A model generated the notes under the pieces. It did no database searches. It had not been told where the DNA came from and worked only from the letters and a program-made list of their open reading frames with translations. A program made the translations under genes and the position numbers. A stretch of 64,000 nucleotides of DNA. Source: an uncultured virus (IMG/VR IMGVR_UViG_3300006735_000014) (lineage: Duplodnaviria; Heunggongvirae; Uroviricota; Caudoviricetes). Shown here piece after piece: positions 1 to 64,000 of this stretch (the stretch's first letter is position 1; each line of letters begins with the position of its first letter). The stretch lies in IMG/VR virus record IMGVR_UViG_3300006735_000014; one strand, written 5' to 3'.

Positions 1-182
1 TCTTTAATTGCTTGGCCTGTATCTAGATCCTGATAGTTTTGTGTTACTGGTTCTGTTCTTCTTGCATTAATAGAAATATAACAACCGTTAACTTTTCGGC
101 TTTCTACATAACCAAGGCCTTTTCGTCGGTCAAGTTCATCTCGTACAAACTCTTGGGCAGCTGAATAAAATACTCCTGCCAT
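1..182 (-). CDS. 5' part of a gene running off the window start; probably a baseplate hub protein (by synteny only)
   Basis: Manual translation from ATG at 182 (MAGVFYSAAQEFVRDELDRRKG...) stays open to position 1; GGAG SD upstream; follows the LysM gene. Confidence 0.55.
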   Translation of the reverse strand, partial: MAGVFYSAAQEFVRDELDRRKGLGYVESRKVNGCYISINARRTEPVTQNYQDLDTGQAIK

Positions 183-183
183 G

Positions 184-489
184 TTATCTCTCCGATTGTT
201 TAATTTTTAATAACGAATGTAGTTCACGTCTTGAAGGAATACGCAATCTTATTCCTGCAGGGACCATTAATGTACCTTTACCTATATGATTTGCTTGTGC
301 TAATACCCACCACTGAGATGAATCTTCATAATATTCATATGCAAGATTATCTAACCTATCTCCTTCTCGTGCAATAATATAATAATCTTGATCAGTAGCC
401 GCAACCTTTGGTGGTAATGCGGACATATGAGTCTTACGCTTTTTCTTAGTATCTAACTTTTCATCAATAATGTATTTATATCTATTCAT
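184..489 (-). CDS. LysM-like baseplate protein (T4 gp53 / P2 gpX-like)
   Basis: REGDRLDNLAYEYYEDSSQWWVLAQAN...GIRLRIP matches the LysM/tail-X pattern; lies downstream of the tape measure gene; AGGAG SD. Confidence 0.8.
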   Translation of the reverse strand: MNRYKYIIDEKLDTKKKRKTHMSALPPKVAATDQDYYIIAREGDRLDNLAYEYYEDSSQWWVLAQANHIGKGTLMVPAGIRLRIPSRRELHSLLKIKQSER

Positions 490-499
490 AAATTATCTC

Positions 500-3400
500 C
501 TAATCAAATGGGTTCAAGAAATTAATAACTTTTTTACCTCCGGATTTTACACCATCATATGCTTTACTTGCCAATCCAGATATTTGTTTAGATGCTGCAT
601 TATCTCCTGATTGGTCACCTGGGATAAAGAAATCTAATAATCCATCTCCTGCATCAACTACTCCGCCTACTACATCTCCTGCTACATCATTAAACATGTT
701 ATATGGTTCATCTGCAATAGATGATACTCCTTCTGGCAATCCTTCAACTAAATCATCTACTGCATCAAACTGTGATGGTTGTTTTCCATCTGCTGCGCCC
801 TTAGCTACATTAGATCCTCTAAATTTTGCAATGTCATAGAATTTTGCACCGTCTTGAGGAATTTCAGAACCTATATATGCAAATTCTATAGTTACATTAC
901 AATATAATGGTAAACGTTTTCCAGCTGTTATTTCCCATGGTACTTCTGGATCTAAATCAATTCCTACACTTGTTATATAACATGGCATACCATTAAACAT
1001 ATCTCCTAATGTTAATTCAACAAATGTTCCAGTATATCCATTACCTACATATTTAGGAGCAGTAAATCCTGCTAATACATTTAACTTATCCCACATTGGA
1101 ACTAATTCACCTGCTGATGCGGCTGCAATTGTTAAATCTAAAGATACTGTTCTTGCAAATCCTGTATATATTATTTTTGGATCTGCTCTACCAATTTCTT
1201 TTTCTTGACTCCATTCTGGTGAAAATGAATCACTTATAGAATTAATTCCAGCTCTCCAATATAATGCATCTCCGCCTCCTTGTCGAGTAATAAAAAATGG
1301 AACCATATCTTCTTTACTTGGACTTCCTCCCACTCCTAATAAATTTAATTCATCTGGTTGGTTGGCTCCACCATATCCTAATTGGTCTCTACTACGAGTT
1401 GATATCTCATTTCTTATACCATTGCTAATAGCTCTTCTAAATTCTTGTATCTTCTTTGTTCCTGTTACAATACCTGATTGCTTTGCAGCTGCTCTTATTT
1501 CTGCATAGTTCATGTAATTGTATACTAATGGTGTACCAGCTGAAGTTTTTGGTTTTCCTCCTACTTGTCTAATATTACCTGTGTCGTCTGGTCTTGCTTT
1601 TTCATTTTGTAATGGATCTAATTTGGCTAATATTTCTTGATCAACTGTTGTAAGATCTTTTGTTGATTGTCCTGAAATTGATTGTTGACCAACTGATGGT
1701 GATGCTCCTACTTTTGGCGAAGAAGGACTATATAGTTGAGTAACTGGTATTTGATTATACATTGGTATTATGGTTGGATCATCTACACCATATACATATG
1801 CAAATACATTACCTAAATCATCTCCTGATTCTAATTGACCATATTTTTGTTTTAAACTAATATAATCATGTGGTCCACCATCATCAATTTGATCTCTTGT
1901 ATTACCTGTAAAGAATTTTAAATCTGGAGTAAAGTAATTAAATATTGCCTCTCCAACTTTAACTGCATTAAGTCCTGAAACATCTTTACTTGATATAAGT
2001 CTATTTGGTAAAGATTTATATCCAACTGGAGATCCTGGTTCAAATACTCTTTCTGCAGATTTTCTTATTTGCGGAGTATTCCTATTGGACGCGTCTCCTA
2101 ATGCAGGATCTATTAATTGATATAAATTAACTCTATCTTGTGTATCCCAATCATCACCAAATACTTGACCACCATTTAATACTCTTAATACATATCCAAA
2201 TGTATAAGATGTATTATTAAACAATGACGTACTAGGATTATTAGTTTGTATTCCTTGAGTACTTTCTCCTAGAAATGAATGTACATGTTCTGTAATCTTT
2301 TTTCCGTCTACTAATGTACGTATTAAATCATTTTCAGCATCTATAGATTGATATATATTATGTTTTGATCCTCCAACAGGTTTTCCTCTTGGACCGCTAT
2401 TTGAATTTGCTATATTATAATATCCTTCTGGATAATCAGCATCTCTATTTTGATATACATGATATTTATGAGCATGATCTAATAAATTTTTATCTTCTAT
2501 ATTAACAGCCCTTTGATGTGTTTCTTCTGATCCATCAAATGATGAACCAACGTATCTACCACCACCAGGATTATCATTAACACCTTCTTCTCTTGATTTG
2601 TTTTGAGCAGGAGTAAAACTTTCTAAGTATTTTGTTCCTATAGGAAATGATTGTACATCTGATTCAGGTGTTCCTTCTACTATATCTCTACCTTCTCCAA
2701 CCAATCCAGTTTGTGTATCTACTAATGGTCTTTCAATTATTTCTACTTCAGAATCTGATCCTACAAATCTACCACCAGCTGGTGACTCATTTTGTATATA
2801 AATTAATTCTGATGAAAACTTATCTGTTATATTTAATACACTATATCCTCCAGAATCTGCATCTCTATTAGGTATACTAGCTGAATTAGGAAATCCATCC
2901 TTTGATTTTGGTGTATAAGTCTTTTCAATTGAATTTCCAGGAGAACTTGTATCTCCTAACGTTCTCGCTGCTCCTGGTTGTTCTTCTGATTCATAAGGTG
3001 TTGTATTATTATAATGAATACCCCAATATGCATTTCCTAAATTATCTTTTAAACCTGTACCTGTTGTTACTGCCCTTCTAATAGAAGTATATCCTATTCC
3101 ATAAACTGATTTTGGTCCTCCTGGACCTGACAATGTACTTATTTCTGATCCATCAAATCCTGCTAATGCATTTTGTAATGGTTCAATAAAGTTAGAAAAT
3201 CCTTGAGCAATTGTTCCTAATAAATCGGTTGGAGATCCTTGGTCTTCTGATATCGGAGATCCATCGCCAAATAATTCAACCTTTAATCTTGCTAACCTAT
3301 TTGAAGTAACTTCATTGGCATCAGTTTGAAGCATTTGTTTTTGTATATCTTCATACTTACCTTGAGCTCCCATACCACCATGATTTGAACTATGTATTCC

Positions 3401-3898
3401 TTCTGGTGCTGAAATAATATTACTTGCAAATTTTACTGGATTATATATTTTGGTTGGACGTACTCCTATATTTGTTTCTACATTTGGATTTGATGCATGT
3501 AATCCTATTTGTCGAAGATTCCATATAATACCTTTAGGAGATATTAAAAATTTACCCATTCGTAATGCATCTTCAGCTAATCTTGCTGCAAATGCTTGTA
3601 ATCCTCCTCTTACCAATAAATTTTGTGGAGCCGTTCTTCCTCCAGGTCCATAAAATTGAGAATCACCATCTCTTCGTTGTATACCTCTTATAATAAATGG
3701 TTGGTCTGTAGCTCTACCAAAAGACATTCTATTAATATTTGGAGTATCATATATAAGAAATTTATTATATTGAGCTTGAATATTATCTTCTTGATATGAT
3801 GTGACTTTATTTTGAATAGATGTCTGTGATAATTGGCCTGGTGCTTCACCTCTTATTCCAGTCCATGTTAAATCAGATTTCATACTAATTAAACCCAT
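500..3898 (-). CDS. Large baseplate/tail-tube initiator-like protein (C-terminal tube-fold domain) with long variable central region
   Basis: C-terminal SISDSFSPEWSQEKEIGRADPKIIYTGFARTVSLDL...PEVPWEI resembles gp48/gp54/CIS tube-initiator domains; sits between TMP and LysM; TAATG overlap with the TMP stop. Confidence 0.6.
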   Translation of the reverse strand: MGLISMKSDLTWTGIRGEAPGQLSQTSIQNKVTSYQEDNIQAQYNKFLIYDTPNINRMSFGRATDQPFIIRGIQRRDGDSQFYGPGGRTAPQNLLVRGGLQAFAARLAEDALRMGKFLISPKGIIWNLRQIGLHASNPNVETNIGVRPTKIYNPVKFASNIISAPEGIHSSNHGGMGAQGKYEDIQKQMLQTDANEVTSNRLARLKVELFGDGSPISEDQGSPTDLLGTIAQGFSNFIEPLQNALAGFDGSEISTLSGPGGPKSVYGIGYTSIRRAVTTGTGLKDNLGNAYWGIHYNNTTPYESEEQPGAARTLGDTSSPGNSIEKTYTPKSKDGFPNSASIPNRDADSGGYSVLNITDKFSSELIYIQNESPAGGRFVGSDSEVEIIERPLVDTQTGLVGEGRDIVEGTPESDVQSFPIGTKYLESFTPAQNKSREEGVNDNPGGGRYVGSSFDGSEETHQRAVNIEDKNLLDHAHKYHVYQNRDADYPEGYYNIANSNSGPRGKPVGGSKHNIYQSIDAENDLIRTLVDGKKITEHVHSFLGESTQGIQTNNPSTSLFNNTSYTFGYVLRVLNGGQVFGDDWDTQDRVNLYQLIDPALGDASNRNTPQIRKSAERVFEPGSPVGYKSLPNRLISSKDVSGLNAVKVGEAIFNYFTPDLKFFTGNTRDQIDDGGPHDYISLKQKYGQLESGDDLGNVFAYVYGVDDPTIIPMYNQIPVTQLYSPSSPKVGASPSVGQQSISGQSTKDLTTVDQEILAKLDPLQNEKARPDDTGNIRQVGGKPKTSAGTPLVYNYMNYAEIRAAAKQSGIVTGTKKIQEFRRAISNGIRNEISTRSRDQLGYGGANQPDELNLLGVGGSPSKEDMVPFFITRQGGGDALYWRAGINSISDSFSPEWSQEKEIGRADPKIIYTGFARTVSLDLTIAAASAGELVPMWDKLNVLAGFTAPKYVGNGYTGTFVELTLGDMFNGMPCYITSVGIDLDPEVPWEITAGKRLPLYCNVTIEFAYIGSEIPQDGAKFYDIAKFRGSNVAKGAADGKQPSQFDAVDDLVEGLPEGVSSIADEPYNMFNDVAGDVVGGVVDAGDGLLDFFIPGDQSGDNAASKQISGLASKAYDGVKSGGKKVINFLNPFD

Positions 3899-6800
3899 TA
3901 GCTTTCCTCCCCTGCATTACCTGCTCCTATTTGATAGGACTTGTTAACATTCATCATTCCAGAAATTTCTTCAATTACTTTATTTCCAATTACAATTTGT
4001 ACTGGTCCTTGTGCACCACCACTTCCTCCTGTTCCTGCAATTGCAGTAATAACTGCATCTAATTTTGCTGCTAGTGCATCTAATTTTGTTGCATTAGTCT
4101 CATCAAATACTGGACTTCCTTCTTCAGACTCTCCATCTTCTCCTCCTCCAAACATACTACCTAATGCACCACCCATGGCTCCTAATCCACCCATTAACAT
4201 GCCCATTGGACTACTTCCTATCATTTGAATCTTTAATAATTTTCTTGCTGCATCTTTTTGGATATCTTTTAATTCTATTTCTTGAGGTCCTGAATCTGCC
4301 ATTGACATTGAACCTTCTGGTCCAAATGCCGCATCATTGGCTTTAAATAAATCTGTTCCTGCTACAATTGTATCTTTATTATTAAATGATATAGCTCCTT
4401 CAGGTCCAAACAATACTCTTGATCCATATCCACCTGAACCACCACTTGAGGGTCCAATTACACCATCACTCATCATTGCAGATGCACCAGCCATTAATGC
4501 AAATAATGCTGCTACTCCAATACCAACGGCTGCTAATATTGGTGCAATTCCAACACCAAATGATGCTGCAGATGATGTGGTCATTGCGGCAGTTGCTGCT
4601 GCAGCATGTGTAGTTGCTAATGCGGCAGTAGGTGCAATTGCAGCTGCCGATGCGGCTGCTCCTGCTCCAGTTGCTGCAGTAGTTGCAGTTGCGGCAGTCG
4701 CTGTCATTGTTTGCCATAACCATACCGCTCCTTTAGCAATTGCTAGTAATCCTTGTTGTACTGTTTCTTTTAATGTTAATAAGAATGCTGTTCGTTTCTC
4801 TGCATTAGTCATCATTTCCCAAGTCCATACAGCTCCTTTCTTAATTGCTAATGCTGCTTGATATCCTATTTCTTTTAATGTATGCATTAATCCTGTATTC
4901 TTACTTGCATTAATTTGGTTTTCAATTTGTGCCTCTGTTCCTTTTAGTCCTAACTTAGTTGCTAACATTCCTTGTTCTGTTGCTGATAATCCAATTCCCA
5001 ATTTTTGTTTCAATGTAATAAGTCCCATTTGGAAATTTTCTTTCATCTTAGCAAGCAATCCTTTATTCTTTAATGTAGTGGCCATAGTTTCATCAGAAAT
5101 ATAATCCTTACTATACATTGAAGCTATTTTTTGTTGAGCTACTGCTTGTTTATCAGTTATTAATCCCATCTTTTTTGCAAGGTTAGTTGCTGTAGAATAC
5201 ATTTGTTCTTTACTACTAAAAAATTGTCTAGTTTTCTGTATAGCTAAATTTGCTTTATCTCCTGCCCATATTAAAGCTTTTACTGCATATATTCCTCCAA
5301 TTATTCCTGCTATTACTTTTAATGCAGGAGATAAGAATTTAACTACTTTTGCAATTCCTTGAAATACTAATAATACTGGCTTTAATGCAAACATAAATCC
5401 ACTAAAGATTGCTCCTACTACATCTAATATTGGAGCTAATACATTTGTAAATATTTGTGTTATTGCTTTAATAACAGGATATAATGCTTTCATTAAAGTA
5501 TTTTTAATTTTATCAAATTGTGCACTCATTTCTTTTGCTGCCAAAGCTGCTTCTTGTTGTTTAACTAATTGCTCTCCAGTTAATGTACCACCTTCCAATG
5601 CTTTAGATGCATCATCATATCGTTTCTTTTGTTCTGCCGTAAGGCTATTCATTTGTTCTTGTTTTTGTAATGCATCCTGTAATTGGCCGACTTCCATTCC
5701 TGCTGCTTGAGCTAATTTCTTTCTTTGAAGAACATCTAGTTTATTAAAGTCATGAATTGAACCTACCTGGTCTAACACTGCTTTTGTAGCTCCTTCTATA
5801 TCACCTTGCAATGCTAATTGTCTTGCAAGATCCATATTTATTTGTTTTCCTAACATTACAGATGCTTCAAACTCAGCTTCAATTGATGATTCAATATCTA
5901 ATAAACCATCTGCAATATCAACCATATCACCTAATTCCATTCCTAACCTTGCTGCTTCAATTGCTGCTTTTGTTAAGGCTTTTGCATTACCACCCATATA
6001 TTTGGCAGCTCTTTTAGAATTTTGTGCAATATCTTTCATAACCTTTCCTGGAGCAACTCCGGCTGCTTCAGATAGATTAGCTGCTAATGCTTGTGTATTA
6101 AATGCCTCTTGTGATGTTTGCCCCATGGCTTCAAACTGACGCTGAACGGCTGCTGCATCACCTACTGCAATTCCAAATGCAGCTGACATATTAGCTACAT
6201 TCATTGCTGTTTCATTTGAAAAGTTAGCTGTACTTCCAAATTCTTCTTTCATGGCAGTCATTGCAGAAACAATTTCTTCTGTATTTGCTAGGTTATTAGC
6301 ACTCGACGCTTGCATTGCTCTAGCCGATTGTAACATTTTTTCAGCTTGGTTTGCTGATTGGCCTGTATTAGCTGCAAGTTCTTCTGTCTCTGCAGACATT
6401 TGTTTGAACAACATTAATGCACCTAAAAGAACTCCTGCTGCTGCTAATGGTAATAATGCAGACTTTAATGACATTCCAAATACTTTGGTAGATGCTGTTA
6501 AATCTTTAAATCGCTGTACACCGGCGGCTGCTCCTTCATTAAGTCCTGTTTGTAATGATAGATTTAATTGTTCACTTAATTTATCACCAAATAGATCTAA
6601 TCCTATTGCTTTTGATAAAAATTGACCACCAGGAAATGATTCTATTGTAGATTTCATTGCTTCAAATGGTCCTACTAATGCATCATGCATTGCCTGTCTT
6701 TGAGATATTTGATAATCTAATGCATTAGATTGCTCATCTAACATTCCTACTTTTGTACGAGCCTCATTAATTTCTTGCTGTGCCATAAGTAAACTTTTGC

Positions 6801-7455
6801 CAGTCAATTTATTTTTATTTGCTGCAAATTGAACTTCCATATCTGCTAATCGTTCTTTTGCATATGATGTATTTAATGATTCAGCTAGCGTTGTACTATT
6901 TTTTTGTGTATATTTATATAACTGTTGAGCTTCATCTGCAATATCTGCAGTTAGTTGAGCTGATTCTTCTAATATACTAGCTTCAATATTATAACTCTTA
7001 AGAAGTGTATTGGCAGCATCAGCTCTTTGACCAGTTAAATTGAGTTTAACATTTTCTATAGTAGAAATTCTTTCTTGAACTGATTTTTGTTTAATATAAT
7101 TCTGACCAGTTTGTTTTGCAAAGGCGGCAAATGCTTTTTGATTAGATGCTGCTAAGTTTCCTTTCTTTGCAACATTATCAAGAGATGTATCTAATCCATT
7201 GAATAAGCTATTTAATTGTTTTGATTTTTTTAGAAGATCATCTTCTTCTTTACCTATCTTTTTTATTCCAGTTTGTGTAATTCCTAATAACTTATTTAAA
7301 TCTGCCTGGACCTTATTCTTTTGTTGTGCTGTCTTTAAAAATTCTTTACTGCCTGTAGCACCTTGCTTGTCTAACTGTTTTAATCGTTTGACTAAGGATA
7401 GTTCTTCTTTGATTAAGTCGACTTTTAATTGCTGTTCTTTTGGTGTAAGGCTCAT
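3898..7455 (-). CDS. Tail tape measure protein
   Basis: 1185 aa, Ala/Gln/Lys-rich helical sequence with hydrophobic segments; downstream of tube and chaperone genes. Confidence 0.85.
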   Translation of the reverse strand: MSLTPKEQQLKVDLIKEELSLVKRLKQLDKQGATGSKEFLKTAQQKNKVQADLNKLLGITQTGIKKIGKEEDDLLKKSKQLNSLFNGLDTSLDNVAKKGNLAASNQKAFAAFAKQTGQNYIKQKSVQERISTIENVKLNLTGQRADAANTLLKSYNIEASILEESAQLTADIADEAQQLYKYTQKNSTTLAESLNTSYAKERLADMEVQFAANKNKLTGKSLLMAQQEINEARTKVGMLDEQSNALDYQISQRQAMHDALVGPFEAMKSTIESFPGGQFLSKAIGLDLFGDKLSEQLNLSLQTGLNEGAAAGVQRFKDLTASTKVFGMSLKSALLPLAAAGVLLGALMLFKQMSAETEELAANTGQSANQAEKMLQSARAMQASSANNLANTEEIVSAMTAMKEEFGSTANFSNETAMNVANMSAAFGIAVGDAAAVQRQFEAMGQTSQEAFNTQALAANLSEAAGVAPGKVMKDIAQNSKRAAKYMGGNAKALTKAAIEAARLGMELGDMVDIADGLLDIESSIEAEFEASVMLGKQINMDLARQLALQGDIEGATKAVLDQVGSIHDFNKLDVLQRKKLAQAAGMEVGQLQDALQKQEQMNSLTAEQKKRYDDASKALEGGTLTGEQLVKQQEAALAAKEMSAQFDKIKNTLMKALYPVIKAITQIFTNVLAPILDVVGAIFSGFMFALKPVLLVFQGIAKVVKFLSPALKVIAGIIGGIYAVKALIWAGDKANLAIQKTRQFFSSKEQMYSTATNLAKKMGLITDKQAVAQQKIASMYSKDYISDETMATTLKNKGLLAKMKENFQMGLITLKQKLGIGLSATEQGMLATKLGLKGTEAQIENQINASKNTGLMHTLKEIGYQAALAIKKGAVWTWEMMTNAEKRTAFLLTLKETVQQGLLAIAKGAVWLWQTMTATAATATTAATGAGAAASAAAIAPTAALATTHAAAATAAMTTSSAASFGVGIAPILAAVGIGVAALFALMAGASAMMSDGVIGPSSGGSGGYGSRVLFGPEGAISFNNKDTIVAGTDLFKANDAAFGPEGSMSMADSGPQEIELKDIQKDAARKLLKIQMIGSSPMGMLMGGLGAMGGALGSMFGGGEDGESEEGSPVFDETNATKLDALAAKLDAVITAIAGTGGSGGAQGPVQIVIGNKVIEEISGMMNVNKSYQIGAGNAGEES

Positions 7456-7469
7456 ACTTTAGAATCCTT

Positions 7470-7775
7470 TTATTTATGATCACGCCATTTGAATCCCAAA
7501 TCTTTAAGATGTTTATAAAGGTTTTTTTTGCTTTTAAACTTACCTTTTCCATCTGAATCTTGGGTCATTAATTCGGCGCTAATTTCTAATTCACGCTCGA
7601 AGTCATCTATTGAGCGATTTAGACGCTTAATCGCATCTCGCATTCCAGGATCTTTTTCAAAGTCTCTTAACTTCTTTTTAAGCCCTCTTTGCATGAACTT
7701 TTTAAATAAAGGTGATAATAACCCTTCTTTTAAAGCATTTTCTAGCGATTGTTCTAATTTATTTGATTTTGCCAT
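7470..7775 (-). CDS. Hypothetical protein (101 aa)
   Basis: Fills the gap between chaperone and TMP; has its own ATATTTATA motif upstream. Confidence 0.7.
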   Translation of the reverse strand: MAKSNKLEQSLENALKEGLLSPLFKKFMQRGLKKKLRDFEKDPGMRDAIKRLNRSIDDFERELEISAELMTQDSDGKGKFKSKKNLYKHLKDLGFKWRDHK

Positions 7776-7840
7776 AGTTCTCGTCCATTTATATTACTTT
7801 ATTATAAATATGGAACTATGTAATTTATGAGAATAGAATA

Positions 7841-8063
7841 CTACCTTCTTCTTCGGCTTTGTGACTTAGCTTTTTTATTAGCCTTTTCCATTTCTTTGTT
7901 CTTATCTTTATGAACTTGTTCAACTCGTTTAATATAGAATACACGTAACCAAACTGGCATTGCATATACATCAGACCAATTGAACCCACCTTTCCCCCAG
8001 TAGATAAGATCAAATATCTGTTGGTGCAGTACGGGCCTGTATTCAGGCCCCAGGCCAAAAAAA
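7841..8063 (-). CDS. Frameshift extension (gpT / gp51-like part) of the tail assembly chaperone
   Basis: +1-frame ORF GLGPEYRPVLHQQIFDLIYWGKGGFNWSDVYAMPVWLRVFYIK... overlaps the chaperone stop at a T7 run and has no convincing start or SD of its own. Confidence 0.7.
8033..8063 (-). promoter_or_regulatory. Putative programmed frameshift signal: U7 run, 6-nt spacer, 7-bp GC hairpin
   Basis: mRNA reads ACA UUUUUUU GGCCUG GGGCCUG-AAUA-CAGGCCC. Confidence 0.7.
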
Positions 8064-8939
8064 TGTGGTGTCAATGGGCAAGTCCATATAGAACTCCTCT
8101 CCCGTAGCGTTATCATCAAAAACTAAATTTAAATCTACATCTGGTTGTAGGTCTCTCATATGAGTTCTTAATGCTCTTGAATCCATTGCTAATAATTCGT
8201 TCTGAACAAATTTACGTATTTTCATTCTATCTTCTTCGCCATCTATAGATATAATAGAATACATTAATCTTGTTGATAATGTTGGATCAACACCTCTGTT
8301 CATTTTCTTTGCAGCTTTTATTTCAGCTTCAATATTAGGTTCATCACCATGGCATAAGAATTTAAATTCAACAACTCTTTTTGCTGCAGGTAATGTAAAT
8401 GAAAATCTATTAGATCCTTTAGAGAATAATGAAAAATCAACTTCCTTTTCTCGTAGTTCAGCTAAATCAATTGTTTCTTTTTGCTTGCCTCCTGAAGGTG
8501 TATTAACTTGGCATTCATAATCTTTACCATATCCTAATACTCTTGCTGCAATCATAATTGCATTTTTATCACCTAATAATAGTTCATTATATTTAACTTT
8601 CTGTCCTTCTCCGTTAGATATAATTAATGATTGAAATAATTTATCTAAAACAATTCCTTGTTTAATATATGATTGAGTAGTTAAAATATCTTCTTCTTTA
8701 GCAGTCATATATTTCATTTCTACTTTACCTGATTGTAATGCACTACCATCTGCATATAAGAATCCTCTTGATGGCAACTCTACAATTTCGGTCGGAAAGT
8801 CATGCGTTTTAGCAGTTTGTCCTGCATATGCATCCATTGCACGCATTTTCATTTCTTCATCAGATATCTTTTGGACATCCGCCATTTGTTGTGTAGTTGG
8901 TTTTTTACTCGGGTATTCTTCATTTACATTTTTAGCCAT
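8043..8939 (-). CDS. Tail assembly chaperone / baseplate hub assembly protein (T4 gp26-like)
   Basis: VELPSRGFLY...MKYMTAKEEDIL...LLLGDKNAIMIAARVLGYG...FFWP pattern; located between tube and TMP. Confidence 0.75.
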   Translation of the reverse strand: MAKNVNEEYPSKKPTTQQMADVQKISDEEMKMRAMDAYAGQTAKTHDFPTEIVELPSRGFLYADGSALQSGKVEMKYMTAKEEDILTTQSYIKQGIVLDKLFQSLIISNGEGQKVKYNELLLGDKNAIMIAARVLGYGKDYECQVNTPSGGKQKETIDLAELREKEVDFSLFSKGSNRFSFTLPAAKRVVEFKFLCHGDEPNIEAEIKAAKKMNRGVDPTLSTRLMYSIISIDGEEDRMKIRKFVQNELLAMDSRALRTHMRDLQPDVDLNLVFDDNATGEEFYMDLPIDTTFFWPGA

Positions 8940-8993
8940 AACTTGATCTTCCTTTTAATTTAATAACAATTTAATATAAATATGCTAATGCCC

Positions 8994-9024
8994 AAAAAAA
9001 ATCCCACCATAAGGTAGGATTTTT
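8994..9024 (-). terminator. Rho-independent terminator after the tail tube gene
   Basis: ATCCTACC-TTAT-GGTGGGAT stem followed by a T7 tract on the minus strand. Confidence 0.8.
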
Positions 9025-9045
9025 AATGATTATATATTTTACTGA

Positions 9046-9534
9046 TTAGAATTGAAGGATTGCATAATCATATTTAATTGTTAATTCAATATTAACAGCA
9101 TCTTCAGTAGCCCAATCCATATCACCAAAAGTGGCAGCGGAAATAAATGCTCCTTTAATAGTCCATTCTTCAACTTTATCACCTACTGGACCTAATGTAT
9201 TAAATACAATATCTTTCTTATAGAAATCAGAATATCCATCTCTTCCTGTTACTGATTCATGGTGTAATCTTACCCATTCCATAACAGCTTGCGCCCCTGA
9301 TGGTACAACTGGGTCATATAACGTTACCGTAATATCTTGCCATCTAGATTTTCCTTTTAACTTTCTTTCAACATTAATATGATCTAACACTAGTTCTCCT
9401 TGATCAATTGATGGTCTAGAAGCCGCTTTCACTATGTAAGCTGGAATACCTTCGATGTACATTATAAACCTATTGGCTACTTTAGGCTCATATGCGGTAT
9501 ACATTATTTCATTTGGACTTAGTAAATCTGCCAT
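9046..9534 (-). CDS. gp19: Tail tube protein (T4 gp19-like)
   Basis: 162 aa; EPKVANRFIMYI...KSRWQDITVTLYD...YKKDI...EEWTIKGAF; directly after the sheath gene. Confidence 0.9.
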   Translation of the reverse strand: MADLLSPNEIMYTAYEPKVANRFIMYIEGIPAYIVKAASRPSIDQGELVLDHINVERKLKGKSRWQDITVTLYDPVVPSGAQAVMEWVRLHHESVTGRDGYSDFYKKDIVFNTLGPVGDKVEEWTIKGAFISAATFGDMDWATEDAVNIELTIKYDYAILQF

Positions 9535-9589
9535 TTTATTATCTCCTCTTATTTAATATAAATATACTGTTATTATCTTTTTTCAACTA

Positions 9590-11374
9590 TTATTCAGGAA
9601 ATGCTGCACCCGTTGGTAACACATTGAAATCAATGATAATAAATTCTGCTGTTCTAGTTGGTTGCAAGAACAATTGACCTACCATTTGGTTTCTATCAAT
9701 TACATCAGGAGTATTATTTGTTTCATCCATTACTACTTTAAAAGCATATAAACCTTGTCTTTGTTGTACACTTTCTAAATATGGATTAACTATACTCAAG
9801 AATCTATTTCTTGTTTCTGCTGTATTTTGTTCAAATACTAAGAACCTTGTCGCAGAAGCAATAAACTTCTTAGCTGCAATTAATAATCTTCTAACGTTTA
9901 CTCTATCCAATGCAGATGCTTTCTTCTGTAATGTCTTTTGTCCAAATGCAACAACACCACTATTAGGGAAAGTTGCTAATGGATTAACATTTGAATCATA
10001 TAAGCTATCTCTATTACCATGAGTTAATTTTCTTTCTGGTTGGATTGCTCTATCAATTCCTCCTCTATTTAAACCTGCAGGTGCAAACCATTCTGCTGAT
10101 ACTTTATCATTAAATGCATATACACCACCCATTGCTACAGATGCTGGAACCCAAACATTTTTAGATGCATAATTATCCGCCATTTGAATCCAAGGCCAAT
10201 ATACTGCAGCATAATTGGTATCTCTACCAGATGCTTCTGTAGTTGCATCAGTTATTGTTCCTGCATATGCTATAGGATCTACAATTGCAAAACAATCACC
10301 TCTATCTTCACACATTTGAATTGCTGAAGTTGCAATAGTTGAATGACCTGCTAATGCTGCAATTACACCTGGCATTAATAATAAGTTAATATCATATTCG
10401 TCTTGGTTACCTAATAAGTTAATTGCATCTTCATATGCTGTTTTACCCTTTGCTCCTGTTCCTAACGCATATCCTTGCGAATTAGTTGCAGTAATGTTTT
10501 CATAGAACATTTGTGGATGTTCTACATTTCCATCACTACCACCTGAGAATGTTCCTGAAACTTCTAATGGTAAAGAACCAGTATAGTCTGCATTTGAAAT
10601 ATTTCCATTTTCATCTAAATAATTTAATGTTTGACGAGTTACTTCTACTCTAACATATTTAGATTTGTTCATATAAGAACCTGATGCTTGGATATATGGA
10701 CTAACTGTTCCAGATCCTCTTAAATTAAGTTTTGCATCTCCAATTCTTTTTGCAATATAATTTGTTGAATTTGGATCTAATGATAAGTTATTCCATGTCT
10801 CAAGAATATTTTTTCTTTTGATTGTATCATTACCACTTCTTAAATATAATGAGAAAGTACCTTTTGAAGTATTCTTATTTGCAACTTCCCATCTTAAATT
10901 ATCTTTTGATCCAGATAATAATATATTATTTGAACCTTCATCATCTGTAGAACCAGAACCTGCTGTTGACGCATGTGGTTGACCACTATTCAATATAGCT
11001 CCGTCTGATAAGTTATGTAATTTGAATGATGTTGCTGCGTTAGGCATTGATGATGCTACTGTTGAATCACCACCGGAAAAATCTCCCGCCATTATTCTAA
11101 CTACTGTTAATGAGTCATGATGTCTCAAATATTCTTCTGCAGCTAATGATGTTAGATATGAATAATATCCAAGATTTGCTCCAGAACCACTTTCAAACAC
11201 ATCGCCAAATAATTGTCTATATTCAGCCATAGATGTTACCATGGTAGGAACCAATGCTGGACCTTTTACAGTAGGACCTACTATTGCCGCTCCTATGTTT
11301 TGTATCCCTGCTGGAAGAAATGATAAATCTCTCTCTCGGGTAAATACACCTGGTGATACTATTTTTTCAGCCAT
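9590..11374 (-). CDS. gp18: Tail sheath protein (T4 gp18-like)
   Basis: SPGVFTRERD N-terminus; YAAVYWPW, WFAPAGLNRG, DRVNVRRLL, LQPTRTAEFI C-terminal sheath motifs. Confidence 0.95.
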   Translation of the reverse strand: MAEKIVSPGVFTRERDLSFLPAGIQNIGAAIVGPTVKGPALVPTMVTSMAEYRQLFGDVFESGSGANLGYYSYLTSLAAEEYLRHHDSLTVVRIMAGDFSGGDSTVASSMPNAATSFKLHNLSDGAILNSGQPHASTAGSGSTDDEGSNNILLSGSKDNLRWEVANKNTSKGTFSLYLRSGNDTIKRKNILETWNNLSLDPNSTNYIAKRIGDAKLNLRGSGTVSPYIQASGSYMNKSKYVRVEVTRQTLNYLDENGNISNADYTGSLPLEVSGTFSGGSDGNVEHPQMFYENITATNSQGYALGTGAKGKTAYEDAINLLGNQDEYDINLLLMPGVIAALAGHSTIATSAIQMCEDRGDCFAIVDPIAYAGTITDATTEASGRDTNYAAVYWPWIQMADNYASKNVWVPASVAMGGVYAFNDKVSAEWFAPAGLNRGGIDRAIQPERKLTHGNRDSLYDSNVNPLATFPNSGVVAFGQKTLQKKASALDRVNVRRLLIAAKKFIASATRFLVFEQNTAETRNRFLSIVNPYLESVQQRQGLYAFKVVMDETNNTPDVIDRNQMVGQLFLQPTRTAEFIIIDFNVLPTGAAFPE

Positions 11375-11451
11375 TTAAATTCTCCTCTTTGTTAAACTAA
11401 GACATGAGTCTTATTATTTTTAAATAAATATACTTAAATGGCTTCAAACCA

Positions 11452-11727
11452 TTAGTTTGCTGGTGAAAAAGTACCAGAATCTAAGTCTAATGTTCCTCGG
11501 CCATATTTTTCATTGAATTTCTTAACTAATTCAAGTTCTGTTGATTGAATATCTGCATATTCTTTATTAAATTGTGTTTCTAAAAGATCTAATTTTTTAG
11601 CCTTTTGTTCATGTAAAATTTGTTCTAATTTTAATTCTCCAAAATTGGCTACCAATTTAGACATTCTATCTCGTAACACCTGAACTTCTTTTAGTTCTTC
11701 TTCTGTAAACTTTTTGTTTTCTGACAT
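11452..11727 (-). CDS. Hypothetical coiled-coil protein (91 aa)
   Basis: Helical, charged ORF; AAGGAG SD; upstream motif. Confidence 0.75.
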   Translation of the reverse strand: MSENKKFTEEELKEVQVLRDRMSKLVANFGELKLEQILHEQKAKKLDLLETQFNKEYADIQSTELELVKKFNEKYGRGTLDLDSGTFSPAN

Positions 11728-11772
11728 AACTATTCTCCTTTTATTAACATATATAAATATGCATTTGTACTG

Positions 11773-12030
11773 CTAAACAACCACTCCTGTACCAGTTCCT
11801 GTCACAAATGTAAACACTGGATATACAAATGGGTGGGGTGATGATCCTCCTATTCCCATACCTGTTACTGCGGTTTGTACTAAACCTCCTCTAACGTATA
11901 AATCTATCGCTCTTGATAAATCTTCTGCGAGCTCTCGATTAGTAGTTTGTTTATCTGGTCCTGGTTTTACTGATTGTTTTCTAAATGCTGCAAATATCAT
12001 TGCTTTTAATGCTGGTTGATTTAATGGCAT
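11773..12030 (-). CDS. Hypothetical structural protein (85 aa)
   Basis: In-operon ORF with Gly/Thr-rich C-terminus. Confidence 0.65.
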   Translation of the reverse strand: MPLNQPALKAMIFAAFRKQSVKPGPDKQTTNRELAEDLSRAIDLYVRGGLVQTAVTGMGIGGSSPHPFVYPVFTFVTGTGTGVVV

Positions 12031-12032
12031 AA

Positions 12033-12920
12033 CTATATTCTATCCTTTAATGATTGTTCTAATTTTGATAATAACTCATTTTCTGATGCAATTGGATTAT
12101 AATTTCCAGTTGGTGGTGCATCAAATGTTGCAGTAAATACATCAGTTTCATGTTCTGATCCAAATTTGATTTGTTTTGTTGCAAACCTTTTTTGTACTGT
12201 TGATACTCGTAACTCATCTTCCATTAATAATGTTGCTTTTGATCTAACTGGTAATGTAGCTCTTATAATTCGATCTTCACCCATATTGTTCATCGTCTCA
12301 AACGAATAATCATCTATGTATGTATTAAACTTCCATGTAGTTCCCCATGCAAATCCTCCAGTAGGCATTATAGCCTCAATAATTGAATTCAATTGTTCTG
12401 TAAATGAACACCATATTAATAATTCATATGATACTTCTACAAATTCTGGTACAGCTGTAACATAAAATTCTTTGGTTGGTTTTGCATTTGTTAATACTCC
12501 AAATCTATCGTATTTATTTGCTTGAGTAAATTTATTTTGTAATACCATTGCATTACCTGATGGATTTCTATTAACATCTAATTTTTTTAATATATCTCTT
12601 TCTGCAATAGCATTTCTTCTCAAAGTAATTATTGGGGCCATTAATTTACCTTTTGCATCTCTCATATATCCATGCTTTTGAATTTGGCTCCATTTTTCTC
12701 CATTTGCATATTGAATTGGTACATCTATAATACTTCCATCTTCTTCTACCCGTGGTTGTATAACATCTCGTATATAAGATATAATTGCATAATCCACATC
12801 ATATATTGTACATGAAGGAGTCTTAATTGTATCAGTATCACGGCGTACTTGATTAGCCCTATTAACTATAGGATCATTTGCTTGCGTACTTTGAGTTCTA
12901 TTTAATCTTAATTTTCCCAT
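12033..12920 (-). CDS. Tail completion / sheath stabilizer-like protein (gp15-like)
   Basis: VPIQYANGEKW...PEFVEVSYELLIW...EQLNSIIE pattern; gene order neck-neck-completion-sheath. Confidence 0.65.
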   Translation of the reverse strand: MGKLRLNRTQSTQANDPIVNRANQVRRDTDTIKTPSCTIYDVDYAIISYIRDVIQPRVEEDGSIIDVPIQYANGEKWSQIQKHGYMRDAKGKLMAPIITLRRNAIAERDILKKLDVNRNPSGNAMVLQNKFTQANKYDRFGVLTNAKPTKEFYVTAVPEFVEVSYELLIWCSFTEQLNSIIEAIMPTGGFAWGTTWKFNTYIDDYSFETMNNMGEDRIIRATLPVRSKATLLMEDELRVSTVQKRFATKQIKFGSEHETDVFTATFDAPPTGNYNPIASENELLSKLEQSLKDRI

Positions 12921-12923
12921 ATA

Positions 12924-13463
12924 TTATAAATTCTTTGGTAATTGATATTCTTGATTTGTACCCCCAGATCTAACTTCTACTAAATTAAGTTTATTTCTTT
13001 GTGTTACATGTGCTTCACATATTACTGCAACACTATATCCATGTTCATCAATTTCTCCTCGAGTGAACCCTAAATGAGTTGATGGATTTTTTCCAGCAAA
13101 ATATTGTGATGATCCTATCTGATCTATTTCATAATATTCATTATCCCAATTTAAAATGTCACCAACTTCTAATATAATTGTTCTATCAACTAAATAATCT
13201 CTAGCAAATGCAAAATTACCAGTTCTAGTTGAATCCAATCCAAAATCTTCTGCAACGGTTGTTTTTTCATCTTTCTGTACAAGGCAAGGAATGGCTATTG
13301 GATTATAATATTTCTTACTCATTGATTCACCATATAAATTTTCTCGTGTATCTTCTAATACCAACTTATATAATTCAATTTCTGTATCTATTATATTGAC
13401 TATAAGTTCGTTATTTATATGTCTAATTAGACTTGCATCTCTTCCTGAACCAAATAACGCCAT
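12924..13463 (-). CDS. Head closure / neck protein (gp14-like)
   Basis: ENLYGES..K.Y, EVGDILNWDNEYYEI motifs; synteny. Confidence 0.65.
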   Translation of the reverse strand: MALFGSGRDASLIRHINNELIVNIIDTEIELYKLVLEDTRENLYGESMSKKYYNPIAIPCLVQKDEKTTVAEDFGLDSTRTGNFAFARDYLVDRTIILEVGDILNWDNEYYEIDQIGSSQYFAGKNPSTHLGFTRGEIDEHGYSVAVICEAHVTQRNKLNLVEVRSGGTNQEYQLPKNL

Positions 13464-13465
13464 AA

Positions 13466-14632
13466 TTACCCTACATATATTTTAAGTGGAATTTTCATCA
13501 TCTGTTGCTGTAATGCATCAGATTCTGCTTGTTTTCTTTCTAATTGTGATTGTCTAGACATTGTATCCAGGATCTCTTTAATCTCTGTTATAAGTCCTTC
13601 TTTTTCAGTCTGAGCGGCTGATATAAGGTCCGATCCGTTTAATGTCACATCTGCATTTGGTATTGGTATTGCAGAATACTTACCACGAATATATCCTAAC
13701 ATCTCTTTTGATAATGCTAAAGCATATTTTCTAATCCATTGTTTTCCAACTGCATTAATATTTGAATATATAATATCTTGATATGGAACATTTGAATAAT
13801 CTGAAATAGCTCCTGTTTTTCCTTTTAATGGATTACTTCTATCTGCTTTCTTAATATATTCAAAATGTACTTTTGTAAATGAAGATGCATCTGGAATAGG
13901 AAATATTTTAATCCTATCATTTACTAATTGGAATGAATATGTAGACTTTCTTATTTGGTCATTAAACTCTATTCCTTGTAGTCTTAATACATCTGCATAT
14001 ATTGGCATCATCATAAATGATACTCCTGGAGAATAATTACCCCAACCAAATGAATCTAACATTTGTTGAGATCCTAATCCTGTCCCTATAAATGGATCAA
14101 AGTATCTTGCAATTGCAGGTGGCGCCTCATGGAATATTCTTTTAATTTCAATATCATCTGTTCCAGCTGTTCCTGATTCTAAAGATACAACAGTAGGATC
14201 TGTTAAATCATATATTTGTTGATTTGCAGACATTGTTACAGAACCAGTATAATATGTTACATTACCACCACTTCCTGCTTCTGTTCCATACTCTTCTGCT
14301 AATTCAATAAGTCCTCCTAAATTAGAAGATACTTTTTGTCCTGATAAATTTGACCCTGTTGCCGCTCCGTATAAGTTAATTAGGTTATCTCGTATATTAA
14401 ATGTATTTACTTGATTACCATATTCTGTTACAGCTTCTTCAAAGGCTGCAAAGAATGAACCAGATTGTAATTCAATGTCTGTTAATGGATATCCTAATCT
14501 TTTGGCGCACCAATCTGCAGTACTAATTGATGCAGATGCAAATGTTACATCTGAATCGTATAATCCGAATGGTGTATCATTTGTTCCTACCCAAGTAGCT
14601 GCTCCTGTCCAAATTGGTATTTTTACTGCCAT
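13466..14632 (-). CDS. Neck / head-tail adaptor protein (gp13-like)
   Basis: RLGYPLTDIEL and WIRKYALALSKEMLGYIRGKY..IP...VTLNG motifs. Confidence 0.8.
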   Translation of the reverse strand: MAVKIPIWTGAATWVGTNDTPFGLYDSDVTFASASISTADWCAKRLGYPLTDIELQSGSFFAAFEEAVTEYGNQVNTFNIRDNLINLYGAATGSNLSGQKVSSNLGGLIELAEEYGTEAGSGGNVTYYTGSVTMSANQQIYDLTDPTVVSLESGTAGTDDIEIKRIFHEAPPAIARYFDPFIGTGLGSQQMLDSFGWGNYSPGVSFMMMPIYADVLRLQGIEFNDQIRKSTYSFQLVNDRIKIFPIPDASSFTKVHFEYIKKADRSNPLKGKTGAISDYSNVPYQDIIYSNINAVGKQWIRKYALALSKEMLGYIRGKYSAIPIPNADVTLNGSDLISAAQTEKEGLITEIKEILDTMSRQSQLERKQAESDALQQQMMKIPLKIYVG

Positions 14633-14676
14633 ATTATGCCTTCTCTATTTTAATATAAATATGTAATGACTAAAGA

Positions 14677-15207
14677 TTACAGAGATATTTTACCGCTTGT
14701 TAATTGAATTACACCTGAAGTTAATTTTATAGGTGCACTGGTGGCTGCGGCAGCTTCAGAATAATAAACTGCCATAACTACATAGTCCCAAAACAAAACA
14801 CCAGATGCAATTGTAGATACATCTATAGTTGCACTTACGGCATTAGCTGATGTAGGTGTCCAAGATAGTCCCCATAATTGAGTTGAGCTACCATATGTAA
14901 CTGTTGAATCTGATTTATTAAATGCTGCACTTGGAGCTATACCACTAGAATTAGATGATCCGTTGTTAAGAAATATTTCAGGTGTAGCAGCAAAATTACT
15001 TCCTTGACCTTCTACTGTTATTTCTAATCCATTAATAGTTGCTCCTGCAGGAACAGCAAGATTTCCAAATTCTAGAGTAATATCACCAGTCGATGAATTG
15101 AAATTTGGATTGTTACGAGTATTGTCTGATGCTGCCCAAGCTGAGATTGCTCCTATTCCTGTTCCTGCTGAATTTGTTGCTGTTGCTACTGATGTTGTAG
15201 TTGCCAT
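14677..15207 (-). CDS. Putative virion-associated beta-rich protein (176 aa)
   Basis: Ser/Thr/Ala-rich; VPAGATINGLEI and YGSSTQLWGLSWT patterns seen in virion decoration/fibre domains. Confidence 0.6.
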   Translation of the reverse strand: MATTTSVATATNSAGTGIGAISAWAASDNTRNNPNFNSSTGDITLEFGNLAVPAGATINGLEITVEGQGSNFAATPEIFLNNGSSNSSGIAPSAAFNKSDSTVTYGSSTQLWGLSWTPTSANAVSATIDVSTIASGVLFWDYVVMAVYYSEAAAATSAPIKLTSGVIQLTSGKISL

Positions 15208-15219
15208 AATTTTTCTTTA

Positions 15220-15906
15220 TTACGCATAAGTTAAGACTGCACCTCTAAAGAAGTCTCCCGAGTTGAGCGTTACTACTATTATTAAATTATTCGAACCACT
15301 TTGTAAATAAGCTCCTCCTACAACGGTTGTATATAAATCCCAAGGTTGTGAAGCATTGATAGTTGTTGCTTGTTTCGTTTTATTATTGAAAACTAATGCA
15401 GTTGTTGTTCCTTTTGATAATAATAAATTGTTAACAGTTGCTTCTGTTTTTGTATTTGAAGAATATAAAGTGACGCGTATTAAACTTTTTCCTATAGGAA
15501 TCATGCATGCACAAGAAACTTGTTCACCTACATCATCTGCATTTTGAGTGAATAGACCAGCTCTTTGAGTTCTTGCTGAATATGTTCCTCCTCTAAATTG
15601 TGTTGGATGTATAAAGATGGAATTAGATGATCCCAGATGAGTTGTTTTATTATCTGTTACTCGAGTTGAAAAAGAACCTGATGCTGTAGTATAATTATTT
15701 TTTAGAGCTGCATAAGATCCGGATGCTGCATCATTGGCATTTACAACATCTGTTATATCATCTATCTGATCCATTAATAAATGCATTGCTTTAAATTCTG
15801 GAGTTTCTTCTAATTCTGGATCACCAAATAATGAAGCTTCTTTAGAAGTTTCTTTATTTCCTCCTGATCCGAATCTATCTGATAGTTTTGTTTTTTGTCT
15901 TGCCAT
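15220..15906 (-). CDS. Hypothetical structural protein (228 aa)
   Basis: AGGAG SD; within the fibre cluster. Confidence 0.65.
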   Translation of the reverse strand: MARQKTKLSDRFGSGGNKETSKEASLFGDPELEETPEFKAMHLLMDQIDDITDVVNANDAASGSYAALKNNYTTASGSFSTRVTDNKTTHLGSSNSIFIHPTQFRGGTYSARTQRAGLFTQNADDVGEQVSCACMIPIGKSLIRVTLYSSNTKTEATVNNLLLSKGTTTALVFNNKTKQATTINASQPWDLYTTVVGGAYLQSGSNNLIIVVTLNSGDFFRGAVLTYA

Positions 15907-15916
15907 TTTATATCTC

Positions 15917-18900
15917 CTATTCTGCTATTTCTGCTGTTACTGTATATGTACCTTTTAAATTTTTACCACTACCAAATGTATTTGATACACTTGAGAATAC
16001 AATTATTCTATCACCTGCTACTGCTCCTACATCTGGATTAAATCCACCATGGCCTCCTGCAGCACTTCCTGTAATATAAATTGTATGGAATTGGTTTCCA
16101 ACAGTTGCAGATGAACCACTACATATAAATACTGGATTAGTAGTATTTGATCCTGCTGTTTGAATAGCAAGCATTTTATATACATAATATGATAATGTAC
16201 CTTGAGCTGTAGAATCTGTTGGTTTTAATGTTCCTATCAATTTAATGTTTTTAATATTTTGTGTTACTGCTACACCTAAATTTGAATCTCCATTTGAATT
16301 CCAAGTTCCAGTTTCTACAGATGCTTTTGTTAATTCTTGATTCCATGATCTATCAGACCAACCATATGTACTCGATCCTGCTTGGAAGTTAGCTAATGTT
16401 CCAGCTGGTTCATTAAAATACCAACTATGTGCTATAATATGAATTGGCATACCTACAAATTTGTTTGCAGTAATTGTTCCTGACGCGCTTATATCTCCTG
16501 TTACATTAAGCTTTCGTTCACTTCCATCAAATATTGCCCAGCTGGTTGATCCTTCATGAATTTGAACATCCGAATCTGGATACAATCTTATAGTTCTATC
16601 TGCATAAATATCTAAATCTTCTGGATTACCTGATGTTTCTATTTTTGTATTTGTATCTCCATCCCATATGATATCACCTCCAGCTGGTAAATGTATTTGA
16701 TTTGCATGTATATTACCACTCGCGGTTATACCACCTGATGCAGATATGTGACCGTCTACAACTAAATTAGTATTGGCTGATGTATGTATTCCTGTTGCTA
16801 AAGCATGTATAAATCCATAAGAATTACCACTTGGATATATCCTACCTGAGGCAGAACCATAAAAAGATCCTCCTAGTGTTAAACTATTATCTGTTGTTAT
16901 ACTTCCTGTTATGGTTATTCCATCTGCAAAGTTAGTATTACCTATTGAAACTGATTCATTTCCAACTATACCACTTTCAGGTCCTAATATGAAATGTCTT
17001 GAAATACCAGTTGCATCTTTTAATCTATAAGCAGTATCAGCATAATACCCAGCTGCATATATATTACCACTTGAAGTTATTCCAGCCGATGCTGTTATAC
17101 GATTTGCTTCAACAAAACCAGAAACTTCTAATCCAGAAGCTGCTGCAGATTTTCCAGTTAACACATGAAATGAACCTGTATTGGCCAATACAGATGCATC
17201 TGATTTTATATTACCAGAAGCAGTTATATGAGTATCAAATTCTGCATTACCGCCAACGTGTAACATGCTTGTATTGCTTGCTCTTCTTCCAATACCTATC
17301 AATGCATTGGCATTGCCAATTCCTGCTGAACTTTGAGATACTATTAAATATTCTTGTGTTGTTGGATTACCAGCATTTGGTGTAAGTACAATATCTCCTT
17401 GCTGTGATGTAACAGTTCCTAAAAGGCCGCCTCCATGAAAGGTATTATCTGCATAAAAGAATACGCCTCCATTTGCAGTTGCAATTGTATTGAGTGTACG
17501 ATCAGAAAATAAAGTTCCTGCTTTAATAGTAGTTCCAGTTATTACATCTCCTTTAATATTACCTGAAGCTGTTATATGTCCTTGCGCATTAATATGATTT
17601 GCAACATATAAACCAGATGAATGACTTCCATTTATTCTAGGTGTAGTTAGTGCACCTGTTGTGATAACATTAGCTGCAGTACTATTACCACTTGAACTTA
17701 TATCACCTGAGGCTGTTATATTTCCAAGTGCATCCATAATTAAACCTTCACCTGAACCTGATGAAAATATTTTTACACCTTGACCTAAATAAGAATCATG
17801 ATTTGCACCTAATATTAAAGCATTACTATTTACATTTATAGTTGGTTTAACAGATGATAATGCATCTATAAAATAACCATGTGAAGGACTTCTTCCAAGC
17901 ACTTTAAAATTAGTTGCTATAATATCACTACTTGCACTTATATAACCTGATGCTGTAATGTTGCCATTTTCAATCATCACAGAATCATTAGACCCAATTT
18001 TCTGAGTTAGAGTTTGACCATTTGTGGCTCCTATAGTAGCGGTAGTATATGCAGCTATAACTTGACCACTTGAACTTATATTACCTGAGGCTGTTATATG
18101 ACCTTTAAATGTATGAGTATCATCATCTGTATCTCCAAATATATTTGAACCTGATGTTTGTAATATTGATGATGAAACTATTGAAGATGTTATACTAGTT
18201 ACATTTAAACTTGTTGCTTCTATTGATCCAACTGAAATGTCTGGTGTTCCTGATAACCCTGTTGCATCTCCAATGAACCCTTTACTCGCGCTTATGACTG
18301 ATGCTGTTATGTCTCCTTCGAATCGATGTTGATGAAATGTACCAGATTGACCATATTGCATTTGTGAGAATGATCCTGCAGAATTAAAAATTAAACCTGA
18401 GATTTGGCCTTCTGCTAGAGGTACAGATTGTGTACCTAAATCTATATGATATTTATCTGCATATATATTTCCACTTGCACTTATATTACCTGATGCTGTT
18501 ATGGCATGTTCTACATATAAACTTTTAGCATCCAACTCTCCTGTGAAGACTTTTGACTTACCAGTAGTTGCATCTCCAAATGTTGCATTTCCTGCCGATG
18601 TCATTTTCAATGTACCTAATCTACTAGCACCATCTTTAAATTCAATTGTTTGTCCAGAAGTTATAATATGATCAAATGAACCTGTTCCTAATGAACCTGC
18701 AGAAACATCTCCACTTGAACTTATATTACCTGATGCAGTTATATGGCCATCTCCAATATAAACATCAGATCCAACTACTCTTAATCTTCCGTATATAGTA
18801 TGTTCATTCCTATCTCCATTGGTTCCCATTGTAAGAGTTCCGCTCGAACTTATATCTCCAGAGCCTGTTATATTGCCACTTACACGAAGACCCATATTAT

Positions 18901-20119
18901 TTACTACACTAGTATTATCAAATGTTAATCTTGCTGAAGCATTATGTGGTCCAATATATACTCTATTTGCTAAAACATGGTCACCGAGAATATTACTACT
19001 TGAACTTATTGCACCTGAGGCTGTTACGTTACCATATAACATAACTGGCTTGGGAGCATTTGATCTATTAATCTGTGTTGCTGCAAAAGCGCCTTGCTCA
19101 TTAATTCCTAACGTCGTACCCGTATCATCTAGTGCTTCTTTATTATTAAGGTAAAGCTTAGCACCTAAATATACATCTCCGCTTGCACTTATATCACTTG
19201 AGGCTGTTACTGGTCCTGAGAGTGATATGTTAACTGCACCACCACTACCTATTACTAGACCATTTCCAAGTACAAGAGTCTGGCTGTCAGCTGCACCAAA
19301 CACTTGTGTTCCATATAAATCCCATATAACATTGTTGCCTTTCATTTGATATGTAGCTGCTTGTACAACACTTGCACTTATATATCCTGAAGCTGTTATG
19401 TGGGTTGTTTCTAAACTTCCTTCTATTAAAACTTGACCTGGAAGTTTTATTTTATTTGATTCAAATAATAATACATCTGTATTACCTATAGAATATCCTG
19501 CATCTGAAAATACACCTGTTGTTGTAATGGGACCACTTGCACTTATTGCTCCTGAGGCTGTTATTTGGCCACTACCAGAAACATGTATGTTTCCATTTAC
19601 AGTTAATTTTTGATCTGGATTATTTGTACCTATACCTAATTGACGTTTTTCAGCATCTCCCCATAATATTACGCTGTCAACAGAACCAGAACCAAATACT
19701 TTAAAGTTTACATCTTGATATTCATTATTCAAATCGATCCAGGAAGCGCCTATAGATAATTTATTTTTACCGGCTGTTTCTACTAGAAATTGATTTGTAC
19801 CAAAATTTATAAATGTATCTGTATCATTTTTATGTATTATTTTTCCTGGTAATGTTAGATCACCGTCTATCGTAGAGTCCCCTGTCCTTAAGCCTGTTAC
19901 TTTAAATGTATCTAATACTGTAGAATCGATATATGAAGCTGTTTCTGCAAAAGATGAAGAAGTTTCATAATTTACTTCAGTGATTGCATATGATACAGTC
20001 ATTTGTAATGTCGGAACTAATGATCCAGTTCCATCAAATACTACTCCATCGTCACCGACAGTTAATACTCGTTGGTAAGTATCTTGAATATTTTGGCCTG
20101 TTAAGTCTGGTAAAGCCAT
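15917..20119 (-). CDS. Long fibre-like protein with HITASGNISASG repeats (1400 aa)
   Basis: Many copies of the [HN]ITASGxIS[AS]SG motif plus a GIGTNNP motif typical of trimeric beta-helical fibres. Confidence 0.7.
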   Translation of the reverse strand: MALPDLTGQNIQDTYQRVLTVGDDGVVFDGTGSLVPTLQMTVSYAITEVNYETSSSFAETASYIDSTVLDTFKVTGLRTGDSTIDGDLTLPGKIIHKNDTDTFINFGTNQFLVETAGKNKLSIGASWIDLNNEYQDVNFKVFGSGSVDSVILWGDAEKRQLGIGTNNPDQKLTVNGNIHVSGSGQITASGAISASGPITTTGVFSDAGYSIGNTDVLLFESNKIKLPGQVLIEGSLETTHITASGYISASVVQAATYQMKGNNVIWDLYGTQVFGAADSQTLVLGNGLVIGSGGAVNISLSGPVTASSDISASGDVYLGAKLYLNNKEALDDTGTTLGINEQGAFAATQINRSNAPKPVMLYGNVTASGAISSSSNILGDHVLANRVYIGPHNASARLTFDNTSVVNNMGLRVSGNITGSGDISSSGTLTMGTNGDRNEHTIYGRLRVVGSDVYIGDGHITASGNISSSGDVSAGSLGTGSFDHIITSGQTIEFKDGASRLGTLKMTSAGNATFGDATTGKSKVFTGELDAKSLYVEHAITASGNISASGNIYADKYHIDLGTQSVPLAEGQISGLIFNSAGSFSQMQYGQSGTFHQHRFEGDITASVISASKGFIGDATGLSGTPDISVGSIEATSLNVTSITSSIVSSSILQTSGSNIFGDTDDDTHTFKGHITASGNISSSGQVIAAYTTATIGATNGQTLTQKIGSNDSVMIENGNITASGYISASSDIIATNFKVLGRSPSHGYFIDALSSVKPTINVNSNALILGANHDSYLGQGVKIFSSGSGEGLIMDALGNITASGDISSSGNSTAANVITTGALTTPRINGSHSSGLYVANHINAQGHITASGNIKGDVITGTTIKAGTLFSDRTLNTIATANGGVFFYADNTFHGGGLLGTVTSQQGDIVLTPNAGNPTTQEYLIVSQSSAGIGNANALIGIGRRASNTSMLHVGGNAEFDTHITASGNIKSDASVLANTGSFHVLTGKSAAASGLEVSGFVEANRITASAGITSSGNIYAAGYYADTAYRLKDATGISRHFILGPESGIVGNESVSIGNTNFADGITITGSITTDNSLTLGGSFYGSASGRIYPSGNSYGFIHALATGIHTSANTNLVVDGHISASGGITASGNIHANQIHLPAGGDIIWDGDTNTKIETSGNPEDLDIYADRTIRLYPDSDVQIHEGSTSWAIFDGSERKLNVTGDISASGTITANKFVGMPIHIIAHSWYFNEPAGTLANFQAGSSTYGWSDRSWNQELTKASVETGTWNSNGDSNLGVAVTQNIKNIKLIGTLKPTDSTAQGTLSYYVYKMLAIQTAGSNTTNPVFICSGSSATVGNQFHTIYITGSAAGGHGGFNPDVGAVAGDRIIVFSSVSNTFGSGKNLKGTYTVTAEIAE

Positions 20120-20128
20120 TTATAACCC

Positions 20129-20716
20129 CTATTTTTGTTTTGCTAATACATTCAATACTCCGCTAATAACTTTTCCTCTAGAAGTTTCGTTAATTGGTTT
20201 GAATTGAGTATATGTAGCTATAACCTTATTTAATTTATCTTTCTTAATTGAAAGATTATTTATATTAACATTTTCATGAATTAGTAATTTCATTATATTT
20301 ACAATATGTTTCTTTTCTGATTCTGAAATTGTTTGTTTTTTATCTTGTTTAACTTTTGTAACTTGGACTTTTGGTCCTTTTGTTTCTACTATTGGTTGTT
20401 TAGTAGTTTGTGATTTTATTTCTACAGTTACTTTTTTACTTGCCTGCACTTCAAAATCACTTTCCCATGGAGTAAAAAATGTATCTTCTGCAATTACTTC
20501 TAATTTAATATTACCTTTATTACTTTCATCTATAAGGCCTTTTAATTTTTTAATTGGAACTTTACATTTACCATCTGATGTTATTGAACCATTAAACATT
20601 AAACTATAATCTGCAGTTTCTACAACTAGCCTTGCAATTGAATTAGAAAGGCTTGCACCTTCTATTTTAATATCACATTCAAATAATTCTGCTTTGTCTG
20701 TAAATAATTTATACAT
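20129..20716 (-). CDS. Hypothetical protein (195 aa)
   Basis: TAAGGAG SD; in-operon ORF. Confidence 0.7.
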   Translation of the reverse strand: MYKLFTDKAELFECDIKIEGASLSNSIARLVVETADYSLMFNGSITSDGKCKVPIKKLKGLIDESNKGNIKLEVIAEDTFFTPWESDFEVQASKKVTVEIKSQTTKQPIVETKGPKVQVTKVKQDKKQTISESEKKHIVNIMKLLIHENVNINNLSIKKDKLNKVIATYTQFKPINETSRGKVISGVLNVLAKQK

Positions 20717-20727
20717 TTATATTCTCC

Positions 20728-20883
20728 TTAATTTTTTGCCCATGGATATTTTTTATTTAACATTTCTCTGCGATCATCACAACCACAATCTTTTCCAGTC
20801 ATTTTAGATATAGTCTTTACAGCTTTTTTTATACCAATTACTGATGTAATTTTATCTATACTATCTCCTAAACCTTTAGACAT
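20728..20883 (-). CDS. Small CGC-motif protein (51 aa), absent from the ORF track
   Basis: Manual translation MSKGLGDSIDKITSVIGIKKAVKTISKMTGKDCGCDDRREMLNKKYPWAKN; GGAG SD; fills the gap exactly. Confidence 0.8.
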   Translation of the reverse strand: MSKGLGDSIDKITSVIGIKKAVKTISKMTGKDCGCDDRREMLNKKYPWAKN

Positions 20884-21205
20884 GAATATTCTCCACTTGC
20901 ATTTGTATTTTGGCTTCTTTGATTATTGTTTTAATTTCTTCAATATGAACACTTATATCTTGAACTTCTTTGGATTCATCATATACTTCAATTCCTTTTC
21001 TATGCATAATTAATCGTATAAGTTTCTTTTTCTTTTCAGGTGCTAATGCTTCTACTGCTGGTTGGACTGTTCCACTTGCAACAGCTGTTTCTAATTCTAA
21101 AATTATCTCAAGAACAGAGTTCCAAGTATATCTTGCTGCTTCATCAGTTGTAGGAGCTTTTTCCCACTTAAAATCTGCATTTTCCCATTTAATCTTGTTT
21201 GCCAT
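20876..21205 (-). CDS. Hypothetical protein (109 aa)
   Basis: First gene after the capsid terminator; upstream ATATTTATA motif. Confidence 0.7.
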   Translation of the reverse strand: MANKIKWENADFKWEKAPTTDEAARYTWNSVLEIILELETAVASGTVQPAVEALAPEKKKKLIRLIMHRKGIEVYDESKEVQDISVHIEEIKTIIKEAKIQMQVENIHV

Positions 21206-21233
21206 TATCTTTAATATAAATATGTAATAGAGT

Positions 21234-21262
21234 AAGAAAGGTGCCTAAAAAAGGCACCCTTC
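21234..21262 (-). terminator. Rho-independent terminator after the major capsid gene
   Basis: GGTGCCT-TTTTT-AGGCACC stem followed by TTTCTT. Confidence 0.7.
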
Positions 21263-21301
21263 AAACAATAAATCCTAATAAAATTAGTTATTTAACCAAT
21301 A

Positions 21302-22984
21302 TTATATAGTATCCAATCCATCTACATGAATCTTACCATAGAATTCTGGTCTTACCATTTTCTTAGCATATCTAGTCATTACACCTTTTCTTGGAGTGAA
21401 TGAAGCTGGATCATATACTAATGGAGTCATGATAAGTGGAATGTATGGAGCATAAACTGCACCAGTTTCAAGGAATTGAGCTCCTCTATATCCCATAAGA
21501 ATTGTATTCTCAGTCATGTATGGGTTTTTATAAACTTGGAATCTACTATTAATAGAACCAACTTTTTGTACACCCATTGCAAACTGCATTTTATCACCAT
21601 CTGTATCAGCAGCATATCCAGGAATAGATTCTAGGATAGTTGCAACAGTTGGAGAACATACTAGGAAGTTTGCACCACCTCTTAATGTTAACTGGTGAAT
21701 TTTGTTACTTACTTTCTGGATTTTAGTTCCTAAAGTTTGGAACCAAGTACCTTGGTTGTAAGCTGCAGAATTTCCAGCTGTATTAGAGAATGTTGTCAAC
21801 GTTGAATCATATTCAAAGCCTAATCTTGCTGACCAGAAGTCAGTAGTTTGAGCATTTTGCATTAACATATCTAATAATTCTAAATCAATTTCTTGCGAAA
21901 CGTATTCAGATAACATAGAAGTTAATTCAGCCTCAGCATCAATTGAATGATAAGCATTCAAGTCTTGAGCAAATTCTGGAGTCCAGATTGCTTTTAACTT
22001 TCTTGTCTTAGCAACAATCGCCTCAGATCTCATCTCTAGGTTGATTTCTGGAATAGCTAAAGCAGAATTAGATGCACCTGAATCTTGTGATTGATCTTCA
22101 AAGTCACCTCTTGAAGTATCACCAGGTTGCTTCTGGTAAGTAATTGTACCGTTCTCAACAGCTGCAGTTGCTACAGATGATTTAACTAAGAATGATACTT
22201 TTGGTGTAGCACTTGCTAGACCAGTATTTCCTGATACAGTAGTAAATTGAGGATAATAAGTCTCAATTCCTGAACCTGAAATTTGGAATGCTCTAACACC
22301 ATTTGCATCAGCTAAATCAGAAGCTGCAAATGTAAAGTCTACAGTTGTTAATTGACCGATTCCAACAGATGCAGCAGCTAATGAAGCAGAAAATTCTGAA
22401 TCATGATTAGTTCTTTGCTCAAAAGTTGTTTGAGTAAATGCTGAACCTGTTACAATGTTAGTACCAACAACACCAGTTGCAGTTACTTTGTTTCCTAATG
22501 ATGTTTCGTTAACTGAATAACCAAATCTACCTGCGCCATAAAGACCTTCAGTAGCTACGGTTGATCCTAACGTATCATCAGTTACACCGAATACAGAATC
22601 GTTTTGTGAATCTTTACCAGAGTTTGTAGTAAATCCTGGTTGGTTGGTCCCATACTTGAAATCAAGGAAGAATACTAGACCAGAAGGTAAGTTCATTGGT
22701 TGTACACTTACAAAATCTTTAGCAGCAATCTCAGCAAAAATTCTTCTTACCAATGGTAATGCTACACCTGACCACTCTTCTGAGTTTGCAGATGTACCTG
22801 TAGAATTTGCTTCTGATACTAATTGTTTTGCTTGGTTTTCCAATAGAACTGCCATTCCTGACTTTTCATATTCTTTACCTAAACCTTCAAGAAGACCAGT
22901 TCTTTCCCATTTTCTAACCAAACCTGCTGTAGCAGCTTTTGATTTAGCAACGGAATCATTTGGCATTAATGAATTTATATCCAT
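21302..22984 (-). CDS. gp23: Major capsid protein (T4 gp23 family)
   Basis: LPLVRR, SVQPMNLPSGLVF, AKTRKLKAIWTPEFAQDLNAYHSIDAEAEL, YAPYIPL, PRKGVMTRYA. Confidence 0.97.
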   Translation of the reverse strand: MDINSLMPNDSVAKSKAATAGLVRKWERTGLLEGLGKEYEKSGMAVLLENQAKQLVSEANSTGTSANSEEWSGVALPLVRRIFAEIAAKDFVSVQPMNLPSGLVFFLDFKYGTNQPGFTTNSGKDSQNDSVFGVTDDTLGSTVATEGLYGAGRFGYSVNETSLGNKVTATGVVGTNIVTGSAFTQTTFEQRTNHDSEFSASLAAASVGIGQLTTVDFTFAASDLADANGVRAFQISGSGIETYYPQFTTVSGNTGLASATPKVSFLVKSSVATAAVENGTITYQKQPGDTSRGDFEDQSQDSGASNSALAIPEINLEMRSEAIVAKTRKLKAIWTPEFAQDLNAYHSIDAEAELTSMLSEYVSQEIDLELLDMLMQNAQTTDFWSARLGFEYDSTLTTFSNTAGNSAAYNQGTWFQTLGTKIQKVSNKIHQLTLRGGANFLVCSPTVATILESIPGYAADTDGDKMQFAMGVQKVGSINSRFQVYKNPYMTENTILMGYRGAQFLETGAVYAPYIPLIMTPLVYDPASFTPRKGVMTRYAKKMVRPEFYGKIHVDGLDTI

Positions 22985-23004
22985 TTTTTAATCTCCTTTT
23001 AATA

Positions 23005-24054
23005 TTAAAGTAATCCAGCTAACTTCTTAAATCTATTAGCAACATCATTTCCTTCTGAAAGGACTTTCTTTGATGGTCTTGTAGATCTCGAAGGCTTACT
23101 AGCATACGATTCTTTAATGGTTTTTACTTTTCTTTTACCACCCAATTTGAATGACTCAGTCAATGTAGCAAATACTAACTTAACTTCTCTCAATGTTTGA
23201 GCTCTGTCAAAGTTTTCAATTACTTTCATTTTCTGACCTTCATTCAATGAATGATTTCTAAATAATTTGTTCGAGAATAATAGTTTAGCATTTAGCAAGT
23301 TAACTTCATTCAACTTAGACTTCATAAATCTGATTACTTTGTAAGCTTCTTCAAGGTCTTTTGCTGCATCACCATCATCAACACCTGCTGTGTCGTTTTC
23401 TTCTACTGGTTCTGCTTCATCGCCTTCTTCTTCTCTCAAAGCATTAATGATTTCGTCAAGGTCAACTTCTTCTTCTTCAGTAACTTCTTCTTTGTCGTCA
23501 CCTTCGTTTTCTTTAAGTTTTCCTTTGCCTGGGTCTTCTTCATCTGAGGATGATGCTTGTTTCATACTAGTTCCTTTACCAATACCAGTTGAACCAGACT
23601 GTTCTTCAACAGTTTCTTCTTCATCTTCACCTTCTGTTACAGCTTCTTCATCTTCACCTTCAAGCTCTCGTAAGATTGCTTCTAGTTCTAAATCTTCTGC
23701 TTCAGAATGCATATCGGTTGGATCTTCGTCATCTTCGCGCATACCTTCATCAGTTTCTTCCCCTCTCATTCCTTCTTCTGCCATTTCGTCGTCAGCCATT
23801 TCTTCTTCCATTTCTGGAGCTGGTGCCTCAACTGGTGCTTCCATTTCTGGTTCAGCAGCAACTGGTTCATCCATTGGCATTTCGTCTTCCATAGCCATTT
23901 CATCTTCCATACCTTCTTCTTCAGAAAGTTTAGCAGACAACATGCTTTGAAGTCTTGGAGTAAAAGCTTCTTCTAATGCTATTTTAGCGTTTGCTAATGC
24001 TGTTTCTCGTACCGCTTTCGCGTCAGCAATAGCTTCTTTCAATAAATTGTTCAT
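23005..24054 (-). CDS. Prohead core / scaffolding protein (gp22-like)
   Basis: Highly acidic centre with helical termini, directly upstream of the MCP. Confidence 0.8.
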   Translation of the reverse strand: MNNLLKEAIADAKAVRETALANAKIALEEAFTPRLQSMLSAKLSEEEGMEDEMAMEDEMPMDEPVAAEPEMEAPVEAPAPEMEEEMADDEMAEEGMRGEETDEGMREDDEDPTDMHSEAEDLELEAILRELEGEDEEAVTEGEDEEETVEEQSGSTGIGKGTSMKQASSSDEEDPGKGKLKENEGDDKEEVTEEEEVDLDEIINALREEEGDEAEPVEENDTAGVDDGDAAKDLEEAYKVIRFMKSKLNEVNLLNAKLLFSNKLFRNHSLNEGQKMKVIENFDRAQTLREVKLVFATLTESFKLGGKRKVKTIKESYASKPSRSTRPSKKVLSEGNDVANRFKKLAGLL

Positions 24055-24257
24055 TTATCTCTCTCCTTTAATAAATTTGTTCGGAAATAAGACTATTAAG
24101 AGTCTCAATGTGAATTGTTATAAAAATATTCAGGGACGGTGATATTGAAGCACCGTATATACTTGTTACAATTATAAATATATACAGTTATTGAAAAACC
24201 TACTTTTTTTCAAGAAAATTTTTAGCTTAAATAAAAATAATAAAGTATAGATAAAAT

Positions 24258-24518
24258 TTACCTATCTTCTTTGGAATTAATTTGTTGAAAATATTTTGCA
24301 TTATCCATTTGTTCACGCCTTCTATCGGATTTTTTTCTAAAATATCTTCTATCTCTTAACTCTTGCAATGTTCCTGCATCTTTAAGAGCTCTTTTCCAAA
24401 ATCGAATTGCAAATCCAATATCTCCTTGATCTTTAGGATTTTTTGGATTTTTTACTACGGCTGCGCCCAGAGCATGTCCTGGTAAATGCGATTGCCAAAT
24501 TTTATGTTTCTTATTCAT
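24258..24518 (-). CDS. rpsU: Phage-encoded ribosomal protein bS21 homolog with N-terminal extension
   Basis: DIGFAIRFWKRALKDAGTLQELRDRRYFRKKSDRRREQ matches the bS21 pattern (I..ALRRFKR....G.L.ELR.R..Y/F.KPS..RR); head-module location is known for bS21-encoding phages. Confidence 0.85.
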   Translation of the reverse strand: MNKKHKIWQSHLPGHALGAAVVKNPKNPKDQGDIGFAIRFWKRALKDAGTLQELRDRRYFRKKSDRRREQMDNAKYFQQINSKEDR

Positions 24519-24545
24519 GTAATTTATTTTACGTTATAACTATTA

Positions 24546-24577
24546 TTAATATAAAGAATATATTTCAATTTACCAAA
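24546..24577 (-). promoter_or_regulatory. Bacteroidota-like -33/-7 promoter upstream of bS21
   Basis: TTTG-N20-TATATTAA, compared with consensus TTTG-N19-21-TAnnTTTG. Confidence 0.6.
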
Positions 24578-24580
24578 TGA

Positions 24581-25102
24581 TTATTTGTTTTTCTTTTGGC
24601 TAATTGCAGTTTTCATTGGCTCATCAGTATTACCATCTTTATCCATATCTAGATAATCAGGTTTTGCATCATCTTCCTCTCTCAATGCTTCATTTATCTT
24701 ATAATACTTATTTAATGTAGTACCCATATCTTCATATGCAGATTCTAACCTTTGTTGTAACGTCTGAACTTCATTAGCTGTTTTTGAAAATACTTTATAT
24801 GCTTCTTTCAATTGTTTCATATGACGAGTTGTAGTAACATTATCAAACCAATGTTCTGATTCTTGTAATGTAAGAGCTTCTGCTACCTTTACTATATTAC
24901 CCAATTCTTCTGTAATTTCTCTTAATGAATGATTTCTATATATAGACTCACCCATTGTATGATAATTACCAACTGCTTCAGTGAAAGATTTTTTTTGTTC
25001 TGATGTTATACCAGTTTCTTCTTCTTCGCCAAAGTTTTCCATAATGTATTTTGATTTTTTCATTATAGTTTTTAATAGTGCATTTTCGTATTTATTTGCC
25101 AT
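24581..25102 (-). CDS. Hypothetical head-module protein (173 aa)
   Basis: Coiled-coil; C-terminal DYLDMDKDGNTDE EF-hand-like motif. Confidence 0.7.
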   Translation of the reverse strand: MANKYENALLKTIMKKSKYIMENFGEEEETGITSEQKKSFTEAVGNYHTMGESIYRNHSLREITEELGNIVKVAEALTLQESEHWFDNVTTTRHMKQLKEAYKVFSKTANEVQTLQQRLESAYEDMGTTLNKYYKINEALREEDDAKPDYLDMDKDGNTDEPMKTAISQKKNK

Positions 25103-25103
25103 T

Positions 25104-25520
25104 TTATAGTCCCTTACCTTTTTGTCTTTCTAAATATTTTTGAAGTCCTTCTAATTGTTTTTCAGATCCCATAATATATCTAGATAATTGTTTTTCCATA
25201 GTTTCATATTCATAGTTACCTGATTCATCACCTCTCATTTCAATATCTGTTCCTAAATCTTGATGAAAGTCTCTTACAGCATCCATTAACTTATTAAGTT
25301 GATCTGAATAATATTCAATATCTAATGGTTCTTGTTCTTGACCTGTTGCTCCTGCACCTGGTTCTAATGCTGCCTTTCTTTCTGCATCTGTTTTCATTTT
25401 AGGAAATGCTTGAACCATTGGCGCTTCATTTAATAAAGAATCTTCCATTTTTAAATTATTTGCCTTTGCAAAATCTGCTCTTCCTTCAAATAATCTTTGA
25501 TATTGTTTTTTCAAATTCAT
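25104..25520 (-). CDS. Hypothetical head-module protein (138 aa)
   Basis: In-operon ORF; GGAG SD. Confidence 0.7.
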   Translation of the reverse strand: MNLKKQYQRLFEGRADFAKANNLKMEDSLLNEAPMVQAFPKMKTDAERKAALEPGAGATGQEQEPLDIEYYSDQLNKLMDAVRDFHQDLGTDIEMRGDESGNYEYETMEKQLSRYIMGSEKQLEGLQKYLERQKGKGL

Positions 25521-25521
25521 T

Positions 25522-25782
25522 TTAAAACTCCACGCTATCTATATATAATGTAGGTCTTCCTCCAGTCATACCAAATTTTGATCCATCTTTTACACCTTCT
25601 AATCCTACATTCTTTTTACCTTCAAATGCCATTGGATCTTTTTTTGTAGTTACTGAATACTTAGATGCATTTTCTGCTCCTAAAACTTCAAGTCCACCAT
25701 TCTTCTTTCCTTCGCCTGCTAATACATCAGCATTCTTTTGAGTGGCAGTTGGTCCATATTGTGATTGCATATCTTTTAACAT
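25522..25782 (-). CDS. Hypothetical protein (86 aa) with internal EGKKNxGLE duplication
   Basis: TAAGGAG SD; EGKKNGGLE and EGKKNVGLE. Confidence 0.7.
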   Translation of the reverse strand: MLKDMQSQYGPTATQKNADVLAGEGKKNGGLEVLGAENASKYSVTTKKDPMAFEGKKNVGLEGVKDGSKFGMTGGRPTLYIDSVEF

Positions 25783-25783
25783 A

Positions 25784-26389
25784 TTAGTACTCCTTAATTA
25801 TATCAGTTATTAATTTATTTACATTTGCATATTTATCAAATTGTTTTTTTGATTTTCCTTCATTTACTGGAGATAAAAATGCTCCATGAGTTGATGGATT
25901 TGAAACAAAGTCAAATGCAATTAGTTCAAAATCAGGCTGAACTTCTAATGTATCATCACCTTCTCTCATTACTTCTTTTACAGATCCCATACCTCTTGAT
26001 GATATACCTAATCTAATACCTGATTTGAATAGTTCTTTTAAAATGTTACCTGCAGGAGTACCTAATACTTCTACAGTTCCAACTAAATCATCACCTTGCC
26101 AATTCATACCTAAAACGTTATGACTTACATTATTTAAATTAACTACAGATGAATCTGGATGATCTAATTCTCCAAGAGCTCTCTTTTCTTTAATAAATCC
26201 TTCAGCATATTTATTTGCTTCTCTCATTAAAGTTTCTTTTGGATATATTCTTCCATTTTGATTCTTTGATTCAGCTCTTTGCAGAACTCCAGAAACAATT
26301 AATTTTCCGCCATTTTTAGATAGACTTTCATTAATTTGTTGAGGAGTTATCTCAAATGTTTGATAATTAACTAATAATTGCTTTGCCAT
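25784..26389 (-). CDS. gp21: Prohead core protease (T4 gp21 family)
   Basis: NQNGRIYP, ALGELDHP, VSH, GISSRGMGS, FDFVSNPS. Confidence 0.95.
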   Translation of the reverse strand: MAKQLLVNYQTFEITPQQINESLSKNGGKLIVSGVLQRAESKNQNGRIYPKETLMREANKYAEGFIKEKRALGELDHPDSSVVNLNNVSHNVLGMNWQGDDLVGTVEVLGTPAGNILKELFKSGIRLGISSRGMGSVKEVMREGDDTLEVQPDFELIAFDFVSNPSTHGAFLSPVNEGKSKKQFDKYANVNKLITDIIKEY

Positions 26390-26399
26390 TTTTGATCTC

Positions 26400-26924
26400 C
26401 TATTGTGATAATTCTTTTAATCGATTTGCAATCCTTGTCATTCTCTCATTTATCTTTGCAAATCTATTTCCGGTTGATTTCCAAAAATGATTTGAATTCA
26501 CACCCATTTCTGTTTTTAACCTTATATTATTATTTACGATCTTTTCCATTAACCCTAACATTTTATTAACTTCAGCTATTCCTCTATTAACTTTTTGTTG
26601 TGGTGTCGATGTTGGATCTTTTTTATATTCTCTATATGATGATTCATTCATTAAACCTGAACTCATTGTCATCTTCATCATTTTTTTATATATTGAGTCT
26701 TTAACTAGTTCAAACTCTGTTGCAGTTGTTGCATTATCTTTTTGTTTCTTTTTACCTTTTTTATCATTTTTATGAAATGCATATGGAGTTTTTGGAGGAC
26801 CTTCTCCGCCATCCATATTACCAGTTACATTTGCTTCTCCCAATTCATCCTCATTGTGTTGATATTGGATTTCATCTTCTTCTGCTTCCTTAAGGTATTT
26901 TTTAAATTTATCTAAATAATCCAT
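26400..26924 (-). CDS. Hypothetical head-module protein (174 aa)
   Basis: In-operon ORF between portal and protease. Confidence 0.7.
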   Translation of the reverse strand: MDYLDKFKKYLKEAEEDEIQYQHNEDELGEANVTGNMDGGEGPPKTPYAFHKNDKKGKKKQKDNATTATEFELVKDSIYKKMMKMTMSSGLMNESSYREYKKDPTSTPQQKVNRGIAEVNKMLGLMEKIVNNNIRLKTEMGVNSNHFWKSTGNRFAKINERMTRIANRLKELSQ

Positions 26925-26927
26925 ATC

Positions 26928-27242
26928 TTATTTCCTCAATAAATAAATTTCTGCAGAACTTGCTGCTGTTATATGTGATACTGTAAAGTTATATATTTCC
27001 TTTGTAGTTAATTTACTTGCTGCAATTGAACCTCCTCCTGGAAAATGTAATACTGCACTACCATGAGTTACAACCATAACTCCATTCCATCTTGCAGCAC
27101 TTGAACCAGTATAATATGTTGCACCATCTGCAACTGTTGTTACTGCATGATAGCCGCCTAAATGTCCGCTTACATTATATAAACTTCCTGAATCTGGATA
27201 AGAATTAAACCAGGTTTCTCTTTGTGATGGATTAGCGCTCAT
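26928..27242 (-). CDS. Hypothetical protein (104 aa)
   Basis: GGAG SD; TAATG overlap with the upstream gene. Confidence 0.7.
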   Translation of the reverse strand: MSANPSQRETWFNSYPDSGSLYNVSGHLGGYHAVTTVADGATYYTGSSAARWNGVMVVTHGSAVLHFPGGGSIAASKLTTKEIYNFTVSHITAASSAEIYLLRK

Positions 27243-28114
27243 TATTTAGTCTCCACATTTTTAAGTTCTTTAATCAATTCATAATAACGTAACATTGTTA
27301 ATACATCTTTATCTTTAACGGCTGATGAATTTTTTAACTCTGTTAACATATTATTAACTTCATTCAATTTTATTTTAACTACTTTTGATCCTACTCTAGC
27401 AGATGCTCGTTTTAATTCTTTTTGGACAACTGGAATTTCTTTTTGAATAAATTCTTTTAACGCAACAGTATTTGTTACATTATTAATATATTCTCTCAAA
27501 ATATTTTTTTGTCGTTGATTAAGTCCATTATATTTATCATTAAACTTATCAATTAACATTTTATAAGATAACAATCTAACATCCTTTGGTTGAACTGAAT
27601 ATGTTTCTTTTATAACATTTCCTTTCTTTACTTTAACTGGATTGTTGATTGTATTTCTTAATACATGTTCTACCAATGTAGCTTTTGATCTTACTATCTG
27701 AGCAGGATTGTCAACTTCTGCATATTCAAATAATTTATATGCCGCGGCCATTATATTATAATTTGATACTCTTGCTTTGAAAAAGTTATCTACTATAAAT
27801 TGGTCATTGATTTCTTTTATTAAATTATATTTTTGTCTTCTCAATGCTGTTTGATTTAAAGACTTTTTTGCAGTTATACATGCTTGTAAAAATTTTTGAG
27901 CACTATTTTCTGTCTTAAACTCTTCTTCTTGAATAGTTCTATATAATTGTAATTCTTTTCCTAATTCAGTACCGGCCTTGAAATGCCTCTTGATAATCGG
28001 TAATGCTTTTGTCTTACGTCCTTGCATTGTATCTGCAGCGACTTGACGTACGAGCATCTCGAAAAGAATCCCGGTATTTTTATACTTTGAATGCTTTATT
28101 TTTTTCATTGACAT
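27242..28114 (-). CDS. Hypothetical head-module protein (290 aa)
   Basis: Helical, Lys-rich (KHSKYKNTGILFE); directly after the portal gene. Confidence 0.75.
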   Translation of the reverse strand: MSMKKIKHSKYKNTGILFEMLVRQVAADTMQGRKTKALPIIKRHFKAGTELGKELQLYRTIQEEEFKTENSAQKFLQACITAKKSLNQTALRRQKYNLIKEINDQFIVDNFFKARVSNYNIMAAAYKLFEYAEVDNPAQIVRSKATLVEHVLRNTINNPVKVKKGNVIKETYSVQPKDVRLLSYKMLIDKFNDKYNGLNQRQKNILREYINNVTNTVALKEFIQKEIPVVQKELKRASARVGSKVVKIKLNEVNNMLTELKNSSAVKDKDVLTMLRYYELIKELKNVETK

Positions 28115-28171
28115 ATCGTCCCGTTTATTTGCTATCTATTTTTAAATAAATATAGACTAAATTAACTTTCA

Positions 28172-30055
28172 CTACGCTTTTTCTTCTTGAATCAGTATAT
28201 CTTCATCCAACATTGTACCTTTATCAGGATCAGCTTTTTCAGTTGAAAGACTTTCTTGTAAAACTTTTGAAGATTTTGATTTATTTTGTAGCAAATCTGC
28301 AAATGCTTTAGCTTCTGTGCTTAGTGGTGAACCACCTCTATATTTATGTTGTAGTGGCGACTTATCTGTTGCAAATGCTTTATCTAATCCTTTTGCACCA
28401 ACAGCGTCTCGTCCATAATCAGAATTAGCTCTTCCAAATGCACCAAATTTCTTTGGTCTTCCTGGTCCTGCTACTGGATCATTAGCTCCTTCATCTTGCT
28501 GACCTGGTATGTCTAGATTTCCCTGCACATGCATCGAAGCTATATCATGAGGTGTTCCAAACGATTGATTTGTCTTTTGAGGATCATTTCCTTCTGACTT
28601 AATTTGTTCTTTTCTGAATTCTTCTTTAAGATCTTCAATAACTTGATCTTGTTCTGTATTCCATTCATTTTGGCTCATACCAAATACATTTTCATATATG
28701 TATCTTTCTGAGAACATACCTGATTCTTTAAAATTAGATACTAATCCTAATTTTTCATTTAATAATTCTACCTTTTGTTTTTCATAAACAATTGATGGAT
28801 TAGTTAAAGTTAATTCAAAATTGATAAGATCGGCATCTGTATATCCTTGTGTATATAAATGTACAATTGCAATTTTAGTTAATTCAGATGTAAATATTTT
28901 TTGTATTCTTTCTATAGTTCTTGCAAACCTAATATCCTCTGCTGCTAATGTTGCCTTTCCTTCTACACCTTCATCATATCCTAAAAATGCTTTTGGTATT
29001 CTTAATGCAGCATGCATTTTATTTCTTAAATAATCTATATCTTCAGTTTGTCCATCATTACTTGTACCAGGTAAAGATTCTATATTAGTTCCAGATTCAC
29101 CACCTCTTACTGGTAAATAATAATCTTCTAACATGTTTTGTAGATTAAATTTAAGATTATAATCACCTGTTTGTTCATCCATATAAGGAACTTTTTTCAT
29201 TTTGTTCATTATTTGTTGCATATGTGAATCAACTTCATTTGGTGGTATATTACCTACATCAATTTTAAATATTCTTCTTTCTGGAGCTCTCATTATTCTA
29301 TGTAACAACATTGCATCTTCCATAAGAGTTAATTGTTTGAATACTTTTCGTGCACCTTCTAACATTGATTTACCATACGGTAAAAAGTTTGTATCTGACA
29401 ATAATCTAAAATGTGCTACCTCAAATGGATCATATTCCATTTGTGAATTACCTCCTTGGCCAATATTACTCATTCCTTCATAATAAAATTTAACGGCATA
29501 CGGATTTTTATCATCAAACTGCTCTTCACGTCTCATTTCATATGCAGACATTGGAACTACATTTACAATACCAATTTCTTCATCAATATCTAAATGTAAA
29601 TAAAAGTCACCATATTTACATGCATTTCTAATCCAAGGCCATAAGTTATATTCTACATTTAATACATCATAAAATAAATTTCTTAATATTTTTCGTATAT
29701 TATCATCAGATGATTTAATTGTTAAAGTATCACCATCAGCATCCTTCACTGTACTTTCATCTGCATATATATCTAATGCTGAAGATATAATTGGGTCCAT
29801 ATCCATACCTTCATAATCTGTATATAATTCTACTCTATTTTGATGATAATTTGCTGTATTATTATATGTGCTCCATCCTGGGTTTTTTGTATGAATTCCT
29901 GAAAACCGATCAATGTATTTTGTCTGTCTCATGTTACCCATTGATTGTAACTTATTTGAATCTACAACTTGTAGTCTCTTTTTACCAATTCTACGAACTA
30001 TTACATTCGTTGAAAAAAGTCTTCTAAGTCTAGATCTTAATGATTTGTTTGCCAT
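28172..30055 (-). CDS. gp20: Portal protein (T4 gp20 family)
   Basis: EDAMLLHRIMRAPERRIFKIDVGN, EDYYLPVRG, EDIDYLRNK...ALRIP. Confidence 0.95.
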   Translation of the reverse strand: MANKSLRSRLRRLFSTNVIVRRIGKKRLQVVDSNKLQSMGNMRQTKYIDRFSGIHTKNPGWSTYNNTANYHQNRVELYTDYEGMDMDPIISSALDIYADESTVKDADGDTLTIKSSDDNIRKILRNLFYDVLNVEYNLWPWIRNACKYGDFYLHLDIDEEIGIVNVVPMSAYEMRREEQFDDKNPYAVKFYYEGMSNIGQGGNSQMEYDPFEVAHFRLLSDTNFLPYGKSMLEGARKVFKQLTLMEDAMLLHRIMRAPERRIFKIDVGNIPPNEVDSHMQQIMNKMKKVPYMDEQTGDYNLKFNLQNMLEDYYLPVRGGESGTNIESLPGTSNDGQTEDIDYLRNKMHAALRIPKAFLGYDEGVEGKATLAAEDIRFARTIERIQKIFTSELTKIAIVHLYTQGYTDADLINFELTLTNPSIVYEKQKVELLNEKLGLVSNFKESGMFSERYIYENVFGMSQNEWNTEQDQVIEDLKEEFRKEQIKSEGNDPQKTNQSFGTPHDIASMHVQGNLDIPGQQDEGANDPVAGPGRPKKFGAFGRANSDYGRDAVGAKGLDKAFATDKSPLQHKYRGGSPLSTEAKAFADLLQNKSKSSKVLQESLSTEKADPDKGTMLDEDILIQEEKA

Positions 30056-30086
30056 AATTTTCTACTTTTATATAAATATGATTGTA

Positions 30087-31670
30087 CTATAAAAGCCAGG
30101 TTAAATCGTCGTTGTCTTTATCTCCACTCTTCCAATCCCATCCTGAACCTTTTAAGTCTGTTTTTGTTGAATATACTCCTTCTGATGTCTTTCCTATACC
30201 GCCTAATGATTTTCTATTTAAATCCATACCTTGTTGATGAAGTCTTAATGCTGTATCTCTCATCCATAATCCTGTTGCAAATGACATTACTAAATCATCA
30301 TTATAGCCCCTTGCAGCTTCTGCTCTATGCCCTAACCAAATAAATGTAAATAATTCATCTACTAATCTTTTTGAATGAACCAATGGTGTTTTATCTCTAA
30401 AATATGTTTCTAATTTAGATATTACTAATGGACGAGTTCTTGATGTCATTGAAAATCCAGGAACTTTTTGTGATTTCTTTTTTAAATCATATCCTTTCTT
30501 CAAGTGTATTTCCTCATCTAAGTATCCATCTTGTTTATAAGAATAGTATAGATTTTGGTATCCTTTGTCTAATGCTACCTGAATGGATGCCCATCCTATA
30601 TTTGCATTTTCAATAACTAGTAATGCATTATTATATTCTGTTGCAACTGATATTAACATATTACCATATTCGGTAGTTCCTATTTTACCTCTATATTCTG
30701 CAACTTGTTTACATTGTTCTGTATCAAATACATGGAATGCAGAGTAATCAGTTGAATCTCCTCTTGCAACGTCAGCTACAACCATATATGATTTTGAATA
30801 ATTTGGATATTCCCATATCCAATAATTTCCATCCATTCCTCGCTTTTCAATTGGATCTTTAACATATGTTTCCTGATACCATTGTAGTATTTCTCCATCT
30901 ACTACTGTATGTCCAGATGATATAAAATCACAGTCACATTCTTGAGCGGCCATTTTCTCACCTAACAATTCTGTTTGTTTATCTCGCCAAGCTTGATCTC
31001 TATCTGGATGTACTGTCCAATGTAATGATATATTATTAAATTCTCCGCCTGCAGTTGCTTCTACCCATTGTTTATGAAACCAATTACCAACTCCATTAGG
31101 TGTAGATAATGCAATACAATCTCCACCAGTTGCTAATGTTTGTTGAGCGGCTGTCCATATATCATCAATTTTATCAATAAATGCTGCTTCATCAAATATC
31201 AATAATGATAATGCTTCAGATCTACCTGCATCACCTTTTGATGATATGGCCTTTATTTGCGACCCATTACTTAATCTTAATGAAAGTTTATTATCTTCAG
31301 CAACTGCCCCCTTTAACCATTTAGGTAAGTTTTCATGCATTACTCTAACCTTTGTTACAAGGTTCTTTGCAACATCTTGTTTAGTTGCAATTACTAGACA
31401 GTTAAAATCTGCCTTAAATAACATTTTCCATAATGCATATCCGGCTGTTAAAGTTGAAATTCCTAACTGTCTAGACTTAAGAATAATATTATATCTATTT
31501 TGAGATATCTGTGTTAATGATTCTTCTTGGAATGGATACAGATTAAAATATATTTTTCCTTGAGTAGGATGTTGAATTATACAGTATTTACGCATAAAGT
31601 GTATAGGATCTTGTACACACTTCTTATATTCATCGCGTATGATTTCTTTTAATGTTTTCTTTACTGACAT
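30087..31670 (-). CDS. gp17: Terminase large subunit (T4 gp17 family)
   Basis: KSRQLGIST Walker A; LLIFDEAAF Walker B; LSTPNG; nuclease motifs ADVARG.STDYS and DDLVMS. Confidence 0.95.
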   Translation of the reverse strand: MSVKKTLKEIIRDEYKKCVQDPIHFMRKYCIIQHPTQGKIYFNLYPFQEESLTQISQNRYNIILKSRQLGISTLTAGYALWKMLFKADFNCLVIATKQDVAKNLVTKVRVMHENLPKWLKGAVAEDNKLSLRLSNGSQIKAISSKGDAGRSEALSLLIFDEAAFIDKIDDIWTAAQQTLATGGDCIALSTPNGVGNWFHKQWVEATAGGEFNNISLHWTVHPDRDQAWRDKQTELLGEKMAAQECDCDFISSGHTVVDGEILQWYQETYVKDPIEKRGMDGNYWIWEYPNYSKSYMVVADVARGDSTDYSAFHVFDTEQCKQVAEYRGKIGTTEYGNMLISVATEYNNALLVIENANIGWASIQVALDKGYQNLYYSYKQDGYLDEEIHLKKGYDLKKKSQKVPGFSMTSRTRPLVISKLETYFRDKTPLVHSKRLVDELFTFIWLGHRAEAARGYNDDLVMSFATGLWMRDTALRLHQQGMDLNRKSLGGIGKTSEGVYSTKTDLKGSGWDWKSGDKDNDDLTWLL

Positions 31671-31676
31671 AGTATT

Positions 31677-31708
31677 TTAATATAATAAATTATCTACAGA
31701 AAAACAAG
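31677..31708 (-). promoter_or_regulatory. Bacteroidota-like -33/-7 promoter upstream of terminase
   Basis: CTTG-N20-TATATTAA ending 6 nt before the ATG. Confidence 0.45.
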
Positions 31709-31719
31709 AAAAAGAATGA

Positions 31720-32118
31720 TTATTTTTTCTTTGTCTTTTCAAGTGATCTACCACCAAAATAAGCACCAATTACTGTAATAAGTACTAATTGTAAAAGGTC
31801 CGTCCATTTATCTTCTACTACAAATTTAATTGTTCCTGCATCAATAAAAATTAATAATACTGTACATACTACTAAAAATATTAATACTAATGGTCTTACA
31901 TTTTTACTTAACCAAGAATCTGAATTCATATCAGCTGACCATCTGTCTGTGATATTCTTTTCCATTGCCGCCTCATGGTTGGCAATTAATTCTTTCATTT
32001 TTCTTTTTGCTTCTAATTTTTCTTCTTTCGAGGTTGTTAGATTATCAAGTACACCACCAACTGATTCTACTAGTTCTCCGGCTCCACCTGAAAATAATTT
32101 TCCTAATCCAAATCCCAT
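31720..32118 (-). CDS. Putative holin (3TM / GTA-type holin-like)
   Basis: DMNSDSWLSKNVRP followed by two hydrophobic helices, then AYFGGRSLEK. Confidence 0.75.
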   Translation of the reverse strand: MGFGLGKLFSGGAGELVESVGGVLDNLTTSKEEKLEAKRKMKELIANHEAAMEKNITDRWSADMNSDSWLSKNVRPLVLIFLVVCTVLLIFIDAGTIKFVVEDKWTDLLQLVLITVIGAYFGGRSLEKTKKK

Positions 32119-32122
32119 AATG

Positions 32123-32770
32123 TTATTCTCCTTTTAATTCTGATAATATTTGTTCTTTATATTCTTTATATTTTTGCAATACAGTTTCTTTAAATTTTTC
32201 TTTACTCATTGCAGCATCAAACGTTTCAATATCTCCATCAGCATTTTGTACTTGTCGAATAGCTTCTGTCATCATCTTTTCTAATCCTTTAACATCTTCA
32301 TCAGCATCTTTAAAGAACGATTCAGCATTTTTTAACATTCTATCACGTTTGTAATTTTCCCATGCATCTTTATCATTCCTCAGGTTAGTTTCAAATTTAA
32401 CAACACAATCAAAACATTGTTTATGTGTTATCCAAAACTTTTCATTTAATCGTTTTTCTGATGTATGAGTATTCTTTCCACAGCTTGGACAAGTATCTGG
32501 CATTTGAAATTGTTTTTGTACTTGTCTTACTAAATAACCATTTTCGGATTCACGTGATTTAAATCCATTATTTTGAGTAACTCGAGTTCTATTTCCATTT
32601 GGATCTGTTTCAATCCAAATCTTAGGTTTTCCGTCTTCAAATTGTTCAATAACATCTTCCTTTTTTATTTCAGATTTTGTATTTCCAAAATAATGAGACT
32701 TTCTTGTTTGTGATTTATGCGTTCCAGATAACATATCTTGGATCGCCTTCACGTTCTTTAACTTACTCAT
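32123..32770 (-). CDS. Hypothetical protein with CxxC...CxxC zinc-binding motif
   Basis: CPSCG and CFDC motifs. Confidence 0.7.
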   Translation of the reverse strand: MSKLKNVKAIQDMLSGTHKSQTRKSHYFGNTKSEIKKEDVIEQFEDGKPKIWIETDPNGNRTRVTQNNGFKSRESENGYLVRQVQKQFQMPDTCPSCGKNTHTSEKRLNEKFWITHKQCFDCVVKFETNLRNDKDAWENYKRDRMLKNAESFFKDADEDVKGLEKMMTEAIRQVQNADGDIETFDAAMSKEKFKETVLQKYKEYKEQILSELKGE

Positions 32771-32787
32771 ATAACCTTTTTTTTTAA

Positions 32788-33099
32788 TTAAACTTCTTGA
32801 TCCCTACCAGATCTTTTTGCAGCTGCTTTCATCTTTACCAATTGACTTCTTAGTTGAGCCACTTTATTAATTGGTAAACCTACTTCATCTGCAAATCTTG
32901 CAATGGCTTGAGCTTTTTCAATATCTGTTTTCAACATATTTAAAAATCTAGATAATCCTTTTCTTTCTAAATATTGAAAAATTCTAGACACTTTTTGTCT
33001 TTCAGATCCACCTAAACCAGAACCATACTTTGATGGAGCTTCTTTAAGTGTTCTACGAATTTCAGTTCTTATTGCTTTTCTTAAATTTTCTTCGTTCAT
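32788..33099 (-). CDS. Hypothetical basic protein (103 aa)
   Basis: Own ATATTTATA motif upstream; N-terminal LRKAIRTEIRRTLKE leader. Confidence 0.7.
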   Translation of the reverse strand: MNEENLRKAIRTEIRRTLKEAPSKYGSGLGGSERQKVSRIFQYLERKGLSRFLNMLKTDIEKAQAIARFADEVGLPINKVAQLRSQLVKMKAAAKRSGRDQEV

Positions 33100-33128
33100 G
33101 GTTATTCCCTATTTTTTATATAAATATG

Positions 33129-35588
33129 CTACTTATCGCCAAGTCCGCCTATTCCTAACAATTGATTGATAGGAGCAAATAAACCTGTTAATTTATATGT
33201 TTTTCCTTTATATACAAATACTATACCCTCTGTTGGCACTAATTTTTCAAATCCACCTAAATCTTCAATACGTTTTAATTCAAACTTTAATTTGTCAAGT
33301 GACGCTAAATCCTTAGATTTCTGTATGACTTTGATTTTTGCAGCTATCCGCCTTTTCATATCCTTTATTGCATCTGTAGGAACAATTGATAAATAATCTG
33401 ATATATTATGTAGTATTTCAACTCCTAATTCTAAAAAGATTTTTTCAAAATTATATACATTTTGTTTGTTTTGTTGTTTAAAATTTTGTTTATCAAATTC
33501 TTTAGCTTTTTGTAATATTTCTGGATCAGGTATATTTTTTGAATTCATTCTAAATGATTTATCAAAATATGCCCATCTTTTTAATAATCCTAATTTTATA
33601 TCATCTGTTGCATTAGGTATTATTTGATTTATTCTTACTTCCCACCATTTTTGATGCCACATTATTAATTCATCTGAATCCTTTAATTTGAATTGAGATT
33701 GTAAGGATGTTACTTGATCTATAAAATATTTTTCCTTTTCTTCAAAATCAGGTAATTGTTTTGTAGTTAGAATTTTAGGTGGAATTATTTCAAATCGCTT
33801 TTGTATATTTGCATTAACATTGGCTATTGTTTTTTGTAATAATGGTGCATATTCAGGATATGAATCAACTTTAACTGCTAATTCTAAATCATATTCATCT
33901 ACTCCATGAAATTGTATATATGCCTTTGGTCCATACATTATAACATTTTGAGTTCCTGGGTATATAATTTCCATGTTTAAAAATCTTGAACCGTTTTGAA
34001 ATATTTCAAATAATTTATCTTTTGGTACTCTTAATAATGCGCGTTCTAAATCTTCCATTGCAAATGTAAAAGCTTTTTCTATTTCACCTCTACCTGCAAA
34101 TTTCATTCTAACAGCATCAATATCCATTGGATTCTTAATTGTAGTTTTGTTTCTTGCTGCTCCAAGTTTACCATCTTTAAAAGTAACTAATAAATTTTGT
34201 CCGTCTGTTTTTTCTTGAACTCCAGATTCAATATTTAATTTACCTTCTAATGATAATCGTATCATTTGTTTCATATCCGCAAATGTAATATCTCTATCAT
34301 CAAATGGATGATTCATGTGTCCGGCTGCTCCACCCTCTGTTAATAACTGTAATGCAATTGATTCTCCTAATGATTTAGGTTTTGGTTCTTGTGGCATAAT
34401 TCTAAATCTTGCTGCAGACCTACCATTAATTAATAAGTCTCCTTTATCATTAAAATTAATTGTTTTCACTACTACCTTTTTATTTTTAAATCTACCCATC
34501 ATAATTGTATCGCCGATATTGATTGGTAAATTAATATCTTCTTTTAATGTAGTTGGCACTAATATCTCTCCTTTACTTGATTCAATAGAATCTTCTGCTC
34601 CTAAAAAATCTAAAAATTTATATCCTACAGATTGAGCAATATTTGAAATATAACTCTTCCATTTTGAATACCCAGGCCTTCCTTTGTAATCTTTAATATA
34701 ATCTGTACCAGAAAACTCTCCTCCCTTGACACCTGTTGGAAAGTATGATACTGTCAATGGTGGTCCATCTGGAAAATTTGTATTATGAACTTCAATAGGA
34801 TTATCCTTTACAATATAATTTATAACTTCATATCCTAAACGTTTTGCCATGGCATCTGTTTTCTTTCTATATGTATTCTGATTTCCATAAAAGTATCTTG
34901 GTCCATCATCTACATCAGCTTTACCTTGGCCTGTAACATTACTTCCTTCTTTAACTATAAATGATTCCATTATTGCAGAAAACTTTTTTCTTAATAACTG
35001 ATATATTTTTGGATCATACCAGCCCATTATATTTTTAAATGTTTTCATGTCTGCGGTTGCCAATGCGGCTCTAATTGTTGTACCTGACATTTCACCAAAT
35101 CCTGGTACTTTTAACTCTATATGCGGTGATATAACAACGTATCCATGTTTATCATATCCTTTTAGATTTGATTTAGACTTTGCAAAATCCTGGAAATAAC
35201 CAGGTGAACCATCTTTTTTTGTATATCTTAATCTTCCTGCATCTTTTTTTCCATATACAAATACCACTGCAGTAGTTTCAGGATTATATTTTTTTAATAT
35301 ATTTTCTGGAGCATAAACATTTTTTTCTTGAGAAACATTTGTTATTCCATGTTTTCTAATTACCTGAACCTTTTCTCGAAAGTTTAATGGAGATTTTGGC
35401 AATGCAACTTTATCTGATGTTGCAATATATGTATTTTGTTTTCCAAATTGTTTTGCTAACCAGTCATATACTTTTGCATGATGTTGACCCATTGGTTGAA
35501 ATCTACCTGGATATATTGCCACTACGGTTTTAATCGGAGAATCCATTTCCGTTAATAAATTGTCTACTATTTGTTCACCTAAATTCAT
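33129..35588 (-). CDS. Multidomain protein: N-terminal HIGH-superfamily (cytidylyltransferase-like) domain and C-terminal ATP-dependent ligase/nucleotidyltransferase-like domain
   Basis: IYPGRFQPMGQHH...MSGTTIR; later EKTDGQN (KxDG motif I), NMEII, EGIVF (motif IV), YKLTG (motif V). Confidence 0.7.
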   Translation of the reverse strand: MNLGEQIVDNLLTEMDSPIKTVVAIYPGRFQPMGQHHAKVYDWLAKQFGKQNTYIATSDKVALPKSPLNFREKVQVIRKHGITNVSQEKNVYAPENILKKYNPETTAVVFVYGKKDAGRLRYTKKDGSPGYFQDFAKSKSNLKGYDKHGYVVISPHIELKVPGFGEMSGTTIRAALATADMKTFKNIMGWYDPKIYQLLRKKFSAIMESFIVKEGSNVTGQGKADVDDGPRYFYGNQNTYRKKTDAMAKRLGYEVINYIVKDNPIEVHNTNFPDGPPLTVSYFPTGVKGGEFSGTDYIKDYKGRPGYSKWKSYISNIAQSVGYKFLDFLGAEDSIESSKGEILVPTTLKEDINLPINIGDTIMMGRFKNKKVVVKTINFNDKGDLLINGRSAARFRIMPQEPKPKSLGESIALQLLTEGGAAGHMNHPFDDRDITFADMKQMIRLSLEGKLNIESGVQEKTDGQNLLVTFKDGKLGAARNKTTIKNPMDIDAVRMKFAGRGEIEKAFTFAMEDLERALLRVPKDKLFEIFQNGSRFLNMEIIYPGTQNVIMYGPKAYIQFHGVDEYDLELAVKVDSYPEYAPLLQKTIANVNANIQKRFEIIPPKILTTKQLPDFEEKEKYFIDQVTSLQSQFKLKDSDELIMWHQKWWEVRINQIIPNATDDIKLGLLKRWAYFDKSFRMNSKNIPDPEILQKAKEFDKQNFKQQNKQNVYNFEKIFLELGVEILHNISDYLSIVPTDAIKDMKRRIAAKIKVIQKSKDLASLDKLKFELKRIEDLGGFEKLVPTEGIVFVYKGKTYKLTGLFAPINQLLGIGGLGDK

Positions 35589-35606
35589 TTTATATAAATA
35601 TATAGA

Positions 35607-36998
35607 TTATGCGTTCTCTAATGATATTATTCTAGTTTTCAAGTCTTCTATAATATCTTGTTGTTCTTTTATGGCCTCTGATAATATTGGGATCAAAGCA
35701 GAATAATTTATACTCTGTTTATTAGATATTATCGGATTTCCCATTTCTTCTGGTAATGCATTTCCATGTTGATCATGAGAACTTGTAAGATTACCGACCC
35801 ACCAAGTTGTACCATCTTCTAAAAGACTTCCAGATTTATACAGTTTTACTTCTGTTGCTGTATTTACCACTCCTGGTAGTATAGGTTCTACTTCATCTGC
35901 TATATATCCATAACTTGCACTAACAGGTTTATTATATTTTATCCAATCAAATGAAACTGCTTTTAATTGTTTTACAATAGATATTGCATCCATCGCAGAA
36001 CCAGTTAAATATTTTATATTTGTTTTTAGTCTTCTATCAGAAGAACTATATGAACCATGAATAGCAAAATCACCATCATTATCCATATTCCATCCTTCCC
36101 AGTCTGAACCATCATAATTTAACCATCTAGATTTTTGAGTATCTGTATTATAACCATAAATAGCATATTGAGTGCTAATAGCATCTTCATCATATATTTT
36201 CCACCAAGCAGTATGTTCAGCTCTTACTTCAGTAGCTGCATAAGTTTCGTTACCAGGTAATCCACCTGAGTCATCAGTTGTTTCAATTAATATCTTTGTT
36301 GCTCCAGTATCTTGGAAACCATCTGTTCCACCAGCGCCTGTACTTATATACAATTTACCTTTAATTGCTAGATCTCCATCAGCTGACATTTGGCCAACCA
36401 TTGTATCTCCATTTTCATATTGTCCTATTGTTACACTGCCATCATAATGATTCCACTTACCATCTCTTCGAATTACTCTAACAGTATTATCTGTATTAGT
36501 ATCATCATCCCAATCTTGTAATTGAAGAGATTTAATCTCTCGCAATTCACAATCATTAAAATCGATATTATCATGAACACCAGCTGTACCAATAATATTA
36601 TCTACTCTTAATGTATTATGAATCATTACGTCTTCATTTGAAGTATCAATAGTTAAAGCTAAGGTTGATCCTATATTAGAACTGTTTCCAATTGAAAATC
36701 TATTGGATTGGTCATTATCAGATCCTACTGACCAATATGCACTATCTGTTCTAAAACAAATTCCTGCGTCACCTGCTCCTGTGTTCCAACAAAATATAGT
36801 AGGTCCGTATTGAGTAGTACCGTTATTTGATTTAACCGTAAGTTGTGCATTACTGGTGCCTTCTATATCTTCTATATGAACTTGGTTATGAAAATAATTC
36901 ACATCTCCTACATTATCGGAAGATTCTAGTAACACAGGTGATCCTGCCGAGGCGGCGAATTTATATCTGTGTCCTGCTGTCATTGTTACTGTTGCCAT
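35607..36998 (-). CDS. Tail fibre/spike protein with C-terminal intramolecular chaperone (peptidase S74)
   Basis: SSDRRLKTNI...YGYIADEV...INYSALIPILSEAIKEQQ followed by a coiled coil. Confidence 0.85.
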   Translation of the reverse strand: MATVTMTAGHRYKFAASAGSPVLLESSDNVGDVNYFHNQVHIEDIEGTSNAQLTVKSNNGTTQYGPTIFCWNTGAGDAGICFRTDSAYWSVGSDNDQSNRFSIGNSSNIGSTLALTIDTSNEDVMIHNTLRVDNIIGTAGVHDNIDFNDCELREIKSLQLQDWDDDTNTDNTVRVIRRDGKWNHYDGSVTIGQYENGDTMVGQMSADGDLAIKGKLYISTGAGGTDGFQDTGATKILIETTDDSGGLPGNETYAATEVRAEHTAWWKIYDEDAISTQYAIYGYNTDTQKSRWLNYDGSDWEGWNMDNDGDFAIHGSYSSSDRRLKTNIKYLTGSAMDAISIVKQLKAVSFDWIKYNKPVSASYGYIADEVEPILPGVVNTATEVKLYKSGSLLEDGTTWWVGNLTSSHDQHGNALPEEMGNPIISNKQSINYSALIPILSEAIKEQQDIIEDLKTRIISLENA

Positions 36999-37012
36999 TT
37001 TATTCTCCTATT

Positions 37013-40000
37013 CTAATCTCGTAAAGCGTTCATTTGTTGCATTGATGTACTAATACCATCATCAAATCCAGTTATAGCTACTATAACATCTATTAATATT
37101 TGCGATTCAACTTCGGTGCCATCATCAACTAAATCAAATCCTTTTATTAATCCTGGGTCATGATCTAAAATCATATGCATAACTCTATCTCCTCCTTGTG
37201 ATCCATCAAATACTAAATTAACTCCACCTGTAACAGCCCTTGTATAATCAGACACGTTACCATTTGTCACTGTCACAACTTTGGTTGCAAAATTGGTTGC
37301 TACTGCAGAACCTGATAACAACATGCTTGATGCAGTTATTTGTCCATTTGCTTTCAAGAATGTTTGTCCTCCATCTCCTGAATTACTTGTAAGTTGTGTG
37401 CTATCAAATTGCCATCCTGCTATTTGATTGTCATCTGAACCTGCTGTTTCTCCTAGATGGAATATTGTCCCGCCGGCTCCATTACTTGTTTTTCCTTCAA
37501 TACCCCATGTATCAACATCATGGTCTTGATACATTCTAACATAGTTGGAAGTACCTACTCCCGTTCCATCAGATGAAATTCTAATTTCTGTTTGTCCTGA
37601 ATCTGCAGAACTTTGTCCCATCCATATCATTCCGCCTGCAGAGTCATACTTTATATAATTATTTGCAATCAACCAACCACCTATTTCACCTGCTGATGAT
37701 GTGATAGCTCCACCTTTATCAACTTTGAAATTACCAGTATCTATTATATAATGGCCTGCAGAATTAATAGTTAAGTTTGTTGCGGCCAAATCAAATGTTT
37801 CTGCTTTCATTGTTAATGCAGTTCCATCTTTCTTAAGATAATTATTTGCATCTCCATATGCAAGGAAGTCACCAGTACCATCCATGTATATACCAGCATT
37901 TGTTCCTGCCACAGATGTGTTTGGAGTTGAACCTAATGCAATCTTACCTGAATTGGTTCCACTATCTAATATCATAGTTGATGTTGCAAGATCAAATGTA
38001 TTAGCTTTAATTTCAACTGATGTACCAGATGCATCAAATTTTACAAAGTTAGTTGAATTACCATATGCAAGGAAACTACCATCTCCGTCCATATAAATAC
38101 CTTTATTGGTTCCGGCTACAGATGCATTTGGTGTAACACCTAATGTTAAAATACCACTACCACTCAAGATGGCATTACCACCTTTTATTTTATCAGTTGA
38201 TATTGTCCAACCACCTACAGTTCCATCATGAATAGATGGTTCTTTGTATGCATATACTCGATCAACAATTAATGGATCTCCAGCTGCTATATCAGTCCAA
38301 TTTAAAACAATTAATGAAGCCCATTTAGCTGTGCTAGTTGGTCTATATATAAATTCATAATCTGTAAATGAAGTTGCAACAGGTCCATTTTCAACACTTG
38401 TTCCAGCTATTCTTTCAAATTGGAATGAACCACTTGAATTTTGAGTTCCTTGCGTCACTTGCCTTGTAGCTTCTTGTACGCCAGCTTCTGAGTTACTAGC
38501 ATTATAAGATACATGAGTATCTCCAGAATCTAACTCAGAATCATATTCTTGCATTCTAATATAAAGTCCGGATGAATCAACTACTTCTCCTCGAAGCCTT
38601 ACTTGTACTCGATATTCAGATCCAACTGATACATGAAAGGCTGGCCAGCCAGCGCCAATATGGGCATCACTATCATTAACAATTACTAGTTGTTGACTTG
38701 CTGCTAAACTTCCAGAAAAACTAATATTGGTTGCGGTTGCACCACCATACACGGCTTTTACTCCGGCTGGTCTTCCATCAGGCGCAGCTAATTCAAAATT
38801 AGGATTATAAATTAAAGAACTTCCTTGAGTGGTTGAACCTGTCTGATTCAATGTATTGGCTTCTGTTAAATCTGAAGTTCCGATAGTTACTGTTCCAGCA
38901 AATCCCGCATTACCTGTTGCTGTATCAACATAGAATTGTTTTGTATGAATTCCATCTGCACCAATGGTTATATCTGCATTGTTTGCGGCAAATCCAGAAG
39001 TGTCTTTTGTTCCAGAATATATTGCATCTTCTTCAATTGTAAAGCCTGCTATTAATCCACCAGATGCTGATATTCCTCCTGATACAATTAAATCTGTTCC
39101 GTCAAATTCTAATGATGGATTTGTATCTCCACCCATTTTAAATGTGCCATCATTAAGATTAAACTCAGATCCTACTTGGCCACCATCGGTCCAATTATTA
39201 GATTGCACTTTACCAGTTTTAACCATATCACCAGTTATTTTGGTAATACCTTGTTGATATGATTCTTGGTCTAAATCTTTCTTAAGTAGGAAGTCTAAAC
39301 AACGTTCCAATGGTGTTTCTTTAATATAATTATATCTTGTAGTTGATATAATTATTCTACCTCCTCTTGGATTAGTACCATAAAATGCTAAATAGGCTGC
39401 AGTTGTATTTGTAGCTATATTACCAGTATCTGATATTGTAGGTATCGAACCAGATATTGCAATTGGTGCATATGTAGAACCTCCTCCATCTGAATAAACT
39501 GTTATTGGAATATTACCTGTATCAGCAGGAGCCGAATCTGACCATACCGACCAACCTTGACCGATTGGATCTGTTTCTTGCAATCCAGATCCTGTTGCTA
39601 TATGACCGTTTTCATATGGATTTGATGCAACACCACTAGTATGCTGTTTAATAGGATAATCAGTACCACCTGATCCGGTTACATCTGCACCTGCCATATT
39701 ATTCGCTTGTACAAATACAGACTGTCCTTCATCAAATAGATTCATAACCATCTGTTCTTTTTCTACATTCCATACTTCACCTGAAAATACATATAAATCA
39801 TATCCTTGATCGTAACCTAAAATATCCGAAGGCGTAGTTGAACCTGTAGTTGTATTTTCAAAGTAATTTGTATATCCTAATGAACTTGAAATAACTCTAC
39901 TACCTGGTGTAGGATCTGCTGAAGCTGATTCTATTAATGCAATTCTATAATCTGCCTTTGTTTTATTTGGCATATAAAATGATTCAGAATTTTGTACTTG

Positions 40001-43000
40001 AATATTTCCTATTATTTGTAATGATGCATCAGCTGCGCTCCACATCAATGAACCAGTACTATCTCCTCCTAAATAGAAGTTACCAGCACTATCCATATAA
40101 GTTGCAAAACCACCATTATAATATCCCATGTATTGAGATGTTAAATTTAATCCTTCAGCTGCTGTATTTGTTGTCAATGTGAATCCATCTCCTCCAAATG
40201 CATAATTGGATGGATTATGTAATGATGTAGTAGCTGCGTTAGTTGTATAAGGTCCTAACATTGAACTGGTTGCTGTTTCTTCTATGAATCCTCCAATCAA
40301 TAATGTAGTACCGTCCCAAGATAATTTTGGATTGCTAGAACCTCCTAACTTGAATGTTCCATTATCTAAACTAAATTCAGAACCAACTGATGGGCCCCAA
40401 TTATTTGATCTTAAATGTCCTGATGTTATAGAATCTCCTTCAATGATTGTTCTACCAACACCTGCATTAGGACTTAAATATAATGCTTGAACTTCTTCAT
40501 CAGTTAATGAACCAGTATAAATCCTAAAGTCATCTATTTCACCTTTAAAATTATATGCATATTGTGCTCCTTGGTATCCTCCGATGTTAAGATCTGCTCC
40601 TACAGCTGGTCCCATTGTTGGATTTCTATATTTTGCCCAACCTTTCCATTGACCATTAATATATAAACTTGCAGTCAATGTTAATGTATCATTTACAACA
40701 GCAAAGTGAGTCCATAATCCATCATATTCTTGCCAAGTAACATCTGGTCCTCCTGGATATTCTTGGAAAGGATTATTGTCACCATCACCTGTATTCCATA
40801 ATATTTTAGTGCCATTAAACCAAAGATCTAATTGAGCATTATTACCAGCACCACCAACACCAGCAACTAATGCTCCTCCTCCGTGAGGATTTGTAAATGA
40901 AGTATCTGCATCAACTGAAAATGACATTTGAGAAGTATCTGATTTGTCTATCTTTAGCCAATGTGCAAATGTATGGTTATCATATAATTGTATTGGATTC
41001 AATGTTAACTTACCAGTTTTATCAGTTACACCTGGAAATACTGCAGAACCACCTATTTTGGCACTTGAAGAATTGCATGTAACGGCCGTACCGGCGTCTA
41101 TCTGAATGGTTCCATTTTCATGTTGTCTAAATCCTGACACATCTTGTAATAAACTACTTGAACCAAAAGATCCAGTTGATATAAATCCATCAAATGGTAA
41201 ATGTAAAATTAATCCTTCACTTGGAGGAGCGGTTGGTAATGAACTTACTTCAATCTTTCCTTTGAAATATCCATTGGTTGTATAAATACCATGACCAGTT
41301 ACTCCATCACTAAATGAACTATCTGTTATTCCTGATAAATCTCCTACTTGTGCTGCAAGATTCAAATCATATAATCCTGAACCTGTTCTTTCTACAATTT
41401 GCATATATGGTGTAAATGGGTCATTTGGATTGGCATTTAATCTAATATATCCAGTATTAATTTTACCTGTTGATACAATTACCTGAGAACCTGTATATGA
41501 TTGTGCAGCAAATGGAGAATCTCCTAATGAACCTGATGGTCCATGAGTAGGAGAACCATCATAACTTATACTCCTAGTTACAAATAAGAAGCCACCAAAG
41601 TCAGTATCGCTTGATGCATCAAATCTAGAAGCTGATTGAACTCTTACGTACTCTGTAGTAAATCCAGTTGATGATACTTTTTTAAGTGATAATATTTCTC
41701 CATATGTAAATCCAGATACATTTGCAATTGACATTGTTGTATCTGTTGCATCATGAAAGGCTCCTGGATGTAATGCTGATCCTGTTAACACTGATGAGTT
41801 TGCAACATATAATTGTCCACCAACCGCATTAACTGTTTCTTTTTCAAATACTGCAGTAGATAATGTTCCTCTTATTCTTGCATTCTCTACTTCTAGGAAT
41901 CCTCCTGACACCGCAGTTAATCTAAATCCTGAACCTGCTAAGTTTGAAACAAATCCATCTGATTCAATAGTTCCTTCTTTTCTGATGATCATATTACCAC
42001 CAGTTAATTTTTCATTATCAAATGCCCAACCAGCAATTTGATTATCTTCTTCTCCTGATTCTACATTGGCTCCTAAAGCAAATAATATATTGCCTCCAGA
42101 TTTGCCCATCAATCCCCAATTATCACTTGCAGCAAAATGTGTTCTTACAAAATCATCTGCAGATTTTCTAACAAGTAATTCAGGAGTAGCTCCTCCTTCA
42201 AGGAATGCATTTGATGATGATAACATATCACCGTTTATATTCCAACCTGCAATATCTCCTCCATCAAATAATACCTGTGATCCAGTTATTCTACCATCAG
42301 ATCTTAATATCAAGTCTTCATTTAATGATTTAATTACATCTGTTTGTACTTCAAATCCACCAATACTTGCAGATACAAATTTGGCTAAACCTTGAGATGT
42401 AATAGATGCAGATGCATTTGATAATGTTGATGGCGATCCTCCAATTGAAGCAGGAGTTTGAATATTATCAGCTGTAATTGTTCCTTGTACTGTTAATGTA
42501 CTTCCTAAAAATTGTAAGAAGTTACCAGCTGCTTTATCACCTAATAATATATCAGAACCTGTAATTGTTCCATCAGCTGATACTTTAAATGCTGAAGAAG
42601 ATATAAATGATACTGGATCTGCTGTATCTAATGATGCTGATATTCTCCATCTATTAGATCTATATAAAGAACCACTTATAAAATTAATTCCAGCTATTTG
42701 ATTTTCTGATCCTAATTCAAATATTTTTTCTGTTCCTACTGTTCCTAATAGTCCCCAATCAGTTGCACTATTATAAAACATATTTACTGTATTATTTGTA
42801 TCAGATTGTACTTTTACAAACGGTGTATTATCTCCTTGCAATACAATATAATCACTTGTAGATTTTAAATTTGTTCCATCTATTGTCCATCCAGCTACCA
42901 CTCCTCCATCAAATTGTACATCAGATCCTGTTACTTCACCTGAGTGTTTTACTTTAAATGTACTTGAACTAATAAAATATGTTTGAGTAGAATCATTTAA

Positions 43001-45970
43001 TTCTACCCCTGAGGTTTCTAAACTATGGTCTCCTAATGTAAATCCTCCTATCAATCCTGCACTTGCAGATACTCTACCATCTGAATCTACTTGGAAACCT
43101 GAAGATGAAATATGATATGGTCCATCTGCATCTAATATAACTGAATTATTACTTGATGATAATGTAGTTGTTCCTATACCCCAACCACCAATAGTTCCTC
43201 CTGCTTCTGCGGTGATTGTTCCTTGCATGATAACATCACCTTGTCTATCTAAATGGAAATTAGATGATGTAATTTCTATTGCTCCATTTGCACCAGATAT
43301 AAACGAATCATCACCTCCTAGGAAGAATGAATCAGTACGTATTTCTAAACCAGCTGGTTTTCCAGAAATTGATCCTGATGTTGCAAATCTGAAGAAACTT
43401 GATGAGTCTTGTACAAGTTCTAATCCTACACCACCATAGCCATCTGGGGAGTCAGGTAAAACAGATGCACTATAAAATAAGAATCCTGATCCTTTACCTG
43501 CAGATGCAGATGTAAATCCTTGATAACCTATAGACCTAATAAATGCTGAACTAACACCTGCAAGTTCTATACCAGATCCTACTGTATTACCAATTGTTAT
43601 TGAACCTGTTATAAGTCCGCTATCACCTTCAAAATAATTGTTATCGCCATCAAATATAGCTCCTTGGGCATAAGTTTCAGTTTGTGCAGGAGCTCCTAAA
43701 TAATCTACATATTGGAATCGGAATGCCATTGGTGCATTCATTGCATCAGTTGGTATTCGAATATTCAATGTATGGAAGTTAGGAGAAAATCCTGTATCTA
43801 GATTTGCCGTTAAAGATATATTTGTAATAAACCAACTTCCTTTTCTAATTACAAATATTGGTGTAAATGTTTCTGTATATTCAGGTACAAATTCTACTCT
43901 ATTAAATACTGCTGCTCCTCCTGCTACTGATTCAAGAGTTCCTAAATAATTTCCATATTGTGAATCTGTAAATGGACCTGTTAATCCTCCACCTATCTGT
44001 GATTGCTGGATACCTCCATTATATGTTCTTGCATCACTTATTGATGAACCTGACATATATACATCTATCCTTGCATCTGTAGGAGATACATTTTGAGCAT
44101 TCATTGAACCTGTATTAATTGCCTTTGCAAAAAACTGAAATGCATATTCTGAATTTGCAAAACATATTGGTCTAAATTCTTTTTTCAATTGCATTTTAAC
44201 ACCTGTATTTTGTGTTAATGGATCAGTTGATTTTATTTGTATAGATTCATTTAAAGTATCCATATCAAATTTTCCTTCACCACCAGTGAATTCATAATAC
44301 AATCCAATATGGTTTTGATCTGCAATTTGTCCTATTTTAGTTTCTGTTAATCCTAATGTTACATCAGCTGAAGTAGATCCTGTATCGACCATCACTTCTT
44401 GTAATTCTAATATTGATGTTCCAGTATCTATAAAGTCTCCTGGAGCTCCCATCATTTTATAAGAAGTTTTAACTCCCATTACATCACCAGTTGCTGGTTC
44501 TATATTTGATAATTTAATATGAGCAAATGACATTGAATTTTCTGTCTCAGCTGTCATTTGTGGAACCCAGAAGCTCATTGTCACAGTTGATGGATTAAAG
44601 TCAATTATATGTTCTCCATCTTGAGGTTTACTAACTCTTCCAACTGAGAAATCAAATGCCGGAGATAATTTAGCTGTGGTTGAATTTTCTATATCTACAA
44701 TTGTTGCAACATATGTACAATCTATTGTTTTTGATCCTCCTCCTTCACTTACATGTTCACTTGCTGCTGATACATGGACTGCCTCTCCTGCTGAATTTAA
44801 CCATGTATCATTTGGAACGGTAGCTACTGGTCTATTAATTATTACTGTTGCACCTAAATGTAAACTACCTGTTAATGGTAGTCCTACAAATGTTGCTGTT
44901 GTGGTATCAGGTGGATTATATACAACGGTTTGGATTGATGTAACTTCATTTTGAGGAGCTGCCATCAAATCAGCCGCGGCCTTAGTTGGTGGTGGTAATG
45001 CTGTTAATGTAGTTCCACCAGGTCCTTGATTACCAACATTTCCAAGTGCATTATTTATAACCTGTGCCGGATCGGCTATCTGTAACTGTGTCTTTGTTTG
45101 TGCTGCAGTTAAATTATTTATTGTACCTGCAACTGCTGGTGAATTGGCTAATGTAGATGGCATTGCAGATGCTACCTTTGATTTTCCCATTGCTTTTGCA
45201 ATTGTCTTACCAGAAAATTGTGCTTCTTGTACCATCACCATATTTGCATTTGCTTGTGCCTGTGCTGCAAATGCAGGCCAAACAGCTGTTACTACTTGGT
45301 TTGCAATTCCTGCTGCAGTAGGTACAGATATATTTGTAGTTATAGTTGAATATCCTCCTGCAGGTCCCGTTCCTGAAACTGACATACCTGTTGCAACAGA
45401 TCCTGATACTTGTTTAAAGAATGTTGGCAGATCAGTTATCTGGGCAAATGTTTTTACTTGTTCTGAAATAGCTACTTTAGGTTGTTGTAAAAATATTATT
45501 TCTGAACCATTTCTTCTATTTGGTGCAATTCTTGTTGTACGTTTCCATAATACATTTGGTAAATTTTTATATAAGTCTGAATTTTGATCTGAACTATATC
45601 TATACCTCTGTCCTGATTCCGGATCAAGCTGCATACGACCAGCTAAATAAAATGTACATCTTCCTTCTGGTGTATCTGGATATACCCATACGGCTAATAC
45701 CCTTACACCATCTTTTTCCATATATGGAAGTACATCATAATAAACTGGATCGCCATTATAATCTAATATTTCTACATATATATTAGAATCATCTACTAGT
45801 GAGTCAGGATCACCACGAAACTTAAACACATTTTTACCTGCTGTTAATGTTTCTGGAAATTCTACTACTTCGAAAAAGTCTTTGGATAATGGATCACGAT
45901 CAACTACGTCATACCGTAACTGTTCATTATCTTTTAATCCTATATAAGAGGCTTCTCTTCTTATCGGCAT
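37013..45970 (-). CDS. Giant modular tail fibre / baseplate-associated protein (2985 aa) with a LamG domain
   Basis: Repeated G.I[AG]G[WF].I motifs; LamG signature WTHFAVV...LYING...GEIDDFRIY. Confidence 0.75.
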   Translation of the reverse strand: MPIRREASYIGLKDNEQLRYDVVDRDPLSKDFFEVVEFPETLTAGKNVFKFRGDPDSLVDDSNIYVEILDYNGDPVYYDVLPYMEKDGVRVLAVWVYPDTPEGRCTFYLAGRMQLDPESGQRYRYSSDQNSDLYKNLPNVLWKRTTRIAPNRRNGSEIIFLQQPKVAISEQVKTFAQITDLPTFFKQVSGSVATGMSVSGTGPAGGYSTITTNISVPTAAGIANQVVTAVWPAFAAQAQANANMVMVQEAQFSGKTIAKAMGKSKVASAMPSTLANSPAVAGTINNLTAAQTKTQLQIADPAQVINNALGNVGNQGPGGTTLTALPPPTKAAADLMAAPQNEVTSIQTVVYNPPDTTTATFVGLPLTGSLHLGATVIINRPVATVPNDTWLNSAGEAVHVSAASEHVSEGGGSKTIDCTYVATIVDIENSTTAKLSPAFDFSVGRVSKPQDGEHIIDFNPSTVTMSFWVPQMTAETENSMSFAHIKLSNIEPATGDVMGVKTSYKMMGAPGDFIDTGTSILELQEVMVDTGSTSADVTLGLTETKIGQIADQNHIGLYYEFTGGEGKFDMDTLNESIQIKSTDPLTQNTGVKMQLKKEFRPICFANSEYAFQFFAKAINTGSMNAQNVSPTDARIDVYMSGSSISDARTYNGGIQQSQIGGGLTGPFTDSQYGNYLGTLESVAGGAAVFNRVEFVPEYTETFTPIFVIRKGSWFITNISLTANLDTGFSPNFHTLNIRIPTDAMNAPMAFRFQYVDYLGAPAQTETYAQGAIFDGDNNYFEGDSGLITGSITIGNTVGSGIELAGVSSAFIRSIGYQGFTSASAGKGSGFLFYSASVLPDSPDGYGGVGLELVQDSSSFFRFATSGSISGKPAGLEIRTDSFFLGGDDSFISGANGAIEITSSNFHLDRQGDVIMQGTITAEAGGTIGGWGIGTTTLSSSNNSVILDADGPYHISSSGFQVDSDGRVSASAGLIGGFTLGDHSLETSGVELNDSTQTYFISSSTFKVKHSGEVTGSDVQFDGGVVAGWTIDGTNLKSTSDYIVLQGDNTPFVKVQSDTNNTVNMFYNSATDWGLLGTVGTEKIFELGSENQIAGINFISGSLYRSNRWRISASLDTADPVSFISSSAFKVSADGTITGSDILLGDKAAGNFLQFLGSTLTVQGTITADNIQTPASIGGSPSTLSNASASITSQGLAKFVSASIGGFEVQTDVIKSLNEDLILRSDGRITGSQVLFDGGDIAGWNINGDMLSSSNAFLEGGATPELLVRKSADDFVRTHFAASDNWGLMGKSGGNILFALGANVESGEEDNQIAGWAFDNEKLTGGNMIIRKEGTIESDGFVSNLAGSGFRLTAVSGGFLEVENARIRGTLSTAVFEKETVNAVGGQLYVANSSVLTGSALHPGAFHDATDTTMSIANVSGFTYGEILSLKKVSSTGFTTEYVRVQSASRFDASSDTDFGGFLFVTRSISYDGSPTHGPSGSLGDSPFAAQSYTGSQVIVSTGKINTGYIRLNANPNDPFTPYMQIVERTGSGLYDLNLAAQVGDLSGITDSSFSDGVTGHGIYTTNGYFKGKIEVSSLPTAPPSEGLILHLPFDGFISTGSFGSSSLLQDVSGFRQHENGTIQIDAGTAVTCNSSSAKIGGSAVFPGVTDKTGKLTLNPIQLYDNHTFAHWLKIDKSDTSQMSFSVDADTSFTNPHGGGALVAGVGGAGNNAQLDLWFNGTKILWNTGDGDNNPFQEYPGGPDVTWQEYDGLWTHFAVVNDTLTLTASLYINGQWKGWAKYRNPTMGPAVGADLNIGGYQGAQYAYNFKGEIDDFRIYTGSLTDEEVQALYLSPNAGVGRTIIEGDSITSGHLRSNNWGPSVGSEFSLDNGTFKLGGSSNPKLSWDGTTLLIGGFIEETATSSMLGPYTTNAATTSLHNPSNYAFGGDGFTLTTNTAAEGLNLTSQYMGYYNGGFATYMDSAGNFYLGGDSTGSLMWSAADASLQIIGNIQVQNSESFYMPNKTKADYRIALIESASADPTPGSRVISSSLGYTNYFENTTTGSTTPSDILGYDQGYDLYVFSGEVWNVEKEQMVMNLFDEGQSVFVQANNMAGADVTGSGGTDYPIKQHTSGVASNPYENGHIATGSGLQETDPIGQGWSVWSDSAPADTGNIPITVYSDGGGSTYAPIAISGSIPTISDTGNIATNTTAAYLAFYGTNPRGGRIIISTTRYNYIKETPLERCLDFLLKKDLDQESYQQGITKITGDMVKTGKVQSNNWTDGGQVGSEFNLNDGTFKMGGDTNPSLEFDGTDLIVSGGISASGGLIAGFTIEEDAIYSGTKDTSGFAANNADITIGADGIHTKQFYVDTATGNAGFAGTVTIGTSDLTEANTLNQTGSTTQGSSLIYNPNFELAAPDGRPAGVKAVYGGATATNISFSGSLAASQQLVIVNDSDAHIGAGWPAFHVSVGSEYRVQVRLRGEVVDSSGLYIRMQEYDSELDSGDTHVSYNASNSEAGVQEATRQVTQGTQNSSGSFQFERIAGTSVENGPVATSFTDYEFIYRPTSTAKWASLIVLNWTDIAAGDPLIVDRVYAYKEPSIHDGTVGGWTISTDKIKGGNAILSGSGILTLGVTPNASVAGTNKGIYMDGDGSFLAYGNSTNFVKFDASGTSVEIKANTFDLATSTMILDSGTNSGKIALGSTPNTSVAGTNAGIYMDGTGDFLAYGDANNYLKKDGTALTMKAETFDLAATNLTINSAGHYIIDTGNFKVDKGGAITSSAGEIGGWLIANNYIKYDSAGGMIWMGQSSADSGQTEIRISSDGTGVGTSNYVRMYQDHDVDTWGIEGKTSNGAGGTIFHLGETAGSDDNQIAGWQFDSTQLTSNSGDGGQTFLKANGQITASSMLLSGSAVATNFATKVVTVTNGNVSDYTRAVTGGVNLVFDGSQGGDRVMHMILDHDPGLIKGFDLVDDGTEVESQILIDVIVAITGFDDGISTSMQQMNALRD

Positions 45971-46020
45971 ATATGTTCCCTAGTTTTACCTTAAATATTT
46001 ATTATAAATATGGTAAAACA

Positions 46021-49000
46021 TTAATTATAGGAAATATTTGAGTAGCCGTTTGTCTTTTTAATTTCAATTAATTTATCTACTATGTCTCGCATTGCATCTA
46101 TATGAGAAATACACATAATAAATCCAAACTGTGATTTTAAATAATCAAATAACATATACATTGAATTAAGATTGTCTGAATCTAATACTCCAAAACCTTC
46201 ATCAATTGCAAGAAAATTTGGCCTAGGAAGATTTGATACATTTATTAGAGAAGTTCTAATAGCTAATGATGAAATAAATTTCTCCATACCAGATGTTAAT
46301 TCTAATGGCCAGTAATTATCATCATCATATACAATAAATGCATTTATATTTTTGCCATCTGTATGTAATATAATTGTAAATTCAACAATTTGATTTAAGA
46401 TATTATTTATTTCAGCTTCTATTTGTGGAAGTGCTCTAGTTATTAAATGATAAGGAACTCCATTACGCTGAACTGCTTTTTGATAATATTCATATCCTTG
46501 ATATTGTTGTTCTAATGATTTTAATCTATTAATACCATCAATTGCATCTTGTCTAGACTTTTCAGCCATTTTTAATTTACCTGAAAGAGATAATAGTTTA
46601 GTATGTAATTGTCCTAATTCTGAACTTACTGTTGTTATTTCTTCTCTAATTTCAGATATTTCAGAATTTTTAGTTTTATTAAATTCAATATTATCTTTTT
46701 GTTTTTGAGATTTTGTTAATTGTTTTTTCTTATCACGTATATCATTATTTATAGATTCAATATCCCATTTACACTTTTCTAATTCATGTTTATATGCAAT
46801 TAATGTTCCATTATTTATTCCTAATGAATGTTTTAAATCAGCTAAAACTTTTAATTTTTCTTTTGGTTTATCTTCATGTTCTATTTTTGCAATACCATCT
46901 TCATGATGTTTAATATCAAATTCTAAAACTTGTTCTTCATCAATTAATTTAGGCAATAAGTCTGCAACTTGTTGAGTTTCTTTTAACCATGGATTAGCCA
47001 TACAATAACTACAATCTTCATCCCATTCATGTTTGTCTAATTTTGAAACCATTTTTTGAGCATGTTGTATTTTTAATTGTTTTAATTTAAGATCGTTATT
47101 TAATTTAATAACAGTATCATTATAATCTTTTAATTCTACTAATGCATCTTTTAAAGATTGTTCATCAATCTTATTTATTTTTTGGGTTATTTCTTTTATT
47201 AATTTTTGTTGAGACTTAATTAAATCTTTTTGATGTTCTCGGTCTAATTTTAAATTTCCAATTCTATCAGATAATTGAGTAATTTCATATTTAATATCAT
47301 CTGGTGAATCTAATGTATCATCAACTTTTTTTAATTCTTTTGTTAACGAAAAAATGATATCATTGAGATTTGTTTTCATTTCTTCATGTTCTGTCTTGTC
47401 AACTTTCATTTGTTCATATGATCCGGTATATTGAGATATAATTTCCCTAGCAGTTGATAAATCAGTTGAAAAATCTTTTCTTTTGTATTCTCTTATTAAT
47501 GCAGCTGTTTCTCTAATATCTTCATGGCCTACCAAATATTGTTGTTCAAAAATATCAATATCTAAAAACTGTGATAATAAATCTTTTCGTTCTCTTTGAG
47601 TTTTATCAATAAAGCCTGTATTATTATTTTGTAATGATAATGCTGTTAATACAAAGTCTTCATATGATCCAAGATATTGTCTTATACTTTTATTTGTAGA
47701 ATCTCTTTGGTCTCCATTTAATGATTCTTCATTTCCGTCTTTATCAACTCTCCAAAAATTTACATCTACTTTTACATGACCACGATTATTCTTTTTTCCT
47801 GTCCTTTCAATAAAGTATATATATTTTCCTAATTCAAATTCAAACTTACAATGGAATCTAGATTTTTTATTATTTAATACATGAGCAGCTTTTTTTGTAC
47901 GACTACATCTATCAAAACAAGTAAATGCTAATGCATCTAATAATGTTGATTTACCAGATGCATTTGGTGCAAATAATCCATATGTTCCATTCATATTTGA
48001 AAAATCAATTTCATTATCTTCACCATAACTAAACATGTTTGAAAATTCAAATTTCTTAGGTTGCCAAGTAATATTTCTTGTTAATGTATTAGTTGGTAAT
48101 TTTGAATGAACGGTTCTATTTATATGTCTAACTGTATCTAGCAATTCATCATCAAGCGCAAATTCATCTGTTAGATATTCTGTAATAACATTGTTTTGCC
48201 ATTCTACATCTCGCACATTTCCAAAATTAATTTTATTTTTTGAATCTGTTGTATTTAATGCATTTATTTTTTGAATTGAAATATCTTGGACTTTATATTT
48301 AGATCGAATATCTGCAATTATTTGTTTTAAGGTTCCAGAATCTGTATCTTTTACTTTTAATCTCAATCTTGGTTTTTTAGGTACTCTTGAGTCTGGATTG
48401 ATAATTTTGCCATTATCAATTTCGTATGTATAATAACCATAATCATTTTCAATTTCAACAAATTCAGATTTTTTAGTTTTTAAATCCCAAATCATTATTC
48501 CATGACCTAAAGATTCTCCATGATTTTGTTGAATTAAAGAACCAGCATATGCAATTGTTTTCTTATCATCTAAATATTGTGGTTTATGGATATCACCTAA
48601 TAATACCAAATCATGTCCTATAAACATATCTGTTGTAACATGAGTATTACTTAATGTAAATCCAGCATCTGTTGATGCGTTATGTACCGAACCATGATGT
48701 AATGCTATCTTAAAATTACCTTCAAAATCAGATGCTTTTATATATTTTGCAGGCTTTTCATCCACCGCCATTACGTTAAAGTGTACACCTTGGATATCAT
48801 ATACATCGTTGTCTTTAAGATAGTGTAAGTTCTTATGATTGATGGCTTTAACAATAGGACTTAAGGCATCCAGTCTATAATTGTTATTTAGGTTACAATC
48901 ATGATTTCCTAAAATTACTATGGTAGGTAATAAATCTGCTAAATTAGAAAAGAATTCAGATGTTAAATCAATTAACTCTGGTGACATATCTGTTTTTGCG

Positions 49001-49152
49001 TGTACAATATCTCCAGCAATATAAATAATATCATTTTCTTGTTTTGTCTTTTTTATATAAGAATATAATCGTTTAAATACTTGTCTATATTCTTTATGAC
49101 GTTTAACATTTCTTATATGTACATCTGCTATGTGATATATTCTATTTATCAT
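46021..49152 (-). CDS. Fused Mre11/SbcD nuclease and Rad50/SbcC ATPase (gp47-gp46)
   Basis: Phosphoesterase motifs ADVH, GDIVH, GNHD, GDIH; Walker A PNASGKS; CSYC zinc hook; TSGMEK signature; IDEGFG Walker B; ISH. Likely ATG at 49152 overlaps the primase stop (ATGA). Confidence 0.9.
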   Translation of the reverse strand: MINRIYHIADVHIRNVKRHKEYRQVFKRLYSYIKKTKQENDIIYIAGDIVHAKTDMSPELIDLTSEFFSNLADLLPTIVILGNHDCNLNNNYRLDALSPIVKAINHKNLHYLKDNDVYDIQGVHFNVMAVDEKPAKYIKASDFEGNFKIALHHGSVHNASTDAGFTLSNTHVTTDMFIGHDLVLLGDIHKPQYLDDKKTIAYAGSLIQQNHGESLGHGIMIWDLKTKKSEFVEIENDYGYYTYEIDNGKIINPDSRVPKKPRLRLKVKDTDSGTLKQIIADIRSKYKVQDISIQKINALNTTDSKNKINFGNVRDVEWQNNVITEYLTDEFALDDELLDTVRHINRTVHSKLPTNTLTRNITWQPKKFEFSNMFSYGEDNEIDFSNMNGTYGLFAPNASGKSTLLDALAFTCFDRCSRTKKAAHVLNNKKSRFHCKFEFELGKYIYFIERTGKKNNRGHVKVDVNFWRVDKDGNEESLNGDQRDSTNKSIRQYLGSYEDFVLTALSLQNNNTGFIDKTQRERKDLLSQFLDIDIFEQQYLVGHEDIRETAALIREYKRKDFSTDLSTAREIISQYTGSYEQMKVDKTEHEEMKTNLNDIIFSLTKELKKVDDTLDSPDDIKYEITQLSDRIGNLKLDREHQKDLIKSQQKLIKEITQKINKIDEQSLKDALVELKDYNDTVIKLNNDLKLKQLKIQHAQKMVSKLDKHEWDEDCSYCMANPWLKETQQVADLLPKLIDEEQVLEFDIKHHEDGIAKIEHEDKPKEKLKVLADLKHSLGINNGTLIAYKHELEKCKWDIESINNDIRDKKKQLTKSQKQKDNIEFNKTKNSEISEIREEITTVSSELGQLHTKLLSLSGKLKMAEKSRQDAIDGINRLKSLEQQYQGYEYYQKAVQRNGVPYHLITRALPQIEAEINNILNQIVEFTIILHTDGKNINAFIVYDDDNYWPLELTSGMEKFISSLAIRTSLINVSNLPRPNFLAIDEGFGVLDSDNLNSMYMLFDYLKSQFGFIMCISHIDAMRDIVDKLIEIKKTNGYSNISYN

Positions 49153-50072
49153 ATTCCCATTATCCTTTGCTCTATTAGCCAACTAGAAGTAAGTTTTTCT
49201 GTTCCAGCTAATATGTTATTAATTTTTCCAAAACCTACTTCACTTGGATCTTTTTCTTTTAAGTCTACAAAATATACATCTACTCCATTTGCCATAAAAT
49301 ATTCAGCCGTTTCAATAGCTTGTTTTCTTGCATCTTGGTCAAGACATATATAAATTATTTTTACATTATTTTCTATAATACGATGTTTAAGTTGATCTGG
49401 TATTGTTTTACCAAATAATGGAATTGCATTCCTTCTTATTGCAATTGCATCAAAAGCTCCTTCAACTAAACATACTGGATAATTCCAGTTAATATGTAAC
49501 TCAAATCCTACAATATCTTTTGATACCTGTGGATTTTTATGTTTAAAATTATCATCTTCATAGTAAGCTCTTCCAACAAAGTAATTTAATACTCCATTTG
49601 CATCATAACTAGGAATAATAACCTTTCCTGAATATTGTCCAGTTTCGCAATATCCTATTCTATATTTAAGAATATCATGAATAGTAATACCTCGTTTTTT
49701 AAGATAATAAACCGCATTTCTATATTCTGGTGATAATGTGTTTATTTTCCATAATGGCTTGAACTCGGGTGGTAATTCTACTGCCTTTGTATTTGTAGTA
49801 GTTATTTTAGGTCTATATTCTGTTTCTTCAATATATTCAAATAATTTAGATATTTTAAATCGTTCAACTTTTAACTTTTTAAATAATGTAATTATTTTAC
49901 GGCCTGCTGCATTACATACCCAGCAATGCCAGTGTTGAGAAAGGATGTTAACTTCTAACTTCTTTTTGTTATGATGGCAAAAAGGACAGTGAAAAGCTAC
50001 ATTGCCTTTATTAGTAGATCTACCCTTTCCGAGTACAGATTCTATTAATGTTAGTAATTTAAAATTCGTCAT
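49149..50072 (-). CDS. DNA primase (DnaG / gp61-like)
   Basis: CPFC...HCWVC zinc finger; TOPRIM motifs VEGAFD and LDQD; KDPSE. Confidence 0.9.
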   Translation of the reverse strand: MTNFKLLTLIESVLGKGRSTNKGNVAFHCPFCHHNKKKLEVNILSQHWHCWVCNAAGRKIITLFKKLKVERFKISKLFEYIEETEYRPKITTTNTKAVELPPEFKPLWKINTLSPEYRNAVYYLKKRGITIHDILKYRIGYCETGQYSGKVIIPSYDANGVLNYFVGRAYYEDDNFKHKNPQVSKDIVGFELHINWNYPVCLVEGAFDAIAIRRNAIPLFGKTIPDQLKHRIIENNVKIIYICLDQDARKQAIETAEYFMANGVDVYFVDLKEKDPSEVGFGKINNILAGTEKLTSSWLIEQRIMGI

Positions 50073-50077
50073 GTATA

Positions 50078-50109
50078 CTAATATAAAGAAAACTTTTCAA
50101 ATAACCAAA
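50078..50109 (-). promoter_or_regulatory. Bacteroidota-like -33/-7 promoter upstream of primase
   Basis: TTTG-N20-TATATTAG ending 5 nt before the ATG. Confidence 0.6.
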
Positions 50110-50520
50110 TTATTTTTCAGAAAACCATGAAGTTGGAATTGTTTTTTCTGCCCATGGAATTCCATGCTTATCACACCACATTCCATATGTAGTTGGTGAA
50201 CCTTTTCTAATTTTTGTTTTACCAGACATGAATACTATCCTTATATCTAACTCAGGATGTTGTTTTTTAATAAGTAAGTGTTTTTTACGGTCTTCTGCTA
50301 CCCACCTTCCTTTTGTTTCAACTAGTATTCCATTTGGTAATGTAAAATCAATTGTATAAGTATGTTTAGTTTCTGGTTTGATATATGGTATTACTGTTGT
50401 TTCATATTCAAACTTAATTTTGTTTTCTTTTAACTGATCTGATACTTTATGTTCGAATCCAGATCTATAACCATGTTTAATTGCATTTCTACGTAATTTA
50501 CTTTTACTTCTCCAAGCCAT
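50110..50520 (-). CDS. T7 endonuclease I-like Holliday junction resolvase
   Basis: YRSGFE, YTIDFTLPNGILVETKGRW, DRKKHLLIKKQHPELDIRIVF, TYGMWCDKHG. Confidence 0.9.
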   Translation of the reverse strand: MAWRSKSKLRRNAIKHGYRSGFEHKVSDQLKENKIKFEYETTVIPYIKPETKHTYTIDFTLPNGILVETKGRWVAEDRKKHLLIKKQHPELDIRIVFMSGKTKIRKGSPTTYGMWCDKHGIPWAEKTIPTSWFSEK

Positions 50521-50521
50521 A

Positions 50522-51190
50522 TTAATGATAACCGTTTAATAATTCTAACAAATCATCTATTGCACTATGTCTATGTGAATCTTCTAATACACATTTAAAT
50601 ACATAAGCTGAATTTGTTAGTTTAGCCATATCGTGGTAAGCTGAATAATTTTTATCTTTTAGATCGATTTGGTAAGAATCTCCACAAAATAACATTTTGG
50701 AATCTTTACCTAATCTACCAATTGCCATCGCCAATTGTGATCTTGTTAAATTTTGAAACTCATCTACAATTACAATTGAATTATCAAAAGTTCTACCTCT
50801 AAAGTGAGCTAATGATACTAATTCAATTTGTTCAGACTTTTCCATTTTTTCTAATATAGGTGGTTTATTATAAACCTTTCTCATATTACTTCTAATTGGT
50901 ACTAACCATGGTTCCATTTTTTCTCTTTCAGATCCAGGTAAGAATCCATTATCTTCTGTAGAAATGGTTGGTCTTGTAATTATTATTTTATTATATTGTT
51001 TTTTAAAAAATTGATCCAATGCTACTTGCACTGCTAATAGTGTTTTACCACTACCAGCTTTACCTACAATAAAATTATAAGGATGTTTTAGAATTTGTGT
51101 TTTTGCTTTCTTTTGTTCTGGTGATAAAGAAATAGAAAACCTTATAGCCCCTTTTGGCGGACTCTTAACCATATTATCTTTTACTGCCAT
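50522..51190 (-). CDS. phoH: PhoH-family ATPase
   Basis: GKAGSGKT, ITRP, GFLPG, RGRTF, DEFQN, RLG..SK...GD..QIDL. Confidence 0.92.
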   Translation of the reverse strand: MAVKDNMVKSPPKGAIRFSISLSPEQKKAKTQILKHPYNFIVGKAGSGKTLLAVQVALDQFFKKQYNKIIITRPTISTEDNGFLPGSEREKMEPWLVPIRSNMRKVYNKPPILEKMEKSEQIELVSLAHFRGRTFDNSIVIVDEFQNLTRSQLAMAIGRLGKDSKMLFCGDSYQIDLKDKNYSAYHDMAKLTNSAYVFKCVLEDSHRHSAIDDLLELLNGYH

Positions 51191-51229
51191 TCTCGTGACT
51201 CCTTTTATTAACCTATTTAATATAAATAT

Positions 51230-53365
51230 CTAGTAATCCCATTTAATTAGGAAATTCATATCAACATCATCTCGTTTTTGTACTGGTCTAGCCAATTTTG
51301 CTACAGCTAATAACTGTGCATTGTCGTCGTACAATCCAATTGTTGTTATATATGGTTTCCAGGCACTACTTGTAAATTGATTTTGTATCAATTCACTTTT
51401 TGGTTTACGTAATGTTGGATTCATACTAACATTACATTCTCCCATTGGAACTTTACATAGTACTTCATTTTCATAAATAGTTCTAGACGATTTATGTTCT
51501 ATATCAAAACCTTCTTGTAATGCATAATGATATTTTGGTAATGGTGATGAAACTACTATTTGTCCTGATCTGTAAAATACATTACCTGCAACATTTGTTT
51601 GGTATGCACTACTACTCATCCAATGATTATTTGCTAATGACTCTGCAGATGCAGAATGTAAATATGTATTGAAAATTCTTATTTCATCAATACTTCCTGA
51701 TAAGGATGCATTACAATCCTCATCTAATGCTCCAAACATTAAATGTGATGGATTCATTAAATTATCATCAGCTGTATGGAATTTATCTGTAACTCCACTT
51801 TCCCATACACCATTAACAAACATTGCAAGATCTGATCCTGATTTGCTACACATTACATGATACCAAGTATCATTAGACGATGTAACACATGTACTTGAAG
51901 TTACTTCCAATGTATCAATTCCATTACTTCTACTAAACAATATTTTTCCGGCCGGATATGTTGGATGATTTTTATTTGTAACACTTATATCATATGGAAA
52001 TCTAGTACGATGTATATTTGTATTTCTATAAAATGTTTTTCTATTTGATTTTCTATTTACTCTTACTAATTCTTGTTCAACACCTCGCTTTGTAATTATA
52101 CAATTTGAACCAGATGTACGATATGCTGTTGATCCTGTATCTGATTGAGTTGGTGGTAATTTACACCAAAATGATATTGCAAAGTCTTGGTCTTGTCTAA
52201 AATTAAACTTATTATTATTTGGAGTAATTATATATGCTTTTGAACCTGAATCAAATGCGGCTGCAATTCCTGAATTAGGAAAATTAATTCTAGATAAATG
52301 TACGTTATCTATAGTACCTGCTGCATTACCTACTGGTGTTATATAAAGGTGGCTGGCATATGGTAAAGTACTTTTTATAACAAATTGATGAACACCTACT
52401 GTAGTGAAGGTGTCAGAAAAATTAGTTCCTTGACCGACAGAAACTTTGTATCCTGTTCCTGAAGTTAATGATTTTATTTCAAGTGATCCAGAATAAGTAA
52501 TACCTGATCCACTATGCTGATGTCCATCAGGTACGGAGCCATAATTGAGGTTACCATTTGAAGATCCATCACTTGCTGCAACTCCACTTCCTATCGTCCA
52601 GTTAGAGTTTTTATTCCAATTGGTATCAGATGCAAAAGTAGGATTTGGTACTATTTCTGATCCTAATGTGATTCCACCTAAACCTGTTGTTTTAATACCT
52701 GGTTCATATCTTACTAAATGTGCTGTTGATACAATATCCTTATTGATACGATTGGTATTCTGAATATGTTTATATGTTTTTCCTCTGGTATGAACTCCTA
52801 GACGACCAAAGTTTAATTCAAAATGACGAAACTCATCATTGAATCCCCAATATGCAATAGACTTTGATTGAGATATAAAACTACCAGTATTTATTGTATG
52901 GTCACGTAAATTTCCATATTTATCATCATATAAATCTACTAATTGATAATCATCAGATCCTGTAAAAGATACATGCACTGATGTTTTCTTAATATTTTCT
53001 CCATGTTTAACATATGGTATTGCTACTACACTACATGAATAAAATAAATTCTTTTCTGTATATCTTGGATTATAATGTTCCATAGTATGCATAGGAACAT
53101 TTTTTGTTTCTGGTCTATAAAATAAATGGTCTATTGCTTTCCAAGTAGGAGTTTGATATGTTCCGTCTGGATTTCTTGCATTATCAGCATCTAGATTTGA
53201 TGCACTAATTGGTGTAGTCTGTACATTATGTATTCCATGTCGAACTACATATCCATCAGTTAGATATGATGTTTCATCTGTTTTAAATATTGTATTTGCT
53301 TCAAACGGTGTAATTGATACATCATCTTTATTAATTGGTCTGAAGACTACTGCTCTTGAAGCCAT
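51230..53365 (-). CDS. Structural protein with LamG domain (baseplate/fibre attachment)
   Basis: FAISFW...WYHV...GSIDEIRIFN; C-terminal PYITTIGLYDD..LLAVAKL. Confidence 0.7.
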   Translation of the reverse strand: MASRAVVFRPINKDDVSITPFEANTIFKTDETSYLTDGYVVRHGIHNVQTTPISASNLDADNARNPDGTYQTPTWKAIDHLFYRPETKNVPMHTMEHYNPRYTEKNLFYSCSVVAIPYVKHGENIKKTSVHVSFTGSDDYQLVDLYDDKYGNLRDHTINTGSFISQSKSIAYWGFNDEFRHFELNFGRLGVHTRGKTYKHIQNTNRINKDIVSTAHLVRYEPGIKTTGLGGITLGSEIVPNPTFASDTNWNKNSNWTIGSGVAASDGSSNGNLNYGSVPDGHQHSGSGITYSGSLEIKSLTSGTGYKVSVGQGTNFSDTFTTVGVHQFVIKSTLPYASHLYITPVGNAAGTIDNVHLSRINFPNSGIAAAFDSGSKAYIITPNNNKFNFRQDQDFAISFWCKLPPTQSDTGSTAYRTSGSNCIITKRGVEQELVRVNRKSNRKTFYRNTNIHRTRFPYDISVTNKNHPTYPAGKILFSRSNGIDTLEVTSSTCVTSSNDTWYHVMCSKSGSDLAMFVNGVWESGVTDKFHTADDNLMNPSHLMFGALDEDCNASLSGSIDEIRIFNTYLHSASAESLANNHWMSSSAYQTNVAGNVFYRSGQIVVSSPLPKYHYALQEGFDIEHKSSRTIYENEVLCKVPMGECNVSMNPTLRKPKSELIQNQFTSSAWKPYITTIGLYDDNAQLLAVAKLARPVQKRDDVDMNFLIKWDY

Positions 53366-53384
53366 TTATATTCCCTTTATAGTA

Positions 53385-53420
53385 AAAACTCTCTTATACT
53401 TATAAATATAAGAGAGCTTT
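53385..53420 (-). terminator. Terminator-like hairpin overlapping the late-promoter motif
   Basis: CTCTCTTATA-N8-TATAAGAGAG inverted repeat followed by a T tract on the minus strand. Confidence 0.6.
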
Positions 53421-53451
53421 AAATATGATGAATTATAACGATTAGAATCTA

Positions 53452-54867
53452 TTAGAAGTCTAATTTTACTTTAATTAATGCCTCTCTTGTAAATGATTTC
53501 AATAAAGGCTTACTTAATTTTGCAACTGCTAATAATTCTCTTCTATCATTATACATACCTACTGTAGTAATATAAACTTTAGGATCTCCAATAAATGATG
53601 ATTGAGCAAATCTACCATTTGAACCGGTAACAAATGTTGGATTATTTGTAAAATTATATTCCGCATTTGTTGCTCTAACAAAATAATGAGTTGATGTTAC
53701 TTTTTCAGATGACCTTGCTTGTATTCCTAATTTATCACCAGATGCATCAGATAGATATGCTCCTGAATGCGATATTGATGTAAATAATTTAAATGCATTA
53801 TTACCTGCTATTTCTGAACCTGTTACAGTATTAAATCCTCCTGACACGTTTAATACATCTGCATTAAGTATTATAATTCCTAAATCTGGATATAATAAAC
53901 CATAATGGTAAGGTGTTACTGAATTATAAACTCCTTGTTCAATTGATCCAGATACCATATTATATCTTCTTCCAAAATGTCCTCTTCTAACTGATATTGC
54001 AGAAGTTATTTTTGAATCATCAGTAATACGTAAAACATGATTATTTTCAGGACTACTATCACCAAATGAAGGTTTTACATTTGAACCTGTATGTGTATTG
54101 TTATTTCCTGTTGCTCCATAAACCGAACCAGATAAGTGAGATAAGTTAAGTTCTATATTTCCTTCATCTAATCTTTCTCTCATCAATGCACGGTTAAAGT
54201 TCATTACATATATAGAATCTGAATCAACGCCGTTAAATGTAAACTTAGTATCATCTGGTTCTAAACATAATAATCTATATTGAGAATAAATTGCTCTTGA
54301 TGGTGTATCATTTACTTGGCCACCTTCATCTGCAGAACCAGAACCTAATCTATGTCCATATGCAATACTCATTAATGCAGAACCTGTTGCATCATATGAT
54401 GAATTTGCAGTTCTATTATCTCCGTTCCATATTTCGTAATAATATCTTTTTTGAGTTGCAGATAATAAAGATGATGTATAAAAATCTAATTGATTACCAA
54501 CATTTGGTGGAAATAATCCTCTTGTTACAACCTCTTGCTGATTTGGGATAACATCAGTATCAAGATCGAACTCAGTAAATATTCTTCCATTCCTTGCTGC
54601 TAATCTTGCACGCTCTCTTTGTGCAATTAATTGATTTGCAATCTGTCTTGCTCTTCTTTCAATTTCAATATTTCTTATACGAGCTTGGTTCGCAATATCT
54701 CTAACAGTATCTTGTTGGAGAACTGGTGATTCTGCTCTTGGTCTAGGTCTTGGTCTTGCCATATTTCGCATTGGACCTCTTGATCTAAACCTACCTGCAA
54801 ATCTTCCTCTTGATGCTGCCATGGATGAACCATTATATCCTGACTTATTTCTTTTTATTGATGCCAT
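53452..54867 (-). CDS. Structural (baseplate) protein with Arg/Pro-rich N-terminus
   Basis: C-terminal VYITTVGMYND..LLAVAKLSKP is paralogous to the neighbouring gene. Confidence 0.7.
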   Translation of the reverse strand: MASIKRNKSGYNGSSMAASRGRFAGRFRSRGPMRNMARPRPRPRAESPVLQQDTVRDIANQARIRNIEIERRARQIANQLIAQRERARLAARNGRIFTEFDLDTDVIPNQQEVVTRGLFPPNVGNQLDFYTSSLLSATQKRYYYEIWNGDNRTANSSYDATGSALMSIAYGHRLGSGSADEGGQVNDTPSRAIYSQYRLLCLEPDDTKFTFNGVDSDSIYVMNFNRALMRERLDEGNIELNLSHLSGSVYGATGNNNTHTGSNVKPSFGDSSPENNHVLRITDDSKITSAISVRRGHFGRRYNMVSGSIEQGVYNSVTPYHYGLLYPDLGIIILNADVLNVSGGFNTVTGSEIAGNNAFKLFTSISHSGAYLSDASGDKLGIQARSSEKVTSTHYFVRATNAEYNFTNNPTFVTGSNGRFAQSSFIGDPKVYITTVGMYNDRRELLAVAKLSKPLLKSFTREALIKVKLDF

Positions 54868-54892
54868 ATTATTTTATCCCTTATTTATAATC

Positions 54893-55567
54893 TTACATAG
54901 CTTGTAAAGCTACTCCTGGTGTCGTTTCTAATTCTTGTTTTTCTACTGTTAAGTTAATTGTTACACTTCCACCAGTTTCATTACCTACAACTGTAATAGT
55001 TGCTGTCTTATCTTCTACTGGTTGAGCTTTTGCAATTACTTCAAATGACAATCCTTGTACAGTTACTGTTTGTGCCGCTTCATTATCACCAATAAATGCA
55101 GGAACCGTAGCACCTCTTCCTGCTCTACCTGTTCCTCTTGTTACTCTTAAATAAGCTGCATCTGAATCAGATAATACTGCAGTATAACCAAATGTTTGGT
55201 TACCTCTATTGAAGTTTCTAGTATATGGTCTAATTGAAGCTGTACCACCACTCGATAATGTAATGTTCTTGTTTTGTACGGAAATCACTGGAATTCTAGT
55301 TGACCTAGATGGAAGTGTTACAAGTTTATATTTCATCATTTGAGTTTCGTCTGGTAATGCTTCGATTACCGGCATGTTCTCAATTACTACTCCATAGAAT
55401 GAAGTTCCTAATGGATGATCATTATTCCATAAATCGTAATCTACCTCATCATCTGCTAAAGCGTATTGTGTTATTTTGAATTCATCTCTACCCCTTGCCA
55501 ACAATTGTCTTCCCTTCTTGGTCAGGATAGCATCTACTGTAATTGAACTATTATCTAAATATCCCAT
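54893..55567 (-). CDS. Structural protein with tail-collar/fibre N-terminus-like motif
   Basis: DAILTKKGRQLLARG..FKITQYALADD. Confidence 0.65.
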   Translation of the reverse strand: MGYLDNSSITVDAILTKKGRQLLARGRDEFKITQYALADDEVDYDLWNNDHPLGTSFYGVVIENMPVIEALPDETQMMKYKLVTLPSRSTRIPVISVQNKNITLSSGGTASIRPYTRNFNRGNQTFGYTAVLSDSDAAYLRVTRGTGRAGRGATVPAFIGDNEAAQTVTVQGLSFEVIAKAQPVEDKTATITVVGNETGGSVTINLTVEKQELETTPGVALQAM

Positions 55568-55622
55568 AGTGTTTCCCTTTTTATTTTTAAATAAATATGT
55601 TTATCATAGAAAAGTATACCAT

Positions 55623-58600
55623 TTATCTAACATCTAAATTACCTCCAGATGGTAAATCTTTCTTATATACTAAACTATATCTGTTTCTTAATGTTATTTT
55701 TACTACTTCTTCCCCATCTGTTGTCTGATTTGAGAATTCATTTATCCCTGGTGCCGTTAATTTTGATCCTTCATAATATGATGAATCTAATGCATCATCT
55801 CTATAATCTGCTGGTTGTAATGAATGGCTGGTAGAAAATGTTCCTAGATCTGTAAATGTACCATATCCATTACTTCGTCTTGCTCTAGTCATATATATTC
55901 TACCTTTTCTACCTCTTTCATCTCCCCAATCTCTATTTGCTTGCATATCTGGATATTTGTTTAATGTTTTAACTTCTTGGGCTGATAAACAATAATCATC
56001 AAATATCTGAAGCTGTGCCATTGATCCTGAATATGCATATGTATTTGCTGATGATTTATATCCCATACCAATATGTCTAATTCTCCATCTTCCTAAACCT
56101 ACATCACCAGTTACATCTTTGGTAACTGTGTTTTGCAATCTTCCGTTTAAGTAAAACTTCATAGTTGCATTTTCTGGATCTGTACCGTCATATGTATATG
56201 CTAGATGATTTGTATCTCTTGCAGCATCATTTGTTACTGGCCAGGCTTGTCCTCCGTCCCATCTTGAGTTCCATTCAGCTGTTTGGAAGCCTGATCCTAA
56301 TGTACCCCAATAAGTTGCATCTTCAGATCTTGCAACCAAATTACCATAATTATTAATCCAGAATCCAGGATTTGTTGCATCTCCTCTACCAAGAAATGCA
56401 ATATCCCCTTCACCTGATCCAGAAGCAGGTTTCAATATTACTGATATACTAAACTTTCCTGTGTTATCAGATTTTGGAAGCATTATATCATCTGTTAATT
56501 TGATTCTAGTACCTCCTCTATTATGTGTCGCAGATAACTGTGGTCCTTGAAGATCAAATAACATGGCTTGGCCGGTCCAATTATTATGAGTTATCGTTTC
56601 AAATCTAGCAGTTGATGCAGCTTTCTGAGTTGCAGTTCCTGAAGTATTTACTGATTCAAATCCGGAGCCTGATGAATGGTTATAAGTTGGTCTAGAATCT
56701 AACATTCTTGAACCATTAAAGTTATCCAATCTAAAGTGATGTGATGCAGCATTTTCAGGTCCATAATAAAATACCTTTTTACTAAACATCGGAGATTTAC
56801 GTTGTTCCATTACTACAGAGCCGGTTGGCGACCATTCTAATTCATGTCTTGACTGCGTTATCCAACCACCATTTGTTGTATCATATCTTACGCCTATATA
56901 CCTATATGTTGCTCCAGGATATCCATCTCCTATTCTAAATAAATCTATTCCTGGATCTGTGTAATCATCTCCGTCAACTGATCCGGTTGCTATTTTATAT
57001 ACTCCTAAATTAGTTCCATTAATAACATCATTTACTGTAACAATTGATCTTGTCAATGAACCTGATAAATTAGAATGAACAGGAACTTCAAAATTTAAAG
57101 AACCTGTATAATGCATTGGCTCACCTTCCATTGTTTGTATATCTGAAATAGATGCAGTATAATGCATTGGTTCAGCTTCTAAAGGTTCTAATGCATCTAC
57201 AGATGCTGTTAATGGTAATATGTCCATGATTGGATCAGGGAAAGGATCTGGTATAAAATCTTCATAATGCAGTTCTTCTCTTGAAGGTTCTGCCTCTACC
57301 ATTACTTTAGACCTTTCTAGCACACTTGGTTCAACTATCAGCCCTAAATCTGCATTTGTCCTAACTGGTATTAACTGTTTTAGTTGCGAGAAGAATGAAA
57401 AATCAAATAATGCAAATATTCTTATATATGCATTTATATCATTATCATTTTCATATTTTCTCCAATATCTATGAGCAAATGTTTTTAGTTTTGGATACAA
57501 TTCTTTGTATTGATCTTCTGCAGAACCAAAGAAATCATCTAATGCAACGTTACCTATTTGATTGAAAATATCTTTGTTTATCATATCCTGAGGAGAGAAA
57601 TATATTCCTAGTTTAGCAGAATCATTTGATACTGTATCATACTGACTTATTTCTCCTCTAGTTTCTCTATTCAATGGATGAACTAATTTATTATCTTCAA
57701 TTCTTATTTTTTCTGATTTTAAATTCTTTCCTCCAATACTTGGTCCATGAATATAATATGTTTCTTCTACTCGCTCATAATGATCATTATTAACAGTATC
57801 CCATGGTGTTTGGAAATTACTTGCGGTTGCCCATGATGTTGTTCCATCATTTACTGGATCAGAAAAGTCTTGAATAGCTTGATTTGGATGTGATGATGAA
57901 ATATAAATTGTCGCTGCATGATTATATCCTTTTTGATTTGTTCCAAAAGTATAATGCCTTACCAATGTATCAAATGATGAAGTTGCGCTAATTGATGATA
58001 CATATGATTTTGGATTCAATGTATGTTTATCAAATGCATTTTGACCTATATTTTCTAACCATTCGCGATATTCTTGGAATGAACCTGTAAATGTTCCTAT
58101 TCCTGCAGGATCAGATGCACCACCTGATGTTGATCCATTTCCAATTGCATGATTTAAGTATTGATTTACTTTGAAGGTATTTCCACCAGTTGATCCAGTT
58201 TGGCCTCCTAGATATCCAGCTGTTGCTCCTGTTGCTGTACTCCATGCATTGTTATGTGCATTATAAGTTGGAGTAACAGATAAACTTGCTGAATGGATTA
58301 ATTTTCCTTTAACATAATCTGAAGCTTGTTGTACCTGTACATGGTAAGTGACATTGGTACTAGCAGCTATATTATATATTCCTGAGTCAGATCCGGTTGC
58401 TTCCCAATAATATCTCAAGTTCCAAAAATTACCATCATATAAAGGAGCCCAATCTGATGATGCTGTCATTGGTGTTGTTGATCCAGCACCTTGTCCATGC
58501 ACATAATGCACTCTACCATAATTTGCACTACCTGAATATGAACCTGTATATTCAATTGCAATATGTGATATAGGCACTGGTATGGCACCTACAAGACCTG

Positions 58601-61424
58601 CAGAGTAAATTATCATACTTGCTGTTATTGCTGGTTTGAATCTCCACTCTCTTGTTTGATCAGGTATTGTATCTCCTGCAGATAAATACTCTCTTTGGAA
58701 TCCCCAATCATATAAATCTGTTTTATAATGATCATGAGTAAATTCTACATATGAACCAGATTGTATTTGCAATGCATATGAGAATTGATCATATATTCCT
58801 GCTGGTTCAGATTTTGGCATTTTAGGTCCACCATATTCTCTAATAGATAATAAAGATTCTGGAATACCGTAACATGATAATAAAGCTTTAACTGATCTAG
58901 ATGTTCCTTTTGTTTTTAATAGGTGAGGTAAATTATTAACTACTCTTCTCCATACCTGCTTTGTTAAATCTTCTTTTGGAGTTGCAAATGATACGGCTGA
59001 TGATTGAGTTATATATTGTGATTTATTTGTATATAAATCTGATATTTCTGCATCTGTTAATGTTCTGTTATATATTCTAAACTCATCTAATGAACCAGTA
59101 AAGTTACTATAAGGGACTCCTGTATTATTAGTATCTCTTGCACCAAGAATTGGTTTTGGATAATCACCTGTTGATTCAGGTCCTATATCATGAGATCCAC
59201 TAACTGAAATATCTGTGCCTTCTACAAATGTTCCATTAAGGTATGCAGATGCACTTTCTTGTCTATTAACATTAAATACTATGTGATGCCAGCCATTTGA
59301 TACACCCCCAGTTGATGTTCCTTCTAATGACGTTGTATCAAGATATGATGATGAAAATATCTTTGTAGTATGTTTATCAAGAGTAACTGTATGTTCTCCA
59401 TGAGAGCCTGAATAGTTTTGTACCCATCTCAGCGTTCCATATGGAGCATTTGCATAAATTCCCCATCCTGCATCATTTCCAGATCCTGATAATGCGCTAA
59501 ATACATATCCGGTTGCATTTGTAAGGTCTGCATCTTTTATCCAGAATGATACTGCATAATCATCTGTTCCATAGTCATATGGTTTATTATATTTTAGATA
59601 ATTTGTTCCATCAAATTTTCCGCCCCAACCATGTGCGCCTTCTTCAAATATTGGTTTATCAAATGCTTCTAATGCTTGATCTTTTACTATACCATAATCT
59701 ATAAAATTTTGTCTTGCAAAGTCAGGCCTACCTTCATCAAATGGAACATATAATATTAAATTATCATCTATTCTTCTATCATTGATATTTCCAAATGATC
59801 CTAATTCATCTGTACCTAATAAATATTCAAATAAACGTTCATGTTGATTTCCATTTTCTAAATGCCAACCAAATGATTTTGCAGTTTCATATAATAAGTC
59901 TTTTGATAAACCATGTCTATGATGTTCATCTCTATTGTATACATCCGTTTGATGTTTAACATATGAATACATAATATCATAATGATGGCCAATCATATGT
60001 ACAAATGTTTCAAACTCAGAATTATTATTATCTTCTCTAATATGTTCTGGTACTGTTTTTACTAATGCATGATCGTTATGGAAATCCCATAATGAAGCAG
60101 ATGCTTCTAATGCATTATACCATACTTCTGCTTGAGATGATGTTGAATGACATAATGTCCATTGGTTAGCTGTAAATTGTTTATCTGAAGTTGTTACTCC
60201 GTATCCTTCTTTTGGCCATGGCTCAACAACAAACGTTTCATGTCCAATATTGGAACCTGAGGTTGCATTTGTATAAATACTTCCTGTATTATATTGATAA
60301 AGATATTTTTCAAAACCATCAAAACCGCCTAAAATATTATCTTTATATTTTTCGTATAAAGATTTATTTGCATTTACTTCGTTAGATTCTGATACTGAAT
60401 TTAATGTTTTAACTTGATCATCATAGTATTCAACTAATTCTATTTTATGTTTAAAGTTTGCAACTCTTTCTTTAGCTGATGAGTAATGAACAAAGTTTTG
60501 GAATCCAGAATAATCAATTCCTAACTCTACTCCTTGTAAAGATCCAGAAAACATTTTATCTATAATTTGCTGTGAAGTCGATGTCGCAGATCCTAATAAA
60601 TCGTTCCAGTTTTGGAAATTTGTTTCGTTAATTTTTGACCATTTTGCATCCACTTCAAAATTTGGACCTCTCATTGCATTGGTTGGAGATTCAATTGGCT
60701 TTCTGTAAAGTACTACATTATCTGTATATGGTTGTCTTACTTGTTGAACTATCCATAGTCGTTGTTTTTCTTTGTAATTTTCCTGTAATGGTTGATATAA
60801 CTTAATATATAATTCTCTAGAATCACTTAACCATCTATAATTTACAAATTGTGCTAATCTATTTCTACCAAAATTCAAGAATAATAAGTTCATAAACCCA
60901 TTATCACCACATAACTCATTTCTTCTTGTATGGAACATTGATAGCTGTTCTGATGTTGTTAAATCAGATATATCTAATGTTTTAATGGCCTTTTTCTTTT
61001 GTTTTATATTTTCGTCACCAATATATACTTTTAATTCTGTACGATCTGCAGATATTTCTTTTATGTATAATGATGGATTTGCATCATCACCTACAATTGG
61101 TCTAAAAAAGTTAAGAACAAATTTATATGTTCCTTGCTTGATTCCTAAGTCATCAAAGTTTTTATATAAATCAAATTGAACAAGACTGTCTTCAGTATTA
61201 AATGCTTTCCAGTGATCAGCTGTATGTTCACTTGTGATATAATTACTCATCATATCATAAACATGTAACTCTACTGTTTCATCTAAAGCAGGATCATCAA
61301 ATTTACGTATTTCAACTACTTCACTTGCAATTACTTCTTGATCATCAGCTGTGAGTTGTAATGCATCAATTGGTTTATTTGATGCTTTTATGTTTTCACT
61401 ATTTAGATATTGTTCTATTGCCAT
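55623..61424 (-). CDS. Large baseplate wedge-like protein (1933 aa) with LamG domains
   Basis: NNLPHLLKTKGTSRSVKALL (P2 gpI / gp7-like motif); LamG signature WHHIV...GSLDEFRIYNR. Confidence 0.7.
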   Translation of the reverse strand: MAIEQYLNSENIKASNKPIDALQLTADDQEVIASEVVEIRKFDDPALDETVELHVYDMMSNYITSEHTADHWKAFNTEDSLVQFDLYKNFDDLGIKQGTYKFVLNFFRPIVGDDANPSLYIKEISADRTELKVYIGDENIKQKKKAIKTLDISDLTTSEQLSMFHTRRNELCGDNGFMNLLFLNFGRNRLAQFVNYRWLSDSRELYIKLYQPLQENYKEKQRLWIVQQVRQPYTDNVVLYRKPIESPTNAMRGPNFEVDAKWSKINETNFQNWNDLLGSATSTSQQIIDKMFSGSLQGVELGIDYSGFQNFVHYSSAKERVANFKHKIELVEYYDDQVKTLNSVSESNEVNANKSLYEKYKDNILGGFDGFEKYLYQYNTGSIYTNATSGSNIGHETFVVEPWPKEGYGVTTSDKQFTANQWTLCHSTSSQAEVWYNALEASASLWDFHNDHALVKTVPEHIREDNNNSEFETFVHMIGHHYDIMYSYVKHQTDVYNRDEHHRHGLSKDLLYETAKSFGWHLENGNQHERLFEYLLGTDELGSFGNINDRRIDDNLILYVPFDEGRPDFARQNFIDYGIVKDQALEAFDKPIFEEGAHGWGGKFDGTNYLKYNKPYDYGTDDYAVSFWIKDADLTNATGYVFSALSGSGNDAGWGIYANAPYGTLRWVQNYSGSHGEHTVTLDKHTTKIFSSSYLDTTSLEGTSTGGVSNGWHHIVFNVNRQESASAYLNGTFVEGTDISVSGSHDIGPESTGDYPKPILGARDTNNTGVPYSNFTGSLDEFRIYNRTLTDAEISDLYTNKSQYITQSSAVSFATPKEDLTKQVWRRVVNNLPHLLKTKGTSRSVKALLSCYGIPESLLSIREYGGPKMPKSEPAGIYDQFSYALQIQSGSYVEFTHDHYKTDLYDWGFQREYLSAGDTIPDQTREWRFKPAITASMIIYSAGLVGAIPVPISHIAIEYTGSYSGSANYGRVHYVHGQGAGSTTPMTASSDWAPLYDGNFWNLRYYWEATGSDSGIYNIAASTNVTYHVQVQQASDYVKGKLIHSASLSVTPTYNAHNNAWSTATGATAGYLGGQTGSTGGNTFKVNQYLNHAIGNGSTSGGASDPAGIGTFTGSFQEYREWLENIGQNAFDKHTLNPKSYVSSISATSSFDTLVRHYTFGTNQKGYNHAATIYISSSHPNQAIQDFSDPVNDGTTSWATASNFQTPWDTVNNDHYERVEETYYIHGPSIGGKNLKSEKIRIEDNKLVHPLNRETRGEISQYDTVSNDSAKLGIYFSPQDMINKDIFNQIGNVALDDFFGSAEDQYKELYPKLKTFAHRYWRKYENDNDINAYIRIFALFDFSFFSQLKQLIPVRTNADLGLIVEPSVLERSKVMVEAEPSREELHYEDFIPDPFPDPIMDILPLTASVDALEPLEAEPMHYTASISDIQTMEGEPMHYTGSLNFEVPVHSNLSGSLTRSIVTVNDVINGTNLGVYKIATGSVDGDDYTDPGIDLFRIGDGYPGATYRYIGVRYDTTNGGWITQSRHELEWSPTGSVVMEQRKSPMFSKKVFYYGPENAASHHFRLDNFNGSRMLDSRPTYNHSSGSGFESVNTSGTATQKAASTARFETITHNNWTGQAMLFDLQGPQLSATHNRGGTRIKLTDDIMLPKSDNTGKFSISVILKPASGSGEGDIAFLGRGDATNPGFWINNYGNLVARSEDATYWGTLGSGFQTAEWNSRWDGGQAWPVTNDAARDTNHLAYTYDGTDPENATMKFYLNGRLQNTVTKDVTGDVGLGRWRIRHIGMGYKSSANTYAYSGSMAQLQIFDDYCLSAQEVKTLNKYPDMQANRDWGDERGRKGRIYMTRARRSNGYGTFTDLGTFSTSHSLQPADYRDDALDSSYYEGSKLTAPGINEFSNQTTDGEEVVKITLRNRYSLVYKKDLPSGGNLDVR

Positions 61425-61432
61425 TAGTCTTT

Positions 61433-63310
61433 CTATCCTTCAAATAATTTGTTATATGGTGCTAAATGTGATTTTCTATAGAAACTATCCTCAGCTATAT
61501 ATTTTTTATACCTATCTCTAGTTAACTCTGCACCTCCAGCTCTTAATCCTCTTGTTCCGCCATTATGTTCATAAACTTCAATTGTATCATAATCATCATT
61601 GTCCCCTCTACCAAAATTGATTCTATAATCATCACCTATTATCCATTTTTCTCTACCAGGTGAAAAGAATGGTGAATCAGGAATTCCTGTTCTGAGCCTA
61701 ACCTTTATCCCTTTTGGAATAAAAATAGAAGTTAAAGAATTTTCTGTCCAGTTACTTAACCTAATATGACCAGCCGCCCGTGCATAGTGACTATGGGTAC
61801 TATTACCATGCCTATGCGATCTTCTAGCATTTGCATGATATTTCTTACCAACCTCAAGTTCATAATTCCAACCAGCTCCGTCACTATGTTGAGATATTTT
61901 TACTCGTTCTGATCCGTCTAGCGTTGCTTTAGTTACCATCGAAGATGCAGGATATCCTAAATATCTTATCTGGCTCCAATCCATTGCTGTATATGTTCTA
62001 TTATGATATTCATCGTAATTATTCTCTGCTGTGTTTGCTTCAACAGATGATGGTAATTTTTTTACTGTTGCGTAAAAAGCAAGTCCACCAGTATACTTTC
62101 TCACCTCTCCTCTACATACCATAAAGTAACCACCTTTTAGACCTCCAGTATATCCTCTAATAAGTTCACCTTCCCATTGTTTAGTTGTAAACTCATTTCC
62201 AGTAGGAGTATATATTTGAGAACGTTTAGCAGGCTTTTGTGTTTCTTCTGGATGGTATTCTGTCCATCTAGATGACATGTCTGGTAAAAATGCTTTATCA
62301 TAATCACTTAAATCATCATCATCAAAACCAGCTGGTCTTATAAGATCTCCTTTTTCAAATGTTACTCTACCATCTCCTAAATTAAGATCAACCTCATTAG
62401 TATTATATTGACAACCATCTTTTTCAGCTGGGCCCCATTCTACATCATCTAAATCATTACTTACTACTAATCGCTCTATTGCTGTAGTTTCTGTTGTGAT
62501 TTCAGCTTTTGGTACTATATCTATATCATCATATGTCATGTCTCGATCTTTCATGAACACTTCTAAATTTCTACCTTCTCTTGTATTTGTTAATCCTTTA
62601 ACTGGTGGTGGATTGACACCTCCATCAAAATGATGTACAGGTGATCCTCCAATTGAATTATCATCTCCTTGAGTAGAACCATTATTACATCTATATCGTA
62701 CACCTTTCCAAACAATAAATATCATTCCTGCAACTCCTGTTAAGTCTCCTGCAGAATTAAATTCTGTTTTCAATTCAAATTTATCACCAAATTGTTCGGT
62801 TGCTGTTGGCGGATCTTCTACTTCTTCTTCGTCGGTTTCATTATCTCTAGAATCAACAAAACGAGTCTCAACTTCAATTTGTGGTTCAGATGGGTTATCT
62901 AAAACATTTATTGTAACTTCTTCAGGTAAATCAGTTTGTTCAAATCCTTTAAGATAACTATTAAAAGTTGTATCTACAGCTTCCATAAATGATTCTATAT
63001 CATATTTTACAGATTGTAATGGTATTTTAATTGGAAAGTTTTCATTAGGAGTAGCTTCTTTATATTCAATAACACCACGAGGAGTACGTAAAGGTCTTTG
63101 TTCTACTAATCTAATATCTTCATTATCCTTTGCAATCGTACCATCTGGTTTTATAAGGTCTCCTTGATTTTGAATAGTAGGAGTTTGGCCTATCAATCTA
63201 TCTAAACCATTAACTTTTTTATTTAATCGTTTTAATATATGATCATCAGTAGCTTGCTGAACATCTACTGCAGACTTTCCTCCAACATTATGTGCTTGAT
63301 AGTCTTCCAT
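61433..63310 (-). CDS. Hypothetical, probably structural protein (625 aa)
   Basis: In-operon ORF; acidic; C-terminal NSLTSIFIPKGIKVRL is weakly beta/gamma-crystallin-like. Confidence 0.65.
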   Translation of the reverse strand: MEDYQAHNVGGKSAVDVQQATDDHILKRLNKKVNGLDRLIGQTPTIQNQGDLIKPDGTIAKDNEDIRLVEQRPLRTPRGVIEYKEATPNENFPIKIPLQSVKYDIESFMEAVDTTFNSYLKGFEQTDLPEEVTINVLDNPSEPQIEVETRFVDSRDNETDEEEVEDPPTATEQFGDKFELKTEFNSAGDLTGVAGMIFIVWKGVRYRCNNGSTQGDDNSIGGSPVHHFDGGVNPPPVKGLTNTREGRNLEVFMKDRDMTYDDIDIVPKAEITTETTAIERLVVSNDLDDVEWGPAEKDGCQYNTNEVDLNLGDGRVTFEKGDLIRPAGFDDDDLSDYDKAFLPDMSSRWTEYHPEETQKPAKRSQIYTPTGNEFTTKQWEGELIRGYTGGLKGGYFMVCRGEVRKYTGGLAFYATVKKLPSSVEANTAENNYDEYHNRTYTAMDWSQIRYLGYPASSMVTKATLDGSERVKISQHSDGAGWNYELEVGKKYHANARRSHRHGNSTHSHYARAAGHIRLSNWTENSLTSIFIPKGIKVRLRTGIPDSPFFSPGREKWIIGDDYRINFGRGDNDDYDTIEVYEHNGGTRGLRAGGAELTRDRYKKYIAEDSFYRKSHLAPYNKLFEG

Positions 63311-63311
63311 T

Positions 63312-64000
63312 TTATCTTACCACTTTGAAATAATAACCATTATCAAAATATTTAATTGTTCCATCTGGATATTTTGATTTGATTTTAAATTTATAATATC
63401 GTTCGGGTGCTAATGAATTCATCCAATAAGTAAAATAACTTCCGTTTGAATCAACACTTAATTTTGTATATGTATCATCATAATCTAATATAATCTCATC
63501 TGTATTTGCATCATATACCGCATATGAACTTGTATAACTTAATCTTTGTGTTTCATTTAAGTAGAATGATGATGTTGTATATGTCTTAGTTGGATATTTT
63601 GATCTAGTTCCGACTCTAAATGTTACTCTACTTCCTTCAGGATATTTTTCTTCTATATTTTTAAAGAATGCAATTGGTCCTCCGTTATTAGTTTGATGAA
63701 CTTCAGTTAAAGTAGCATCTGTCACGGTATGATCTCTCCAAACCACTTCTAATTTTGGTGCATATATTGTATGAGTATCTTTTGCAAAATATTTTATATT
63801 AAGAGAATCACTATTACTTGATTCGGCTGAATATGATTGTTTTAATATTAATCCATAATTTGGTATAGTTCCATCTAACCATTTATTAACAATGGTAGTA
63901 ATATCCATTCTAACATCTGCAGATTCATATGCGAATGATTGAGATGCTTCATATCCAGAACCTGTTATCCAAGTTCCTCCTCCTAATGGTTCTTGTATTC
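63312..64000 (-). CDS. 3' part of a structural protein (DNRLRE-like motif), truncated by the window end
   Basis: Frame is open upstream of 63908 to the window edge (IQEPLGGGTWITGSGYEASQSF...); DITTIVNKWLDG..NYGLILK...PKLEV. Confidence 0.7.
   Translation of the reverse strand, partial: IQEPLGGGTWITGSGYEASQSFAYESADVRMDITTIVNKWLDGTIPNYGLILKQSYSAESSNSDSLNIKYFAKDTHTIYAPKLEVVWRDHTVTDATLTEVHQTNNGGPIAFFKNIEEKYPEGSRVTFRVGTRSKYPTKTYTTSSFYLNETQRLSYTSSYAVYDANTDEIILDYDDTYTKLSVDSNGSYFTYWMNSLAPERYYKFKIKSKYPDGTIKYFDNGYYFKVVR

Follow-up and report, generated by a model that had tools for sequence, protein, structure and literature searches.

A bS21 gene lacking a Shine-Dalgarno sequence among SD-led virion genes of a marine T4-like phage: a possible ribosome-retuning switch

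The uncultured marine phage recorded as IMGVR_UViG_3300006735_000014 encodes a genuine bS21, by far the commonest ribosomal protein in phages (PMC9976891), and wires the gene like its replication genes, unlike the head-gene neighbours among which it lies. Across the same record, Shine-Dalgarno (SD) sequences are split between virion genes and early or replication genes, and this split is real and strong. A preliminary description made from the DNA letters had noticed the pattern and proposed that the phage retunes the ribosomes of its host. The observation is confirmed here and extended by a promoter class, a conserved leader, an invariant protein tail, a sister-clade contrast and two negative controls, while the ribosome-retuning idea itself appears partly supported. 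Tentatively, we regard a temporal translation switch built around the phage bS21 as the best single explanation of these sequence data; a host that reads SDs is nearly as likely.

The window, the whole stretch of 64,000 nucleotides analysed here, corresponds to bases 10073-74072 in a linear IMG/VR record of 103,223 bp, which has 32% GC and a CheckV completeness of 58%. The 24 sequencing runs containing this DNA are all marine or seawater metagenomes or unlabelled. Genes were called crudely as the longest open reading frames in a greedy manner, leaving plus-strand ORFs below 100 aa out of the gene set, and all credible genes of the record, bS21 included, lie on the minus strand. Its Pfam matches are those of a T4-like myovirus, comprising a Gp23 major capsid protein (MCP; PF07068, 7.5e-77), a Gp20 portal (PF07230, 3.6e-83), a T4/Gp17-type terminase (PF03237), an S77/Gp21-type prohead protease (PF03420) and a sheath (PF04984 and PF17482), together with a weak tube match (PF06841). 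Further window genes recognized by Pfam encode gp15-like and baseplate proteins, a holin, giant fibre proteins, PhoH, endonuclease I, a primase and an SbcCD-like protein. The 'LysM' label previously given to ORF 184-489 was not borne out, as this ORF has no Pfam match at E ≤ 0.001. Outside the window the record carries RecA, gp32, DNA polymerase A, a 5'-3' exonuclease, ClpP, Hsp20, UvdE, gp25, Hc1, a DUF4494 fragment and the single tRNA, tRNA-Arg(TCT).

SD strength was taken from the most stable pairing that positions -20 to -3 can form with the anti-SD core, a 9-mer, and genes at or below -4.4 kcal/mol were counted as SD-led; threshold and core were our own choice. The frequency of SDs exceeds chance, with 45 of 98 genes SD-led in the 103-kb record versus 12.8% of 960 internal 18-mers. 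The 40 nt 5' of the starts contain 33 copies of GGAG, and in 27 of these 33 the 3' end falls at -9 to -6, a placement that points to a function in initiation. All 13 AGGAG or GAGGAG sites named in the preliminary description were recovered 6-9 nt 5' of the ATG (starts 489, 9534, 11374, 11727, 15906, 20716, 22984, 24054, 25782, 26389, 32118, 36998 and 51190). Over the whole record the virion blocks contain 36 SD-led genes out of 53, the early and replication genes 9 out of 44 (Fisher p 4.6e-6); with Pfam-supported genes only, the counts are 10/14 versus 4/15 (p 0.027). The virion block comprising tail, baseplate, head, lysis and fibre genes (184..45970, minus strand) has 26 of 38 genes SD-led, counting the part just outside the window. 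Within it, the MCP gene (21302..22984, minus) is preceded by AGGAG at 22993-22997 and the scaffold-position gene (23005..24054, minus), whose product is 48.5% identical to that of the gene adjoining the MCP homologue in locus L143, by AGGAG at 24063-24067 with a spacer of 8. The four head-module genes 5' of bS21 (24581..26389, minus), of which the prohead protease occupies 25784-26389, are all SD-led and separated by 1-nt gaps.

Seventeen virion-block genes are SD-less, and five of them, portal and terminase among them, start 1-12 nt past a TTATAT(A/T)A promoter core, so that their leaders offer no space for an SD. Portal and large terminase (28172..31670, minus) start 12 and 7 nt past this core, respectively. 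The portal had been singled out as an exception and indeed has no SD, and the sequences upstream of the primase (...ttatattagtatacATG) and the terminase (...ttatattaaaatactATG), earlier described as SD-less, contain none either.

Such a pattern could also reflect ordinary SD use in an SD-reading host, be it cyanobacterial or from another low-GC marine lineage in which SD use is optional. Late SDs would then serve high output, bS21 would be a general translation booster or supply gene, as proposed for other phages, unconnected with SD reading, and the clade of Flavobacterium phage vB_FspM_immuto (MW353175.1) would have lost both on moving to Flavobacteria. We consider this reading possible and place limited confidence in it. 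Two T4-like marine phages of SD-using hosts speak against it in that neither shows an early/late split in the one 41-kb stretch scored for each: the bS21-bearing HTVC008M has 13/21 structural versus 14/25 other genes SD-led, and S-SKS1 has 7/21 versus 11/33. Here, by comparison, the early and replication genes are at background (9/44 versus the 12.8% of the control).

The ORF at 24258..24518 (minus strand, 86 aa) encodes a genuine bS21, as evidenced by Pfam (PF01165, E 5.5e-9, 36 bits against a cut-off of 27), NCBIfam (TIGR00030, 34.3 bits against 28.95), a profile alignment and an AF2 model. The protein consists of an N-terminal extension (MNKKHKIWQSHLPG), a KNPKNPKDQ insert, two helices joined by a KKS hinge, and Tyr76-Phe77 near its end; the extension, the KKS in place of KPS, the RFW and the NAKYFQ read earlier from the sequence are all present. 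Among 5.8 billion proteins searched, 70 relatives were recovered; they measure 73-93 aa, come from metagenomes throughout and, where named, are ribosomal protein S21. A tblastn search against 50,697 phage records gave no match at E 1e-3. In an alignment of 22 of the 70 relatives, the most conserved stretch is the N-terminal extension of 15-19 residues, ahead of the bS21 core. N2, K3, K4, K6, I7, W8, Q9, S10 and P13 are invariant in 22/22 members, giving the basic, Trp-containing tail consensus MNKKHKIWQSHxPG. F36, A37, R39-K42 (RFWK) and K62-K63-S64 are likewise invariant in these 22, and the KKS at 62-64 replaces the cellular KPS.

Against solved chains, the family profile finds F. johnsoniae bS21 (7jil_z) as its best match (5e-7), at full length to the C-terminus. 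Tyr76-Phe77 of the phage protein align with Tyr54-Ile55 of this chain. These are reported to be the two positions of bS21 in contact with the 16S 3' tail when it is sequestered, Tyr54 stacking on A1534, and Tyr54 is described as a phylum signature (Jha 2021, PMC7797042). At the position equivalent to 54, all 22 family members have Tyr, Phe or Trp. The net charge of the last 25 residues, a crude measure, is +3 versus +11 in Marinimicrobia bS21, and ranges from +2 to +10 over the related phage loci, with +4 in Microcystis phage Mel-JY01. The phage protein carries Bacteroidia-type bS21 features, namely the Tyr54 equivalent and a weakly basic C-terminus. In this the family differs from Mel-JY01, and the Bacteroidia signature, including F. 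johnsoniae as best match, counts against an SD-reading host. The AF2 model (mean pLDDT 68) contains helices at 34-58 and 63-85 with a turn formed by KKS, not KPS. It is uninformative on the role of the tail because residues 1-33 are unstructured (pLDDT 43-62).

The residue at position 54, which published work ties to anti-SD sequestration, and the one next to it are kept throughout the family, and this argues against a simple unmasking of the anti-SD. Late SDs might instead work in an SD-blind host on bS21-free 30S subunits, which could become more abundant after host shut-off or targeted proteolysis, for instance by the phage ClpP. The phage bS21 would then have another task, for example maintaining translation of SD-less phage messages or preventing rpsU feedback in the host. 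This route seems unlikely to us. The retained Tyr54 and Ile55 equivalents fit it, and the natural pool of bS21-lacking ribosomes is reported to be substantial, SD-anti-SD pairing sterically excluding bS21 (PMC13000457, 2026). A phage protease acting against host bS21 has been speculated on, as has bS21 exchange (McNutt 2023, PMC9976891), and the ClpP gene of this record has a promoter variant in common with the terminase. Left unexplained by the route are the N-terminal extension as the most conserved part of the protein and the joint gain or loss of bS21 and late SDs in the immuto and sister clades described below.

The bS21 gene itself has no SD, as previously stated for this head-module gene: the 25 nt 5' of its ATG end in ...atagttataacgtaaaataaattacATG, and the best duplex of the start region with the anti-SD core is +0.6 kcal/mol. 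Its A/U-rich leader (24519..24547, minus) is conserved in relatives down to 48% protein identity. In related IMG/VR loci, 10 of which were aligned with the window, conservation over the approximately 60 nt from ATT(T/A)GG to the ATG far exceeds that of the DNA further 5', and TTCTTTATATTAA is invariant in 11/11 aligned sequences, though the proteins drop to 48% identity. These 10 were taken from 13 related loci, L004, L009 and L016 being left out as identical or too short. The gene is SD-less in all 12 related loci scored, and its standing alone as SD-less within an SD-rich block counts against an SD-reading host.

Immediately 5' of the leader lies a promoter-like motif, ATTTGGTnAnTTGAAAn4TTCnTTATAnT (24548..24578, minus), which we term class E. 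The motif is 31 nt long and occurs in 9 copies at ≤4 substitutions versus 0.04 per shuffle. Copies with 0 substitutions stand before bS21, primase and DNA polymerase A, and the others precede gp32, UvdE, the one plus-strand ORF and three genes of the early region; that of the SD-less primase gene (49149..50110, minus) is at 50080-50110. The bS21 copy also reads as TTGGTA-17-TATATT (9/12), and the promoter core of bS21 ends 28 nt 5' of the ATG. Since they have the class E motif in common, we group bS21 with the replication and early genes. It is separated from its head neighbours by spacers of 62 nt and 203 nt, and is four genes from the prohead protease and two from the MCP. The 203-nt spacer 3' of bS21 (24055..24257, minus) contains the late-type motif gtatatatttataatt at 24170-24185, followed by a long scaffold leader and its AGGAG. 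No terminator-like site was found in this spacer, and no Rfam family or terminator around bS21. In four metatranscriptome runs, available as contigs only, MCP and scaffold are covered and bS21 barely; no conclusion is drawn from this because contigs cannot rank genes.

The location among head genes would also suit a bS21 that acts off the ribosome or inside the virion, whether packaged, as counter-defence or as an RNA chaperone, with the SD pattern unrelated to it, and packaging has been raised as a possibility by Chen et al. (PMC9723584). We judge this very unlikely, given a promoter class that is that of the replication genes and not of the head genes, and a protein that conserves both of its ribosome-binding helices as well as the residues contacting rRNA.

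The late-type motif cATATTTAT(A/T) is present in 26/97 upstream regions versus 2% of random 75-mers, stands 5' of many virion genes, and is enriched in immuto and Mel-JY01 too. The 'host-type' label earlier applied to the promoter of bS21 could not be upheld: the Bacteroidetes -7 consensus TAnnTTTG is not enriched (3/97 upstream regions versus 4.8% of random 75-mers). A looser form, TTG-N19-21-TAnnTT[TA][AG], shows enrichment in this record (7/96) as well as in immuto (36/210) and HTVC008M (3/41), and its occurrence in the latter means that it is no host indicator.

By MCP, the closest cultured phages are Mel-JY01 (59.7%) and immuto (57%). No bS21 is found in the 160 kb of immuto, and 11/215 of its genes are SD-led, as are 3/46 annotated genes around the MCP. 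Mel-JY01 has an annotated RpsU at the same position as bS21 here, and 22/36 annotated genes of its structural block are SD-led; its structural 10-40 kb differ from the rest of the genome (16/30 versus 47/195, p 0.002). Its bS21 gene has an SD, and the protein differs in its extension and lacks a Tyr54 equivalent in its basic tail; against solved chains it ranks F. johnsoniae 24th of 26. As Mel-JY01 is recorded from Microcystis, a cyanobacterium, its bS21 in the same place and its SD counts favour an SD-reading host. The 484-kb uncultured phage LR756508 has bS21 near the MCP, yet 6/50 of its genes are SD-led. Among 12 related loci with the window-type bS21, 108/194 ORFs on the bS21 strand are SD-led, the SD-less bS21 included, with internal controls at 12-24%; L009 (821 bp) was left out of these counts.

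Scanning with the MCP alignment matched 594 stretches, and the best 80 of the 594 were scored. Of these 80, 50 carry bS21 1.3-3 kb 5' of the MCP, 12 lack it within at least 4.5 kb of upstream sequence, and 18 could not be judged; by eye, SD-led genes make up a median of about 43% in loci with bS21 and of about 12% in those lacking it. From these 80 of 594, an MCP tree of 72 sequences was built with FastTree and midpoint-rooted, dropping loci with unclear bS21 status or fewer than 8 ORFs. The immuto clade (4 tips) has no bS21 and 3/83 SD-led genes, and its sister (support 0.96) consists of three bS21-bearing loci with 22/50 (best 80 of 594); the bS21 of these three has Tyr54 and an MxKK...IVPG tail. 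All members of the window's own group and the large clade surrounding it have bS21 and are 28-74% SD-led (best 80 of 594).

In the upper half of the same tree, also drawn from the best 80 of 594, phages with an extension-less bS21 are 5-26% SD-led and a bS21-free clade 6-40%, and another bS21 group, without extension and with the bS21 gene itself SD-led, reaches 54-81%. Extension length does not correlate with SD share (rho 0.08 over 61 loci; the starts of L095, L110, L118, L126 and L134 are mis-called in this table). The coupling of bS21 and SDs thus applies to the surroundings of this phage in the tree and does not generalize, because the two are uncoupled in the other half of the tree. Equally strong late SDs in relatives lacking bS21 had been named beforehand as evidence against retuning; the immuto clade and its sister show the opposite, and the upper half (best 80 of 594) does not follow the expected coupling. 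Both that uncoupling and the 54-81% group with its extension-less, SD-led bS21 (best 80 of 594) count in favour of an SD-reading host. With at most one or two independent contrasts, the association could stem from shared ancestry or a host shift.

Several clues bear on the host. Hints of a Bacteroidota type are the Tyr54-bearing, weakly basic C-terminus of bS21, the kinship with immuto and the SD-less, A-rich early leaders. A further hint in this direction comes from Hc1 and DUF4494: for either gene, B. thetaiotaomicron was the sole match in a set of 14 control genomes. On the other side, a search of 185,579 species genomes with the bS21 family alignment turned up no relative. Searching cellular genomes with the phage Hc1 gave five loci, the nearest in Marinimicrobia MAGs at 55-60% identity; three are titled Marinimicrobia/Neomarinimicrobiota and two 'uncultured bacterium', and we pooled them as Marinisomatota since the phylum set drawn for G001 included G002-G004. 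Hc1, which is common in viruses, was rejected as a host marker because its nearest Atlas clusters are viral. The 20-kb head segment, compared with 401 Marinisomatota genomes, matched one related phage contig (G389:C49) and gave no defensible spacer-like exact match, the rest being short and at chance level. A more distant phage-like contig of the same set (G376:C20) contains homologues of Hc1 and of the portal, the latter at 25% identity. The Marinimicrobia contigs examined are themselves SD-poor (9/62 ORFs), yet GGAGGTGA stands ahead of their rpsU, with AAGGAGGTGA in its place in one of the four MAGs; the bS21 they encode is very basic in its tail and lacks Tyr54. That neither the 185,579 species genomes searched by bS21 nor the 401 Marinisomatota genomes searched by head segment yielded a host leaves room for an SD-reading one.

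The temporal switch would operate as follows. Early in infection, unmodified host ribosomes, SD-independent or SD-blind as in Bacteroidia, would translate the SD-less early mRNAs and bS21. Phage bS21 would next displace host bS21 on 30S subunits, in which the anti-SD could then pair with the SDs of late mRNAs, and the mass-made virion proteins would be favoured over host and early messages. Candidate parts for altering the hold on the 16S 3' tail are the N-terminal extension, which is basic and bears a Trp, and the KKS hinge, with the Tyr54 equivalent kept. In favour of the switch, published work on F. johnsoniae shows that its ribosomes become able to read SDs once bS21 is missing or the platform pocket is damaged (PMC9976891, PMC13000457), and that losing bS21 or mutating the pocket frees the anti-SD (PMC13000457). 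In its full form, the proposal is that this bS21 variant, with its MNKKHKIWQSHxPG tail and altered hinge, turns SD-blind Bacteroidia-type ribosomes SD-reading and thereby times or boosts virion synthesis, and that loss of the gene, as in the immuto clade, accompanies a genome-wide purge of SDs; we consider this doubtful. The idea of retuning draws on the SD split (36/53 versus 9/44), the class E promoter and the sister-clade contrast, and is weakened by the retained Tyr54, the similar split in Mel-JY01, the low SD count of the bS21-bearing LR756508, the uncoupled upper half of the tree (best 80 of 594) and the flat relation with extension length (rho 0.08).

If true, the coupling of SDs and bS21 in SD-ignoring hosts would give phage bS21 a concrete function that reporters can check, and a virus would re-specify start-site recognition by exchanging one ribosomal protein. 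A test system is already in place for F. johnsoniae, with reporters that have or lack an SD, subunits depleted of bS21, and cryo-EM. Should the host read SDs, the finding reduces to a known gene in a known place. We found no published report linking SD-led late genes to phage bS21 in the full-text literature, subscription journals lying outside this scope. The available text of Chen 2022 (ISME Commun 2:31, PMC9723584) does not contain 'promoter', 'RBS' or 'ribosome binding', and because such terms are absent from it we take it to report neither an SD split nor a promoter class; phage is likewise absent from the available text of both 2026 papers on this ribosome system, one of them PMC13000457.

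Compared with known systems, the Pelagibacter phage HTVC008M (Mizuno 2019, PMC6375957) is likewise marine and T4-like with bS21 beside Hsp20, and its bS21 is incorporated into E. coli ribosomes (cited in PMC9976891). It differs in that its bS21 lies among non-structural genes and its SDs are evenly spread (13/21 versus 14/25). Mel-JY01 (PP395634.1) shares the synteny protease-small gene-bS21-scaffold-MCP, an MCP at 59.7%, an SD-rich structural block and cATATTTAT, whereas in its bS21 the tail is basic and lacks Tyr54, the extension differs and the gene has its own SD, and its recorded host is cyanobacterial. In immuto, the T4-like head and tail genes, the MCP at 57%, the late-type motif TATTTATA and an early promoter of the TTG-N20-TAnnTTT type resemble the present record; unlike it, immuto has no bS21 in 160 kb and nearly lacks SDs (11/215).

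The phages of Chen 2022 (PMC9723584), in which bS21 adjoins head genes, are alike in that bS21 is found few genes from protease, MCP, portal and terminase, in having a Clp protease and Hsp20, and in the aromatic residue at Tyr54. The proposal made for them is also the same, a phage bS21 entering Bacteroidetes ribosomes by a swap that favours late phage transcripts. In those phages (clades a-e), however, bS21 is on the strand opposite to the structural genes, whereas it is on the same strand here, and they are 293-331 kb phages of freshwater lakes as opposed to a 103-kb marine record (CheckV 58%). Finally, F. johnsoniae bS21 (PMC7797042, PMC9976891, PMC13000457) belongs to the same protein family with Tyr54/Ile55 aligned, and SD reading there is set by the occupant of the platform bS21 site. 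The host protein has no counterpart to the 15-19-residue tail or the KKS hinge of the phage. Moreover, in F. johnsoniae it is one gene, rpsU, that carries an SD and is translated by subunits lacking bS21, whereas in this phage dozens of late genes are SD-led and bS21 is SD-less.

The motif cATATTTAT(A/T) was found upstream of 26 of the 97 genes of this phage and is enriched also in Flavobacterium phage immuto (18/210) and in Mel-JY01 (18/204). It is probably the late promoter of the lineage; Pfam scans of the incomplete phage record found no gp55-like sigma factor. For four virion genes, the start codon lies only 1–12 nt past the TTATAT(A/T)A promoter core: portal and terminase (window 28172-31670) and two others (33129-35588 and 20876-21205). 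This short gap suggests that their late mRNAs are leaderless or nearly so. Terminase also shares a promoter variant, TTGTTTTT...ATAATTTATTATATTAAA, with ClpP, which is encoded beyond the window on another stretch of the same phage record (L002:10096-10737).

Three early-region genes beyond the window, at about 98.7, 91.6 and 90.5 kb of the whole record (L002 and L003), have in common the leader ...AAATTAAAAATTAAAAA immediately 5' of the start codon. This A-rich repeat contains no G and may be a start signal that is independent of the Shine-Dalgarno site (SD). The bS21 leader of most relatives (L006-L011, loci bearing bS21 of the window's type) carries, 30 nt before the ATG, a direct repeat ATAGTTATA...ATAGTTATA with its copies 17 nt apart; the window's own bS21 leader has a diverged second copy, ATAAATTAC. 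The histone-like Hc1 (L003:321-506) and Hsp20 (L002:13893-14306), both encoded beyond the window, and PhoH are SD-led, whereas most non-virion genes are not.

Further genes beyond the window include a truncated DUF4494 gene (L002:17215-17418) and DNA polymerase A in the region L001:4752-7306. There, a 448-aa ORF matches the polymerase only over its C-terminal half, and the 396-aa ORF ahead of it has no Pfam hit; the enzyme may be split or highly diverged. Within the window, one 1053-aa ORF (46021-49182, start called as TTG) contains both a calcineurin-like phosphoesterase domain and SMC/AAA_23 domains; it is either an SbcD-SbcC (gp47-gp46) fusion or has a mis-called start, with a 34-nt overlap into primase. 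Fibre or decoration proteins are presumably the products of two giant ORFs, one of 2985 aa (37013-45970) and one of 1933 aa with Laminin_G_3 domains (55623-61424).

In four Marinimicrobia MAGs, an extended SD precedes rpsU, the bS21 gene; its core GGAGGTGA is common to the four and the full AAGGAGGTGA occurs in one. Any SD at all was detected at only 9 of the 62 ORFs neighbouring rpsU on these contigs (L030-L033 and L034-L037). Separately, a Marinimicrobia MAG contig of 29% GC contains a ten-gene run on one strand (G127:C45:10714-18898) with strong SDs at nine genes (−6 to −11.6 kcal/mol) and −2.1 kcal/mol at the tenth. SD-less genes adjoin this run, which may represent a prophage, foreign island or special operon. 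The SD-led rpsU of the four MAGs looks like the feedback arrangement of Flavobacterium rpsU, here in another FCB phylum and with a different type of bS21: its tail is very basic and Tyr54, the Bacteroidia signature residue (Flavobacterium johnsoniae numbering), is absent.
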